Of a DNA stretch of 64,000 nucleotides, positions 1 through 64,000 are shown one piece after another. A program made the translations under genes and the position numbers. This DNA comes from Octopus sinensis. Its lineage: Eukaryota. Numbering within the stretch: position 1 is the first letter of the stretch; each line of letters starts with the position of its first letter. The notes beneath the pieces are model-generated. The model was given only the letters and a program-made list of their open reading frames with translations, did no database searches and had not been told where the DNA came from. The stretch covers positions 170,128,001-170,192,000 of the forward strand of contig NC_042997.1 of assembly GCF_006345805.1 (NCBI RefSeq). Direction: 5' to 3'.

Positions 1-260
1 ACAGATATGTGTGTGTTAATACATAGATACATACAGACAGGCAGATAAGAAGTCTCATTTCATGCTTGTGGTAATGTGTAATAGTAGTTATTTTTGTGAT
101 TTGACCGAGGCATCTTTGGGCAGTTACAAGGAGACTATGTTCATTAATAGGTAGCAATATGTTAAAGACTCCACCTGAACATCATATTTTTATATTGGAT
201 GATTTTTAAATGGTTTATTTAAAATATTTCATATTTTTATATTGACCTATCTTATTGCAG

Positions 261-3200
261 TATGGCTCGCTGGCACGAAATCTGTATGAATGCTCCATTT
301 GCAATGCAAGAAGTTCTGTTTGCATGGGAACATGGTGCTTTATCTGCTGATAACGTTAAGGTAATTATCATCATTTTGTAGTGTTTTGTTTTGTTTTTCC
401 TTTTGTGAATGCTTATTTTAATGTATTTTATTTATTTTTAAAATTGTCTTTTTAATTGAATCAGTGGGTTTTTAAAAGCTTATTTTAAAGTATAGCTAGA
501 TTGACAAGTGTATTAGCTGAGGCCTTGAGTAGCTATGTATGTTAAGCTATGTTTCTTTGGATCTGAAGACAAAAGCACGGTTGAATATAATGGAGGGAAA
601 ACAAATGTAGATTTCGTGTTTATCTACACAGAAGATTGGTCAAGATAAAAAATGGAATTGTATTTATTGGACACTACAGATCGATTAACATTGTCAAGAA
701 AGTTGACAAATGTCAGGATGAATTTAACTGCAGGTTAAAAAAAATCTTCAGCAAAAGAAATAAAAAGGAGGGAGCTACAGGCCCATGGCAAAGCTATCTG
801 CACTATTGCTATAGTCTTGTTAAACATAAACATGAAGCAAAAAAAGCAGTAATAGAAAGTGTTTTTAAGTTTATGAGAAAAAACTATGCATATTCACCCA
901 TCAGAGCAGCTGTGTGGCTTCCGTGCCAGTGGCACGTAAAAAGCACCATTTGAGCGTGATCGTTACCTGCGTTGCCTTACTGGCACGTGAACAAAACATT
1001 CGAGTAAGGTCATTGCCAGTGCCGCTGGACTGACTCCTGTGCAGGTGGCACGTAAAAAGCACAATTTGAGCGTGGCCATTGCCAGTACTGCCAGACTGGC
1101 CCTTGTGCTGGTGGCATGTAAAAACATCCACTACACTCTCGGAGTGGTTGGCGTTAGGAAGGGCATCCAGCTGTAGAAACCCTGCCAGATCAGATTGGAG
1201 CCTGGTGCAGCCATCTGGTTTGCCAATCCTCAGACAAATCGTCCAACCCATGCTAGCATGGAAAGCAGACGTTAAACGATGATGATGATGAACATTTGAT
1301 CATTTGTAGAGTAAATATGGACTGGAAGTTAAAAAGTTGAAGAAATCAGTATTTAAAAGTAGATTTAGTGTGATTTTCATTATTTTAAAACTATTTTGTA
1401 CTCGTTGACTTCTTTTTATTGAAGATGTTTTTACATTATTGCTATGGGTGTTGTTTTCTGAAGTAAATACAAAGTATGCCAGTATGTTGTAAATATTTTT
1501 ACTGCATTTCTTTATAGAGTTTTATATTTTTAAACCAATTTATTTTGAATATGGATTTTTTTTTAATACAGAATATATTAGATTGTGTAAAGAAAAAGAT
1601 GTGCTGTCTACCCGTCGTAGTATCAGCCTGGTTATGTAGTTACATGAACACAGTTGGTGAAGAAGCTCGATCAAAACCACATAACATGCTTGAACAACTC
1701 AGTCGTGTTAATCCAGATTCCCAAGGACAATATCCATCAGAAAATTATCATGAAAGGTAATTATCATTTCCTTGTTGAGTAATGATACAACACTTAGCAT
1801 GTCTTTTAAGTTTGAATTATTCATTAACAAAATACAGTAAACTTACTTTTCTCCAATCTCAGCTAATGCTATTGTTGTTAATGTATTTTTTTTTTGAGAT
1901 GCTTTGTGTTTCTTTCAATTAATTTTAAATATAACAAAGAATTTTGTAAAATAACTTGGTTACCATTCAGCTAGTGTTAGGAACATAAATTGTGACTAAG
2001 GTTTGGTGGAAGATTTTAATTCAAACAAGACATATGTACTCAGAGCCAGAGCCGGTTTCAGCCGGGTTGGTAATGAAAGGGTTAAAGATTTTGCCTGCAC
2101 ACTAATAATCCCCTAAACTTCTTTGTATTTCACATTGTCCACTGCTATCATATCTTCTCCAGCCATCTAATGAAATAGTCTTTGGTTTGTGGTTTTTCAC
2201 ACAGATGGCTTTTTCAATGCATCTGGTACACTTACAATCTTAATTACTTGCACAACATGAATATGACTGAATTGCTGACCCAACTTTTTTTCACCCTGAA
2301 CACAATCATCATCGTCACCAACATCATTATTTAACATCCATTTTCCATGCTGGTGTGGGTAGGACAGTTTGACAAGAGCTGCCTGGGCTCCATGTCTCTT
2401 TCGGCATGGTTTCTGTGGCTGATCCCCTTCCTAATGCCAAACACTTCACAGAGTGTACTGGGTGCTTTTACATGACACCAGCACCCTCAAGCCCACAAGA
2501 TAAGGATAGCCATTTCTAAAATATATGTATTAATGACCATTGCAATGATTTCTTCCCCTATAAGCTTGCTCACCCTATCCAGGACACCTGTTTGAATATT
2601 GATTTCAAATTTTGGTACAAAGTCAGCAAGTTTGGGGATGGGGTAAGTCAATTACATCAATCCTAGTGCTCAACTGTATTTCTTCTCCTGAGCCCAAGGC
2701 CTCATAAGGCTGGCTACCCAGTTTCCAGATGGCAGATCACAACACTCTCCTTGAATGGGATGCTGCTCTGTTGCCAGGTTCGAGGTCAGCAATTTTGAGG
2801 GGAGGAGGACAAGCCGATTTCATCAACTCTAGTAGTTGACTAGTACTTTATTTTATCAGCCTTAAAGGAATGGAAGGCAAAGTGAGATTTGTACTCAGAA
2901 TGTAAAGAGCCAGAAGAAATATGCTAAGCATTTTCTTGTATGTGCTAATGATTCTGTCAACTCACCACCTAGTTGCTTCATTGCTCCTTCATAACTATAA
3001 AACTTCCAGTCCCTGTCAAATGTCTCCTATAGGTCAGAAAATGTTGCTAACTTTTTTATTATTCTTCCGAGTCTTTCTATTAAACTCTTTAACTATAATG
3101 CTGTTGAACTAAAACTAATAAATAATTTCCAAAAATATTGACATTCTTAAGTATTTTAAAATAAAATTTTGTTCTTATTTCCTAATTCAATTTTTTTTTT

Positions 3201-5746
3201 ATAAAACAATTTTAGGTCTCATCTTATGAGTATAATTTTGTGCAAAATGAGTAATGATATTTTACCTGCCTCAAGACGCTCAACTGCTCAGCAGTATATT
3301 CCCCCAAAGGCTCTACCTGGCAAAGTCATGGATCAGACGACACAAGCCATATTTGAAAAAGGCTGGGTAGATTTACGGAGTCTACATGCTTTAGAACAAT
3401 TATTAAATTTATGTGGGTCTGACTGGTTTAGTGATAGGCTTGTTGCAGTAAGTATCCTTTTTCCTTTTCTTTTGTATTTGTTCCTTAACATATCAGTCAA
3501 TTTTCTCAATTTTATAATAATACTTTAAATACAAACAAGGTTGTATTCCAAGAGAGAAATATATAAAACTAGCAGTATTGCTTGGCGTTGCTTGGGTTTG
3601 TTTTGACCCTTTAGAATTGGAATTTTTGAAAAGTAAAAATTTTGCATTATGTAGCTTGTTATTTTCTTTAAGTGAACATTTTTCTGGTTGAAATACACTG
3701 AAAAATGGCAACACAGCAGTCAACACTAGTAAAAAATAGGGATTTTCATAGAAAAAAAACTACCTTTTTGATGTAAGTAATTTTTGGTGTTAACATGGTT
3801 CGATTTGAATTTTTTCTTCTGCGGAAGGAAGAGCAAACCTTCTTCTATCATACTCTCAATTTTGGTCAACTTGCGCCGCAGGGTCTCGGAGGAGATAGTG
3901 TTAGTTGAAGGCTACCAAACCTGCCATACACAGACAACTTCAGCTTTATATATATAGAGATTGGAGAAATATGTATTTATGAAAGTATCCTTAATGGCTG
4001 TATAGTTAAGAAGTCGCTTCATAACCACATAGTTCTGAGCTTGACTCTACTCCATGGCACCTTAGGCAAGTTTCTTACACAATAGCTTTGAGTGCCAATG
4101 CCTTACAAGTGGAATTTGGTAGATAGAAACTGTGCAGATGCTGTTTTATATGCATGTATATATCTTTTGATAATACATATTGTTGAAAGAGTTAAACAGT
4201 GTTGAGGAGAAAAAAATACCCTGTATAATATTTGTTGTGCCTCAGTTGCACATCCAATCCCTTGTCACTTGAGCCATTAAAAATGCAGTGATTTAGTTAC
4301 TGTTGGAAACTAACCAGCAATATTTGTTATTGTTCTGCAAATGCAATGGCCTGGTTCTCCGTCAGTTATAACGTGTGTTCCAGTTGATGCAATTGATTGA
4401 ACAGCCTGCTCATGAAATTAACATGCAAGTGGTTGATCACTTGACAGTCACAGGGACGCTTAACATATTTCTCAGGGAGGTTCAACATGACACAGAGTGT
4501 GACAAGGCTGGCCCTTTGAATTACAGGTACTATTCAGTTTTACCAGCTGAGTAGACTTGAGCAATGAGAAATAGTGTCTTGCTCAGTGACACAGCCAGGA
4601 ATCAGACTCATAACATTACAATTGTGAGCCAAATTTCCAGCTACTATGCCACAAACCTCCTCCAAATACTATATAAAGTGAAATAATAGGCACAGGAATG
4701 GCTGTGTAGTAAGAATCTTGCTTCCCAACCACATAGTTCCAGGTTCAGTCCCACTGTGTGGCACCCTGGACAAGTGTCTTCTACTATAGCCTCGGGCCAA
4801 CCAAAGCCTTATGAGTGGATTTGGTAGAGACGGAAACTGAAAGAAGCCCATCATATATATGTGTGTGTGTATTTGTTATTTATGTCTGTGTTTGTTCCCC
4901 CGCTATTGCTTGACAACTGATGTTGGTATGTTTACATCCCTGTGTCTTGGCGATTTGGCAAAAAGAGACCAATAGAATAAGTCCTGGGGTCGATTTGCTT
5001 GGCTAAAGGCAATGCTCCAGCATGGCCACAGTCAAATGACTGAAACACCTAAAAGAATGCAAGTATCCTATTTCCATAAAGTGAAAGTATACTGCCTTAC
5101 ACTAGCCACCATATCTAACTGCGTTTAAATATAATCTCCTTGCCAGTGATTTCAGTTACTATTAGCCAATGAAGTACATTTTATTAAACACTGTTTCATT
5201 ATCATGAATAATATTTAATTGACTTATTGCTGTACATTTCAAAGATGCTTAACGAGTTCAAATTTCTTGTTCCTGCAGATGATGCTAGCTGGTAATCGGC
5301 TTGAAGATTTATCCTTATCTCTTAGTTTATCATTTGCTCTTTGCCACATGGACCTTGAGAATATCAGCTTAAGTCTGCTGTTACACACTCTTCCCAACAT
5401 ACTGAGTTCCCGACATAAAATGCATATGCTCGTCAATCCCCGAGGTGCAATGTTAGCAAAACTATGTGTTATGTGCATTGTAGGAGCTCAGATGGCAAAA
5501 TCAAATAGTAAAGGTGAGTGTATTTAATAGTAGAATCCTCTGTGTGCGTGTCTCCCTCTCAGCTACTACACACATTTTTTTTCTCTCCTTGTTTTTTTGT
5601 GTATCTTTCTGTAGAAGAGCGTAGACTCGAAACGTATAAGACTTTTTCTATTCCTGAGCGCTATACTAATACATCTGTTTGTTTGTACACCACCTGCCTT
5701 CGTCTTTTGTTTATTTTCGTAAACTTTCCCTTTATATATATATATA

Positions 5747-5791
<45 letters not shown>

Positions 5792-8700
5792 TAGCAGCTC
5801 ATGGTATTTGCTTGTTTTTGTAATTTTCAGATTCATTCCATTACACTAAAAGAGGACGAAAACGCCCATTCCATGAAGTAGACTGGGAGGTAAGTATTAG
5901 TTTTATTTAGCAGTCAGGCCCCAATATCTTTATGTAAAAAATATATAAATTATTGTGTATTGAGATTCAGATTATTTTATAGAATTTTCAAAAATATCAT
6001 CCTTATTATTATGGATATTGTAAAAATGGATCCATCTTTTTTTAATTTGGAAGCATCTCTTGTAATTATCTCATATTAAGCACCATTCTAGTGTGGTTGT
6101 TGCCAGTGCCACCTGACTGGCTCCTCTGCTGGTAGCATGTAAAAAGCGCCATTCAAGCGTGGTCAATGCCTGTATTGCCTGACTGGCCTCATGCTGGTGA
6201 TGCATAAAAATCACCCACTACATTCTTGGAGTGGTTGGCATTAGGAAGGGCATCCAGCTGTAGAAACCTTGCCAGATCAGATTGGAGCCTGGTACAGTCT
6301 TCTGGTTTGCCAGTTCTCAGTCAAACTGTTCAACCCATGCCAGCATGGAAAGCAGACATTAAACGATGATGATGATGATTAAGATGGCTGTTGTACGATC
6401 ACTGATCCCTCAAGAGCTTGATAAAATATCGCATTTTATTATAAACTATGGTACATTACGGTTCGGTTTTGCTTCATTTCACTGAACCATAGTGAAATGA
6501 GTTTTAATCACCAAACAGTGAGCGATGAGTATTACTTTCCTCTCTCTGGCATTCATAACCAGAACCAGCTTTATGACTTTCACAGTTTTCAAATTTGAAA
6601 GTATTTGATAGCTAAAATGTCATAGCACAACTGCATGCACATTATCTACAGATGCTCTGTCTCTCTCTCTTTCTCATCATATATATGTATGGATATATAT
6701 ATCTATAGGGTTTCTGTTGTGGTGTACAGATTCTATATTAATAAAAGAAGTAGACAGAAGGTGTGGTACTGTTTTATTAATTATATTGTTTTAGTGCTTT
6801 CTTTCTTTATAGACCTCAAAAATTATATTTTTGAGCACTTTTGTTCTTCATAGACCTTCTCAAAAATTCATGTTATAAACCATTTTCACCAACTTCTGGC
6901 TACTTTCTACAAGCCAATATAACAGTTGGTGTCATGAAGTTTACAACTCACAGTAGAATGCTAAGTTCACTGTAGACCCACTACATGTTATTCATGAATA
7001 TTATTAGACTTAAGAATGCTTTGCTTCACAGAATTAATGTTCTGCTAAACCATTATAATGTTGAAATAGAAGTAATGTTAGTATCTTTGTTGCACATTTT
7101 ATTTAACATGCACCATTATCATCATTTAATGTCCACCTCCCATGCTACCATGGGTTGGACAGTTTGACAGCAGCTGGCTAAGTAGGAGCTTACACCAGAC
7201 TCCTGTGTCTGTTTTGGCATGGTTTTTAATGGCTGGATGCCCTTTATGTGGGTCTGACTGGTTTAGTGATAGGCTTGTTGCAGTAAGTATCCTTTTTTCC
7301 TTTTCTTTGTTCCCTTAACATATCAGTCAATTTTCTCAATTTTATAATAATACTTTAAATACAAACAAGGTTGTATTCCAAGAGAGTGGGCTGAGTACTT
7401 TTTACATGGCATCAATGCAGGTGAGGTCAGTTTTGGCATGGTTTTTACAGCTGGGTGCCCTTCCAAATGCCAACCACTTCACAGTGTGGACTGGATGCTT
7501 TTTACATGGTGCCAGCACTGGCAGGATCACCAAGTAACTTGCAAGACAAGGAATATTTGAGTGGGGAGGGGGCATTGGAGGAGGTGATCTTGTGTCAGAT
7601 GATTAATTACTAAATCAAAATAATTTGAAGTAAAGAAAGGGCAATATTTTATGACTATTGCAATAATGAAAATTAATTTTATTCTTGTAACATTTTCCCT
7701 TTCAGGAACCTGAAGATGAAAATAGAAAAAACAAAATGCGTAAAGTTCATGAACCTCAAATTACACTCGACTCAGAAGGTTTTAATTTGGGTAAATATAA
7801 ATATAAATATAATTTTTGTTCTATAAAAATAGCCTTGCTTGTCTTTTATTAAATTCATTTGAAATGTTATTCATAGGAATGATTACTATTGTTGATATCT
7901 TTCACATTGACTACTCTTTATGACTTGCAGATTTCATTACTGCCAAAGAAGAAGGTGAACCATCACCACCCTATGATACTAAAGATCCTTTGAACAAAGC
8001 AGTCTGTAAGTAAATGTTTAAATTATGTTAGTTATCTGAAAACCATTGTATGTAATATTTGTTTCAGATTTTGGCACAAGACCAGCAACTTCAGGGGAAG
8101 GATAAGTCAATTACATCAACCCCCAAAAAGATGAAAGCCAAAGTCGACCTCAACAGAATTTGAACTCAGAACATAAAGATGGACAAAATGCTTCTAAGCA
8201 TTTTACCTGGCATGCTAATGAGTCTTCTAGCTTTCTTACTTGTAATATTACCTAATGATATACGATATACACTCAGTGGTTAGAGTGTCGGGCTCACAAT
8301 CACGAGATAGCGAGTTCAATTCACAGGCTGGGCTGCATGTTGTGTTTTTGAGCAAGACACTTTATTTCATGTTACTACAGTTCACTCAGCTGTGGAAATG
8401 AGTTGCAACATCACTGGTGCCTTTGCCTTTTCCTTGGATAACGTCATTGGCATGGAGAGGGGAGGTTGGTATGCATGGGCAACTGCTGGTCTTTTATAAA
8501 CAACCTTGCCTAGACTTGTGCCTCAGAGGGGAACTTTCTAGGTGCAATCCTAGGATCATTCACAACTGAAGGGGGTCTTTACCCTTTATAAGAATATACA
8601 TGTAACAACAATAATATTTCATACACACACATATATAAAACCATAATCATCTTCATTTAAACCTCATCAGCTGTAGAAAAATGGCTAAAAGGGAATGTCC

Positions 8701-10980
8701 AAGAAAGATATAAACTCTACTATCTGCTTCATAAGGTACCCATCTATGAGGACAGTAACTCTGAATAAGAACTGGTGCAGAGAACATTTTTGTTGTCTTT
8801 AACATGTTGACATAGATTGTTGTTGACCATGTCACTTACCTCCTGACTGACTGGGCAAGTCAAAGATTATGCCTCACTTGTAGATTCTGTTTTGGTATAT
8901 TTTCTGTAGCTAGATACCCTTCCTATCACCAACCATTTTGCAAAGTGCACTCAGAGTGCAACAAAGATTGTAATATTACTTGTGGAGGCACGTGACTTAG
9001 TGGTTAGGGTGTCAGCATCATGATCATAAGATTGTGGTTTCGATTCCTGGACCGGGTGACGCGTTGTGTTCTTGAGCAAAACACTTCATTTCACGTTGCT
9101 CCAGTCCACTCAGCTGGCAAAAATGAGTAACGCTGCGATGGACTGGCGTCCTGTCCAGCTGGGGAACACATACGCCATAGAAACCGGGAAACTGGGCCCA
9201 TCAGACATCATAACCTCTTTTACTAAAGAGGTTATGATGTCTTCAACAAGACTAAAATGTTTTCTCTATGCTACATCCTTTCTGTTCGTTTGTCAACCAT
9301 TTTACAGAGTGTACTGGGTACATTTTATCATGGTCTCAGCACTAGAGAAGCCACACAAATACTAGATATATGATTTGCTAGTTTATTAAGTAGATATTTG
9401 GCTCAAAATCAGTGAGTGGAGTCAACCTTAGAAAATAATAAACTAACATAGACTCTTGGAAGAAAGTTGTGCATGGTATTCATCAATGGTATGAATTTCC
9501 ACTTCCAAACATCTTTCAGAAAATGGCTCTATTGTATGCAGAAAGTGAGTAAAAACTTTGTTGACTGTTTATGTACTTTTTTTTATTATAAGTTATAGAT
9601 ATCTTACATTGACTAGGTGACATCGTATTGGAGATGAAGGAAATAGTTGTGTAATGGGTTAAGTATATAGAAACAGAGTGAGAAGTTTAGGGATGATTAT
9701 ATAGATTTAATGTTTTGATGAGGAGATGCACTATATGACATATTTGTTGGAAATTGCCTGACTTTGAACTATGTTCAGATCTAATTCTTATGACTGTATA
9801 TGTGCGAAGTAGGAGAAGATTAAATATTTACTCTATCAACTGATATCTTTGAAGTTAAATTTTCGTAATATTCAAATATTTTCTTTCCTCTCAATAGTGA
9901 ATCTCATGAGGATGATGAACTCACTCTTACATAGCAGTATAATCAGCCCTCGAACTGGTTTTGTAGCTGCACTTATTGAAGAAGCAGTACGATGTGGCAG
10001 GCAATATTCTCGTCTTATTCTTCAATTCATGCCTCAAGGAATGGTAGGTTTACAACGTTATTTTTATTTTTTTTTTTTTTTTTATTCTGAAGAAAACAAA
10101 TGTTATCAATATGTTGAAAAATAATCCCAGAATCACTTCATCAGAAGTGTTTATATGGACTCAATATCTTTACTTTAAAAATTGTATATTAATAATTTGT
10201 AGATAGTGTTTGTTTAATTCAATAAATTTTCATTTTATGACATTACATTTGAAATTCATGCTGATATTAGAAAAAAGATTAAGTCCCACCATTCAACCTG
10301 TCTGACACTTTCATAAAATGCTTGTAATAATCTAGCCAGACTAAATTGTCTCATCTACCCTACATTTTCTTTAATCCTTCATTGGGGACTGGTTACATTA
10401 CTAGTAATGGTTTCTTTAATTCAGGAGGAATTTTTTTTCCTTGAAGTATGGAATAACTTTTGAGTTAATGCAGGCATTAAAGCAAATTAATATTTTTTCA
10501 CTAGTCTAAAATTTGATTATTTTCTAAATAAATACTAGTTATTTTTAGATTGACATTGTATGGTTGGTGTGAGAGGCTAAATCTGGTCTGTTTGAACATA
10601 AAACTGGTAGAATAATTGGGTCTGATATGGCCAGTTTAAATACTAATAGGTTAAATCATTGAAAATGTAAAATTAATCACTCCAAATCCTTGGAGAGATT
10701 CAAACTTTGTATTGTTAAGTTGCCTTCTGCCATCTGATTGATTGATTGATAATATAGGTAACAATGTAAATGAATCTGTTTTTAGTAGCTAAATGTTTAA
10801 GGTACTTGGTTCATAGCCTTTTGGGCATTGATTTATAATTGTTAAATATATATAAAATGTTTCAGTCTCTATAGACAACAACATCAGTAAAAGTGAAGAA
10901 TATAAACCAAAGCCTTTTAATGAATAGTGTTCCCTAAGAAAGGACTTAGAAATGAAAACAAAGATTTGTCAAAGAGAAAC

Positions 10981-11027
<47 letters not shown>

Positions 11028-11445
11028 TTTTCAATCCAAAGGATGTCAGGAAAATGTCTTTTTAGTCAGATACAAAGTTTGGGATTTATGGAAAAAAGGT
11101 AAAAAGAAGTTTGGACATGCATGACCTCCCTAAGCAAATTAGCACCTTAATTAAAAATGATTCAAACTGGGAATCAAAACTAGTTTATGAATTGAATTTG
11201 CTGAGTAATTAGAAATTCACTGCAGTGTCTGCCATTATAGAAATAGTAAAAATGAAAATTTCTTGATTATTGACTGTTATAACATTACTGTAAACTTCCT
11301 GTTTCAGGTTACTCAGTTATTAAAATGTTTACCAGGATCTCTAACAAATCAACAAATTCTCTCTATATGTGATTTATCCACCACTGTGGGACGTAAAGTA
11401 GCAGCTAAAGCAATATACCAAAATGCACAGATGAAAAAAGTATAA
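261..11445 (+). CDS. MED24: Mediator complex subunit 24, 3' part (5' exons lie outside the window)
   Basis: GT-AG exons with consistent phases: 261-360, 1572-1756, 3216-3447, 5279-5513, 5831-5889, 7706-7790, 7931-8005, 9898-10043, 11308-11445 (TAA). Peptides RWHEICMN..AWEHG, FEKGWVD, NPRGAMLAKL, KDPLNKA, ILQFMP and DLSTTVGRKVAAKAI match the human MED24 C-terminal half as recalled. AATAAA at 11477-11482. Confidence 0.93.
895..1291 (+). mobile_element. RTE 3'-tail repeat (truncated LINE or partner SINE)
   Basis: Repeated GCCxGTGGCACGTAAAAAGCACC modules plus the same terminal segment and (GAT)n tail as the LINE at 55600-55800. Confidence 0.85.
3569..3960 (-). mobile_element. Non-autonomous Helitron-like element
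   Basis: On the minus strand it starts TCTCTATATATATAAAG and ends CTAG, preceded by a degenerate GC-rich hairpin; A/T flanks, no TSD. Confidence 0.6.
4689..5058 (+). mobile_element. tRNA-derived SINE, family A
   Basis: A/B-box-like head, central CCTGGACAAGTGTCTT, TG-rich middle, tail GACTGAAACA..AAAAGA; sister copy at 26189-26568. Confidence 0.8.
5733..5790. repeat. (TA)n microsatellite
   Basis: Directly visible; others at about 10986-11026, 50517-50556, 51049-51088 and 63740-63766. Confidence 0.95.
6078..6379 (+). mobile_element. RTE 3'-tail repeat
   Basis: Same family as 895-1291, with (GAT)n tail. Confidence 0.8.
7243..7386 (+). repeat. Local duplicate of the MED24 exon/intron junction 3408-3556
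   Basis: Nearly identical 144 vs 149 bp, including 40 nt of coding exon and the GTAAGT donor. Confidence 0.93.
8272..8588 (+). mobile_element. tRNA-derived SINE, family C
   Basis: CAGTGGTTAGAGTG..GAGTTCAATT head; reverse-orientation copy at about 25296-25620. Confidence 0.72.
8986..9198 (+). mobile_element. tRNA-derived SINE, family B
   Basis: Head with TAGTGG and TTCGATTCC boxes; nearly identical copy at 61868-62115. Confidence 0.8.
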
Positions 11446-11539
11446 AATAACATTTCTTTTTTTTTTTTTTTTTATAAATAAAATTATAAATAATTTTCCC
11501 TTGTCTGTTTTTATTTCTTACATTATGATCATCATCATT

Positions 11540-11757
11540 TTAACCCTTTAGCATTCACATTATTCTGTCAAAAGTAATGCGTATTTATTCACATCGTTTA
11601 GAATTAATCATGCATTATCTCATAGCTTTGGGATATTGATGAGGCAACTGTTAATTTTTAGTATGATTTTTTAGGGTTGGTGTGAGAGGCCAGGTTTGGC
11701 CAGTTTGAACATAAATATTTAGGCTTCATGTGGCTAGCTTAAATGCTAAAGGGTTAA
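11540..11757. mobile_element. piggyBac-like MITE
   Basis: TTAA-CCCTTTAGCATT ... AATGCTAAAGGG-TTAA termini. Related pieces at about 32022-32205 and 56371-56605. Confidence 0.75.
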
Positions 11758-13292
11758 TGTCTACTTTTCCATGCCTGCATAGTTCAGATGAGAGTACAAT
11801 GGGGATGAGTTTTTACAGTTGGGTGCCTTTCCTGTCACCAACCCTATTTGTTTTGAGGTGAGGTAATAATCACTCAGTCTCTTGAACAACAAACAACCTA
11901 GCCATGTTTATGCTGGGAACTGGAAACAAATGGTAGCAGCTGAATGAGCATTTTCTTTACAAAGATCATGCAACATATCAAGTTAAGTTAAGAAACCCAG
12001 ACATGCTTTTATGGTAGCCTGCAATCGAATGACTGTTATGAAGGACTTTATTACAAACCAGCAAACAAGGGAAATATGAACTCCCACAAACACATACTTG
12101 TCCATATTGTTATAAAGTTTGAGTTACAACAATAGTTTCATTTCTTGTAATAACAACAGCACATTTGTCAACACCTTATTTATTTCGTCTCTTTGCTTAT
12201 TGTTTAATTGGTCACAAGCATGCTATCAAGATTCAGCCAAGTCCTGAGCTTTTTATTCATTAATATATGATCCCAAAACTTAAGACAGGAAGCTAACAGA
12301 ATTGTTAGCACACCAGGCAAAATGTTTAGTGGCATTTCATCCGTCTTTACATTCTGAGTTCAAATTTCACCATGGTCAGCTTTGCATTTCATCCATTCAA
12401 GTTCAACAAAATAAGTCAAGTGCTGGGGTTGATGTAATTGACTTATCTCCTCTCGAAATTGCTGGCCTTGTACCAGAATTTAAAACCAGTATGTGATCCC
12501 AAAACTCTTGTTTTGGATTTCCACCTCTGGCTTCAAACACAAACACCATATGTAATAAAAATGTATTTATTGATAATAAAATGATTTTCATCATCATCAT
12601 CATTTAACATCTATTTTTGGACAGTTTGATTGAAAACTGGTAAGCTGCACCAGGTTCCAGTCTGACTTGGCATGGTTTCTGCAGCTGGATGCCCTTGCTA
12701 ACACCAACCACTTCAAGATGGTACCTGATTCATAAGAAAGTACTAAAATCATATAAAGTCCTAGTTATAATAATTTTATTTTGTTAGAAAGTTACTAAAA
12801 TTATAAAGTCTGAACAATAGTAGTTTAATAGAGGAAAACTTCATGTGTCTGCACCTTTTTAACTGCTTCACCCTCCCATCCCCACCTTTAATAAAGAGAT
12901 TTGATTTACTCCCCTGACTATTCATTACCAACTCTTCCTTTATGTATAGGTACGCAGTTTGAGTATACTCCTTTCCGGCATCCCATGCTGTTATGCATGT
13001 GTATAGTATATATTTGTGTGTAATGCATACATATGTAAGATATATACTGGGGGAGTGTATGAAGACACCATCACTGTTTCTCCTTGATGTTGCATCCTCT
13101 TAGCTTCTTTTTTCCAGCAAGCTAGAACCCTCCTTATCCCCTTCTTTTCCTCTCCTTTCTTGCAGGTACTTGCCCTTGATAGTTTGTAGGATTGAGGAAA
13201 ATTGTAATTCATTGAAATAGTAATCATTTAATTGGACATGTATAGGAGCCCTCTGCTAGTTGGCAAGCGTTCACTCAATTTTTTTCCTTTCA

Positions 13293-13960
13293 GATGCTAA
13301 CCACAGTACCCACAACTACTCTCCAGCTTTTCCTACAAGTCACAACTTAAGAGCTGCTATAATCAATATTGATTTAATGAAAGGTAGATTTGTTGAAATT
13401 CTAGGGCAGAAGCATATAGATGTGTGTTGTGTGCAATAGGTGAAATGGAAGGGGATCTCAGCTAGACTCCTCATGGGCAAGGAACAAAGATAAAAATTCT
13501 TTTGGGTGGACAGCAGTGATGGAATGGGTGGTGTAGACAAACTTTTGACAGAAAAACATGATGATAGACTGATTGATGTGATAGGATAATTAAGCTGGGA
13601 CTAATAATGTCCGATAAAGTACCAGCACCATCTTTACTCATACTGCACAAGCTGGGCTGGCAGATTAACAGAAGGACCAATTTTACAACACCCTTTTGCA
13701 GAATAACTCAGTAATGATCTTCTTGTAGTTGGTGACTTCAACAGACATATTGGACAACACCCCATTGGATTCCAGGGCTTACATGGAGGTTACAGCTTTG
13801 TTTCTAGAAATGAGGAGAGAACAAGATAGTTGGTGTTCTGTAATGCAATTGAGTCAATGATCAGCAGCACTAACTTCAGGGAACCAGTCAGCCAGCCACC
13901 TGATCAGCTATTAGTATGGTGAACATGAAGAATGTACAACCCTTTCATAGGTTCGTGACT
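13293..13960 (+). mobile_element. Degenerate RTE endonuclease fragment
   Basis: Contains VGDFNRHIG..GLHGGYSF and TNFR remnants homologous to 52170-52870, with many stops. Confidence 0.7.
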
Positions 13961-15639
13961 TCAGAAAATGGAGGATAATTGGATATTCTTACAGGATATA
14001 TATGAATATGTTTTTTCATGCATCATCTTGTGGTGCACCTGGACATGTCATAAGTAATGTTTCCTGAGGTCATTAGGTGTTTCAGGCTTTTCAATATCTG
14101 ACACCCTAACCCAGATGACCCATTTGAGATTGATCACTCTCCAGTTTTGTCCAGTTAGCACTGCCACTTTCAGGGCTTGCACCTCTTGATCCGCAGCCAC
14201 CCTAAGGAAACCTCCTGTTTCCACAGCCAACTTGATGGCTGACAAGCTTTCTGCATCCCACTTCAATGGGATCACACCTCGCTGATCATTCATTACTTTG
14301 GCATTCTCCTCTTACTCTCATTTTCCTACTCAATATGTTTCTCCTAGGGAATGGAGGTTCAACAGAACCACTTGTTTGGATGTTTCTAAAATCAGCACCA
14401 CTTCCAGCCTTAGTGATGTTGAAGTAACAGTTTCTCAGAGTTTTGGCTGCTTCTCCAGACCAACTTACTGCTCCTAATCTTTTGCCATTGCAAATAAGCC
14501 TGCTGTGACATCTTATTCTCAGCAGCCCTGACAAAGGTGATAAACTTCTTTGTTTGTGACAGAGGTACATACAATAACTAATCCCATTTTGGTGGTATGA
14601 ATCTCAGGTCAACAAAGCTGGAAAAAAGTGTTTGATTTCGCACCAGTTGTTTCGTTTTTGCTACTTTTATCTTTTTGTGTCTCACTAACATTTCTTTCTC
14701 TCAAATTTGGCTTTCTTCCTTCCCCCCATGTCCTCTTAGTCTTCTTCCTCGATCTTCTGTTCGCAACAATTCAGTCAATCCCAGGTCGTACACACAATCT
14801 CAAATATATTAGCAGATACACATACATGCACACATATGCATGACTTGTTAATTTTGCATGCTTGCAAATTGAGACAAGTGCATTTATATCATAAATGAAA
14901 TATTATATCTTAATGATATTATTTCATTGACATCCTTAGCCAGTTAGTAATGGTGAAAGCAAATAATTCAACTTTCTATTGTCTGATTGTAACCTTACCT
15001 CATTAATGTTTATATTTGAGGCTCTGGAAATATACATTTAGAATATATAAATTTAACAGATACATTATTTCATAAACAAGTTCTGGCGTGTTTTGACATA
15101 AGATTTATTTCAGTTGGAACACAGTTGTAACAAACAAACAAAAAACAAAAATAGTAATAGTAATAATTTCCTTTGAATAATAATAGCCCCAGATAACATT
15201 TCATATTGAAATCTGTGAATGGAATGAGAGGGAATCTCACGTTTCAGGCTGGACAAAAGGTCAAACCCAAACAGGAATATCTCAGCAATTGAAAATTATA
15301 TTTTCCTTCAGAGAAAGTTGATTCTGAAATATCAAATTTCTCTTATCCCCAAGGCTTACTGAAACTCATAAACTTCAAACAAAAATGAGAATGTTAAAAG
15401 GAAAGAACAAATATTTATAATACAGAAAGCAAACACCTGTACTCATATAAGAGAAACACTAATATTATTATTTTTCTTATCAGATAACATTTCAAGAAGG
15501 TTTAATTGTGTATTTCACTTGAATAGACTAACCGTTTATATAATTCTTTGTTTGTTTATGTATTTTATTGTTTGCACAAGGTATCAGGAAAGGATTTTCT
15601 CTTTTATCAATGGTGATTGCAATGACAATGACGATGACT

Positions 15640-16960
15640 TTTTTTTTATTTGCCACTAGAGGAACAATACAAAGACAGACATAAAATGTTGGGGTTTACT
15701 TAGAATTCAGTGATACAAAACTAAAATCATAAAATATAACTAAACATGGTATAAAACATTAACAAAAATATGATGATGATAATGCAATTCTTCTGATGCA
15801 AGAGGACTTTCAGGGCCAATTGAAGAATTTCACCGTCTTGGCTATCTTTGAACACCAAAGGTAAATGCCCTCTGTATTTGTTGTTCCCTGCTCTCAACTA
15901 CTTTCCAACAGAGCCACTCTGGGGCAGCACCCCACTCTCTACTTTCACTTTCCTTTCAGAGTGAAACCTGCAAAAGTCAATGAAGGTCTTACCAAAGAGA
16001 AAAGTCTCTCATGTTTTCAACTTTGTCCTCCACACAACTTTTTTCACTGAAGCTACCCAACAGAGGAAAATTGCCTGGAAGCTGACAGAGCAAATATTAC
16101 AACAGACTGGGCTGATGGCCAAATCTGTCTCATATCCAATAGTAGCTATTTGATATAACTCCATGAGACAGCAATGCCAGGGCTCTAAACAAGTACATGC
16201 AGAAGGCTTTTGTTTCTCTGTACATGTTTCAGACAGGTCCATCTGTCTGTAACTGTAGAGTTTATCTCATACTAGTAAGCATTGCCAGGCCAAAGACTTT
16301 TGAAAATGATTCATAGTAGTCCCTGACCTGATAGTTATCTGCTATATCTCCTTTGTCAGCATCTTTTCTCAGCAGTATTTCCACTTCCTGGACCACAAAG
16401 CTAAAAATTTTTCATTCAACTGCCAGTTGTAGTAGTCATCTGAGGTCACCAAAGAAGTCGGGTATGAATTCATAAAACTCAAAAGGTGGTCCATCGAAAC
16501 CAGATGATTTGCACCTTGCACAACTGTTCATCATCTCCTGTATTTCTGTGACTGTTATCAGTTTTTCACAATAACCTATGTATTCTGCCAAAAGCTGTGG
16601 TGGGCCATCTTTGACCCATCACCTACCTTGAACAGTTGAATGAAGTGCTGCAGGAAAGCCACATGCTTTTATTGGAACTAAGGAACATGCACTCATCTTA
16701 ATCAGTCAAAGACCAGATTGTAGCTTTGTTGCTATGTTGTATCTCCTTGCAAATCCATGTTGACTCATCCTCATATATCTTCACACTTACTCTCTGCACA
16801 TACTTTACTATAGAGGTGAGAACAAACCATTTTGATTCTTGGATACTGTTTCTGATCACATCTTTCTTTCAGAACTGGGGTGATTCTAAGGACCTACTGT
16901 TGTTATTCCTTTCTGAAAGCTCTCATCTTTTTCTCTTCTCCAATTTTAATTCTGTTGTAT
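15640..16960 (-). mobile_element. Degenerate L1/Tx1-like LINE relic
   Basis: Minus-strand KSSGFDGPPFEFY near 16460-16512 resembles the RT-proximal KSPGxDGLPxEFY motif; boundaries approximate. Confidence 0.45.
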
Positions 16961-17267
16961 AGAAAAATGTATGAATGTGGAGCTGAGCAGAATAGTGGAT
17001 CAGCAGAATTATCAAAGTATCATCAGACAAAATGTTTTATATAATATAGTTACACCTTTTTATGTTCTGAGTTCAAATCTTGCAGTGATAAACTTTACTT
17101 TTCATCTTTCTGGAATCAATAAAATGAAATATAAGTCTACTATTGGAGTCAATATAGTTGACTGATCTTTACCTCTGCCAGGTCTCTAGCCTCGTACCTA
17201 AGCTAGAAATTATTATTAATATTACTGGGAAGGAAATTTCCACACTGCAGTGACATTCCTTTATGAT

Positions 17268-17787
17268 TACCGTAAATCCTCGAGTATAGTCTGCCCTTGA
17301 GTATAATATGCAGGGGATTTTTTATACCTCTGAAAAACCTAAACCTTGTGTATAATACGCACCCCTTCTCTAACTTGAGTCGTGCGTAATTAAACCAGCA
17401 GCACCTAGCCGAACAGACACTTCTGTGCATGCTTAATACAATAATGGTGATGTTCTTAACTGTTATATAGGAATGTAAATATGTTTGCAAATTGTTTTTG
17501 TTATATGTTATTCTGTGTTCTGAATACTTTTATTTTAATAAATTTTGCTTACTGCAAGTTATGGGGGATTCTTTTATGACTTCACTGCTTTCACACTTAG
17601 CTTAATTTATTTTCACGCCCGACATCACAAAATGCATCTGAATAAACATTGCCGGACACCAAATAGAGACTTGGATATTGCTTAGAAAGTATTTTTCATT
17701 TTTAACCTCGTATATAGTACGCACTTGGGATTTTGACCTTCAAATTTTGGGAAAAAGAATGCAGATTATACTCGAGGATTTACGGTA
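17268..17787. mobile_element. Tc1/mariner-superfamily MITE
   Basis: TIR CCGTAAATCCTCGAGTATA / TATACTCGAGGATTTACGG flanked by TA. Confidence 0.85.
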
Positions 17788-19531
17788 GTTGAGATGTGGA
17801 GAACTCATTTCCTTGCTATATGAGAACTGAAAAATATATCATGATAATGTTCCATATAATTAATTTCATTTAGCTTTTTAATGTATGCTGCATTAGGTAT
17901 GTTAATATCAATAGTTTTTATCTCTATGCATCTGGGGTTTTAGAATATATATACAGTTATCTTGCATGCCATAAGAAGAGACTAAATGGATTGCTCTCAG
18001 GAAAGGTGTCATGCCATAAAACATTGCCTCAAAAAAATCTTTCTAACCCCATACAAGCATAGAAAAGCAGATGTAAAAACAATAGTCATGATAATCCTTT
18101 CTACTATAGGCACAAGACCCAAAAATTGTGGTGGAGGGGGCTATTTGATTACGTTGACCCCAGTGTTTCACTGGTACCCCAAAAGGATGAAAGGCAAAGT
18201 TGACCTTGGCAGAATAATAATAATAATAATAATAATAATGATAACAACAACAATAACAAAACAACTAATGATGACAGAAATGAATTAGCATAATGACCCA
18301 CACAGTAATAAAATGATCTTGGTTTCTTTTAAATAAATCAGTTTGTCTGTAAACTGTCCATAATAGATAAAAACTACAGGTTTCACTTTGTGTGCATCAT
18401 CATCATATTTGTTTTAAAATTGGTTTCTTTATAACCAGTATAGTACTGGTGTAGTGACTAAAACAAAAAGGTTTTTAAAATTAGTGGGTACCTAACCTGT
18501 TAATCCATACATGAGCACACCTATCTACACAAATATCCTTTGAAAAGAAACGTCACAGATGAAAAACATTTCTTCAAATTTCCAAATACAAAATCTTTGA
18601 TTAAATGGAAGTGCCATTCAATAAAACTGTCAATTTATGTATTACTTGTGAACTCACCTACAAATTCATCAACCAGCTTTAACAAATAGTCAAATTTTCA
18701 AGCTCTGACAAGTTCCAAATAGCAATTCTTCAACAGCACAAAGTAATGACACAAACATCTTATTTTGGTATACATATACAAAAGCTTATATATAACAAAA
18801 GGTTTTAGTAGGTCTGGCCATTAACTCATTACTGGTAGTACTCAGTGAAGGCTAAGTGATTATGGTATTCGGCTCATGATCATAAGGTGATGATTTCGGT
18901 ACCTGGTGGCACACGGTGTCTTTGAGCAAGACACCTTATTTCATGTTGCTCCAGTTCACTCAGCTGATATAAATGAGTTGTATCTAATTCTTTACTACCC
19001 ACACAGGGCTAAACATAGAGGAGACAAACAAGGACAGACAAATGGATTAAGTTGATTACATTGACCCCAGTGCGTAACTGGTACTTAATTTATCGACCCC
19101 GAAAGGATGAAATGAAAGTCTTGGCGGAATTTGAACTCAGAACGTAATGGCAGACGAAATACGGCTACGCATTTTGCTCGGCATGCTAACGTTTCTGCCA
19201 GCTTGCCACCTTGTTGTATCTGTACAAGTTTATATATGTTTCTGTACTTTTTTATTACTTGGAACATTTGCAATTACATATGTTCCTTCATTGGACACTT
19301 GGTGATTTGCTCTGCTTGAGAAGACAGATCAAGCCAAGTGAAATCATAGTTACGGCCAACGCCAGTGGCACATTAAAGGTACTCTTGGAGCAGTTGGTGT
19401 TAAGAAGGGCATCCAACCATAGAAACCAAGGCAAATCAGACTGGAGCCTGGTACAGCTCTCTAGCTTACCAATCCCAGTCAAACATTTAACCCATGCCAG
19501 CCTGGAAAATAGATGCTAAATGATGATGGTA

Positions 19532-19563
<32 letters not shown>

Positions 19564-22096
19564 ATGAACTACAACTGTTTGAATAAAATAGCATACATGA
19601 CATAATTATTGTGATAGTTAAGTCTTTATTGCATAAAATATTTTTGCTAGTTATATGAAAAGCATTCATTGTTATTATTAGTTAAAAAAAATAGAGTGAG
19701 AACACCTTATCATTAAACTGAATTCTATGTAGCACTTGAGGTCGTTACATTTCGGAATTAAATATATCACTTCTTTTATAAAATTAACTAAGATTATTTA
19801 CTTATTTCTCTGTAGACTGAAAAGAAATGGACAGCTTTAATTGATTTCGACCCTTGTTGGGATCCACAATTCTATATTGCATTATACACACCTTTATATT
19901 ACCTTATATTATATCATATATCATATTTTATACTATTTTGTTTTATACTATTTGTATACATTTTATACTATTTTGTTTTATATTACATTAATTTATTTTA
20001 TTTTAATTTTAATTTTGGTTTTTATTTCCAATTGCCCCAGTCTACTCAGCTGTAAATGAGATCCAGCAATAGCTAAGAAGTCAACCCTACAACAGGCTAG
20101 CATTACAATCAGAGGTTAATGTGATTTCATTCACTTTTGCATCAGGGAAACCTGGTCAAGCTCTGACCTTATGAGTGCCAGGTCTCATGACAGACTTATC
20201 CAAGATTAGAGCACATGAAATAAGTTGGCTTGTTGCCAGTTCTAGGAACTGAACCTATAATGGATGGCAAGGTTTACGATATTGGGAGAATATCACCTTC
20301 TTCCATTATCTCTTTTTGTTCTACGTGTAGTTCAGGTGAAGAGAGAAGACTTCAAGTACAACTGCAATTTACAACTGGTTTATTTACAAGTTTCACAGGA
20401 TAAGTGAAGTGTGCTGCTTTCAGCAATCGTCTTTTGCTGTGTGCGTGGTGTAGTAGCTCTGTTAGTGTGGGCACATTGCCTCTGGAGGTACAACATACAG
20501 ACATGCCCAGCCAGTGGAGTGTGCTCAGCAAGCACTACTGCCAAGAGGTGGAAAGAAGAGGCGGCAAAGTGAAAGAATCTCAATCTGTTTTTCCCTTATA
20601 TCCAGTTTGCCATCGTGAGCCTCGTTGTGATCTCATGCATGGCAAATGGATGCAGGTGAGGTCTCACTCCAGTCTTCGAGATAGCAATGGCTGTCACGAG
20701 ATCTCATCCAATATAGTACTGACTCTTTGTGCCGCTACAAACCCATGATATGTGTTATGATTATGAGCTGAACACCCAAGCCACAAGGTCATGCACCTTC
20801 ATATGTGTATATTATGTTATATCACTGCCATTATGCAACTGCTTTACATTTCAAGACTAATATTTTAAGAAAGCTTCTTTTATTTTATTTTTCAGTAAAC
20901 AGGGAAACAGCAGAGTACTAGACAGCATTTAGTTTCATCATCCAAAGATTTATGAACAAATCTTGCATCAGCTTTGTCTTTCCTCAAAAGTTAAATAAGA
21001 ATAAAATTAATAACATAACTTAGGCCCACAGGTAGACATAGATATAAAGACATAGATCACACTTTGAAGTAGAAACATACAAAAAAACTCTTGATTAAAA
21101 TAGAAAAATCCAAACAAAAGTAGCTTCTAAATTAAAAAGAAAAACAGGAAAAACTTTCTAGAAATAGGTATTGTAAAACATTGGTGGGTGGGGTTATATT
21201 AGAAACATAGAATATTAAGATTAACTTGTCCATGTTAAAACATGTTCCCATTCCATTTCACACTGTTCACTGTAGATCTGACCACTTTATTTGCAGTTTA
21301 TCTTTCAACTGTTACTCCTGCTGTTTTTATACATGCTGTCAGCTATTAAATTACAAGTTTCTGCAACTTTGTAATTATTAATTGCAACATTCGATACTCT
21401 TGTTAATTGTAACTTTCATTACTAAACTTTGTACTATTCCAACTTTTAAAATAGAGATATTTACCAAATACCTTTTAAAAGAAAAGAAAACAAATATTGC
21501 AAATACATCTACATTGTGATTTGCTGATAAAAGAAACAGTAATTGGAAGAGAAAATTTTCTAATAATACTTTCATTGCTTGACAACAGCTGCAATTCTGT
21601 CATTAACAAACAGTGTTACAAACTAGAATTACATAAGAATGACCAGGCCAAGGGAAGAATCTTTACATGATCAGTTGATTTGCTAAAAGTGACAACCAAG
21701 TCTCCTTCAAAAACACTGGCTGTCTTAAAGAATGGAGAGATACATTGGATAAGGAAGTCCAAGATATATTATGTCTGGAAAAAGGATCGATGAAATTTTC
21801 ATTTGGAATGCTTTTAACAATTTTTGCCCAGTTTCTAAAATAGAAACTATTTATTTCATTTTTAAATGACTGCAAAATTAATTGATTAAAAAAAAAATAT
21901 CAATCATTTGATAATTTCACTATTTCCATTAAGTGGGACAAAATTATATTGGAAAATGTATACTTTTGTGATTTCTTTTAAGATTTCGGTTAACCTTTCT
22001 AGACATGTCCAGTTCTTTTGAGAAAAGAACTGACAGAAAACTGTGCAGTGTTGTATGACAAGAATCTCTTACAGAATCTTCGCCATTAATTGAACA

Positions 22097-22545
22097 ATGA
22101 TTATTGGACCCAAAGACTATTGTAAATTTAAAGTAAAGACTTTTTATGGACATACTGATGAGGTAAGCATTTTGAAAGTTTTTTTAAAAACAGTTTTGTT
22201 GTTTTTACTACTCTAATATTTTTGCTGTTGATTTTAAGCCTATCTTTTATCTTTTACATGTTTGTTATTAGATTGTGGCCATGCTGGGGCACTGCTTTCT
22301 AGGGTTTTAGTTGAATAAATCGACCCCTGTACTTATATTTTTAAAAGTTTGGTATTTATTCTATCAGTTTCTTTTTTTGAATCAAAATGCTAAGTTATGG
22401 GGACATAAACAAACCAACACCAGTTGTCAAGTGGTAGTGGATAGACACAAACACACACATACACTCAACAGGCTTCTTTCAGTTTCTATCTACCAAATCC
22501 ACTGACAATATAAATAAGGAACAGAGTATTTTGTTTGTATGTATG

Positions 22546-22577
<32 letters not shown>

Positions 22578-25500
22578 TGTATTCTCATGCATGTAGTTAC
22601 ATATCTAGACATGCTGATATATATTTAAATGATAAACTTCTGGAAAGTTTTGCAGATTTTTACCGTTCTGATGATGGATTGGATCTGTAGTCCTCGAAGT
22701 GGCTTTCTCCTTTCTGGTTTTGAGAAGCCTAATTTCTCAAAATTCATATTTAGGCAGTGTGTTACATATCCCAAGGCTCCAATAATTACAGGTATAAACC
22801 TGAACTTGTAATCTGGATAGAGTAACTGCAGATTTCTCAATAGTTCAGCATAGGTGTTCTCTTTTTCACTGATCATCAATTTTATGTTAACACCCGCTGG
22901 GCAGCTAATTCTCACAACTGTGCACAGTTTCTCTATCCCAAATCATTATATCAGGTCTGTTGTGCTTACATTTTATTGAGGTCTTCACTGGTACATTCCA
23001 CCAGTATTCCTTTTTATTATGAGTGGCTATGGCTTCTACCATACAAGTGGGTTCTTATTTCTTTGTACTCAGGATTATTATTCCGACAGATTTCATTATA
23101 GAGTTTCCAAGCTATGTGTATATATGTATGTATTTATGTATGTATATTATAACATCACATATTTTCTGCAATGCAGGTGAATTGCGTTGCTTTCTCCCCA
23201 GACTTTAAACTCATAGTAACTGGATCTGATGATAAAATTGTCAGAATATTCAACACAACAACCTGTGAATTACTCTACGAGGTAGAAGGACACCAAGGTA
23301 ATAATTCTATATCTTGATTTTGTGTTCATAAAGGTACATTAGTGATGAAAAAGGAGTTGATTCAGCTGTTGTTGAGAGGTCCTTGATTGCTGACATTTGT
23401 AGCCATGTGAAGAGAGACACCATAATCCAATAAAAACTAGAGTTAAATATGAGTCCTTTGTAAAGTTTAGATACACAAGTATTTATGGGGTAAAAGCTGC
23501 TTCAGTCCACCAGAATTATTCTACATTATGATGCCTAAATTGCAAAGAGTAAAAGCTCTTTGGGAGCTTAAACAACATAAATCATGTTGCCAAATTCATT
23601 CACTAATTTTCCGTTTTTTCAGACAGTGCTTATCTATAGTAATATATTTCAATTCTGTCACTCCTAAGCTACTCTAGTTTATGGAGTGAAATAATTCTGG
23701 AGGATTGAAGCAGGAATTTAAGCAGGTTTTACTTTTTACCTCATAAATTTTTGTGTATGTCATATCTCACTAAATGTCTTCTTACAAAACAGGTGTGGTG
23801 TGCTTGAGTTATGAAAACTTTAACAATGTTAAATGGTTGGGCGACATTCCCTTACCTAAATCAGAATTTTGTGAATCAGTACCCCAGATGTTGCCTTTCA
23901 AACCAAATATTGATAGATTGATAAGAAAGAAATGAATGAATAAACAAACAATATCGTACATTTATAGCAGGAAGTTTGTTTAATTTAAAGGCAAAAATTA
24001 CTTCCGTAAAGTAAGCAAATATTGTAACTGTCGTAATTATATTTCTTTAGGTGCAATTCGATGTGTGGCAGTGTCACCAGACAATGAATTTATAGCCAGT
24101 GGATCGTATGATAAAGCCATTCAGTTATGGAGAATAAGTGATGCAAATTTTTATAACAAACTTTTGGGTAAGAAAGTATTTTGGAATTTTTGAACAAACA
24201 CATGTGTAAATCAATGGGTAATTTGCTTACTATCATGACAATTAGCAGCTAAAAGGACTGATAAATTGTATACTAGAAGCCGTAGCCATTCGTGTAATTT
24301 TCCATGTCTGCATTCTCATAACTTCGATTCATCAGGATCTTCCAACTGGAAATGCTGGTACCATATATTTGCTGACAATGACTGCTACTGTATCCAACAG
24401 TCTTCCATCACCCAAAACTTACAACTCATATGGGAAATGATGTTGCCAGGAATTGTGTGGTTTTTAATGATTTAGTGATTATTTTCATGAAATGCTTGAT
24501 AATGACTTTAATTGCTATGGAAGAATATATTGTTTGATTTTTGTTGTTATTCATGCATTCTCCATATTGGAATATACAACTAAACATGACTTCTCTATTT
24601 TTTTGTAACTCTTAACATTTTTTTTTTTGGAATACTTGTATTAAACAAAGAAGATGGCAACACTGCCAAAGAAAAATTTAGTATAGGGTTTACATGAAGA
24701 GGAGAAATGATTGAAAGAATTGAATTTTCAAATTATTTTTTCTATACGGCTATAATTTCCATTGTTTAAAACACAAAAAAAGCTGAAAATGGTTTTCTAA
24801 ATAGATTAAAAGCAAAAGGATCATCATCATCGCTGTCGTTACCACCATCACCACCAGCTGTTGGTTTGTTTATATTCCTGTGACCTAGCAGTTTGGCTAA
24901 GAAAGACAATAGAATAAGAACTGGGGTTGATTTGTTTGACTCAACCCTTCAAGGCAGTGCTCCAGCATGACCAGAGTCCAGTGAATGAAACAAGAAAAAG
25001 AAAGATATAATGCTTTATACATTTCATACAATTTATATTTTTAAATTTCAAAGTATGACAAGTAAAATATTTTAAAATTTCAACTGCAGGCCATACCAAA
25101 AGTGTTGAAGTGGTTATATTTTCTCCAGATTCAAATCTGCTATGTTCTGGTTCGTGGGACAGATTAGCAATTGTTTGGAATATAGAGGTAAGCCTAAAAA
25201 TTCATGTTACATACAAAGGTTTGGTTTGTTGCGTGAGTGTATGCATGTGGTGTGTGTGTATGTGTGCGCGTGCACATGCACATGCGCATGTGAGGGGGTG
25301 TTCCCCCTTTGGTCATAAATGACCATGGGATTGCACCTAGAAAGTTCCCCTCTGAGACACAAGTATAGGCAAAGTAACTTATAGAAGACCAGCAGTCACC
25401 CATGTATACCAGCCTCCCTTCTACATGCCAATGATGTTATCCAAGGGAAAAGCAAAGACAGCTACAACTTGGCACCTGTGACGTTGCAACTCATTTTTAT

Positions 25501-28500
25501 AGCTGAAGGAACTGGAGCAATGTGAAATAAAGTCTCTTGCTCAAGACCACAACACACAACTTGGTCCAGGAATCGATCTCACAAACTAATGTGAGCCCTA
25601 CACTCTAACCACTGAGCCGTAGTGCTCCAACATATATTAGCCCTTTAACAATACAATTAAATTTTATGGTTATCCCTGAAATGATGTTTTTTATTGGCAA
25701 AAAAATGAAACTGGCATTTTCTGTGATGATGGCAATCATGACACATCTCAGCAAAAGATAGATTGAATGTAAAACTGCTTCCTGAAGCTAATGGTAATAT
25801 TTTTAGTGGATATATTTGATTTCACAATAAAAGGGGTTAATATTCTAGAACTTCTTTTTAAGGCAGTGAGCTGGCAGAATCATTAGCATCCTAGACAAAA
25901 TGCTTAGCCACATTTCATTACCAACTTGCATGAATAATCTCAGTTTATTGAAAATTTTACTACTCGTTATATTACTTATCTAAAGTTGGTGTGAAGAGCA
26001 CTCTCTTGAGGTATTTTCCCTGAGCCATATTGCCAAGCAAACAGTTTGGAAGAACAATCAGAACCTTAGCTTTATTTTCAGTTCTTAGCAGAATGAATTT
26101 ATTTATTCATATTGAAATGTTCATAGGAGGAATCCATCTTGTTTTCCAGTGATGAAAATTACATACATATTAAGAAAGCCTCATCATAGGCGCAGGAGTG
26201 GCTGTGTGGTAAGTAGCTTGCTTACCAACCACATGGTTCCGGGTTCATTCCCACTGTGTGGCACCTTGGGCAAGTGTCTTCTACTATAGCCTCAACTGAT
26301 GTGAGTGGATTTGGTAGATGGAAACTGAAAAGAAGCCCGTTGTATATATGTATATGTGTGTGAGTTTGTGTGTCTGTGTTCGTCCCCCCAACATCGCTTA
26401 ACAACTGATGCTGGTGTGTTTACATCCCTGTAACTTAGTGGTTCGGCAAAAGAGACTGATAGGATAAGTACTAGGCTTACAAAGAATAAGTCCCAGGGTC
26501 GATTTGCTTGACTAAAGGCGGTACTCCAGCATGGCCACAGTAAAATGACTGAAACAAGTAAAAGAATATCATATCCCATTTAAACTTGAGCAGTGTGTAA
26601 CAAAATCCTTCAATATTTCTCTAAATGTTGATTCTTACTATCACCAAGAATCTCTCTTGGCAAAAGTACATCTTCAACATAGCTAAGGATACATCCCAAT
26701 GCTTGCCCCTTTACTTTTTGGCCAGAAGATACTTCATCATCCATCTAATAACCCTTTTGTTACTGTATTTATTTTGAGATACTCTATGTTTCTTTCAATC
26801 AATTTTAAATGTAACAAAGAATTTAGTAAAATAACTTAGTTATCATTAAGCGAGTGTTAGGAACATAAATTGTGACTATGGTTTGATGGAAGATTTTAAT
26901 TCAAAACTTATGAAAACAAGACATTTGTACTCAGAGCCAGAGCCGGTTTCAGCTGGGTTGGTAACGAAATGGTTAAGAGTAAGGCCCACAATAGAGTATT
27001 GCTCCCACATCTTGGATGACACTGTTGTATCTTAAGTGAAAACACGTGGCTTAGTGGTTAGGGTATTCAGTTCATGATTGTAAGGTTGTGAGTTTGTATC
27101 AGAACTGTTATTTGATTGTAATATTAGACATCTTGTCAATTTGGCTGTTTTAACCTTAAATACTAGAAAATCAGCTCACCAGAGCTTTTCTTATCATCAA
27201 GTCACATGACCCAGTTGTTAGCCAAATTAGTTGCAGGTATTGGTTGGTTTTAGCTGTCCAATCATATGTTTGCAACAGAGTTTGTTCCCAACGAGGGGAA
27301 AGCATTTTTGCCAGTGGAGCCTACCTGTGGTTATAAAAACACGAGTTTCTCCTGTTCTTAGTCTTTGGACCAGAGTATGTGTGTATATGGTCATGTGTTT
27401 CCTTCTGACAGAAACACATGACCATATACACACACATACACACATAGGGAAACATGCATCCATACATAACAGACACACGTATATAGTCACATAAACCCAT
27501 ACACATAGACACACTCAAATATGCACACATAAGGATACATAAGCACACACACACATGAATATACAGAATACATACATTCATATGTGCATACACAAGCACA
27601 CGGGTGCACATACATGTGTAAAAACAGATAAAAGAGAATGCAGCTCCAGTAATGGACAGAGTCAACATCCATTGACAAGGTTGAAAAAGCAATGAAAATT
27701 TTGGAAGAAAATATATGAATAATAAATGAGTGGAAATCGAACCGGTGCGTGTGTTAGATAATAAGGCATTAAGGCAATAGGATTTGTCCCAGACACAACA
27801 AAATTTGTTTCAACATACGAATTCACATAAAGAATCTTGCAAACCGGATTAAAAAAACAAACAAAAGAGGTAATTTCAAGAATAAATCGTCCTGGGAATT
27901 AAATTCATGGGAGGTAACTCTTGATAATTACAACATATAGAGCTAATGCTGGCTAAAATAAATTAAAATGAAAAAATTTAAGTGCTATTTTCTTTTTTAC
28001 TTATGCTAGTGAAAACAAAAACGAACAAATAAAAATAATTGATACAATTTGTAATATAGCATAATTCGTGTGTTGTAGGGCAGTAACATAGCTAGAGGAA
28101 GGAGTGAAACAGTTCTCTGCCCAGGGCGACTCTTTTATGAAGATAGCCCTTTTGGATCTCCTGTAAAAGCTTGAATAAGCTTGCTCGTGGTCCTGGCAGA
28201 CTCAAGGGCTGCGAAGTAGGCACACACTCTAGTTAAGTCACTGCTGTAAGATAAAGGGAGTTAACCAAATGGAAGCACCAGTAATTGAGAAGTTAACTTC
28301 ATTAACTGTTACTCCATGAACCCAAAACTTAACTTTGATAACCGTTAATCAGTTATTTCCTAAAGTAATGGAAGTTATTGATAAACTGTTAACGTTAATT
28401 TTTATTATAGAAAAAAAATCAAAAACTCAGTTTTTGCTCTAAAACCACATTAAGACACATTTAAAAAGTGCCAAAACTATAAAATCCATTAACTTCTATT

Positions 28501-31500
28501 GAACTGAAGTCAACGGTAGTTAACTAAAGTTGACTTCAGTTAAGTTAAATGTAACAGAAGTTAATTAGTCTGATAACGATTTCCAAAGTTAACTTCAAAG
28601 TTAAATCTTTAACGGAAATGTTAACTTTGTTAATTAATGATTAACGGTTTGGTACCCAGGTTTAGAGTTAACCATATAAATTATTGCTTTTTGTGTAGTA
28701 AATTGTTAGTTTTTGTGAATGGAGCAGAATAGTTAACAAACAAAATTTAGTAAACCATGTCAAACTGGCACTAATCCAACACTGAGGAACAACAGTTGGC
28801 ATTTCCTTCTTAATAATGGCACAACTCTTAGTAACCTATTTAGTGTTTCTGATCTGATTCTTTGACACTCTTAATGTTATGAAGTAAGTTATCAATATTT
28901 AACAATCCAGTCCTCGAATCATAGATGAAATTCGGAAGACAAAAGGACGAACACAACTCTATTTTTTGCTCTACATTACTATCTTTGGATCTTTTTGGTT
29001 TGAACGGCAGTTTTTAACATAATTTCTAGGTAACTAAAAAATTTTAAACTTCGTATACTGGTAGAATGTGTTTATAAAACATCTTTTTTTCTTGGCTTTA
29101 TTGAGAAGATTCTATAGTTTGTAAGATATTTGTTGTTTTTTTCTTCAATTTCTGCAATTTCAACCAATCACTGACGTCCATTGAGGTAAACAACATTTTG
29201 TGCCGTATGAATATGTCCCTCGTTTAAGAAACAGATTGGGTTTATTTACATTTGTGAAGAAAAAAAGAAACCCTTCCCCCCACCCTAAAATAGATTGATA
29301 CTAGGGTCATAATTTCATATGACACCAGAAAAAACTGCCATTCAAAGCGAAAAGATCCCTATCTTTTAATGTATAGAAACAGAACTATTATAAATCAGCT
29401 CACTTATTTTAACTTTTTGTCTTTTTCAGTTATGCCAAGCAATAATTTTGTTAACTGGACACAATGGACTTGTACAATCAGCTGCATTTTCAGCCACAAC
29501 AAAATGGATAGTAAGTTGTGTCTCTCTGCATATATATTTTGTTGTTGATGCCTAGCCCCTGGTCAATTCTGACTAATTAGTTCTATGATCTAAAGTATAC
29601 CAACAGAACCACCTCATCCTCTCAAACTTGCATTTTTAGGTCTATATTATCGCTTGACAACCAATGCTGGTGTATTTACATCCCCGTAACTTAGTGGTTC
29701 AGCAAAAGAAACCAATGCAATAAGTACTAGGCTTACAAAGAATAAGTCCTGAGGTCGATTTGCTCGACTAAAGGTGGTGCTCCTGCATGGCCACAGTCAA
29801 ATGACTGAAACAAGTAAAAAAGAATATATATATACATCAAATATCATTAAGTAAGGAAATAGAGATTTAATGGATATAAATTAATTTATTAACATTATTA
29901 ATAAGGCCTACAATTCTTTCAATTCACTCTCAATACAAATTACAAAATAAGTTTGCATTTAGAATATTTAGAGTAAAATACCTTCAGGACCAATGGACAT
30001 AAATGAAACTACATGTTGATTATTTAATATTCAACTGACTAAGTAGATGAGGATATGTTTAATTTTGTGAGTGTGTGTGATTGTGTGTTAACAATTTTAT
30101 ATATAAAAAAAAAAATAGAGAAAAGAAGGGAAAAAAAGGAAGCTGCATGTATAGTATGTCACTTAGAAACAGTGCTACGGATTTACCAGCACATACGAAA
30201 TTGAGACATGGCTGACCTCACACACTTCTCATGAGGAATTCTGGAAGGAGCATTGTGAGACCGCTGCTGAGACGCTTCCACAAAAAAAAAAAAAAGCTGT
30301 TGTTGGAAAACCGATTATAGCAGCGACTCCATCTAAGAATATCTGAAGAAGGAACATCATTCCAAAATATCATATCAGACTATGGATGACTAAATTACAA
30401 CAGGTATATAACCCATTGTCTGTATTATAGTGCATTATTGTACCATTCAAAACTTTTTATTATTTATATAAAATATAAAATATATATTATATCTGTTGGA
30501 GAATCTCAATTGATCAACATGTAGTTTCCTTCATGTTCATTGGCCCTGAAGATAATTTACTCTCAATTTTCAAAATGCAAACATATTTTATTCTATAGGC
30601 TTGTAATTTGTATTGAGTGTGAATTGAAACAATTGTAGGCCTTATTAAAAATGTTAATAAATTAATTTATATACATTAAATCTCTCCATTTTCTTGCTTA
30701 ATGATATTTGATATTTATGCTGAAGATATATTTCTCAACAATATAATATATTTAACCAGTGTGACTTGGTTGAAACCATCTCTATAAGAGGTTTATATGT
30801 CCTCAAAGTGACTATATATATATATATATATAGGCATCTGTGCTAGTGGAGCACTAAGAGCACCGTCTGAGCATGATTGTTGCCAGAGCAGCTAACTGGC
30901 TTCCGTACTGGTGGCATGTATAAAGCACCATTTGAGCGTGGTTGTTACCAACATCGCCTTACTGGCACTTGAAAAAACATTTGAGCAAGGTCGTTGCCAG
31001 TGCCGCTGGGCTGGCTCCTGTGCAGGTGGCAGGTAAAAAACACCATTTGAGCGTGGTCGTTGCCAGTATCGCCTGACTAGCCCTCATGCCGGTGGCATGT
31101 ATAAACACCCATTACACTCTCGGAGTGGTTGGCATTAGCAAAGGCATCCAGCTGTAGAAACTTTGCCAGATCAGATTGGAGCCTGGTGCAGCCATCTGGT
31201 TCACCAGTCCACAGTCAAATCGTCCAATCCATACTAGCATGGAAAGCGGACGTTAAACGATGATGATGATATATATATATATATATGGTGGGCTTCTTTC
31301 ACTTTCGGTCTACCAGATCCACTCACAAGGCTTTGGTTGGCCTAAGGCTATAGTAGAAGACAGTTGTCCAAGGTGCCACACAGTGGGATTGAGTCTGGAA
31401 CCATGTGTTTGGGACGCTTCTTACCACACAACCATGCCTGCACCTACAGGCATTTGTACACACATAATTGTTTTATCTTGTTTTCTTAAGAATCACAAAA

Positions 31501-34500
31501 GATGTAAATGATCAAATTTCTTATAATTTTTTTGTTTTAAATCTGCATTAAAGGCAACTGGATCTTGGGATTTTAGCATTCGAATTTGGAATTTGGATGA
31601 AGAATCTTCTAAAGAGAATGCATCTAATATGAGCCAATTGTCAAGATCTGACTTGAGGAAAAAGAAGAATCTGAAAGCTGATATATTCCCACTAAAACCC
31701 AAACCAAATCATCTTCTTCAGAAGCACAAAGGAAATGTTCATACTGTGGCATTCTCTGGAAATGATGTACTGGTAAACATATTCAATGTATAATCACTCA
31801 TACAGTAAAAAAATAGATTGAAATAAGAACAATTTATACATTTCTGATGACAATAGTACAAATAAAATACAGAAGTAATTTTTTCTTTACTGTCAGTGGC
31901 CTCAGAGCATGGTAGAGAAAAGGAAGGATAAAACCATGACTTGGGGTTTGTCTTCATACTAGAAACATCTCTGAATGCTTCAAACAGAAAGGACCCCGCT
32001 AAAAGGCATCCAGGGGCTAAAGTTAATCCATTAGCATTCAGAATACTCTGTCAAATGTCATGCCTTTTATTCACATTTGTTTTGAACTAATCAGGCATTA
32101 TCTCTTAGCTTCAAGATTTTGATGATATAATTATTTTAAAAATGACATTGTAGGGTGGCCAATTTGAACATAAAACAGGTGGAATATTTTAGCTAGATGT
32201 GGCCGTGCTCTCCTCAGTCCTCCCAATTAAACACACAACACTTGGGTTAACTAAGTTCCAGGGCAGTGGGATCAAACCTAGAAAAAAACTACATTAGTGA
32301 AGCAAACATCTTATCTAAGAATTCTAACTTTGGCACAAAGCCAGCAATTTTAAGGGAAGGGGCATGCTTATTACATCAACCCCAGTACTTGACTGTTACT
32401 TTATTGTATTTACTTTGAAAGAATGAAAGGCTAAGTTGACCTTGGCAGAAAATCTAATGAACCAGAAGAAATGCTACTAAGTTTTTTGTCTGTGGTTACA
32501 ATTTTGCTAGCTTGTTGCCGTAACCTGGTCATCATCATTGTTTAGCGTCCGCTTTCCATGCTAGCAGAAGGCTGCACCAGGCCCAGTCTGATCTGGCAAT
32601 GTTTCTACGCCTGGATGCCTTTCCTAATGCCAACCACTCTGTGAGTGTAGTGGGTGCTTTTTACGTGCCACCGGCACGCAGCGCTGGCAACGGCCACGTT
32701 CGGATGGTATGTATAAATGACTGACAATAACCTTGATGACAAATTTGTAATTTTTCCTAAATAAATCTATGCTTAGTATGGGTTGTATATTTTCTAAGAA
32801 ACTTGATTCCTTCCTCATGCTGTCTCCACCATATACCCTCCAAGCAGTCTTAGATTAAGTAAATTAACCAGGTATGCTTCTGTCTGGATCAGTGGTTCTC
32901 AACTGGGATCCATATAAGATTTTGTTGTTAAAAATTAAGTAGCAATAAATTGGTTATACTTCTACAATAGATAAAATGTTTTAAGAATTTTTAAAATTAC
33001 AATTCCTAATAATATTTAATTATAAAAATATAATTGGACTTTTTAACCACTGAATGGCTATGGAGGTCCAGTTAAATAAAATATGAATCAAAGGCATTCA
33101 TAGGCAGAAAATGGTTGAGAACCACTGGTCTAAATTATCAGGCTTGTAGTATGGACACAAAGTCTTAGTTTAAATTCTCTGTGATTCTGATTCACTTTGC
33201 TTACAAAATATGTACCAGTTGTTTACCATAAAGTCAGGCTCTGATGAAGAAAAGACATTCCACTTTTTTTTTCAGATATACTGTCTGGGACTACACTATC
33301 TAATGTATCTTTTTTATAAAGATATAATTTGAGGGATTTAACTGTTATTTTAGCAGGTCTAGAGACTCCTTCGTTGTTTAACTTTAGAGTGGCCCTAATC
33401 ATTCAAGCTACGACTAGCTTTTCCTTTTTTCAGGAATAACATAAATGTACCTAGGACTACATTATACAATTTGCTATGATTAATTCAAGCTCCCTTCATT
33501 ATCTCAAATATTTACCAGTGTAAAAACAAAAAGCACACTAAATATAATGCCCCCCTGTAGCAACTCAATGTCCTTAATTCTCTCATTTCTCATTGTGAAG
33601 GCAAGTGGTTCCTGGGACAAAACAGTATGCTTGTGGGATCCTCTGAAGGGTCAGCTACTACACTGTCTTCAAGGACATGATGGCTGGGTACAAGTTGTAG
33701 CATTTTCTCATGATAATCTCTATGTGGCAAGTGCATGTGAAGATGACACCATACGAATTTGGGTTGTTGAAAATGGGAAATGCTGCAAGGTTCTTGCGGT
33801 GAGTTCATTAACCAGTTTACAGCAGTACACATTTTTCTTTTTTTCTACGCTATCTGTAAACAGAACAGGTCTGTAATGGATTCCTAACTTGTCCATTTCT
33901 GAAACTATTAAACATTTTCTGATCTGATTAAATCTCACTATTTTTTGGTATCTCTCCATTCATCATTATAATGGATGATACATCAATTTTGCTACATGTT
34001 CAGAGAGCATTTTCACAAATCTTGGGTAAATAGTTATTCTGTTTATCCATGCTGGTATGATTTAGACAAAACTTATTCATGCAGATTTTCTACAGCTGCT
34101 CGTCAATAATCCTTACTATGGTTGTAGGGTTACAAATTGTTCCATGCTCAAACCCTCTGTGACATCTTATGAGTCTTCTAAGTCTTTAATCAAACAATGC
34201 CATGAGTGGAACTGGTAGTTGGAAACTGATAAAACACTTTGGCCTTTTGTGTAAATCTCAGCTGTTTCCTCTGGGAAGCATGTCTGCTTATTCCTTACAT
34301 GCCTATATATATGTAAATCTTTGTAATATTTACATAATTCCAGGTGGTAAACATGACAATTTTCTAAATTCACCTCCCATCAAGAAGCTTCAATCTTTTC
34401 TGTGGAAAATTTATTGATGTGGAGATATGATTAAATAACAGACAAGTATATTAACATATTCAATTGCTCTTTTTTTGCAGACTAAAACAGAAACAGTACA

Positions 34501-34579
34501 GCTGTGTGTTTTCACTCCACATGGTACTCTTGTAACATCAGGAACTAACAGTGCAACAAGTTCCTGCCACACACATTAA
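22097..34579 (+). CDS. WDR38: WD40 beta-propeller protein, WDR38-like, complete, 332 aa
   Basis: Exons 22097-22162, 23177-23297, 24051-24167, 25090-25187, 29430-29510, 31554-31772, 33601-33798, 34481-34579 sum to 999 nt in frame; in-frame TGA just upstream of the ATG. Motifs [44 protein letters not shown] and GKCCKVL follow recalled human WDR38 repeat by repeat. AATAAA at 34585-34590. Confidence 0.85.
22538..23075 (-). mobile_element. 3' fragment of a restriction-like-endonuclease non-LTR element (R4/Dong/NeSL-like)
   Basis: Minus-strand ORF 22625-22915 with [19 protein letters not shown] and LQIQSII..VKICK; ends at a (CATA)n microsatellite. Confidence 0.7.
26189..26568 (+). mobile_element. 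tRNA-derived SINE, family A
   Basis: GGCGCAGGAGTGGCTGTGTGG..GGTTCATTCCC head; collinear with 4689-5058. Partial copies at about 29650-29824 and 37353-37606. Confidence 0.82.
26748..26976. mobile_element. TTAA-type MITE, second family
   Basis: AACCCTTTTGTTAC ... GTAACGAAATGGTTAA; highly similar copy at about 1890-2084. Confidence 0.7.
28987..29358. mobile_element. MITE with 8-bp TSD and GG termini (Merlin- or MULE-like)
   Basis: TIR GGATCTTTTTGGTTTGAACGGCAGTTTTT / AAAAACTGCCATTCAAAGCGAAAAGATCC; TSD CTATCTTT on both sides. Confidence 0.8.
29836..30712. repeat. Long inverted repeat (arms about 29836-30038 and 30492-30712), probable Penelope-like pseudo-LTR relic
   Basis: Arms are diverged reverse complements; the spacer holds a decayed hammerhead motif; (TA)n on both sides. 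Confidence 0.8.
30833..31271 (+). mobile_element. RTE 3'-tail repeat
   Basis: Same family as 895-1291, with (GAT)n tail, between (TA)n runs. Further copies near 19310-19563 (+), 32529-32708 (-), 43863-44009 (-) and 46900-47248 (+). Confidence 0.85.
32890..33127. mobile_element. hAT (Charlie-like) MITE
   Basis: TIR CAGTGGTTCTCAAC / GTTGAGAACCACTG; degenerate 8-bp TSD GTCTGGAT / GTCTAAAT. Confidence 0.82.
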
Positions 34580-35050
34580 AGCAAAATAAAATTATACAAA
34601 ACATAAAATTACTTGTTCCTTATTGTTTCAGTCTACCACTCACAACCAACAAAAATCTCAAATCACAGGAAAATTCACCACTTATTTTATATTCCTTATG
34701 CCTATCTAGAAAATAACTGCAAGAGATCAAAATAGATTATATAACACTATTTAGTGATGTTAATGACACCCCCACACCAAAATCTGTGACCATGTGTTTA
34801 TGCTATTAATTTCTATATGCGAAGTAATCAAAGTTTGAAACTGAACATTATGTATGAAGAAAATTTGCCCCGACACCATTTGCGTTAATTCATTTAACAG
34901 TTGCACAGCCAATTAAATGGCAGAATGGTTCTACTAAGCAAGAAAACAGTTTACAATTTTGGTACTTCTAACATCAATTTTAGGAAAGGATGAAAATACA
35001 ACAAAAGAACATTTTATTTTCCAATTTCAATTTATCTTAAAAGAATACAT

Positions 35051-38000
35051 TTACTTCTTCTTGGCCACACCAACAGTCCTACCACGACGACCGGTTGTTT
35101 TAGTGTGCTGACCTCGGACACGCAAACTAAAAACAGAAAAGAAAAGTTTATCATATAAAACCACATTGTGATGTTTCAACAACTTCAAAACATATGCATG
35201 AGAATTCTTACATTTCATTAAAAAAGAAAAAAACCCACAATAGTCATTATTATTGCAGTATTAAGTTCATGGACTTTTTTTCAAATCATGCTAGATGTAT
35301 GTCTCTAGAGAGGAAACACCCGAAATCTTGTTAATCAAACTGCAGTTAAGATTTATCCAATTATATAAAACTATCAAACAAACCAGGGGCATGAGATTCT
35401 ATTCTTGCTTTCAGAACAAAATTATTTTTTTTTCACTCCATTTAAGCAATGATTCTAGTTTCCCCAATAAAAAAAAAATGGATACTACTATCATGGCAAG
35501 TAGACTAACAATATTTAACAGATTTCTTCAAAATATCTGATTAAGTTCTCTTATAGATAAGTTATCCATGTCAGCTAAACATATGCAATTTACTTTTACA
35601 CAACCAGACTCCTCCAACGTGTAATCTTAGCATATCAGCAACATGCTATCTTAAAACATTTCCAATAAAAAATATACTGACCCCCAGAAATGACGCAGAC
35701 CACGATGAGCTCTGATCTTTTTTAACCGCTCCAAATCTTCACGCAACTTGTTGTCAAGAGCATTTGCCATAATTTGACTGTATTTTCCATCTTTAATGTC
35801 CTTCTGTCTGTTAAGGAACCAGTCAGGAATTTTGTACTGACGAGGGTTTGACATGACTGTTAAAACTCTATCAACCTGAAATAAAAAAAACAAGCAGCAT
35901 TACTAACACAACTCTGAAATAGTTTAGTTGACATCAAAGAATGATTATAGAAAAGGCATTATCCCATCATGAATAGTTGTCAGATTCAATTTAGATGCAG
36001 GCAACTACACTGTAATGAAGTCAAATTATCAAAAGCTAAATTTTTGGTTCATGAATAACAGATCCAAAATGAAATTTACATTTGACTAAATTATGAATTA
36101 TATGCACAAGGTTCCTAGGTATAAGCTTTCTTTATCTCTCCCTTTTAGCTTGCCCAAGATTTGTACTGCTTTCGCCTCACTCATCAATCAGCATTGAAAA
36201 TCCATGGACAATCTTTCGTTTTGACTCGAAATAATGTAAACAATGAATTCGGTCGTTTCCGTGACCACATGTTGTCTTGTCAACTGTCAGTTGGGAAGAG
36301 AAAGCTAATGGGTTGTGTGTGCGCCCTTATTCTTGTTCTTCTGTGTATGTGTGTGTTGGTTCTGTTTTTATGTATTTATATGTTGTGGAATGTAGAAATA
36401 ACACAGAGGAACAAACAAGTCAAAACGAAAGATCGCCCATCCATGTCCTGATGGATCTTTTCACCCACCAGCACTATTGAGATTGTTTTATGCCAGTGGA
36501 TAAGGGGAATGAGACACAATGCATGTTCGTGTAGGGGAGTTACATAGCCACTCAAACTTTCTAGAAAAGGGCGAGAAATGGAAAACATATACAATTCTTC
36601 ATAGGAAAATAAAGAAAAAACTGGAATTTTTACCTCCTCTTCTGTCATTTCACCAGCACGTTTATTTAAATCAATATTGGCCTTTTTACAAACTACATTG
36701 GCAAATCGTCGTCCAATACCCTAAAGAAAACAAAACAGCGTAAATTTATTCGAATGAACAAACATTAAGCATCAAATCCAAAACGTTTTAGAGAGAAAAA
36801 AGCAGCAAAAATTAAGTGAAATGGCTGCAAATTTCAAGCCCTACAAAACTCACCTTAATGGCAGTAATAGCAAACATCGACTTCCTACGACCGTCGATGT
36901 TCGTATTCATAATACGCAGAATATGCTGAAACTTCTCTGGGATTACGAGCGACTGAAAGTAAAAAGAAAACGTGTAAATTTAATAGTAGAGAGGGTTGGA
37001 TAAGTAGTACCCAATTCTTTAGTTTGGTAAATTCGCAGCTAACTAGTTTTGAGGCTTAAATCATTCTTTCTCATGTAGGATTTTACAGACGCCGATTTGG
37101 GATTGTATATGCGATTTATTACAAGCATTTGCATGAATAGTTTAACCATGTAACGGAAGACTATATTAACAAACCCTATCTTAATTAAAAACAATATGCA
37201 ACACAAGCCAAAATGTACGTGTGGAGCATTTTCATTCGTGATAAAGTGTGCTTTACATGATCTAAACAAAATTCATCGCGCTACTGTTTTGTTCAATTCC
37301 AGATCACTGAGTCAATCAATAAAGGTGTTACAACGATTCCCTTTTTATTTAGATCTTGTGAGTGAATTTGGTAGACGGAAACTGAAAGAAGCCCGTCGTA
37401 TACATATATATATGTGTGTTTATCCCTCCAACATCGCTTGACAACCGATGGTGGTGAGTTTACGTCCCCGTAACTTAGCGGTTCGGCAAAAGAAACCAAT
37501 AGAATTTACGTTCTGAGCTTCCAATGAATAAGTCCTGGGATCGATTTGCTCGACTAAAGGCGGTGCTCCAGCATGGCCAGTCAAATCATTGAAACAAGTA
37601 AAAGAAATCCAGCGGTCTTCCCAATAACCTCGATGGCTTTCGTATACAAACAGAAACCATCATACAGTTTTTTCTAAAGAATAAACAATGCTACAGATGT
37701 TTTCAAGTATTAAATATTTAACAAGGGCAGTAATGTTTAATTCAATTTAGTTATTCCACCCGACTATTCATGTGTGGACGACGAAACGAAATCCTACATG
37801 TTGCTAAAAGGGAGCACGGCTTCCGAGTGGTTTAAACGAAGTATTGTAATATTTAATTTTACAATTTATATTAGATAATATTAATATGGTAGGTAAAAGA
37901 CCTGCTGGAAGCTCAAACTACAGTGGACTAATGAAGGGTTTTCTTTAAAAAAGCACTAGAGAACGGTGCGTGGCAGCAGAATAACTTTCTCAGGTTTTAT

Positions 38001-38512
38001 CTCTTACAGATTGAAGTTGAATCTGTACGGGCTTTGTGGGTGGAAATTTTTAATAATAGGATATTAGTAACTTGAAAACCAGAAATTTCAAATTCAAGCA
38101 ATAATTTCACCACGTGAAGAAATTGTGCTCCGTATACTTTACAGATTAATCTAAGGCAATATTCCAGGTGCACGAAAACACCAGTTTTCTTTTAGTGAGA
38201 GAAATAAATTCGATAAAAGGAAATATAAGCAATATACAATACAGTGAAGTAGATATATTCATTAAAAAAATGTACAATTTTGTTTGAAAATAAATTTATG
38301 GTAGACATGATTGCTGGGACACAAATGTAAGGCGGTAATATTTTAAGTAATACTCAGTAATAAATAAACAATTGATTGTTACCATAATATTGAATCTTGC
38401 ACAAAATGGATATCAAATAGTAAATACGACGTTTTTCTTGAAGATGAATTCACTAAATTATTAAGATTATAAAGGATAAAAGCAGAGATATATCGAATCA
38501 CCAACTTACCAT
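35051..38512 (-). CDS. RPS18: 40S ribosomal protein S18 (uS13), complete, 152 aa
   Basis: Minus-strand exons 38510-38512 (ATG only, then GTAAGT), 36854-36952, 36634-36720, 35682-35875, 35051-35126 total 459 nt. Translation [22 protein letters not shown]...[12 protein letters not shown]...[21 protein letters not shown]. Minus-strand AATAAA at 35013-35018. Confidence 0.98.
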
Positions 38513-38561
38513 GGTTGCAGTTTACCGGAAAAGGAAGTTTGATTGTTCACGTGACTTAAAG
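38513..38561. promoter_or_regulatory. Bidirectional core promoter and 5' UTRs of RPS18/VPS52
   Basis: 49 bp between divergent ATGs. Minus-strand TOP/TCT-like tract CTTCCTTTTCC at 38527-38537, ETS-like CCGGAA and GGAAGT, palindromic E-box TCACGTGA at 38547-38554, YY1-like AAGATGG over the VPS52 ATG. Confidence 0.8.
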
Positions 38562-41500
38562 ATGGATACCACAGCAGAAGACACTAATGGAGAAGAGGTG
38601 GGACAATTCTGTTTTGATATTATATGACTGCCTTGCTTTATTGTGTTAAGTAGGAATAAATTATATGTCTGTTATCAACATCTGTAAAATAAATATTATA
38701 ATTCTTTGTTATTTCTTGCAACTGAAATGTGCAAACACGTAGTTGTACGTAATGTGAATGTACATGTAATGTTTTAATAATAATAATAAAGTCTGTCAAT
38801 TTGTTTGTCTTGCAATGTTAACTGGCGATAGCATTGGATGTAAATACTTATAAGTCATTTAAATTTTATTTATTGAAAATGATACAATCAAAAAATCCCT
38901 AATTGTTTATGTATTGTTATCGTTTCAGTTAAAGACATACACTTTCATTTAATTGAAAGCTTGTCATACAAATGCTATGTTCTAAACTAGTTTAAGATAT
39001 TAAAATCAAGCGTTCGGGTATCTCATCACTTTTTTATAGAGTAGAGTTTGTTTTAAGGAAAAGTTGGTTGCTGTCTCTCATCGGCCCAGAAAGCCCTGTT
39101 TTAAAAGCAAGGGTTTGGCTTTTTGTTTACGCAACAAACAGTTCTGATTGTTTATTAATAATACTGGTACTTTAAAAAAAACATTTTTCACTTCTGATCC
39201 AAGACAAAATTGTTACCGCAGCTTGCGTTATCCATTACAACCACCTTCCACATAGCTTTCATTATAAAATGTGAAAAAGAAATAATTGCATATAGAGCAG
39301 TGGTTCCTCACCTGCAAGTACCTGCAAACCCCATGGGGGGTGTGAGAAGGCATTTCAGGATTGTATGACAAATAGGGAGAGTATATACTTTATTAAAATT
39401 GCTGTTCAAAATAAAATTATTTACTAAATCTTCAAAATAACTTTATTTTATTGAACACTCACCGAAATTTAATTATTTTTTAAAAATATGTATATAGAGA
39501 AAAATATATTTAATTCTTTAGAGATTACGACTGAGCGCTGTGTCCTTGTTCCATTTGCCACGGCATACTTATTGGATTTAGTTCTCGTTTATTAATTAAA
39601 CAAAACCTAAGAATTGTTTGATCGGCAAGCAGACTTAGGGGTCGTAAACAGGAAAAAAGTTCCATGTTTTGATTAAAGTCACTAAAGAAATCATTGAATT
39701 TAATGTTCACTTAATATGGGATTGATGTAGTTAGCAAGATTCTTGACATGAACTCGTGCGTTGGAACAGATTTTGTTGTATCTTACGAGGGTCATTATGT
39801 CCATAATAAACATACGCACTGTTTTTATTTCAATCCTTGTATTATTATTGTTGTTGTTGTTATTATTATATATAGAGAAGAAATAGTGTTAATGAACAAT
39901 CGTTAACAATATATCCAATAATAAAATTATTTTACAGCCACTTTTTTAAGGTATTAAAATAGGATACAACTAAAACATGATGATCATGGCTAGAGTGCCT
40001 TTGATCATAGGTCTGCTTGATCTGGAGCTAAACAGCACTTAACATCATTTCAGTTGTTTGTATCTATGCACACACAACGAAATTAGTCTAGTGTGTTTGT
40101 ATGTACCATTCCTTAGCATCACCACTACCATATAGTATATCCTGCAACAAACACCAATAATAGGCTGTTGTTCAATATTTTCATCTTATCTGCATGAATC
40201 CATTTGGAGAAATATGTCTGGCACTAGTGAACACACTTTTGGTTGTCCTATTTCTCCCGTAGAGGAACTGAGCATCATTTGTATTTTGAGACATAAAAAT
40301 AGAAAGTTTGCTGGAATGGATTGTAAACAAAATAGAATTTTGTTTACAATCTTTCCAGCAAACTTTCTAACAATGTTTATTTAAAAAATTTGCTCCTGAG
40401 TTTTTCCCAGAAGAACTGTCATCATCTAGTAGCACCATGTATGTTTCCTTGCTTATCTGTAATTTGATCTACAGTTATGCATCCCGATTCATAGTGGAGC
40501 TTGTAAACTACAAAGTTATAGCTACAATCCTAAGCAGGTTAATGAATTTAATGAATAAAAGATAAAAGAAAAATTTGAAGATCAAGTAGAAATATATGTA
40601 GATCAGATTTGAGAATGTTAGATGATGGATGTTTGGAATATATAGGCTGATGTACTTCATGCCTCTTTAATTTGTTGCGAAGCTGGAGAAGGAAAAAAAA
40701 CCTGATGTTGAATTGATAATGATTTTCATAAAAATAACACTGATGCAACTGAGTACAAAATAAATCTACTGTCTTTAATGAAGCTTTTCTAAAATATATA
40801 TTTATTCCATAGGGCCTTGGAAATTTTGATGTGGTCCCTAATCTTGGAGTTTTAGACCTTACTTCAGAAGATTTCCTCCTGGATGAAGTTGATTGTAAGT
40901 CTCTCTCTATGTTGTTGTGTATTTACTTTCAAAGATTATTATATCTTTGGATTTTGAAATTTTTAATTGATTATTTTCAAAACATATATGCTGATGATGA
41001 ACATTGCATTCATTTTTCCTAGAAATTAATAATAAGGAAGTAAGAAGTTTTTAAAATTATATGGTTTTAGCCAATTGAAAGCCTCCATTGCTGACATATT
41101 TGAAAGCCTCCATTGCTAAAGTTGCAACTGTCATCTTGGAGATGAGCACAAACAAAGATAAGGCAACAAAGATGAAACTCTTATGTGGTTTCTCAACCTG
41201 CAAAAAAAATAGCAGCCAAATCTTCCTATAACTACAAAACAACATCTGATAAAACAAAAAGGATGGCACATTATATAACATAGTTAGGGTTAGACTGTTT
41301 CTGAAAATAAGCTGGAATTGGTTTGAATGCTATTGATCACAGATATACTTCAAAAATTGTATTTTTTTAGCCATTCATAATTAGAGTACCAATGCATCAT
41401 AATATGGACCTAAGTTCATACTGACTCTAAATATGATTTTTATATGTAATCATGAACACATTGTATGTATTAATGACAAACATATTCAGCATATTATATA

Positions 41501-44500
41501 TATTATATATAAAATCAAATAAGTGATATTTAAAACTCATGCTACTCTTTTCTGTTTTACTTTTAGTATAATTTGTATTTTTAGTTTTGATGAATTTTTA
41601 TTCAAATATTTCAATATTTGTTACTTTCTAGTTCATATACAACAAAATCTGGAAGATGATATTGTGAAAGAAGCTTTGAAAACAGTGAGTAAATATTTTC
41701 TGAAATTAATTTAAGAACCCTTCCATACAGGCATCTTAGTATTCACTCCTTTGTTTCAGTTATTAATTGTGCATATGTGAAATTTTTTCTCCTTAAGCAG
41801 TATTTTATTTTTATTTTATAGGGTGTTGATCTCAGACAATATTCCAAGCAAATAGAGAAAGAATTATTAGAGGTTGAAAATGCTTCTATACAGGGATGTA
41901 TCCTTTTCATGATATTGTATGTTTTATTTACATGATTTTCATTCTAAACTGTTTTGTCAATGTTTAAACATAATAATGATGTTTGCTTGGTATAATGATT
42001 TGGATATGTTGGCTGTATATTTTTTGTTACATTTTTACTTCCATTTAGATTAGGCAGTTTGGAAAAAAATTAAACATTTGCTTTAATGGATAAAATAAAT
42101 TTTTTGGTTCTACATCTGTTGTATTACCAGACATTTCAGAATGGTACCTGTTGTTACTGAGGTAAACCAAAGCAAGAAGTTATACATGTTCTGGTTAAGT
42201 GCCCAATACAATGATTGTAGTAAAATTTGATTTCAAGAGCATAGGATTTGTATCTTATCAAAATGTAAACTGTTCCTCTGTCATGAATTGCACTGAAACC
42301 TAAATCCCAACTCTTTGAGAAGCTGATACATTTATGGTTAGATTTCTTTCTGTTGCCAACTATGGAATGAAAGAAAGAAAGAGGCTGATATTATGGTAAT
42401 TGGGACACAACTTAGTCACTCTATTGACTTAACTAACTATAACTATCTTGAAAAGAGAAAGAAGTGTCTATGTATAGTTAGGTTGACACTGAGATGAAAA
42501 TCAACATTTATATTTGCTTGTGCATTTCAGCAATCTGCCTGTTTCAAAATGCATAAAGCATAAAGTTTTATACTATTTGAAGTATGTAAAATATACTTAT
42601 CAGACACTGTTTTATGGTGTAAGTTCTATAATATTTATTATTTTTTGAAATGAAAATAAATATCATGAATTTTATTCTTCATTTAATATTATTGAAGGTA
42701 TTTATTATTTTCTGAGAACTTTAGAGTCTTGAATCTGCCAAATGGCAAGTTGAGGTATTTATAATTCTCTAAAGAAATTAGTGAAGTTTGATGGATTAAA
42801 ATAGTTCTAACGATAAATCAAAACCATGTTGCAGAACCAATTTTTTTGTGACATTTGCCCTTAACTGCATTTAAAGATATCAAAGAGAGCCAAAATATTG
42901 CCAGTCTTCACAAACAGATAGCAGCATGTGATACCATCCTAGAGGTAATTTCTATAATTTCCACACATATTATTGATGTTTATTTCTTCACTCTTTTTAT
43001 TTCTTGTACTTTTGCCCACACTGTGTAGTTTTGTGGGGTAATGATAAATTTAGCTGTGGGTGAATGGTACTTCTTTATTCCAACTGATATACTATTCTTC
43101 AGTATTCGACAACACATGACATCACACTATAAATGCAACTAGTAGATGTTACTTATAGGGCCTGCATTGAGCAAACACATCGTCAGACAATCAAAACAAA
43201 AATAAAATCTGATTGTCTGATGATATGTTTACTCTGTTGGCCCTATAAGTTGCATCAACTAATGGCTTATCTATAGTGTGAGATCTTGTTTTACTAAAAC
43301 ATGTAAAAATTGGCATAAAGAAGTGTCACATTCTATCCATGCTCTTTTCTCTTATTTTATATACAACAGGGTGTATAAATGTGCTTTTCACACAGTTATA
43401 AGAGTTTGAACTCTTATTTCTAGCAATAATTCTGCTTCTAGCACCCACAGTCACAATTAGTGATGACTAAATTTTTCCTATATGGCTTTATATAGTGGTT
43501 AGCTGCTGACATTAATTTTTAGTATACACATCGACATTTTGCCAAATCAGCCATAAATTTATATGGTAAATATATATGTTGACAGAGGAATTTAGCTGTT
43601 CCATCAAAGCAATGGAGTCCTAATTACTGGATGAAACTATAGTCCTCTGATGTATCTTTGCTCATGGGACAGTTATCTATCCTATCAGTGTATATAAATC
43701 TGCTTTTCGTGCAGCTATAAGAGTTTTAACTCTTATTTCTAGCAATAACTGTACTTTTAGCACCCACAGTTACAATTAGTGTTGACTGAATTTTTCCTTT
43801 ATGGCTTTGTATTGTGGCTAGCTACTTACATTAATTTATATATATATATATATATATATATATCATCATCATCATTTAATGTCCGTTCTCCATGCTAGCA
43901 TGGGTTGGACGGTTCGACCGAGGATCTGGGAAGCCAGAAGGCTGCACCAGGCTCCGGTCTTATCTGGCAATGTTTCTACAGCTGGATGCCCTTCCTAACG
44001 CCAACCACTATATATATATAGGCTTGGTGATCAATTATTCCGGCACCAGAGAGAAATAGAAAAGTTCCTGGTGGTAGATGGGTTTTTTGATGTCTGTTTT
44101 CCATATCTGAAAGACTGTTTGATTATTTATATTTACAACACAGAAAAGAGAGAAGACAAAACAGAGAAAAATAATTTCACTGATTTATGAATCTTAAACT
44201 ATTTCAATTGCAGAGGATGGAACAAATGTTAAATGGTTTCCAGGCTGATTTAAGTAGTATCAGTAATGAAATTCAAACATTACAAGAACAGTCGATTGCC
44301 ATGAACATCAAACTCAAGAATAGACAGGTTAGTACCAATATTAGATTTCAATTTCCTTTTATTCATTTATAGTTATCAATAAGAACCACAGCAATCTGAA
44401 TTCCTTGGGTGCTGATTGGTGAGTCAAAGTTTTGGCAGTTTTGCCCTGTCACCAGTGCAGTTTTGTCCTTCTACCAAACATGTAATGCTGAATGACTCAA

Positions 44501-47500
44501 TAACTTATTTGTAAATAGATGTGATGTGTGGCTGCAGTCTGTCACAAGAAGCTGTGCAACACTGGAAACAAGTGTTTCGTTAATTTGAAGTATTAAGTAA
44601 ACATTGTCCAATCAATGAAATGTGCAGTAGATTTGTGTGTTTCTTTCTAAGTGGGGGATGTCTCTCAGACATTTGCTGCTGTATAAGCTGGGGTAAGATT
44701 CTACATATCTTACCTGCCATGAGGAGACACATTACAGAAGTAGGAAACATACATTTCCTATTTTGACTTTAGTGAAACCTGAAGTTAGTAAATTTATTAA
44801 AGAATTATTCAAGTATAATGAGTTATATATAATGAGTGTTGGATGTTATAAAGTAAAATATTTACACTTGGTTTGCAGCCTCATTTTCCATTATAAATCT
44901 GAGGCCTTGTATATGTATAATCATTTGATAATGCAATGTTGTAAGGTAGTTTTACTCATATTCATATATTTAGCATCATGATCTTCATTTTACATATGCT
45001 TTTCTATAATGGTATGGGTTGGATGGGTTATTAGGGTTCAGGTAAGTTATTTTTATCATTGCTTGTTAAGTTTCATATTTGGTATGGTTTCTACTGCTGG
45101 ATGGCCTTCTTATTACCAACTACTTTACTGAGTGAACTGGGTGCATTTTATTATGGCACCAACACTAGAAAGGTGTCTTACCCAAGCAAAAGTAAAGAAT
45201 CCTTTCTCTTTACATTGTCTCCATTCATTCATTCATTCATTCATTCCTTTCTTTTCCACACAACTTGGTGTGTAGAAAGGGGAATTTTTTACTAAATCAT
45301 TGGTACTGTTGTGCATTACTATCTCTAATCACATAGGTAGCATGCTGTAAGAAAGGAGTTATAGAAGTGATAGGGTGGGAGTATGATAGAGAAAATGATG
45401 GAGAGAGTAATGAAGAAAGGTCATAGTGAAACGAGAGAGAGAGAAAAACATAAGAGGAAGAGGAAGTGATAGGAACCTTTCTGATTTTCTGTATGTAAAT
45501 TTTTCATGCTACCTCAAACAATAATCCATTAAACATAACTTCATTGTTTCAGGCTGTGCGGGGAGAACTGAGTCAGTTTGTTGACGAAATGGTAATTCCT
45601 GAGAGTATGGTGTCGTAAGTAACTTACATATAATACATACGTTTTATCCAAAGGTCAGTGTTTCAATCAAGAGTTCATGAACTAATCAATCTTCATCACT
45701 GTCATAGAATCTCTTGCAAGTAATCAATTCTTATAAGCTGACAGGAGCGTTAGCCATTTTTGTACATCAAAGAAGAAAAACTGATGTGAAAATAATTAAA
45801 CTTCTTTAAGGTTCAAATATATTGGGATCTCATAATTTCCTCTTTTAGTGTTGACATACCAAAATGTTAAGGTATCCTTTGTCTAACATGGAACACACTA
45901 TTGTGTATACATAACTGAATTAGGAACCAAGGCCTGGATACAAGAATTCAGTGTAATACTCATCAACATTATCATAATTTTCTATCTGCTTTTTCATGCT
46001 GGCATGAATTGCATGAGTCACATTGCATTTTACCACTCATTGCAGTCCTTGATACACACAAAAGGTCCCTTTTGGATATTTTTATCTATAATTATTGTTT
46101 TCTTAGATAGGTTACAGAATCCCCACCTTCTCTTTTTGTTCCTTTTCATTTTTTTTGGCTTGGTTTTTACTGCAGGGTGTCCTTCCTATCGTCTGAACTG
46201 GGTGCAGTTTATTCTACCAACAGCATTTGAAAAATTACCCATAGCAAGACTAAAGTGTCTTCTCTTCTCTGCATTAATCTTTTTGTTATTGTTGTTCTCT
46301 GAGAGGGATTGCATCCACTATGTCTTGCAGAGTCCACAATATCTCTATTTAGTTATTCCTTTCAAGAGATAATTTGGGACACAGGGCTAAAGCTGAATGT
46401 TGTATTGGCTTCCTGGAATATTTTCACTGGCTCATAAAATGATTTGAACTGCAAGTTTACAAAACATTTATTTTTTATACAATCCTTGTCATAGTATCAA
46501 TTAAGCACCAGATACACTGACATTTTATTGATTGTTAAATATATTATATTTTATAGTTTATGAATAAGAGTTCTTAATCTGAAGTTTGACAATTAAAGCA
46601 AAGATAATGTTACTGTGTAACTTTGGCCTTGATTGTCTTCCATAACATGTTTATTATAAATATATTCCTCCATAGGCACAAGCCACACAAGCTGGGAGAG
46701 GAGTACATTTGACTGTATCAACTACAAACTTAGACTAGTTCATATATGTTTCCAGCATGCTGTCCTTAGAATATAAATGTATATAATTATGGTGCTATAT
46801 TAATTCTGTCAGCCATGACTTTCAGTTTTGTATAGAAATAAATGAAAGTATATAGGGAAAATTCAATGAAATACTGTTTTATGAGAAATAGTAAATATAT
46901 AGAAGTGCCAGTGGCACATAAAAAGCTCCTCTCAAGTGTTGGGCTTCACAAAGGCAATAACCAAGACCTATGACATTATCTTGTGCTTGAGAAGAAGACC
47001 CATCAAGCCAAGTAAAATCACAGTCATAGCAGTTACCAGTGTCACACAAATGGCACCCATGCCGGTGCTACGTAAAAGCACCCACTACACTCTTGAAGTG
47101 GTTGGCGTTAGGAAGGGCACCCAGCCCTAGAAACCATGCTAAATCAGACTGGAGTCTGGTGCAGCCTTCCAGGTTGCCAGCCCTGGTCAAACTGTCTAAC
47201 CTATGCCAGCATGGACAATGGAAGCTAAATGATGATGATGATGATGATAGAAGTATGATTGGAATCCAGTGTAAATTATAGACACCCAAGAGGTTGGATC
47301 ACAGGTAGGCTGGCAGAGAAGGTGGAGTTCATATGTGATCTTAGAGGATAGTAACTCCAAATAAATAACTGACTCTGATCATGACAACTAGCACGGAAAA
47401 GAGACATAAAATAATGATGCTGATAAGAAATATAAAGGGTTCTTTTTTATTTGCTGGCATCTGCTGATGATTCACTTTAATTTATTTTTGTATTTTAGAT

Positions 47501-48521
47501 GTTGTAGGAAGGTGGTTTCTGTAGCTTTGCTTCTGAGTTTATTCACTTTCACTATTCTTACAGTGTCTGTGTTTTTTTTTTTTAACCTTTCAGCATAATT
47601 GAAATCTGAATGTAATTTTTCTGTGAACAGACATATCGTGGATACCCCAGTGACTGAGCGAGAATTTATGGAACAACTGAATGAATTGAATCATAAAATA
47701 AATTTTGTCAAGGAACAGTCGTTTAAAGAGGCTCGCTCTTGCCAGGATGTCCGTGATATTCTTGAAAAACTCAAGACTAAGGTATATTACTAAACTAATC
47801 AAAAGCATCTGACATAATTATTCATTTACATGTTGTGAATCATTGTTATCGTTTTAAAACTTGCAAGTTTCTATTTTATTAACTATAACATATCTCTTAC
47901 GTTGATACATTGAAGAAGGATATAGTTGATTGAATCAACGCTAAGAGTTGCTGAAGCATGGAACAAACTGCCGGCACCAGTTGTTAGTTGTCGGAGCACT
48001 GTATCCTTCAAAACTTCCATGCTTCCTGAGATTCACCAACACTACACCTGATTTTCTCCCCTCCATACACACGCAAGCATGTATCTGACTCATACACTGT
48101 TCACTTTCATTGTTCACTTGTACATTACTGCGTATGCTTTATACGCACTTTTGACAAGTTGTGGTGCACCTGAGCACTGTATACAATTTCATTATTATTA
48201 GCAGGTGTTTATTTATTGGGTATCAGAACAAGAAAAGGCAAATTGTGTGATATCATTTGAACTCCAAATACTATAAGACAGTATTAAATATTATATTAAT
48301 GGCATTCCCCTGTGTCTGTCTCTGAATCACCTATTTTTAACTGTGACAAAAATAATAACCATTTTTATATTTCTACAAGGTTATTGGACTATAACTATGT
48401 TGGGGGTAATGTTTTCGAGGTACTCAATTTATCAGGTTGTTTACCGGAGTTATGTCCCTTCCAGAAAATTATTCCTCCGTCACTTCGAATTTAAATGCAA
48501 CAATTATGCAGTCTCTCTCTC

Positions 48522-48568
<47 letters not shown>

Positions 48569-50520
48569 GAGGCTTCGTACAATTTCTGTCAACCAGCTCC
48601 ATATATACACAAAAGTAATCAACCTACCCGATTATCATATAAGACACTTGTCCAAGATGTCATGCGTTAGGTTCGAACCCAGTACTACGTGATTACGAAG
48701 CAAATTTCGTAAGTCATCTAAAGTTCTTTTATATTTTTAGGCTTTAAGCAAAATACGGGAATACCTTCTTCAGAAGATTTACTCATTTAGGAAACCGATG
48801 ACCAATTACCAAGTACCTCAAAACACTATGCTTAAATTCAGGTCGGTTGCTACCTTTCTGTTGCATTTTTTTTCTTTATTTTTGGAAGTGTATTTTGTAA
48901 GGAATTTGATATTGAGATAAATGTGGAGAATGGCAACGTCATTTGCAAAAAGTGTAGAATGTATAAAAACATCAATAAAATAATGTTTGCAATTTTTTTT
49001 TAGTCCAAGGTATACTTAGGTAACTTACAAGTATTTAATTAGAAAAAAAAACATTATAAAAAAATCCAATTAATTTTCATATATCATGATGTATGATTCA
49101 GTCGTACCTTTGTAAGTATTAAGCCAAAAAAAAAAAAAAAAAAAAGATAATTTGAAAACTTAGAAGTATCTAATTAGAAATGACATAAAAATATTGTAAG
49201 AGTAGAAATCTCAAAACGATGCTATTAGTAAATGATAATTTACTTTCGTTTTGGGATTTCAAAGAAAACATTTCTTTTTTTTTTTTGCATTCCCCATTTA
49301 TTGGAAATTGCGCTACAATTCCCCACACTTGCTGACATTTATAATGTAGAAGCCCTGTGTTTTGTGGTTATGAAGTATATGTTAACCCTCAATTCAGCGC
49401 TGATTGTATAGACCTATGATCAAAAAGCGTTCCAGTAATAAGCATTTCGTATTTTAGTTTGAAGATGTTAAGGGTGTGCTTGGAAAGATATTTTACTGCT
49501 ATTTCTAGCAGGTGCAATTACTACTCAAAAAATTATCTTGACCTGCGTACTGATTAGTAATTACGGAGTTGTGTCCCTTAATTATTTCTTTTTAGTGATA
49601 TTTAGCGCCCATACGCTTTAGCATAGCAAGGGAAGTCACTATGTTAAATCACAATCCACGTTTATAACGAGGATTGAAGATGAAGTAGTGTTGTTATTTA
49701 CACTCTATAAGTATGTGAGACAATGTTGTGTATGTATTAGTGTGTGTGTGTATATATTTATTTTATCTAGTTTCAGCTCACGAGCTGTGGCCATGCTGGG
49801 GCACCGCCATTTCAAACAATATATATATATAACTTATAAATAAGGGCAAACGAAAAAAATTTCTAATGCCAAATATGCCGAAATTAGACACCCTGTCCAT
49901 AACCATATAATTTTTCACAATACGCACGCTATTCAAAAAAAGGTCGACAGAAATCTCTAAAAAAATTTCATTATTACCACATTGGACAAGTATCTCATTT
50001 ATTTCTTTGCCATATTTATCACTGATGAAGGGAGGGTTCTTACGAACTAACCCTGAAATCGGTCCGATGTGGTCATAATGGAATTCTTTAGAGATTTCTG
50101 TCGACCTTTTTTTGAGTAGCATGTGTATTGTGAAAAATTATATGGTTATGGACAGGGTGTCTAATTTCGGCATATTTGGCATTAGAAATTTTTTCGTTTG
50201 CCCTTATTTATAAGTTGTTTATGAATTTAACCTTTAAAGGTATTTTTTAATATGCTGGCCATTGATGAAATTTTTTTTTCGAAAAAATTTTATCCTACAT
50301 TAAATATATATATATATATTTGTTGAAATGGAAAGATGAATTTTCTTGTTACGGATTATTCAAAAGTTTAACCGATACCTGGGTAGCAAAAATCACCTGC
50401 AATATGGTATCCTTATTAATCAGAATTTGGAAAATTGTGGCCTTTGAAACATGTATAGAATGTAATAAAAGGAATTCTGTACAATCTTCGTTCAACTCCA
50501 TTTCTTCATTCACTAATATA

Positions 50521-50558
<38 letters not shown>

Positions 50559-51045
50559 CACCTAAATGTAGCTAACCCTTAAGGGTCGATGCTACTGTAG
50601 CTTGTAGCCCCAGGAAGACATCTCCTCCAGCTAGCTATTGACACACTATCTGTGCCCTGGTGGCAAATATACTTCACGATGACAGAGATTTATCATTGCT
50701 TGTTTGCACTTTTTCAAGATCAGTGACTTTTCGTCACTGGAAAAAGTATATATATTTGCATTGAGAACCACTTCTCATGGCCAACCAGTGGTTGTCACAC
50801 ACTGATGACAGATTAGTATCCAGAAACTCGGGTTCGTGTGTATCACGTCAGGCTGGAGATGGTAACGATGACTTCCCTTTGCAAATACTGATAGGGCACA
50901 GATAGTGTGTCAATAGCTAGGGAGGAGATATCTTCCTGGGGCTACAAGCTATAGGAGCATCGACTCTTAAGGGTTAGCCACATTTAGGTGGCAAATATAC
51001 TTCATGATGTCGTGCAGCTACTGTTTATAACTTGCTCAGAGATTT

Positions 51046-51090
<45 letters not shown>

Positions 51091-54000
51091 AGTAAATCAT
51101 AAATCCAAAATAGAAACACACTCTAAGTTATAGAGCAGTAGAGTATACAGATAAAGATAGATATGGGCAGTCTATGGGGTTACCCTGGGTTTCACATCCA
51201 TAATAGCTGGTCTCTAGTGTACTCTGGGTTTCACGTCCCTAATGCGTATAGCTTTACAGCATTTATTCAGACTCTAAAGCCCATTGGTCTATGGCTTTTC
51301 TAGCCATAGGCTAGAGGGTTTTAGGGTTTGAAGAAATGCTGTAAAGCTAAATACTTTATGGACGTGAAATCCATGGTAACCCCATAGACTGGCCATTTCT
51401 ATCTTTATCCATGCATGCATGCATGTTAATATTGACTTCAAGTTAATTTTGTTATCTTCATTAGAAAGCAAGTAAGGTGAAACTTCGAAGTTACTGTCAA
51501 TTTATTTTTCCTTGTAAAATCCAAATAAATATGATGTATTCTTTAAATATCTTGAGTGATCCTTTCATTAATGTTTTACAGTTATATATAATCTCATTTG
51601 GCAAATACTCTACTGAAAATTTACTTCAGTTGAACATTATAGGTATGTCTGTTTGTCTTGCTAGGTTCTTCAATGAATTCCTCATGAGCCATGAAAGACA
51701 AGTAGCCAAAGAGATTCGTGATGAATATGTGGACACTATGAGCAAAGTTTATTATTCTTATTTTAAAGGATACACAAGTCGACTCATGAAACTTCAGGTA
51801 TTCTTTTATGGTTTATTATTTACATATTTATCTAGCAAGATTTTCCAAAAATAATTATTTTAAATGAAGGGAACTATGGATTCAGCTAATTATTAAAAGT
51901 TTTAGCTGATGAATATGAAAAAAAGAGAGGGCTCCATGAAGACTGCAAATGTTCTCACCATCCCTACCCCTCCCTACCCCTAGTCTCGACCTATGTAAGG
52001 TAATGTTCATACAGTGCAAAATATGAAAGGCTAGCGTTATGCAGGTTGTACTGAAGGCTACTTTACTACTTCATTTCTTGCACATGAATTCTGCCAAATG
52101 CGAGCTTTCTTTTCAGGTACACGAAGCTACTGTCCACCGTCCCAGGGTCTCTAGAGCCCATGCCTCCCACACCTCAACGTTGGCACTCTGAAAGGTAGGT
52201 CTGGTGAGATAGTCGAGATGCTTGAACGGAGATGTGTGGATATATGTTGCATGCAAGAAATAAGGTGGAGAGGAGATCAGCTAGGTTCCTCACAGGCAAG
52301 GAACGCAGGTACAAGATTTTCTGGGCAGGGAACACTGACGGGGTTGGTGGCGTGGGTATACTTATCGCTGAGAAATGGGTAGATAAAGTAATTGAGGTAA
52401 TCAGAGTATGTGACAGAATACTTAAGATTAGATTAGTGCTTCATCATAGTTTAGCAACCATTATATCAGCCTATGCTCCTCAGTCGGGGCTACCCGATGG
52501 ACAGAAAGACCGATTCTATGACACTCTACTGCAGACTACCTCGTTGACGAACGACAGAGACCTTATCTTTGTGGCTGGTGACTTCAATGGTCACGTTGGA
52601 CGACATGCTGGGGGCTTCCATGGCGTACATGGAGGCTATGGCTATGGCTCCCGCAACGAGGAGGGAACCAGGCTGCTGGAGTTCTGCGATGCAAATAATC
52701 TTATGATTTGCAACACTAACTTCAGGAAACCTACCAGCCACCTAGTCACTTACCAATCGGGCCAACATACCAGCCAAATTGACTACATCCTTACAAGGCA
52801 AAGGGAGAGATGGCTGCTTATAAATGCCAAAACCTTCCAGGTGAAGAATGTACCCCACAACATAGACTGGTAGTTAGTGACTTTAGGATCAGGACTAGGA
52901 GGACAACCAGAAGACGACAAATATGGAGAAGAAGGATCTGGAAGCTTAAAGATCCTGCAAATGGACAGAGATTTAGGGACATATTACTTGAAGCCTCTGA
53001 CGAAGTAGAAGGGGATAGAGCATCACAGGGGGTAGAAGACAGCTGGACGTTTCTAAGGGACAACCTGCTGAGAGCCACTGACCAGATCTGTGGCTGGTGC
53101 AAAGTCCCCTCTCGACCTAGAATAACGTGGTGGTGGAACAATATTGTAGACAGGGCTATTAGAGAAAGAGACAGGCTTGGAAGGTCTGGAAAAATGGGGG
53201 TAGCAGGGGATTGTATCAGACTGCCAAAAGAGAAGCTAGGAGACAGGTTTATTTAGCCAGAGGGGAAGCAGATAAGAAAAAATTTGCCAATGTTCTGCGC
53301 CGTGAGGACCAAAGACTGGAGGTGTTTCGTGTTGCAAGACAGTGTGTGAGAGAGAATCGTGATGTGGTGTAGGAGAGAAGTGTGTTCGCATGGAAGATGG
53401 TTCACTTGCGCTAAATGAGGATGCAAAGAGAGAGGTTTGGAGATGCCACTATGAAAGGTTGCTGAATGAAGAAAATGAATGGGATAAAGAGAGTCTGCCG
53501 AATGTTGACCCAACAGAGGGACCAGCTATCCGAGTTGATAGTTCCGTGGTAGCTAAGGCAATTAGAAGCATGAAGACAGGGAAGCCCCAGGCCCATCAGG
53601 AATCACTGCAGAGATGCTCAAAATGTCTGGTAGTGTCGGCTATAGCCTAGTCACCCGTATAGTTAATCAGGTGATACACAAAGGGGTCATACCCAATGAC
53701 TGGTGTAGCAGTATAATAGTCAACTGCTACAAAGGTAAAGGTGATGCCCTAGATACAAATAACTACAGAGGTATCAAGCTGTTGGACCAGGTGATGAAGG
53801 TTACGGAGAGGGTCATAGCCCAACTAATTAGAGAGAGAGTTAGTTTAGATGAGATGCAGTTTGGGTTTGTGCCAGGGAAAAGTACTACTGATGCTATATT
53901 CCTGGTAAGGCAGCTGCAGGAGAAATACCTAGCCAAAGATAAGCCCCTGTACCTGGCTTTTGTTGACATGGAGAAAGCCTTCGACAGGTCCCCCGATCCC

Positions 54001-57000
54001 TTATCTGGTGGGCAATGAGGAAACTAGGGATAGATGAATGGTTAGTGAGAGCTGTGCGGGCCATGTACAGGGACGCCGCTAGTAGGGTGAGGGTTGGAAA
54101 TGTACAGTGAAGAATTCCGGGTAGAGGTAGGAGTCCACCAAGGCTCAGTACTCAGCCCCCTCCTATTTATCATAGTCCTCCAGGCAATAACGGAGGAATT
54201 CAAGACAGGATGCCCTTGGGAGCTCCTCTATGCTGATGACCTTGCTCTAATTGCTGAGTCGCTATCAGAACTGGAGGAGAAGTTTCAGGTGTGGAAACAA
54301 GGATTAGAATCGAAGGGCCTCAGAGTCAATCTAGCTAAAACCAAAGTCGTAATCAGTAGGAAGGTAGACAAATCACAAACACCTTCAGGTAGATGGCCCT
54401 GCTCGATCTGTAGAAAAGGTGTAGGTAGAAACTCTATAAGATGCACCAAGTGTAAGCTATGGACACATAAGAGATGCAGCAATGTCAAAGGAAGGCTAAC
54501 TAGGAAGATGGTTTTTGTATGTGGCAGATGCTCAGGAACAATAAACACTGAAAATGCTCTGAGACCAACTTCCGTCACTTTCCAGGGAGAAAAACTAGAA
54601 ATAGTTGATAGTTTCCGTTACCTAGGTGACCAAGTCAGCAGCGGGGGCGGGTGTGCTGAAAGTGTAACTGCTAGAGTAAGAATAGCTTGGGCAAAGTTCA
54701 GAGAGCTCTTACCTCTGCTGGTGACAAAAGGCCTCTCGCACAGAGTGAAAGGCAGACTGTATGATGCGTGTGTACGAACAGCCATGCTACATGGCAGTGA
54801 AACATGGGCCGTGACTGCCGAGGATATGCGTAAGCTTGCTAGAAATGAAGCCAGTATGCTCCGATGGATGTGTAATGCCGGTACTCACACTCGGCAGAGT
54901 GTAAGTACCTTGAGAGAAAAGCTGGACCTAAGAAGCATCAGTTGTGGTGTGCAAGAGAGACGTTTGCGCTGGTATGGTCATGTGGCGAGAATGGATGAAG
55001 ATAGTTGTGTGAAAAAGTGCCACACCCTAGCGGTTGAGGGAACCTGTGGAAGAGGCAGACCCAGGAAAACCTGGGACGAGGTGGTGAAGCACGACCTTCG
55101 AACTTTAGGTCTCACTGAGGAAATGACTAGAGACCGAGACCTCTGGAAGTGTGCTGTGCGCGAGAAGACCCGGCAGGACAAGTGAGTCCATAACCCGTGG
55201 CCTTCTACATGGGATGGAGCCAGCCTACGTATGCATACCTTCCCTTCTTGGGACACAAAACTCTACTTGTGAAGATGTGATGAGGCAAGTGAGGATCAGA
55301 ATCGAAATCGATCAATGGAAATTGCGGATGTGCTACCAGTGCCGGTGGCATGTCAAAACTCTGCTTGTGAAGACCCGTTGAGGCAAGTGAGGATCAGAAT
55401 CGAAATCGATCAATGAAATCGATCAATGGAAATTGCAGATGTGTTACCAGTGCCGGTGGCATGTAAGAGAACTTTCCGTTTCGCGACCGTTGCCAGCACC
55501 GCCCCGTTTCGTGTCCGTTGCCAGCCTCGCCTGGCCCTCGTGCCGGTGGCACATAAAAAGCACCATCCGTTCGTGGCCGTTTGCCAGCTCTGTCTGGCAC
55601 CAGTGCGGGTGGCACGTAAAAAGCACCCACTACACTCACGGAGTGGTTGGCGTTAGGAAGGGCATCCAGCCATAGAAACACTGCCAGATTTGACTGGGCC
55701 TGATGAAGCCTTCTGGCTTCACAGACCCCAGTAGAAACGTCCAACCCATGCTAGCATGGAAAACGGACGCTAAACGATGATGATGATGATGATGATGATG
55801 TCATCATTATCATCATCATCATCGTTTAACATCCGCTTTCCATGCTAGCATGGGTTGGACAATTTGACTGAGGTCTGGCAAACCAGATGGCTGCACCAGG
55901 CCCCAATCTGATCTGGCAGGGTTTCCACAGCTGGATGCCCTTCCTAATGCCAACCACTCCGAGAGTGTAGTGGATGCTTTTATATACCACCGGCACGAGG
56001 GCCAGTCAGGCGATACTGGCAACGGCCATGCTCAAATGGTGCTTTTTATGAGCCACCTGCACAGGAGCCAGTCCAGCGGCACTGGCAACGACCACACTTG
56101 AATGTTTTTTCATGTGCCACCAGTACAAGTGCCAGTGTATAAAGTAATTATATTTTGTACTAGAAGTTAATTTCCATTTTTTTCATATCACTTATTTCTC
56201 TGATAACTTTTAGAAGAATCAACTAGTAGATACAGTAAAGCAGACTACAGCTGCAGAGAGTAAAACCAAGACTTCAACATTATTCTCCATCACTTTATCA
56301 AAATTGACTTTTTAAAGGTGCCTAATCTTTAAAGATCATTATCTTCTGGCCTCAGTGTTTTAATAAACATTTAACTCTTCAGCATTTAAACTGGCCAAAT
56401 ATGTAATATTTGTAGCTTCAAGATTTTAATGATGTCATTGTTTATTTTTAGAATGACACTGTAGGGTTACCCTACAGTGTCATTTTAAAAGTAAACAATC
56501 ATATCATTGAAATAATGATGAGACAAGATAATACATGATAAATTTTTTAAAAAGTGTTTAAATAAGTATTATATTTGATAAATTAATTTGAATGCGAAAG
56601 GGTTAAATAACAAAGACTATAGATGATTATTGCATGTAATGACACTATTTGTAATGTGTGATGTAACAGGCAGTTTGTAGTGAACATCACTTAGCTTTTC
56701 TTATCTAGTTTACCCTCTCTGCTAATCCACAAGTCATATGATATTTTCAAGGGGAGGACTTCATTAGTGATCTCACTTGTAGAAGATGGGGAGGAAAAAA
56801 CATGGTTTAGACTATTTTTAGAATTCCATTTTAGAAGGTATTTTGTGACCATATGACAGGTTAATATTTCTAACTGAATGTGTTGCTTACATTTCTTTTA
56901 CAGTATGAAGAGCTTGCAGACAAAGATGACTTGATGGGAATTGAAGATACAGCAAAGAAAGATATCCTTAAATTTCAATATTTCTAAATTTTATATTCCT

Positions 57001-60000
57001 ACATTCATTCACCAGGGTATTTGTCACTCCAGCTGGAGGGATCTCTCCCTTGATTCTTGTTAACACCATCATCATCATTTAGCATCTGCCTTCCATGCTG
57101 GCATGGGGTAAATGGTTTGATTGGAACTGGCAAGTTGAAGAGCTACATCAAGTTCCAGTCTAATTTGGCATAGTTTCTACAGCTGGATGCCCTTCCTATC
57201 GCCATCCACTCCAAGAGTGTAATGGGTGCTTTTTATGTGTCACCAGCATGGGTGCCAGTCATGTGACACCGGCATCAGCCACGACTATGATTTCACTTGG
57301 TTTGACGAGTCTTCTCAAGCACAGCATATCACCAAAGGTCTCAATCACTTGTCATTGCCTCTCTGAGGCCCAACATTTCAAACATCATGCTTCACCACCT
57401 CGTCCCATGTCTTCCTGGGCCTACCTCTTCCACAGGTTCTCTCCACAGTTAGAGATTGGCACTTCTTCACACAGCTGTCCTCATCTATACCCATCACATA
57501 GCCATACCAGTGCAGTTGCCTCTCTTACACACCCCATCTGATGCCTCTTATGTCCAACTTTTCTCTCAAGATGCTCACTCTGTCATACATGCACACTGAC
57601 TTTGCACATCCAGTGAAGCATACTAGCTTCATTTTTTTCAAGTCAACGCATATCCTCAGCAGTTACAGCCCATGTTTCACTGCTGTGTTGCATAACTGTT
57701 CACACACAAGCATCATACAAATCTGCCTTTCACTTTGAGGGAGAGGTCTTTAGTTACCAACAGAGGTAGGAGCTCTCTGAATTTTCCCAGCCTGTTCTTA
57801 TGCTAGCAACTACACTCTCAGAACGTCCCCCTCTGCTACTGACTTGGTCACCTAGATAATGGAAGCTATCAACTATTTATTAATGCTGGCATTTGTTTCA
57901 AGTATTTTCTATACTCACTACTTTAAGGTTTTGTTGGTGAGCTGGGTTTTTTTGTCTTTTAGGTACCTAGGTGAAATTTAATTTAGAATGTAAAGAATCA
58001 GAGTAAATATTACAGGGCTTCTGATCCAACATTTTTGCAATTTGTCTGTCCACCACTCTTGAATAGTAATTTTTTTATCAACCTTAAAAGGATAGAAGGT
58101 AAAGTTGACCTCAGCAAGATTTGCAGAGTAAGGATAAATATCACTAAGTGTTCTGTCCAACACTCTAACAACATTGCCAATTCACTGCCTTTTATGTTTT
58201 ATATTAATTAATGTAATTAGTTTAAGATGTACCATATTCGAAAGTAAGTCATTTCACATTGTCATGTCACTGAAATATATTCAAAAATGACTCCTTAACG
58301 TTCACAAGGTTTTTCTCTTCAAAGCCTTCTTTAAAGAACAGATCCACGGTGTTCACTGTAGGAGATAGAGGGGAAGTACTAACTACTCAGCTTGAAGCTC
58401 CTGTTATTGTTCCACATGCTGCTCAGAAAAATGAAACCCGGGTATGTACCAGCTATAATTAATGTCTCCTTTCTTTGAATAGTTCTTGTTGACTATGGAT
58501 ATCCTACGAAGATAACTGATTGAATGCTTAAAACTCTTGAGATATCTTGTGACAACTGAAAATGTTTTGGTTGCTTGTCAGATGAGTTGTAGTGCATCTG
58601 AGCACTGTATACAGTAAGTTCATTCATTCATCAGGGTATTTGTCACTCCTGGAGGGATCCCTCTCTTGATTCTGGTTGACACTTTCTATTAGGGTTTAAA
58701 GGGTTAAATGTAATGTGGTTCCATTATAAAGACAATGAGATTTACCTGCTACTGGTCAAACAATTGCATAAAAGTTCTTTCTGTTTATACTCTGTGTCAG
58801 AATTGGTAATTTATTTCCATTACACAGAGTTATGATTGTAGTCAAAGAGCTGAGGAACAGATTATTTGCTTTATTGAAGCTACTTCAATTTAGATCCTAT
58901 ATATTACCTCTAACCCTTATACTTCAAATAAATAACATCATGGAGTTAATTCAGTTTAATTCACTCTTCACTTCTAAAAACTTTGATTTGTATTTTCATC
59001 ATCATTAAGTATCCTTTTTTTTATTCTGTCATGGGTTGGGTGGTTCAATGTGAACTGATGAGCCAGAAAGCTGCACCAAGCTCCAACGTCTGCTCTGGCA
59101 TAGTTTCTACTGCTGGATGTCCTTCATAGCAAGAACCACTTCACAGAGTGTACTGGGTGCTTTTTTTGTGGCACCTGCATTGGAGAAGCTTCCACATACC
59201 CACAAGACTTCACCAAGTACTGGTGAAGTTACCAAGACTCCTCAACTGAGTGGGGTATAGTATTGAGAGATATAAAAGTATGATACAAGGACAAGAGCTG
59301 GTGCCTTACTGAAGGGATGAATATATGATTTTCCTATCTGGAAAGAGAGGGAGAGAGAGATGTGAGGTCAAAGTACAGGGTGAATATGAGAAAGAGAGAA
59401 AAGGATAGAAGAATAGGAAAGGTGTACCTTCATTATTATTTGTTTTACAGTGTTTGTGTTTCTTGTCAAGAGAAATATATTTTATAACATTTCTATTTTT
59501 CTTTCCATCTTCTTTAGTATACATTTGAAAAACTGTTTCGCAGTCAGCACTACACGTTGATGGATAATTGTTGTCGAGAATATTTGTTTGTTGTGGACTT
59601 CTTCATGGTATCGGTTGGAAGTACAGCAGCTCAGGAACTTTTCAACAGCATCATGGGGAAAACACTATCAATGTTTTTGGTATGTAGCTAGTTTTCTCTT
59701 GCTTGATTTAATTTCTACACATTCAACATTTTCTTTATCTACATTTATGTTATATATGTACTAGTTACTTCACAAGCCAGCGAAGGTGCCTCTGTCTATT
59801 GCAATGAGTGAAGTGAAATTATTATCTGCCCATCTATGAAAAAGGACATTGATACATTGGATAATATAGTCCTAGATAGATTATGTCTAACAAAGACAAT
59901 CATCATTGCTGGAACAGTTTTGATCATTGGGTAACGTTATCAGGTGTAGCTTAGAGCTAAACAATAATATTGTTTAGGTATTTAGTTTTTATATGTCCAT

Positions 60001-60376
60001 TTTCTACATGTGATACAATTTCTATGGAAATAATTGACTTTAAATACTGCAGTCTGTCTGCCAAGAAAGATTTAAGACTTTCCAAATAAAATAATTCTAT
60101 CGAAATATAGAAAGAACTGAAATGGTATGATATGTCTAAATGATGTGCTTGAGAAAAGAATTGCGCAAATCAGAAAAATATCTAGCTCCAAATTCAGCCT
60201 CTTATAACTGCCACTTCCGTCATTATTTTCACACCTGATTTTCCATGCTTGCAAGAGTTGGGTAGGTGCTCCCAAGTATAGTGTCATATCATTTGGGACA
60301 TTCCTATGTCACCTCCTTTGCCCCTACATGGCCTTGCTTTTTGAGCCAAAAAATTAACTAACTAACAATACACGCA

Positions 60377-60434
<58 letters not shown>

Positions 60435-63024
60435 TCCTGCAGCCCAATGTCACTGTCATCACTCTCTCTTTCCTGTCCTTCTCTGAGTATATAGGGAAGC
60501 TACCCTGTTGCTCCCCTATATACTTGTGTATTACCACTCACTACATTTCCCTTTCCCTCCCTCTCCCCCTTTGCATTCATGTGAACTCCCTGCTTGTACC
60601 CACTATCCAATTCTCTACCACTCCATTTACATTCACCTCCTTGTACCTTAGGAGTACACCCTAGATCATAACCACTATCTCTCTCTCTCACTGGGGTAGC
60701 CATGCTTCTCCTCTACAGCAAGACATCTGTTTCTGTCCCTCTATCATAGTTTAATCTCTCATCACTTGACACAAAGCCACCCCTCTCAGTTGAGGGATCA
60801 TGGTCTTGGAAGTTACTCAGTCACCTTGCTAGTGCTGGTGCCACATCAAAAAGCACCTAGTAGAAACCATGTCAAAGCAGACAGTAAAACTTGGTACAGT
60901 CCTCTGGCTTGCCAGCTCCTGTCAAACTGTCCAACCCATGCTAGTGTGGAAGATGGATGTTAAATGATGATGATGATATATATACCAATGAATTAGCAAC
61001 AAGTTCATCAAAAACAAATTCTCAATTTTATATTGCTTGATACCCACTAGATCCTGTGAAAACCACCAATCTTTGAATAGGTTTCATAAGATTTGGATTT
61101 TGGGATCTGGGCATAAAGATGAGAAATATGGGATAAATAAGTCATGATTAGAATTTTTGTTAGGGTGTGTAAAGAAGGAAAGAACCCTCATTAAAATTCT
61201 TAATCTGCAATTTTGATGAAATTCGAATCATAGCTATTCCAGTTTATTAGAGAAAATATAAAAGAAAAGTTTAGTTTTTCAATTCCATGTGACGGACAAA
61301 GCTGGGTATCTCTGCCAGTATTTAATATATCCTTCCTTTTTCTGAATCGGTAAAGTTTGATATGAGGGAGATTTAGTTGCCATTTCTGTGAGATTGAGTA
61401 TGTAGAGAATTCATCCTACTTCCAATAAAAACAACAAAAATTGAAAAGTACTGTCTTATGTTTTAAATTTTTTAATTGATTATTTTTTGTTAATTGTAAT
61501 TTTGAATTTATTTATTTTCTCTTTCCAGAAACATATGGAAGTTTACACAAATGATTGCTTTGATTCTATTGCCATCTTTCTCTGCATCCATATCATTAAT
61601 CGCTATCGTACCATCATGCTTAAACGCAATGTACCTGCTCTGGAGAGGTTGGTTTCATTTTTACTTTATTTGTTGTCACATTACACATTCAACAAGTTGT
61701 CTTAATTTTGTAGCCTTCAACAGCACAAAAACACAATCATGAAATCAGTTCCTCATCTTGCAGTCAACAGCAAGCAATATGCAATTAATAATCTCAAAGT
61801 CATTACAAATGCTAGGACTTGCAATCTCTAATGAGCTTTTTATGGCAGCCTAATATAACATTTGTGGAAGCGCATGGCTTAGTGGTTAGGGTGTCAGCAC
61901 CATGATCGTAAGATTGTGGTTTCGATTCCTGGACCAGACGACGCATTGTGTTCATGAGCAAAACACTTCATTTCATGTTGCTCCAGTCCACTCAGCTGGC
62001 AAAAAATGAGTAACGCTGCGATGGACTGGCGTCCTATCCAGCTGGGGAACATATACACCATAGAAACTGGGAAACCGGGCTCATGAACCTGGCTAGGCTT
62101 TAAAAAGGGTGCATTTAGTTATTTTTAATGTAACATTTAAAACGGCATTTCAAAAACTGGTTTTCCAATGCAAGGCCAGGAAATTCTTCATCTCCACTTG
62201 GTTTCTGGCCCTTCACAAAGCTCGAGTAAAACTCACAGTGGACTAGTGCTTTTATATCTGAGATGGTACTGCTGTTACATATATATATCCTAACCTGCAT
62301 CCAAAAAGTAGCTAGGAATTCTAATTATATCATGGTCTTCATATACCAGAAGTTTATTTCTTTCTTTTCAGCTCTTGGCAATAGAGTTTTTTATTTTATT
62401 GAACCAATTTACCCATGCAAGTATGACTAATTGGATATAAAGCTAGAAATATAGTGCTAATATATATTTTATCACATTCTTCTGGGTTAGTAAATAACTA
62501 CCTGTAATGTACTGGGGAAAGTGTGGTAAAATTGATCTTGGTAGAGTTTGAACTTGGTATAACAAGGTACTGAATTATTAACAGTAAAAATCTAGTCTAA
62601 TATTACTCTAAATTCTACCTTTCTTCAATAATTATGCCCCAGGATCTCCACTCTTAGTTATTATTAATGAATTGTTCAGTGTTATATGATGTCTGACAAC
62701 AAGAGGTATAACATATTGCTGGAATTAAAAACCAGATAAATAGAGAAGCTTGTCAAAGTAGATTTCCACAACTCAATATTAAATGAAAATGTTTTGTGTT
62801 TAACTACTTCACACCTTGTATAATATTTCATCAACAACTATATCAAAGACATTCTATATCATCATCATAATCATGGTCTTTGTCATCATTCTTATTGAAG
62901 GTACTGGCAAACACTTCAGGACATAATGTGGCCAAGATTCCAATATATACTTGAACTAAATATTCATAGTGTTAAAGAATGTGATCCCCAGAAACTTGGA
63001 CAAATTGATATCCGGCCCCATTAT
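38562..63024 (+). CDS. VPS52: Vacuolar protein sorting 52 (GARP/EARP subunit), first 15 exons; continues beyond the window
   Basis: Exons 38562-38597, 40813-40894, 41632-41684, 41822-41897, 42877-42944, 44214-44327, 45553-45614, 47631-47781, 48741-48841, 51665-51797, 56904-56961, 58308-58441, 59518-59679, 61529-61647, 62901-63024. Peptides GVDLRQYSKQIE, FQADLSSISNEIQTLQEQS, QKIYSFRKPMTNYQ, KDDLMGIEDTAKK, LFRSQHY, DIRPHY. Exon 1 is less certain than the rest. Confidence 0.96.
41898..42876 (+). other. U12-type GT-AG intron of VPS52
   Basis: Donor GTATCCTTTT; branch CCCTTAAC 11 nt before the intron end; no polypyrimidine tract; removal restores the frame (IQG-Y-IKES). Confidence 0.9.
43371..43837 (+). 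repeat. Diverged direct repeat of about 148 bp (43371-43518 and 43689-43837)
   Basis: Shared ATAAGAGTTT.AACTCTTATTTCTAGCAATAA..TAGCACCCACAGT.ACAATTAGTG.TGACT. Confidence 0.85.
47935..48200 (+). mobile_element. CR1/L2-like LINE 3' end
   Basis: RVAEAWNKLPAPVV..SFK C-terminal motif, 3' stem GTGGTGCACCTGAGCAC and (ATT)n tail; a related tail lies at about 58585-58625. Confidence 0.65.
49831..50216. repeat. Long inverted repeat (arms 49831-49987 and 50062-50216), probable Penelope-like pseudo-LTR relic
   Basis: Highly similar arms of about 155 bp; hammerhead core in the spacer; (TA)n flanks. Confidence 0.88.
50017..50069 (+). ncRNA. Minimal type-I hammerhead ribozyme motif (Penelope-type), slightly degenerate
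   Basis: uauca-CUGAUGA-AGGG..GUUC uuac GAAC..CCCU-GAAA-ucg-GUC-cgaug. Confidence 0.65.
50558..51050. repeat. Inverted repeat (50558-50658 and 50893-50991) plus short direct terminal repeat, Penelope-like
   Basis: Arms of about 100 bp; GGTGGCAAATATACTTCA.GATG repeated directly at 50659 and 50987; hammerhead core inside; embedded in (TA)n. Confidence 0.85.
50796..50840 (+). ncRNA. Minimal type-I hammerhead ribozyme motif, degenerate
   Basis: cacaca-CUGAUGA-cagau uagu aucca-GAAA-cucgg-GUU-cgugug. Confidence 0.55.
52084..55800 (+). mobile_element. Near full-length RTE-clade LINE in VPS52 intron 10, frameshifted as assembled
   Basis: AP endonuclease (NVGTL, CMQE, SAYAP, GDFNGHVG, SQIDYI), RT (NYRGIKLL, QFGF, FVDMEKAFD, GVHQGSVLSPLLF, YADD), C-terminal RLRWYGHV and RGRPRKTW, then a 3' UTR ending in (GAT)n. 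The 5' UTR may extend a little upstream. Confidence 0.95.
55801..56137 (-). mobile_element. RTE 3'-tail element, tail-to-tail with the LINE
   Basis: (CAT)n followed by the reverse complement of the ...CCAACCCATGCTAGCATGGAAAGCGGA.GTTAAACG tail. Confidence 0.85.
56962..58307 (+). other. U12-type intron of VPS52 with AT start and non-canonical 3' end (AT-AA as assembled)
   Basis: Donor ATATCCTT after ...AKKG; perfect branch TCCTTAAC at 58292-58299; the frame of GFFSSKPSL fits an exon start at 58308. Confidence 0.82.
57066..57875 (-). mobile_element. Degenerate RTE 3' portion
   Basis: Reverse complement resembles 54600-55100 (YLGDQVS, RPRKTWDEVVKHD) followed by the (GAT)n tail. Confidence 0.75.
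60385..60433. repeat. (CA)n microsatellite
   Basis: Directly visible; a compound (CT)n(CA)n also lies at about 48512-48569. Confidence 0.95.
61868..62115 (+). mobile_element. tRNA-derived SINE, family B
   Basis: Near-identical to 8986-9198. Confidence 0.8.
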
Positions 63025-63106
63025 GTAAGTTTTCATCTTCATTTTTGAAATTGTTTCTTTTATAATCAACTTGAAAGATAAATCATACTACCCTAACTGC
63101 GATATA

Positions 63107-63733
63107 TACGAGGGATGCTAAAAAGTTCCTGGCTTTAAGGGTATTGCGAAAGGCCTGGTTGGAGGCCCAACATTTCAAGTTCTAACAACTCAATTTTGTA
63201 TCCTTCAACAGCACAAAAACACAATCATGAAAACGGTTCCTCATCTTGCAGTCAACAGCAAGACGACTGTTGTTATCACTAGGCCTAACTCATCGTAAAG
63301 TCAATACCACCATGACTGATATCCAATCTACAGTGGAGAAGGCTAGCCACTGGATTTGGTTAAAAAGAGACAATGAGCGATGGCTAGAAGTATATTGAGT
63401 TCTTCATAACCAGCTGATCTAGCAAGCAGGGCCTCATATCAGTGAGGGGGGCCAGTGCGCATTGATGCCGTCGAGAGGTAGGCCCCGAAACAGCGCGCAT
63501 TCTCTCCTGATGACCCCATACACTTGCTAGCTTCCGATATACGGAGCTTTTAACTGGTAGCACTTGCATGTGCAAGTTGTTTGCAAGACATCCAAGACTT
63601 AGAAAAACTGAAGGACCGTTGCAATAAGTTTGTGGATCAGAGAAGGGAATATGTGGAATAAAATCGTAATTAACTGATCCTCCTGTATTTTCTTTTACTC
63701 AAAGCCAGGAACTTTTCAGCACCACCTCACGTA
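63107..63733 (+). mobile_element. Internally deleted mariner element
   Basis: TA-CGAGGG..AAAAGTTCCTGGCTTT / AAAGCCAGGAACTTTT..CCTC..G-TA TIRs; KLKDRCNKFVDQRREYVE* resembles a mariner transposase C-terminus. Confidence 0.75.
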
Positions 63734-63734
63734 T

Positions 63735-63770
<36 letters not shown>

Positions 63771-64000
63771 GGAAAAAGGACAACAAAAACCAAAGTGGGA
63801 TGAGTATCTCAAGTCATTTAGAATATTTAATTAGAGTAAGGTGAATTTGAGGTAAACAATTAATTATTGGATGTCTTACAGCTGTTTCTGGGATATCCCA
63901 AATGATAGGTTAGCAACTTCTTTTATATTTTCTGCAACTTAAACATTTTAACAATACTTTTTTAGGGGGACTTCAACTTTTTTTTTTTTACAAAAAGCAA

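What the first reader, a model, noticed from the sequence alone, without database searches (positions are those of the whole stretch)
38510..38597. Ultra-compact divergent gene pair: 49 bp between the RPS18 and VPS52 start codons
Seen: RPS18 ATG at 38512-38510, TOP-like tract starting near 38537, VPS52 ATG at 38562. Only 24 nt separate the predicted RPS18 start site from the VPS52 ATG, too little for two side-by-side pre-initiation complexes, so VPS52 has either a tiny 5' UTR or overlaps RPS18 exon 1 in antisense. A palindromic TCACGTGA(C) E-box/CLEAR-like site sits in the gap, with ETS-like and YY1-like words. Inference: one element may couple a ribosomal protein gene to an endosome-Golgi trafficking gene through Myc/USF/MITF-TFE factors, in a region otherwise full of transposons.
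Basis: partly seen in the sequence, partly recalled or inferred. Interest (0 to 1): 0.75.

Follow-up and report, generated by a model that had tools for sequence, protein, structure and literature searches.

The report
Ancient RPS18–VPS52 back-to-back gene pair
In this octopus genome a ribosomal protein gene (RPS18) and a vesicle-traffic gene (VPS52) start back-to-back only 49 bases apart, as they do in humans; the same pairing turns up in ticks, snails, clams and a worm-like animal, so it is likely an ancient animal arrangement, probably held together by overlapping promoters.

Summary
Observation confirmed: 49 nt lie between the RPS18 and VPS52 start codons, both genes are intact and spliced from these first exons, and TCACGTGA occurs once in the window, in the gap. 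The compactness is not an octopus oddity: human RPS18-VPS52 is a listed divergent pair with 28 bp between annotated starts. New here: the pair is adjacent by record numbering in 14 of 27 invertebrate species seen (ticks, a snail, bivalves, cephalopods) and head-to-head in two non-mollusc contigs, so it likely predates the protostome-deuterostome split; I found it in print only for vertebrates. RNA contigs from 3 of 7 runs bridge the whole gap, which points to overlapping 5' ends. The E-box is absent from the two non-mollusc spacers, so Myc/TFE coupling cannot be what holds the pair together. Side discovery: RPS18 intron 1 carries a second ATG|GT donor 127 nt downstream (spliced in 1 of 7 runs), found at 128 and 129 nt in the two other contigs; the long mRNA keeps the whole reading frame behind a short upstream ORF, a candidate feedback switch. 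New member of a known kind; interest 0.45.

The parts
38510..38539 (-). RPS18 exon 1: short 5' leader plus the lone ATG (38512-38510) before donor 1; spliced molecules reach at least 38539
38528..38535 (-). TCT/polypyrimidine initiator match YYC+1TTTYY, predicted +1 at 38533 (start of a 5' TOP tract)
   Evidence: consensus from PMC5580651
38513..38561 (.). 49-nt spacer between the two start codons; covered without a break by single RNA contigs in X2, X6, X19
38547..38555 (.). Palindromic E-box TCACGTGA(C), 14-21 nt upstream of the predicted RPS18 +1 and 7 nt upstream of the VPS52 ATG; function untested
38559..38565 (+). AAGATGG around the VPS52 ATG, equal to the TISU/YY1 core given in PMC2518114; same word in L015, one mismatch in L017
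38511..38561 (+). Upstream in-frame ATG of VPS52 (38511-38513) sharing the CATG palindrome with the RPS18 ATG; 17 open codons; used as the start in three public octopod models
38562..38597 (+). VPS52 coding exon 1 (12 codons), spliced to 40813
38383..38509 (-). 127-nt extension of RPS18 exon 1 ending in a second ATG (38385-38383) and donor 2 (GT 38382-38381); spliced to exon 2 in run X2; gives the same 152-aa protein from the second ATG
38498..38512 (-). Four-codon upstream ORF opened by ATG 1 when donor 2 is used; stop 115 nt before the exon junction
37900..37902 (-). Third, minor RPS18 donor (CAG|GT) spliced to exon 2 in run X19
35051..36952 (-). RPS18 exons 2-5: 36854-36952, 36634-36720, 35682-35875, 35051-35126
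40813..63030 (+). VPS52 exons 2-15 (40813-40894, 41632-41684, 41822-41897, 42877-42944, ... about 62899-63030); the gene runs past the window end

Best explanation
RPS18 and VPS52 are intact, spliced genes set head-to-head 49 bp apart, and this is likely the octopus copy of a gene pair inherited from the last common ancestor of protostomes and deuterostomes, probably kept together because the two core promoters overlap. Shown: orientation, spacing, splicing, the TCT match, the same divergent pair in human, adjacency in other phyla. Inferred: the strong TCT-type RPS18 promoter keeps a small patch of chromatin open, VPS52 starts inside that patch on the other strand, the two 5' ends overlap by 30 nt or more in at least some molecules, and the two initiation complexes would load in turn rather than side by side. 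A break in the gap would cut the promoter or leader of one of two housekeeping genes, so the pair survives rearrangement without needing any shared function or any particular activator; the activator words (E-box here) turn over between lineages. Separately, RPS18 has a second ATG|GT donor about 128 nt into intron 1 that likely serves to turn RPS18 output down.
For: Human pair: opposite strands, 28 bp between annotated starts (PMC12672016 Table S1); 60 or 116 bp, kept in mouse, frog and five fishes (PMC2871058 supplement). Contigs L015 and L017 hold both genes head-to-head with 246 and 266 nt between ATGs, the same first-intron positions and a TCT match; they fall outside Mollusca. Single RNA contigs run from spliced RPS18 through 38510-38598 into VPS52 exon 1 in X2, X6, X19, three studies. 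The 17 codons read across the spacer are 15/17 identical between Octopus and Argonauta while the 12 true exon-1 codons beside them are 4/12: the spacer is under stronger constraint than the coding sequence next to it. Conserved ancient pairs are enriched for 5'-5' orientation and gaps under 1 kb (PMC3514665 passages).
Against: Record numbers give adjacency, not orientation or spacing. Contigs are unstranded and cannot show starts; 2 of 7 runs with cover did not bridge the gap and 2 of 7 laid nothing there; low-level DNA or unspliced RNA (depth 2-12 in introns) could help a bridge. Spacers of L015/L017 are five times longer and share no detectable sequence with the window, so tight overlap is not universal. 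No promoter activity was measured.
Confidence: 0.75

Rival explanations
1. E-box coupling: a Myc/USF/MiT-TFE factor on the single TCACGTGA drives both genes, tying ribosome supply to endosome-Golgi traffic, and that coupling is what selection keeps.
For: Unique, improbable motif in the gap; residues encoded across it are kept in Argonauta; a squid/cuttlefish-type VPS52 record (P0244, sister to Sepia) has a leader whose residues fit TCACGTGA, about 0.7% by chance for the 8-mer, 4.8% for the 6-mer.
Against: No CACGTG in the spacers of L015 and L017, which keep the pair. Protein-level hints do not fix the bases. E-box words are common in two-way housekeeping promoters (recalled). In fungi Vps52 is divergent with a different translation gene, eIF5A (PMC2871058), which fits a need for a strong neighbour as well as a coupling.
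Confidence: 0.15
2. No real overlap: VPS52 starts just downstream of the RPS18 start with a leader of about 10-25 nt read through a TISU-type start context, and the bridging contigs are assembly chimeras.
For: AAGATGG at the VPS52 ATG equals the TISU core, typical of 12-nt leaders (PMC2518114), also in L015; the human annotated starts do not overlap (28 bp); VPS52 contigs in X1 and X12 begin at about 38563 and 38569.
Against: Three studies bridge the gap, which with 31-letter words needs 30 nt of overlap; whole intron bins have zero cover in all four runs, so DNA carry-over is low; three public models start VPS52 at 38511. The two readings can coexist as major and minor starts.
Confidence: 0.3
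3. The overlap is translated: VPS52 mRNAs that start beyond the RPS18 ATG use the shared CATG and make a VPS52 with 17 extra, basic N-terminal residues that has its own role.
For: Open frame and strong start context at 38511; 15/17 identity and exact length kept in Argonauta; annotated so in three octopods.
Against: 37% of 17-codon stretches in the window are stop-free; DNA-level constraint on the RPS18 leader explains the identity; squid/cuttlefish records lack the extension; gene finders take the first ATG.
Confidence: 0.1
4. The second ATG|GT is an alternative first exon with its own start inside intron 1, or a tolerated cryptic donor, not a feedback switch.
For: Seen spliced in 1 of 7 runs; a third donor is also used at low depth; no shared sequence, fold or Rfam family between the donors; L015 and L017 are sisters and count as one lineage.
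Against: The X2 contig runs through ATG 1 to 38519; 127, 128, 129 nt spacing in 3 of 3 genomic loci against about 0.0005 ATGGTR per base, while the two sisters' sequences between the donors no longer align (z 1.4).
Confidence: 0.35

Closest known systems
Human and vertebrate RPS18-VPS52 divergent pair (extended MHC class II region; PMC12672016 Table S1, PMC2871058 supplement, PMC1420295)
   Same: Same two genes, opposite strands, tens of bases between starts; a pig primer printed in PMC1420295 spans the RPS18 ATG and donor and differs from the window at 1 of its first 16 bases.
   Different: Listed there for vertebrates only; here in a cephalopod, AT-rich, with an E-box in the gap and RNA contigs suggesting overlap.
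Conserved ancestral microsyntenic pairs (Irimia et al. 2012, PMC3514665), e.g. HSPD1-HSPE1, HADHA-HADHB
   Same: Unrelated neighbours kept across phyla, 5'-5', gap under 1 kb.
   Different: No shared pathway; whether this pair is in that paper's list could not be seen (supplement not readable); main text does not name it.
TCT-initiator ribosomal protein promoters with 5' TOP leaders (PMC5580651)
   Same: Exact YYC+1TTTYY match 21 nt before the ATG; also in L015 and L017.
   Different: The upstream region where activators normally bind is another gene's leader and first exon.
Ribosomal protein autoregulation by alternative 5' splice sites, RPL10A/rpl-1 type (PMC4937301)
   Same: Two donors in an early intron; the downstream one puts a stop well ahead of the junction.
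   Different: The downstream donor recreates ATG|GT, so the full reading frame survives behind a 4-11 codon upstream ORF; spacing, not sequence, is what is kept; rps-18 is not among the eight worm genes named in the passages read.
TISU/YY1 start context of very short leaders (PMC2518114)
   Same: AAGATGG core at the VPS52 ATG.
   Different: Bases after the core differ from the mammalian element as recalled; leader length unknown.

Membership tests
Divergently paired genes / bidirectional promoter | Two protein-coding genes on opposite strands with starts under 1 kb apart | tested here: met
   criterion from PMC12672016
Divergently paired genes / bidirectional promoter | One DNA fragment drives both directions through shared sites | not testable with these tools
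   needs a two-way reporter
Conserved ancestral microsyntenic pair | Neighbours in several distant animal lineages | tested here: met
   14 of 27 species within 5 record numbers, 3 more on one small scaffold; vertebrates
Conserved ancestral microsyntenic pair | 5'-5' orientation kept | tested here: met
   window, L015, L017, human; not seen for ticks, bivalves, crinoid
Conserved ancestral microsyntenic pair | Correlated expression | not testable with these tools
   only contigs were available; depth cannot rank genes
TCT-type ribosomal protein promoter | YYC+1TTTYY just upstream of the start codon | tested here: met
   single match at 38533
TCT-type ribosomal protein promoter | Transcription starts at that C and depends on TRF2 | tested here: inconclusive
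   contigs cannot show starts; some spliced molecules reach 38539 or beyond; TRF2 untested
CLEAR / MiT-TFE target | 10-base CLEAR word (GTCACGTGAC, recalled) | tested here: not met
   window has 9 of 10; 8-base core is exact
CLEAR / MiT-TFE target | Site bound by the factor and kept in relatives | tested here: inconclusive
   compatible in coleoids by protein-level hints; absent in L015, L017; binding untested
RPL10A-type splicing autoregulation | Alternative downstream 5' splice site in use, with an early stop | tested here: met
   X2 contig, 1 of 7 runs; stop before ATG 2 in 3 of 3 loci (L015 read from 501 by eye from the printed sequence)
RPL10A-type splicing autoregulation | Conserved sequence element between the two donors | tested here: not met
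   z 2.2, -0.2, 1.4 against shuffles; no fold signal; no Rfam hit there
RPL10A-type splicing autoregulation | Long isoform is unproductive, degraded by NMD, and switched by the protein itself | not testable with these tools
   the long isoform still encodes the full protein from ATG 2
TISU element | AAGAUGG core at the start codon | tested here: met
TISU element | Within about 30 nt of the transcription start | not testable with these tools
   needs capped 5' ends

The most novel reading that the evidence does not exclude
About 200 bp around the RPS18 start form an ancient two-gene control unit: overlapping antisense 5' ends, two start codons on one CATG palindrome, and a twin ATG|GT splice switch at fixed 127-129 nt spacing through which free uS13 throttles its own mRNA by putting a short upstream ORF in front of an intact reading frame, a form of ribosomal protein feedback kept across protostomes by distance rather than sequence.
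Probability: 0.25. Interest if true: 0.7.

Novelty: new member of a known kind. Interest (0 to 1): 0.45.

Why it matters
It moves a gene pair known from the vertebrate MHC region back to the common ancestor of protostomes and deuterostomes and shows it surviving the coleoid genome reshuffle. With octopus at 49 bp and human at 28 bp between starts, against about 250 bp in a worm-like lineage and breaks in amphioxus, it is a small natural series for asking whether ancient pairs persist through shared function or through physically interlocked promoters. The twin ATG|GT donor, if confirmed, adds RPS18 to the short list of ribosomal protein genes with conserved splicing control, in a form that keeps the protein-coding frame.

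Tried and rejected
Contig depths of RPS18 were far above those of VPS52 but the tool bars ranking by depth, so this was not used. Rfam: one chance hit elsewhere in L017, none between the donors; a snoRNA-sized element was considered because of the length and dropped. Folding of the segment between donors: z +1.9, -1.2, +0.1. A 12-base TISU score (recalled consensus) did not separate the VPS52 ATG (8/12) from the upstream ATG (8/12), so only the 7-base core from the paper is cited. More RPS18 loci with intron 1 were sought in viral and prokaryote collections: none in the first, only intron-less fragments and archaeal uS13 in the second. DNA upstream of L042/L043 could not be reached. RefSeq numbers far apart (Lineus, Gigantopelta, Antedon) were not counted against adjacency because the Octopus sinensis pair itself has distant numbers. 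Read-through N-termini of vertebrate RPS18 models were inspected for promoter words: too degenerate to call. Not in print as far as searched: for the invertebrate pair (listings show vertebrate MHC, QTL and methylation papers), for the second donor; supplements of PMC3514665 could not be read and the two readable files of PMC13508932 had no hit, so either may list the pair.

Full report
What is there. The window reads, on the minus strand, a pyrimidine tract, a short leader and ATG|GTAAG at 38512-38510, and on the plus strand an ATG at 38562; 49 nt lie between. Joining 38512-38510 with four downstream exons gives a 152-aa protein identical to the named Octopus RPS18, all introns GT-AG; it is the only intact copy found in G000. 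Fifteen plus-strand exons match the named Octopus VPS52 to residue 510 at 63030 and hit Pfam Vps52 families. A VPS52 exon is 100% identical to Octopus sinensis and O. vulgaris records, so the genome is an octopus. In RNA-derived contigs, VPS52 exon 1 joins 40813 in 5 of 7 runs and RPS18 exon 1 joins 36952 in 4 of 7. TCACGTGA at 38547 is the only copy in the window; 0.0002 copies are expected in 49 nt. The TCT consensus (PMC5580651, passages) matches once, +1 at 38533.

Do the 5' ends overlap? In X2, X6 and X19, from three studies, one contig runs from the spliced RPS18 junction through 38510-38598 to the end of VPS52 exon 1. With 31-letter words (inferred from the tool text and the 30-nt contig overlaps in X19) this needs opposite-strand molecules that overlap by at least 30 nt, and spliced RPS18 molecules reaching 38539. 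X1 and X12 had cover but no bridge; X21 and X24 laid nothing. Contigs are unstranded, and intron background of depth 2-12 exists, though whole intron bins are empty. Public models for O. sinensis, O. bimaculoides and Argonauta begin VPS52 at 38511, an in-frame ATG that shares the CATG palindrome with the RPS18 ATG; this is not independent of such RNA. I put real overlap in at least a minority of molecules at about 0.7. A short-leader start is also plausible: the VPS52 ATG sits in AAGATGG, the TISU core (PMC2518114, passages).

How old is the pair? Human RPS18 (+, 33272075) and VPS52 (-, 33272047) are listed 28 bp apart (PMC12672016, supplement rows; passages). PMC2871058 lists the pair at 60 or 116 bp, shared by mouse, Xenopus and five fishes only (supplement rows; passages). 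Protein searches and cluster look-ups showed both genes in 27 invertebrate species with usable record numbers or contig lengths. In 14 the numbers are consecutive or within 5: four cephalopods, the snail Batillaria, the bivalves Mactra and Mya, and seven tick records. Three share a scaffold under 3 Mb (Ruditapes, the crinoid Anneissia, the scorpion Centruroides vittatus), five share only a chromosome, and five are on different contigs (three amphioxus records, Ornithodoros, Ixodes hexagonus). 'Same contig' rests on equal contig length; numbering implies order by inference. A metagenome scan gave 45 VPS52 loci; 2 of them, L015 and L017, also hold RPS18, head-to-head, 246 and 266 nt between ATGs, with the same first introns. 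A tree places them together (100/99) outside Mollusca, in an unresolved group with annelids and a nemertean. Of 15 loci checked upstream, 13 had no RPS18; most are short or mRNA-like, but the insect-like L014 has 4.3 kb without it. Presence in vertebrates, spiralians and chelicerates is simplest as inheritance from their common ancestor (over 550 million years, recalled) with several losses.

What holds it together? Between Octopus and Argonauta the 17 codons read across the spacer are 15/17 identical and the length is exact, while the 12 real exon-1 codons are 4/12: the gap is more constrained than the coding DNA beside it. But the spacers of L015 and L017 contain no CACGTG and show no likeness to the window's. 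What all three share is the TCT match and a YY1/TISU-like start word. So the architecture is older than the E-box, which at most looks coleoid-wide (P0244 leader). The best reading is interlocked housekeeping promoters: VPS52 uses the open region of a strong ribosomal protein promoter, and the gap cannot be broken without cost. This matches the general pattern of ancient 5'-5' pairs (PMC3514665, passages). Factor binding, co-regulation and alternating complex assembly are inferred, not shown.

A second finding. X2 has a contig over 38383-38519 whose loose end is the first 19 bases of RPS18 exon 2: a second donor, 127 nt below the first, again directly preceded by ATG. Used with the same downstream exons it encodes the identical protein, and ATG 1 then opens a four-codon ORF. 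L017 and L015 have ATG|GT at 128 and 129 nt, the only other ATG|GT in their 210-nt introns, each with a stop before it; background is about 0.0005 per base. The two are sisters, so this is two lineages, but the sequence between their donors no longer aligns. No fold or Rfam family explains it. Indirect hints of wider spread: one RPS18 sequence carries two accessions and both isoform names X1 and X2 in Dreissena and Rhipicephalus, and a chimpanzee model joins exon 2 about 125 nt after the ATG donor if read as contiguous, without a second ATG; both are leads only. It works like RPL10A-type feedback splicing (PMC4937301, passages; review PMC8047918, passages) but fails that family's conserved-element test and keeps the reading frame. 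It was seen spliced in 1 of 7 runs.

What is known. The pair is known in vertebrates. Ten literature searches (listings and abstract starts) showed no paper on it in invertebrates or on the second donor. Passages of PMC1420295, PMC8405827, PMC13508932, PMC13652810 and PMC10751288 were searched: the first two place the genes together in pig, human and tilapia, the others do not name them. The pair list of PMC3514665 could not be read and may contain it.

Verdict. Observation confirmed; interpretation partly supported; new member of a known kind; interest 0.45. Most novel reading 0.25 likely, 0.7 if true.

Noticed in passing
window:38383-38509 (-); L017:6263-6393; L015:370-501: Second ATG|GT donor 127, 128 and 129 nt into RPS18 intron 1; spliced in run X2; long mRNA has a short upstream ORF and an intact main frame.
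   Followed up: yes
window:41898-42876 (+): VPS52 intron with minor-spliceosome signals: donor GTATCCTTT, branch-like CCCTTAAC at 42858-42865, AG end (consensus recalled).
   Followed up: partly
window:38510-38513: The CATG palindrome is the RPS18 start on one strand and an in-frame upstream VPS52 start on the other; three public octopod models use it.
   Followed up: partly
window:37902-38335 (-): Third RPS18 donor at 37901 used at low depth in X19; an O. vulgaris 137-aa model starting at Met16 may reflect such a form.
   Followed up: partly
window:37355-37605: High-copy, heavily transcribed short repeat inside RPS18 intron 1 (summed contig depth near 100,000).
   Followed up: no
window:52000-55200 (+): Frameshifted reverse-transcriptase-like element inside a VPS52 intron, GC 46-52% against 33% around it, with a second fragment near 57160-57860.
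   Followed up: no
L047-L054: Short intron-less eukaryote-like RPS18 pieces (77-89% identity) sit in several bacterial genome assemblies as tiny low-coverage contigs, likely contamination.
   Followed up: no
PMC2871058 supplement: In 13 fungi Vps52 is divergently paired with eIF5A, another translation gene.
   Followed up: no

What the first reader, a model, noticed from the sequence alone, without database searches (positions are those of the whole stretch)
49831..51088. Recurring architecture: hammerhead ribozyme inside a long inverted repeat beside (TA)n
Seen: three sequence-unrelated elements (29836-30712, 49831-50216, 50558-51050) each have long inverted arms, a hammerhead core in the spacer and (TA)n flanks; a fourth core at 5604 also abuts (TA)n. 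All four are on the sense strand of their host pre-mRNA and all are damaged, several by CpG-to-CpA changes. Known: Penelope-like elements carry minimal, dimer-acting hammerheads in pseudo-LTRs that can be inverted. Inference: several short, non-coding, retrozyme-like families that favour TA repeats; intronic sense copies may be tolerated only after inactivation.
Basis: partly seen in the sequence, partly recalled or inferred. Interest (0 to 1): 0.72.

Follow-up and report, generated by a model that had tools for sequence, protein, structure and literature searches.

The report
Penelope retroelement ends with hammerhead motifs
These hairpin-shaped inserts are tail ends of several Penelope-type jumping genes that carry a hammerhead (self-cutting RNA) motif and sit at TA repeats, a known pattern; complete-looking copies are about as common on the gene's own strand as on the opposite one, so introns show no sign of purging them.

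Summary
The hammerhead cores, inverted arms and (TA)n flanks are real, and all four named copies are damaged relative to their families, two by CpG changes. The reading needs three corrections.

1. Only the two VPS52-intron elements (B, 477-nt unit; C, 356-nt unit) are non-coding, retrozyme-like tandem units. The 30343 and 5609 cores are truncated 3' ends of coding Penelope-like elements (PLEs) with an upstream RT/GIY-YIG ORF.
2. The arms at 29836-30712 belong to a fifth family (E, Hydra-like). It carries its own complete sense-strand hammerhead at 30546; family A is nested inside it.
3. 'Tolerated only after inactivation' is not supported. In 1.37 Mb from 38 gene bodies, descriptor-complete motifs were 21 sense versus 14 antisense, and the complete fraction was equal (11/36 vs 13/48, p=0.81).

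The arms are the known inverted 5'-truncated copy, likely from two-site reverse-transcription priming at a TA target. The core lies in the 'spacer' only because the shorter arm stops before it. The scan reported two-armed hammerhead families elsewhere in this genome before. One small oddity: family D has a fixed A6U core. Cleavage is untested.

The parts
49821..49987 (-). Family B: inverted, 5'-truncated second copy (unit positions 396 to 232), starting in (TA)n
   Evidence: (92% to a natural 477-nt unit)
49988..50308 (+). Family B: forward copy, unit 158-477, including the 78-nt tail; ends at (TA)n
   Evidence: 95%
50017..50074 (+). Family B type-I hammerhead: CUGAUGA at 50022, GAAA at 50055, near-palindromic stem III; cleavage-site base is G (50069) where the family has A
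50516..50556 (.). (TA)n left of element C
50550..50658 (-). Family C: inverted truncated copy (unit about 318 to 210)
50659..51050 (+). Family C: short tandem remnant, full 356-nt unit (from 50683) and 12-nt start of the next unit
50796..50840 (+). Family C hammerhead: CUGAUGA at 50802; stem I and stem II CpG-to-CpA changes, C17>U
51049..51088 (.). (TA)20 at the 3' end of C
48840..51662 (+). VPS52 intron holding B and C (boundaries approximate by a few nt)
   Evidence: joint 48839-51663, GT..AG; Pfam Vps52
29830..30095 (-). Family E: inverted copy (left arm) with a damaged hammerhead; inner boundary read from the sequence
30096..30492 (+). Family A: 3' UTR/pLTR end of a coding PLE, nested in E; hammerhead core at 30343 with G12>A (30364)
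30493..30815 (+). Family E: forward copy with tail, ending at (TA)n; 3' end of a Hydra-like PLE
30542..30641 (+).
5561..5733 (+). Family D: 3' end of a coding PLE with a CX4CxxC linker, in a MED24 intron; hammerhead 5604-5641 with family-fixed CUGUNGA core
5733..5790 (.). (TA)29 at the 3' end of D
27668..27705 (+). Further minimal hammerhead (U3-A8 core at 27672, G10.1-U11.1, UU site) in a WD40-gene intron; passes the descriptor

Best explanation
These are 3' ends of five unrelated Penelope-like retroelement families, each carrying a type-I hammerhead motif, inserted at (TA)n in introns; three trace to coding elements and two are short non-coding tandem units likely copied by a borrowed Penelope enzyme. 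Likely mechanism (inferred from the copies and from PMC11167929): a GIY-YIG/RT enzyme cuts a TA repeat and primes reverse transcription on both DNA ends, at two fixed internal sites of the RNA. This would give two head-to-head cDNAs truncated at different points, one with and one without the tail. The core appears between the arms only when the shorter cDNA stops before reaching it. The short, palindromic stem III predicts cleavage only as a dimer, so lone intronic copies are probably near-silent and decay neutrally, often at CpG.
For: Coding link: A copies run upstream into an RT-thumb/GIY-YIG ORF (Pfam PF01541 E=1.3e-5 and 1.3e-4). D copies run into an ORF with a CX4CxxC linker and GIY-YIG (Pfam E=0.0056, below cut-off). 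E has a GIY-YIG-like ORF upstream on the same strand in 3 of 4 loci where it was found (Pfam E=0.0023, below cut-off). Non-coding units: the unit's own tail lies directly upstream in 16/20 B and 16/20 C copies found with 5'-end queries. Two fixed 3' ends: B 17 and 21 of 44; C 19 and 22 of 47. One arm at each site in 11 of 21 two-armed B loci (my count). (TA)>=4 at the 3' end: B 19/20, D 26/30, C 7/20, A 12/29, against 4.8% background. An intact natural B copy cofolds as the double hammerhead. Sense versus antisense: 16 vs 13 short-stem, 5 vs 1 long-stem, p=0.31 pooled; complete/damaged 11/25 vs 13/35, Fisher p=0.81. Literature: PMC4209133, PMC8557442, PMC11167929, bioRxiv 10.64898/2026.07.22.740005.
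Against: No cleavage was shown for any family. No autonomous partner of B or C was found (50 loci each; tblastn hit only the first 21-44 residues of the query, which lie outside the PLE part of the ORF). Within B there is no covariation above shuffles (30/500 reach the score). The D/sister-family covariation is one pair and probably one event. Intact natural A, C and D copies did not cofold as a double hammerhead. One of 4 E-linked endonuclease fragments is in the opposite orientation. The orientation test is small and clustered (7 of 16 sense and 4 of 13 antisense hits in one gene) and cannot exclude a mild purge.
Confidence: 0.87

Rival explanations
1. Selection removes active sense-strand hammerheads from introns, so surviving sense copies are the inactivated ones.
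For: 4 of 4 named window copies are sense and damaged. Non-LTR retrozymes are reported as under-represented in Xenopus introns, with no orientation test in the passages seen.
Against: Complete motifs were 21 sense vs 14 antisense. The complete fraction was the same on both strands, p=0.81. 60 of 84 gene-body copies are damaged regardless of strand, so 4 of 4 has probability about 0.26. Two complete sense motifs sit in the window itself.
Confidence: 0.06
2. B and C are the pseudo-LTR ends of coding PLEs whose ORF-bearing copies were not sampled, rather than independent non-coding families.
For: A, D and E looked non-coding in the window but trace to ORFs. Searches score only 40 candidates.
Against: Upstream of the unit start lies the unit's own tail in 16/20 B and 16/20 C copies, and in none a shared ORF.
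Confidence: 0.1
3. The armed elements are MITEs or fold-back DNA transposons with TA targets that captured hammerheads.
For: Long inverted ends flanked by TA; armed copies of E with almost no spacer exist.
Against: Arms vary in length, are optional (10/20 B, 8/20 C) and are unequal at the outer ends. Copies form head-to-tail partial tandems, and E links to a GIY-YIG ORF.
Confidence: 0.03

Closest known systems
Minimal type-I hammerheads in PLE pseudo-LTRs (Cervera and De la Pena 2014, PMC4209133; parts 1-2 of 4 read)
   Same: Short stem I, tiny palindromic stem III, mostly single dispersed copies from truncated PLEs, opposite-strand pairs 100-700 bp apart, U3-A8 variant; monomers inactive and dimers weak in vitro.
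   Different: Family D has a fixed U at position 6 and family E a 73-nt stem II; neither appears in the text read. Supplementary figures were not seen.
C-terminal EN+ PLEs: Neptune/Nematis and Hydra clades (Craig et al. 2021, PMC8557442; passages read)
   Same: 5' truncation, partial tandems, inverted 5'-truncated copy, tail at one end, (TA)n bias. D has the CX2-5CxxC linker. E has a CxC linker, no CCHH seen and a downstream CxxC, as described for Hydra.
   Different: Tails here are about 45-100 nt against 30-40 nt described. Clades were assigned by motif only, with no tree. A (C-x4-C-x7-C linker, CCHH-type) is unassigned.
Metazoan non-LTR retrozymes (PMC7229834, passages; bioRxiv 10.64898/2026.07.22.740005, part 1 of 5 and passages)
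   Same: Non-coding 350-480-nt head-to-tail units with a type-I hammerhead, proposed to be PLE-derived.
   Different: In the copies examined B and C occur as dispersed partial tandems and two-armed inserts, not long arrays. Loop-loop tertiary contacts and circular RNA were not shown.
PAc Poseidon element in vitro (Frangieh et al. 2024, PMC11167929; passages read)
   Same: Two internal RT start sites define the tail; both target strands are cut and extended; hammerhead cleavage is not needed for insertion in vitro.
   Different: PAc cleaves an ATT motif and its hammerhead overlaps the ORF start. Here the targets are (TA)n and the motifs lie in 3' ends. The inverted arm is my inference and was not found in the passages read.

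Membership tests
EN+ Penelope-like element (families A, D, E) | Single ORF with RT and C-terminal GIY-YIG endonuclease upstream of the pLTR | tested here: met
   A: ORF fragments and Pfam PF01541 over cut-off. D and E: GIY-YIG hits below cut-off plus motifs. No full-length ORF was examined; RT fragments were recognised by recalled motifs, with no Pfam RT hit.
EN+ Penelope-like element (families A, D, E) | 5' truncation, optional inverted copy and tail | tested here: met
   Variable 5' ends. Two 3' end classes in A and E, a single end in D. Inverted copies in E; none directly upstream in 29 A or 56 D copies.
EN+ Penelope-like element (families A, D, E) | RT phylogeny within a PLE clade | not tested
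   No tree built; no reference PLE proteins at hand.
Minimal type-I hammerhead | CUGANGA ... GAAA ... UH core with stems I, II and palindromic III in the family majority | tested here: met
   A, B, C, E majorities meet it. Complete segments, window copy included: A 16/33, B 18/31, C 7/34, E 4/22.
Minimal type-I hammerhead | Canonical A6 in family D | tested here: not met
   U6 in 31 of 31 aligned segments. Its sister family has A6. It works like a hammerhead by fold; the core is a variant.
Minimal type-I hammerhead | Covariation in stems | tested here: inconclusive
   B: none above shuffles. D plus sister family: one C-G/G-C swap, 11 cells, 0/500 shuffles, probably one event.
Minimal type-I hammerhead | Self-cleavage (monomer or dimer) | not testable with these tools
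   Needs an in vitro assay. Only contigs were available, and they cannot show RNA ends.
Non-LTR retrozyme (families B, C) | Non-coding head-to-tail unit of a few hundred nt with a type-I hammerhead | tested here: met
   477-nt and 356-nt units; own tail upstream in 16/20 each; no PLE ORF in flanks.
Non-LTR retrozyme (families B, C) | [quoted passage not shown] | tested here: inconclusive
   Mostly partial tandems. A few loci have two cores in tandem, e.g. L006. Dimers were not counted systematically.
Non-LTR retrozyme (families B, C) | Expressed as monomeric linear and circular RNA | not testable with these tools
   No raw RNA reads were offered.
MITE / TIR DNA transposon | Obligatory, matched terminal inverted repeats | tested here: not met
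   Arms optional, variable and unequal.

The most novel reading that the evidence does not exclude
In this genome the hammerhead of PLE ends is kept as a fold recognised by the retrotransposon enzyme rather than as a catalyst. A young, abundant coding family (D, copies 93-98% alike) has fixed A6U, a core position where a natural A6C change is reported to cut activity. Other families carry U4C or UU sites, and complete sense copies are not purged from introns. D against its A6 sister family would be a natural test pair for what PLE hammerheads are for.
Probability: 0.2. Interest if true: 0.55.

Novelty: new member of a known kind. Interest (0 to 1): 0.27.

Why it matters
Mostly it adds families to a described pattern. 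Two things are useful. First, an orientation test shows that complete minimal hammerheads persist on the sense strand of introns, which fits weak, dimer-only activity; two paper searches listed no title or abstract opening on such a test. Second, the genome offers natural core variants (A6U, U4C, U3-A8, long stem II) for asking whether PLE hammerheads need to cleave at all, a question the papers read leave open.

Tried and rejected
- Rfam scan: no hammerhead family among 31 matches at E<=5; these were mostly microsatellite-driven miRNA hits.
- Cornichon hit at 48277 (E=0.0017, below cut-off) rejected: it lies inside the VPS52 intron 47780-48738 shown by RNA-type contigs.
- First guess that the 29836-30712 arms were a MITE rejected after finding polarity, a tail, their own hammerhead and a linked endonuclease.
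- My first descriptor (stem II up to 35 nt) missed family E; it was extended.
- Search for an autonomous partner of B or C in flanks: none found. This is not proof of absence.
- Sequencing runs: no RNA holder listed, only contigs of guessed kind, so there is no statement on expression, cleavage ends or circles.
- The WD40 junction across A/E (29511 to 31657) was not directly shown. Exons on both sides were joined to other exons.
- Pfam gave no RT hit for the D fragments.
- Paper searches for an A6U hammerhead gave no listing on it. Only a natural A6C variant was found (PMC3088659, passages). Supplements of PMC4209133 and PMC8557442, which may list such variants, were not read.
- In the homology tally, self-matches and alignments not spanning the whole motif were dropped. 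That is why it counts 11 complete sense copies where the descriptor counts 16.

Full report
Setting. The window lies on contig C1 of a 2.72-Gb animal genome. Pfam places MED24 exons, a WD40 gene and VPS52 on the + strand and RPS18 on the - strand. RNA-type contigs join 47779-48739 and 48839-51663 with GT..AG ends in 3 of 4 runs from two studies. The two elements at 49831-51088 therefore share one VPS52 intron, on the sense strand. A contig joins 25185 to 29428 and another joins 31771 to 33600 in the WD40 gene; the junction spanning 29836-30815 itself was not shown.

Observation. The arms, cores and TA tracts are present. Each core belongs to a repeat family with 2,134-4,274 first-look candidates, of which 40 were scored and 30 loci cut out per search. 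Family majorities have complete cores in A, B and C; D has CUGUNGA in 31 of 31 segments. The window copies carry G12>A (A, CpG), A17>G (B), two CpG-to-CpA stem changes plus C17>U (C), and a broken first stem I pair (D). Complete segments among the best hits were A 16/33, B 18/31, C 7/34 and D 23/31 (D scored with U6 allowed). These sets favour young copies and copies resembling the window.

What each is. A: other copies extend upstream into an RT-thumb and GIY-YIG ORF ending about 260 nt before the motif (Pfam). D: copies found with an upstream query extend into an ORF with a CX4CxxC linker and GIY-YIG, the linker described for Neptune/Nematis (PMC8557442). B and C: natural copies define 477-nt and 356-nt units. 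Among copies found with 5'-end queries, 16 of 20 in each family are preceded directly by the tail of the same unit; the rest start in microsatellite or other DNA. No PLE ORF was found in the flanks of 50 loci per family. The arms of 29836-30712 are absent from all 29 other A loci, and the A segment is absent from all 18 other arm loci. These arms form family E, which has a fixed polarity and a tail to 30815. A GIY-YIG-like ORF lies upstream on the same strand in 3 of 4 loci where it was seen, with motifs resembling the Hydra clade. E has its own hammerhead with a 73-nt stem II, complete in 4 of 22 segments, including the window's sense arm at 30546. The simplest reading of that locus is an A end inserted into a two-armed E insert (inference).

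Architecture. With queries that held no arm and no TA, an inverted copy lay upstream in 10/20 B, 8/20 C and 0/30 D copies, and (TA)>=4 followed the 3' end in 19/20, 7/20 and 26/30. A gave 12/29 and the background was 4.8%. B and C end at two sites (17 and 21 of 44; 19 and 22 of 47). In 11 of 21 two-armed B loci one arm ends at each site (my count). Inverted 5'-truncated copies, tails and TA bias are described for PLEs (PMC8557442). A purified PLE cuts and extends both strands and starts RT at two internal sites that delimit the tail (PMC11167929). I infer that the two arms are two cDNAs primed from the two cut ends. When both are long enough, both carry the core: four such opposite-strand pairs appeared in the gene-body scan, as already noted in PMC4209133.

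The selection idea. I took spans between ordered same-strand exons of myosin, kinesin and dynein domains: 140 stretches, 1,368,200 nt, 38 genes. A minimal-hammerhead descriptor found 16 sense and 13 antisense motifs, with 0 in three shuffles. With the canonical CUGANGA core alone it found 7 versus 3; without the most crowded gene, 9 versus 9. A long-stem version found 5 versus 1, with 0 in two shuffles; pooled p=0.31. Using 126 complete motifs in 21 clusters as a library, complete/damaged copies were 11/25 sense and 13/35 antisense, Fisher p=0.81. With 60 of 84 copies damaged, four of four damaged has probability 0.26. Limits: 'complete' is not 'active', large introns may hide nested genes, and a mild bias is not excluded. 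The result fits the reported inactivity of monomeric minimal hammerheads (PMC4209133).

Structure support. An intact B copy cofolds as the double hammerhead; intact A, C and D copies did not. Covariation is absent within B and limited to one swapped stem I pair between D and a sister family with A6. The case for the fold therefore rests on recurrence across unrelated families and zero shuffle hits, not on within-family covariation.

Verdict. A, D and E are new members of known PLE groups; B and C are PLE-type non-coding units that meet part of the retrozyme definition. Earlier notes of this scan describe similar two-armed families on other pieces of this genome. I used them as leads only. The one unexplained detail is the fixed A6U core of D. 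A natural A6C variant is reported to be slow (PMC3088659), and my two searches listed nothing on A6U. Unread supplements may cover it.

Noticed in passing
Six more long-stem-II motifs were found in gene bodies.
   Followed up: yes
window 27668-27705 (+): U3-A8 variant minimal hammerhead in a WD40-gene intron; relatives show CTA/TAG versus CCA/TGG in stem I.
   Followed up: partly
all fetched loci: At least 21 hammerhead clusters among 126 complete short-stem motifs, with CUGANGA, CUGUNGA, CCGANGA and UUGANAA cores.
   Followed up: partly
L245 (G000:C4:80200500-80210499): Six complete motifs of four families within 10 kb of a kinesin intron, including two near-identical opposite-strand pairs.
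   Followed up: no
window 52226-55185 (+): Frameshifted LINE-like ORF (endonuclease and RT motifs recognised by recall, RTE-like) inside VPS52.
   Followed up: no
window 35651-36720 (-): RPS18 gene between the WD40 gene and VPS52.
   Followed up: no
L353:818-1480 (-): Mariner-like transposase fragment (recalled motifs) between two family E arms.
   Followed up: no
L054, family B unit about 30 nt upstream of the core; window 49988-49996: A 5' splice-site-like motif (GTAAGT) lies just upstream of the hammerhead in family B; PLEs are known to carry introns near the pLTR.
   Followed up: no
window 55696-55903: Head-to-head pair of an abundant (GAT)n-tailed repeat forming a 103-nt palindrome that mimics miRNA models.
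   Followed up: no

What the first reader, a model, noticed from the sequence alone, without database searches (positions are those of the whole stretch)
56962..58307. Minor intron with apparent AT-AA termini
Seen: ATATCCTT donor and perfect TCCTTAAC branch followed by GTTCAC-AA-GGTTTTTC. The AC (58305) and the AG (58308) both give frameshifts; of the A-N dinucleotides only AA (58307) yields KKGFFSSKPSL. Known: AT-initiated U12 introns tolerate non-AC ends, but these are very rare. Three candidate acceptors within 4 nt could also send part of the mRNA to NMD. Caveat: one T missing from the T5 run would make it AT-AG, which is also non-canonical.
Basis: partly seen in the sequence, partly recalled or inferred. 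Interest (0 to 1): 0.75.

Follow-up and report, generated by a model that had tools for sequence, protein, structure and literature searches.

The report
Real AT-AA minor intron, octopus VPS52
An intron in the octopus vesicle-trafficking gene VPS52 is cut out at unusual AT...AA ends, likely by the rare "minor" splicing machinery; this is a known, uncommon intron type, and the last letter of this same ancient intron differs among animals.

Summary
Confirmed, but a known kind. Intron 11 of VPS52 (56962-58307, 1346 nt, phase 1) has AT...AA ends. Transcript-like contigs of 3 of 3 RNA-type runs, from three studies, join 56961 to 58308 with no mismatch or slide. Genomic-type contigs of 5 of 5 runs under five organism labels keep the AA and the T5 run, so the T6/AG artefact is refuted. 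Human VPS52 has this intron as U12 AT-AC, retained more in ZRSR2 mutants, and the genome encodes U11, U12 and U6atac. AT-AA is the commonest non-canonical minor end in animals (823 introns, 1.1%), and the RefSeq protein already has the right junction. Of 25 metagenomic orthologues, 22 end in AC and 3 in AA (two bivalve-like, one coral-like). This scan earlier noted the same intron as AT-AA in Trichoplax (unchecked). The AA is likely chosen by branch distance plus a pyrimidine at -3 (inferred). Leak to the AC or AG acceptors and NMD is neither shown nor excluded.

The parts
38511..63024 (+). VPS52 gene (GARP/EARP tethering subunit), coding exons 1-15; the rest of the protein is not encoded in the part modelled
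   Evidence: Pfam Vps52_CC hits; tblastn of P0001; exon model equals P0001 residues 1-508
56904..56961 (+). Exon 11 (58 nt), ends in phase 1 after K-K
   Evidence: covered by transcript-like contigs
56962..58307 (+). Intron 11, 1346 nt, AT-AA ends, U12-type signals
   Evidence: joint 56961->58308, ends AT..AA, both=0, in X9, X13 and X19
56962..56969 (+). U12-type 5' splice site ATATCCTT
   Evidence: unchanged in DNA run X1; human orthologue starts ATATCCT after the same 10 exon bases
57060..57878 (-). Decayed interspersed repeat inside the intron; the broken minus-strand frames look like a LINE (RTE-like label recalled, not tested)
   Evidence: pile-up of repeat contigs; self-BLAST and translation
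58292..58299 (+). U12-type branch site TCCTTAAC; branch A likely 58298 (inferred from consensus, not mapped)
   Evidence: complementary to UAAGGA of the genome's U12; run X16 has TTCCTTAAT here
58304..58305 (+). AC not seen in use: 6 nt after the branch motif, out of frame
58306..58307 (+). 3' splice site AA (C at -3, 8 nt after the branch motif)
58307..58308 (+). Overlapping AG not seen in use: A at -3, out of frame
58308..58441 (+). Exon 12 (134 nt), starts with GG then the T5 run
41898..42876 (+). Intron 4: second minor-type intron of the gene, GT-AG (GTATCCTTT donor, CCCTTAAC branch)
   Evidence: human VPS52 has a U12 GT-AG intron at the matching place; junction not checked in RNA

Best explanation
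Intron 11 of octopus VPS52 is removed at genomic AT...AA ends, likely by the minor (U12) spliceosome, which likely picks the AA because it is the first A-N pair far enough from the branch site that also has a pyrimidine before it. Shown: the ends, the frame, the signals and the snRNA genes. Inferred: U11 then U6atac read the ATATCCTT donor; U12 reads TCCTTAAC and bulges A58298; the 3' end is set mainly by distance from the branch, and an A-started intron tolerates A in place of C as its last base. The AC (6 nt) would be too close, the AA (8 nt, CAA) fits, and the AG (9 nt, AAG) would lose for its purine at -3 and because AT-AG is disfavoured. The intron is old; its last base likely drifts among C, A and G with little effect.
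For: Junction AT..AA in 3 of 3 RNA-type runs of three studies, in contigs of 2147-2367 nt with 0 mismatches over both exons. AA and T5 unchanged in 5 of 5 genomic-type runs, including X16, which differs at 13 of 351 bases. Human orthologue listed as U12 AT-AC, retention 0.063 to 0.262 in ZRSR2-mutant samples, padj 6.3e-5. U12, U11 and U6atac genes over cut-off in the genome. 15 of 15 metagenomic orthologues with both ends on the contig start ATATC. Choice rule: 10 of 10 human AT-AA rows have a pyrimidine at -3 and 7-17 nt spacers; PIGB (8 nt) skips an AC at 5 nt, RASGRP4 skips one at 6 nt, and ABHD18 uses CAA before G (read by eye). All 3 AA orthologues are CAA|G at 9 nt. Reviews state that branch distance matters and AT-AG is disfavoured.
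Against: No octopus knock-down or lariat data, so U12 dependence and the branch A are inferred. The spacing (9 nt from A58298) is shorter than the stated 11-13 nt optimum, on which scale the AG at 10 nt fits better. The -3 rule is not general: 11 of 16 non-redundant AC orthologues have a purine at -3, and human XPO4 uses AAC although a TAA lies just before it. Duplex energies with U11 and U12 did not separate this intron from major introns of the gene. The runs are contigs and their RNA label is a guess by the tool. The human orthologue did not respond to CENATAC depletion (padj 0.92).
Confidence: 0.9

Rival explanations
1. Assembly error: the genome really has T6 (AT-AG), or AG or AC in place of AA.
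For: Homopolymer losses are common in long-read assemblies (own knowledge); an AG overlaps the site.
Against: Transcript-like contigs match exon 12 from 58308 with 0 mismatches and 0 gaps in 3 of 3 runs; 5 of 5 genomic-type runs span the site without change. X3 is near-identical and may be this DNA's source, but the other four differ elsewhere and agree here.
Confidence: 0.01
2. A58307 is edited A-to-I in the pre-mRNA, so the spliceosome sees an AG-like acceptor (as in ADAR2 self-editing; recalled, as is the heavy editing of cephalopods).
For: Same mRNA junction would result. No RNA contig covers 58235-58307, so the base was not seen in pre-mRNA.
Against: None of the 25 longest of 139 inverted repeats covers the acceptor. 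Local fold z = +1.0. Best duplex of the acceptor is -29.5 kcal/mol, against -24.4 to -28.1 for five other acceptors. AA also occurs in bivalve-like and coral-like loci, and AT-AA introns are known in human.
Confidence: 0.04
3. The three close acceptors form a regulated leak: a sizeable share of transcripts uses AC or AG, shifts frame and is destroyed by NMD, tuning VPS52 level.
For: Both would stop at 58332, 107 nt before the next junction. U12 3' site choice is described as error-prone. An AG one base downstream exists in all 3 AA orthologues; the CACAA end is shared with L022.
Against: No such joint is listed in the 3 RNA-type runs (weak: contigs drop rare forms, NMD would deplete them, 35 joints not shown). 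The overlapping AG follows automatically from the exon's first G. The upstream AC is absent in L007 and L030.
Confidence: 0.1
4. The intron is removed by the major (U2) spliceosome despite its look.
For: U2-type A-started introns exist, including two AT_AA rows in the human U2 A-type sheet.
Against: Full U12 donor and branch, no pyrimidine tract before the acceptor; human orthologue is ZRSR2-sensitive and listed as U12.
Confidence: 0.03

Closest known systems
Human VPS52 U12-type AT-AC intron (chr6:33267322-33267681, minus strand; PMC8280824 supplementary rows)
   Same: Same gene, same last 10 exon bases, same ATATCCT donor, same phase-1 Gly codon; the gene also shares a second U12 GT-AG intron.
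   Different: Ends in AC rather than AA; 360 nt against 1346 nt; 15 nt after the listed branch motif against 8.
Non-canonical U12-type AT-AA introns (human RASGRP4, MSH3, PIGB, ABHD18, PROX2; Sheth 2006 PMC1557818; Larue and Roy 2023 PMC10639083)
   Same: Same ends, donor and branch consensus, pyrimidine at -3, short spacer; PIGB has the same 8-nt spacer with a skipped upstream AC; AC/AA switching between species is documented (MSH3 human AA, mouse AC).
   Different: Nothing in kind. Here both a skipped AC and an overlapping AG flank the used AA, and orthologues across many animal groups suggest three states.
Trichoplax VPS52 AT-AA intron
   Same: Same gene, same ends, compared with the same human intron.
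   Different: 101 nt; public models missed it there, whereas the octopus RefSeq protein has the right junction.

Membership tests
U12-type (minor) spliceosomal intron | 5' splice site RTATCCTT at the real intron start | tested here: met
   ATATCCTT at 56962, joint starts there
U12-type (minor) spliceosomal intron | Branch consensus TCCTTRAC close to the 3' end, no pyrimidine tract | tested here: met
   TCCTTAAC 58292-58299, 8 nt before the end; shorter than the 11-13 nt optimum but within human examples
U12-type (minor) spliceosomal intron | Host genome encodes minor snRNAs | tested here: met
   U12 126.6 bits, U11 94.5 bits, U6atac 96.9 bits; U4atac not searched; expression not tested
U12-type (minor) spliceosomal intron | Orthologous position is a minor intron in other species | tested here: met
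   human, mouse gene listed with minor introns, 25 of 54 metagenomic loci
U12-type (minor) spliceosomal intron | Removal depends on U11/U12/U4atac/U6atac in this organism | not testable with these tools
   only indirect: human orthologue retained in ZRSR2 mutants
U12-type (minor) spliceosomal intron | Energetic pairing to U11/U12 stands out from major introns | tested here: inconclusive
   duplex energies overlap with those of major introns of the gene
Non-canonical AT-AA subtype | Spliced junction places AT and AA at the ends without slide | tested here: met
   3 of 3 RNA-type runs, ends AT..AA, both=0
Non-canonical AT-AA subtype | AA is genomic, not an assembly error | tested here: met
   5 of 5 genomic-type runs
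Editing-created (AA to AI) acceptor | Acceptor A lies in a long RNA duplex | tested here: not met
   (prediction only, over 51600-63100)
Editing-created (AA to AI) acceptor | G read at 58307 in pre-mRNA | not testable with these tools
   no RNA contig covers the intron's last 70 nt

The most novel reading that the evidence does not exclude
The AA end is not an octopus accident but an old state of this intron, inherited across molluscs (octopods, clam-like loci, pond snails) and perhaps ancestral in animals (coral-like loci, Trichoplax), with AC in annelid-like loci and vertebrates and AG in oysters and abalone as later changes. One intron would then display the whole AC / AA / AG series in living species: a natural test set for how the minor spliceosome picks its 3' end and for AA as a stepping stone between AT-AC and AT-AG.
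Probability: 0.35. Interest if true: 0.45.

Novelty: new member of a known kind. Interest (0 to 1): 0.3.

Why it matters
As a single case it matters little: AT-AA minor introns are catalogued by the hundreds and the RefSeq protein is already right. It is a clean, RNA-checked example in which the minor spliceosome passes over a canonical AC two bases upstream and an AG one base downstream, which makes a compact minigene test of 3' site choice. It also explains a recurring annotation error: several public VPS52 models of snails, a clam, ticks, a coral and one octopus model read into this intron (K/R then DIL or NIL). The most interesting lead is evolutionary: the last base appears to switch repeatedly at one ancient intron.

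Tried and rejected
T6/AG or AG-for-AA assembly error: rejected. Another donor: none listed; the joint cannot slide. A-to-I editing of the acceptor: no structural support. snRNA duplex energies: uninformative. No run was on record as RNA in the run search; three guessed RNA runs were laid and behave as spliced transcripts. 8 of the 24 listed runs were laid in all; the donor was covered in only one DNA run (X1). Minor use of AC or AG could not be measured from contigs. One search failed on a wrong frame and was not needed. Dietrich 2001, Dietrich 2005 and Levine and Durbin 2001 were not held and are cited only through reviews. Paper searches listed no paper on this intron in octopus or molluscs; intron databases could not be searched, and O. 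sinensis is among the genomes of Larue and Roy, so it may already sit in their tables. One supplementary file of PMC8280824 (file 13) was not searched, and bioRxiv supplements were closed. No squid or cuttlefish genomic DNA was found. No tree was built: a 44-residue exon is too short. My hand-set exon boundaries were wrong at one or two introns and were corrected; intron 11 was not affected.
Full report
Identity of the locus. The window lies in a 2.7-Gb genome and carries VPS52 on the + strand (Pfam Vps52_CC). The closest protein is the RefSeq Octopus sinensis VPS52, P0001. A 15-exon model read from the window reproduces its residues 1-508 with no difference. The finding is intron 11, 56962-58307, 1346 nt, phase 1, inside the Gly codon of KKGFF. 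Twelve of the other 13 introns modelled are ordinary-looking GT-AG; intron 4 (41898-42876) has a GTATCCTTT donor and a CCCTTAAC branch.

The observation. AC (58305) and AG (58308) shift the frame and stop at 58332, 107 nt before the next junction; AA (58307) keeps the frame; reading into the intron stops at 56985. The donor 8-mer alone is not rare in the window (3 seen, 2.1 expected). Its place at the protein-defined exon end (3.3e-5), together with a branch motif near the other end (4.7e-4), is not chance.

Direct test. The run search listed 24 runs, none on record as RNA; I laid 8. In X9, X13 and X19 (guessed RNA, three studies) single contigs of 2367, 2320 and 2147 nt join 56961 to 58308, ends AT..AA, with no slide, no mismatch and no gap over either exon. 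DNA run X1 covers the donor and 57847-58500, with differences only inside the intron. X3, X5, X6 and X16 (four further organism labels) each span 58170-58520 in one contig with 0, 4, 7 and 13 differences, none at 58300-58320, and no indel; in X16 the branch reads TTCCTTAAT. X3 may be the source of this DNA and is not independent. The T6/AG caveat is therefore refuted and the AA is shared by related animals. Contigs cannot measure rare acceptors, and 35 weaker joints were not displayed.

Why U12. The genome has U12, U11 and U6atac genes over the Rfam cut-offs, with the expected complementary words near their 5' ends, although duplex energies do not discriminate. In the supplements of PMC8280824 human VPS52 has two U12 introns: AT-AC after the same 10 exon bases as here, and GT-AG at the place of intron 4. 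The AT-AC intron is retained more in ZRSR2-mutant samples (0.063 to 0.262, padj 6.3e-5) but not after CENATAC depletion (padj 0.92). Mouse Vps52 is also listed as a minor-intron gene. Dependence on the minor spliceosome in octopus is inferred.

How the AA is likely chosen (inferred). A review states that branch-to-3' distance is important, optimum 11-13 nt, and that AT-AG is disfavoured; another paper states that the U12 3' site is read with low stringency. Here AC lies 6 nt after the branch motif, AA 8 nt and AG 9 nt. Read by eye, 10 of 10 human U12 AT-AA rows have C or T at -3 and spacers of 7-17 nt (four rows rest on predicted transcripts only). PIGB has an 8-nt spacer and skips an AC at 5 nt; RASGRP4 skips an AC at 6 nt; one ABHD18 row uses CAA with an AG one base on. 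The octopus AA has C at -3, the AG has A. Against this: the spacing is below the stated optimum, and AC-ended orthologues often have a purine at -3 (11 of 16 non-redundant loci, mostly one related group). I put the choice rule at about 0.6.

Orthologues. A metagenome scan gave 54 loci. In 25 an intron with U12-like signals ends at the same codon; the other 29 have no intron there, one at a shifted place, or were unreadable. Of the 25, 22 end in AC (15 with the ATATC donor on the contig; several are near-duplicates) and 3 end in CAA before G, 9 nt after the branch motif, with the donor off the contig: L007 and L022, nearest to the clams Mya, Mercenaria and Mactra, and L030, nearest to the coral Porites, whose close relatives L033 and L036 end in AC. 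Proteins called straight through the acceptor give a weaker, indirect reading of the last base, assuming the exon starts with G. The reading is right where it can be checked (Arg in P0150, matching AC in L029; Ser frame in the three AA loci). It gives A for P0004 (exon identical to Physella), P0136 (identical to Acropora), P0117 and P0147; G for oyster-like P0011, P0107 and P0108; and a Haliotis rubra isoform with one extra residue implies a tail ending in G. Many other short proteins have no intron here or end in G after pyrimidine-rich tails and were not used. Whether AA is inherited or recurrent cannot be decided from this sample.

Comparison with what is known. Sheth 2006 lists 8 AT-AA U12 introns in human, mouse and Arabidopsis and frequent switching, e.g. 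MSH3 AA in human and AC in mouse. Larue and Roy 2023 call AT-AA the commonest non-canonical end in animals and plants: 823 introns, 1.117%, against 21.8% AT-AC, 0.95% AT-AT and 0.89% AT-AG; O. sinensis is among their genomes. Searches listed no paper on this intron in molluscs.

Papers seen: PMC1557818 (passages, section 24, Tables 2-3), PMC10639083 (passages, supplement rows), PMC8280824 (passages, supplement rows), PMC6717393 (supplement rows), PMC7367187, PMC3584512, PMC1874599, PMC5378181 (passages). Recalled, from no call: ADAR2 AA-to-AI editing, heavy editing in cephalopods, the 50-55 nt NMD rule, the RTE label, the GARP/EARP role of VPS52.

Verdict. Real and well supported, a new member of a known uncommon class. 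Interest 0.3; the evolutionary switching at this one intron is the part worth following.

Noticed in passing
window 41898-42876 (+): Second minor-type intron of VPS52 (GT-AG, GTATCCTTT ... CCCTTAAC, 11 nt spacer), orthologous to the human U12 GT-AG intron.
   Followed up: partly
window 54599-55192 and 57286-57878: Two inverted copies of a roughly 590-bp repeat (78% alike) bracket the 58-nt exon 11 and the U12 donor; they could pair in the pre-mRNA and be edited or loop the exon out.
   Followed up: no
window 51798-56903 (intron 10): Donor GTATTCTTTT is one base from the U12 consensus and a TGCTTAC lies before the acceptor; not listed as U12 in human, probably a major intron but minor-like.
   Followed up: no
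window about 3411-3560 and 7246-7395: Two near-identical copies of a stretch with GTATCCTT followed about 25-30 nt later by CCTTAAC; too close to be one normal minor intron, outside the VPS52 model, probably a repeat.
   Followed up: no
proteins P0002, P0006, P0010, P0032, P0034, P0035, P0051, P0198, P0217, P0255: Public VPS52 models of snails, ticks, a clam, a coral and Octopus bimaculoides read into this intron (DIL or NIL after K/R), which shows the A-type donor is shared and that the intron is often mis-annotated.
   Followed up: partly
G000, many contigs: 43 U6atac matches over the cut-off against 3 for U12 and 5 for U11; most are probably dispersed pseudogene-like copies.
   Followed up: no
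window 55696-55903 and 56410-56526: Two tight hairpin-type inverted repeats (103 and 58 nt arms, 1-2 nt loops) in intron 10, MITE-like or foldback.
   Followed up: no
G000:C8701:245789-246399 (-): A second, divergent Vps52_CC match on a small contig with stops inside; may be a paralogue, pseudogene or another organism's gene.
   Followed up: no
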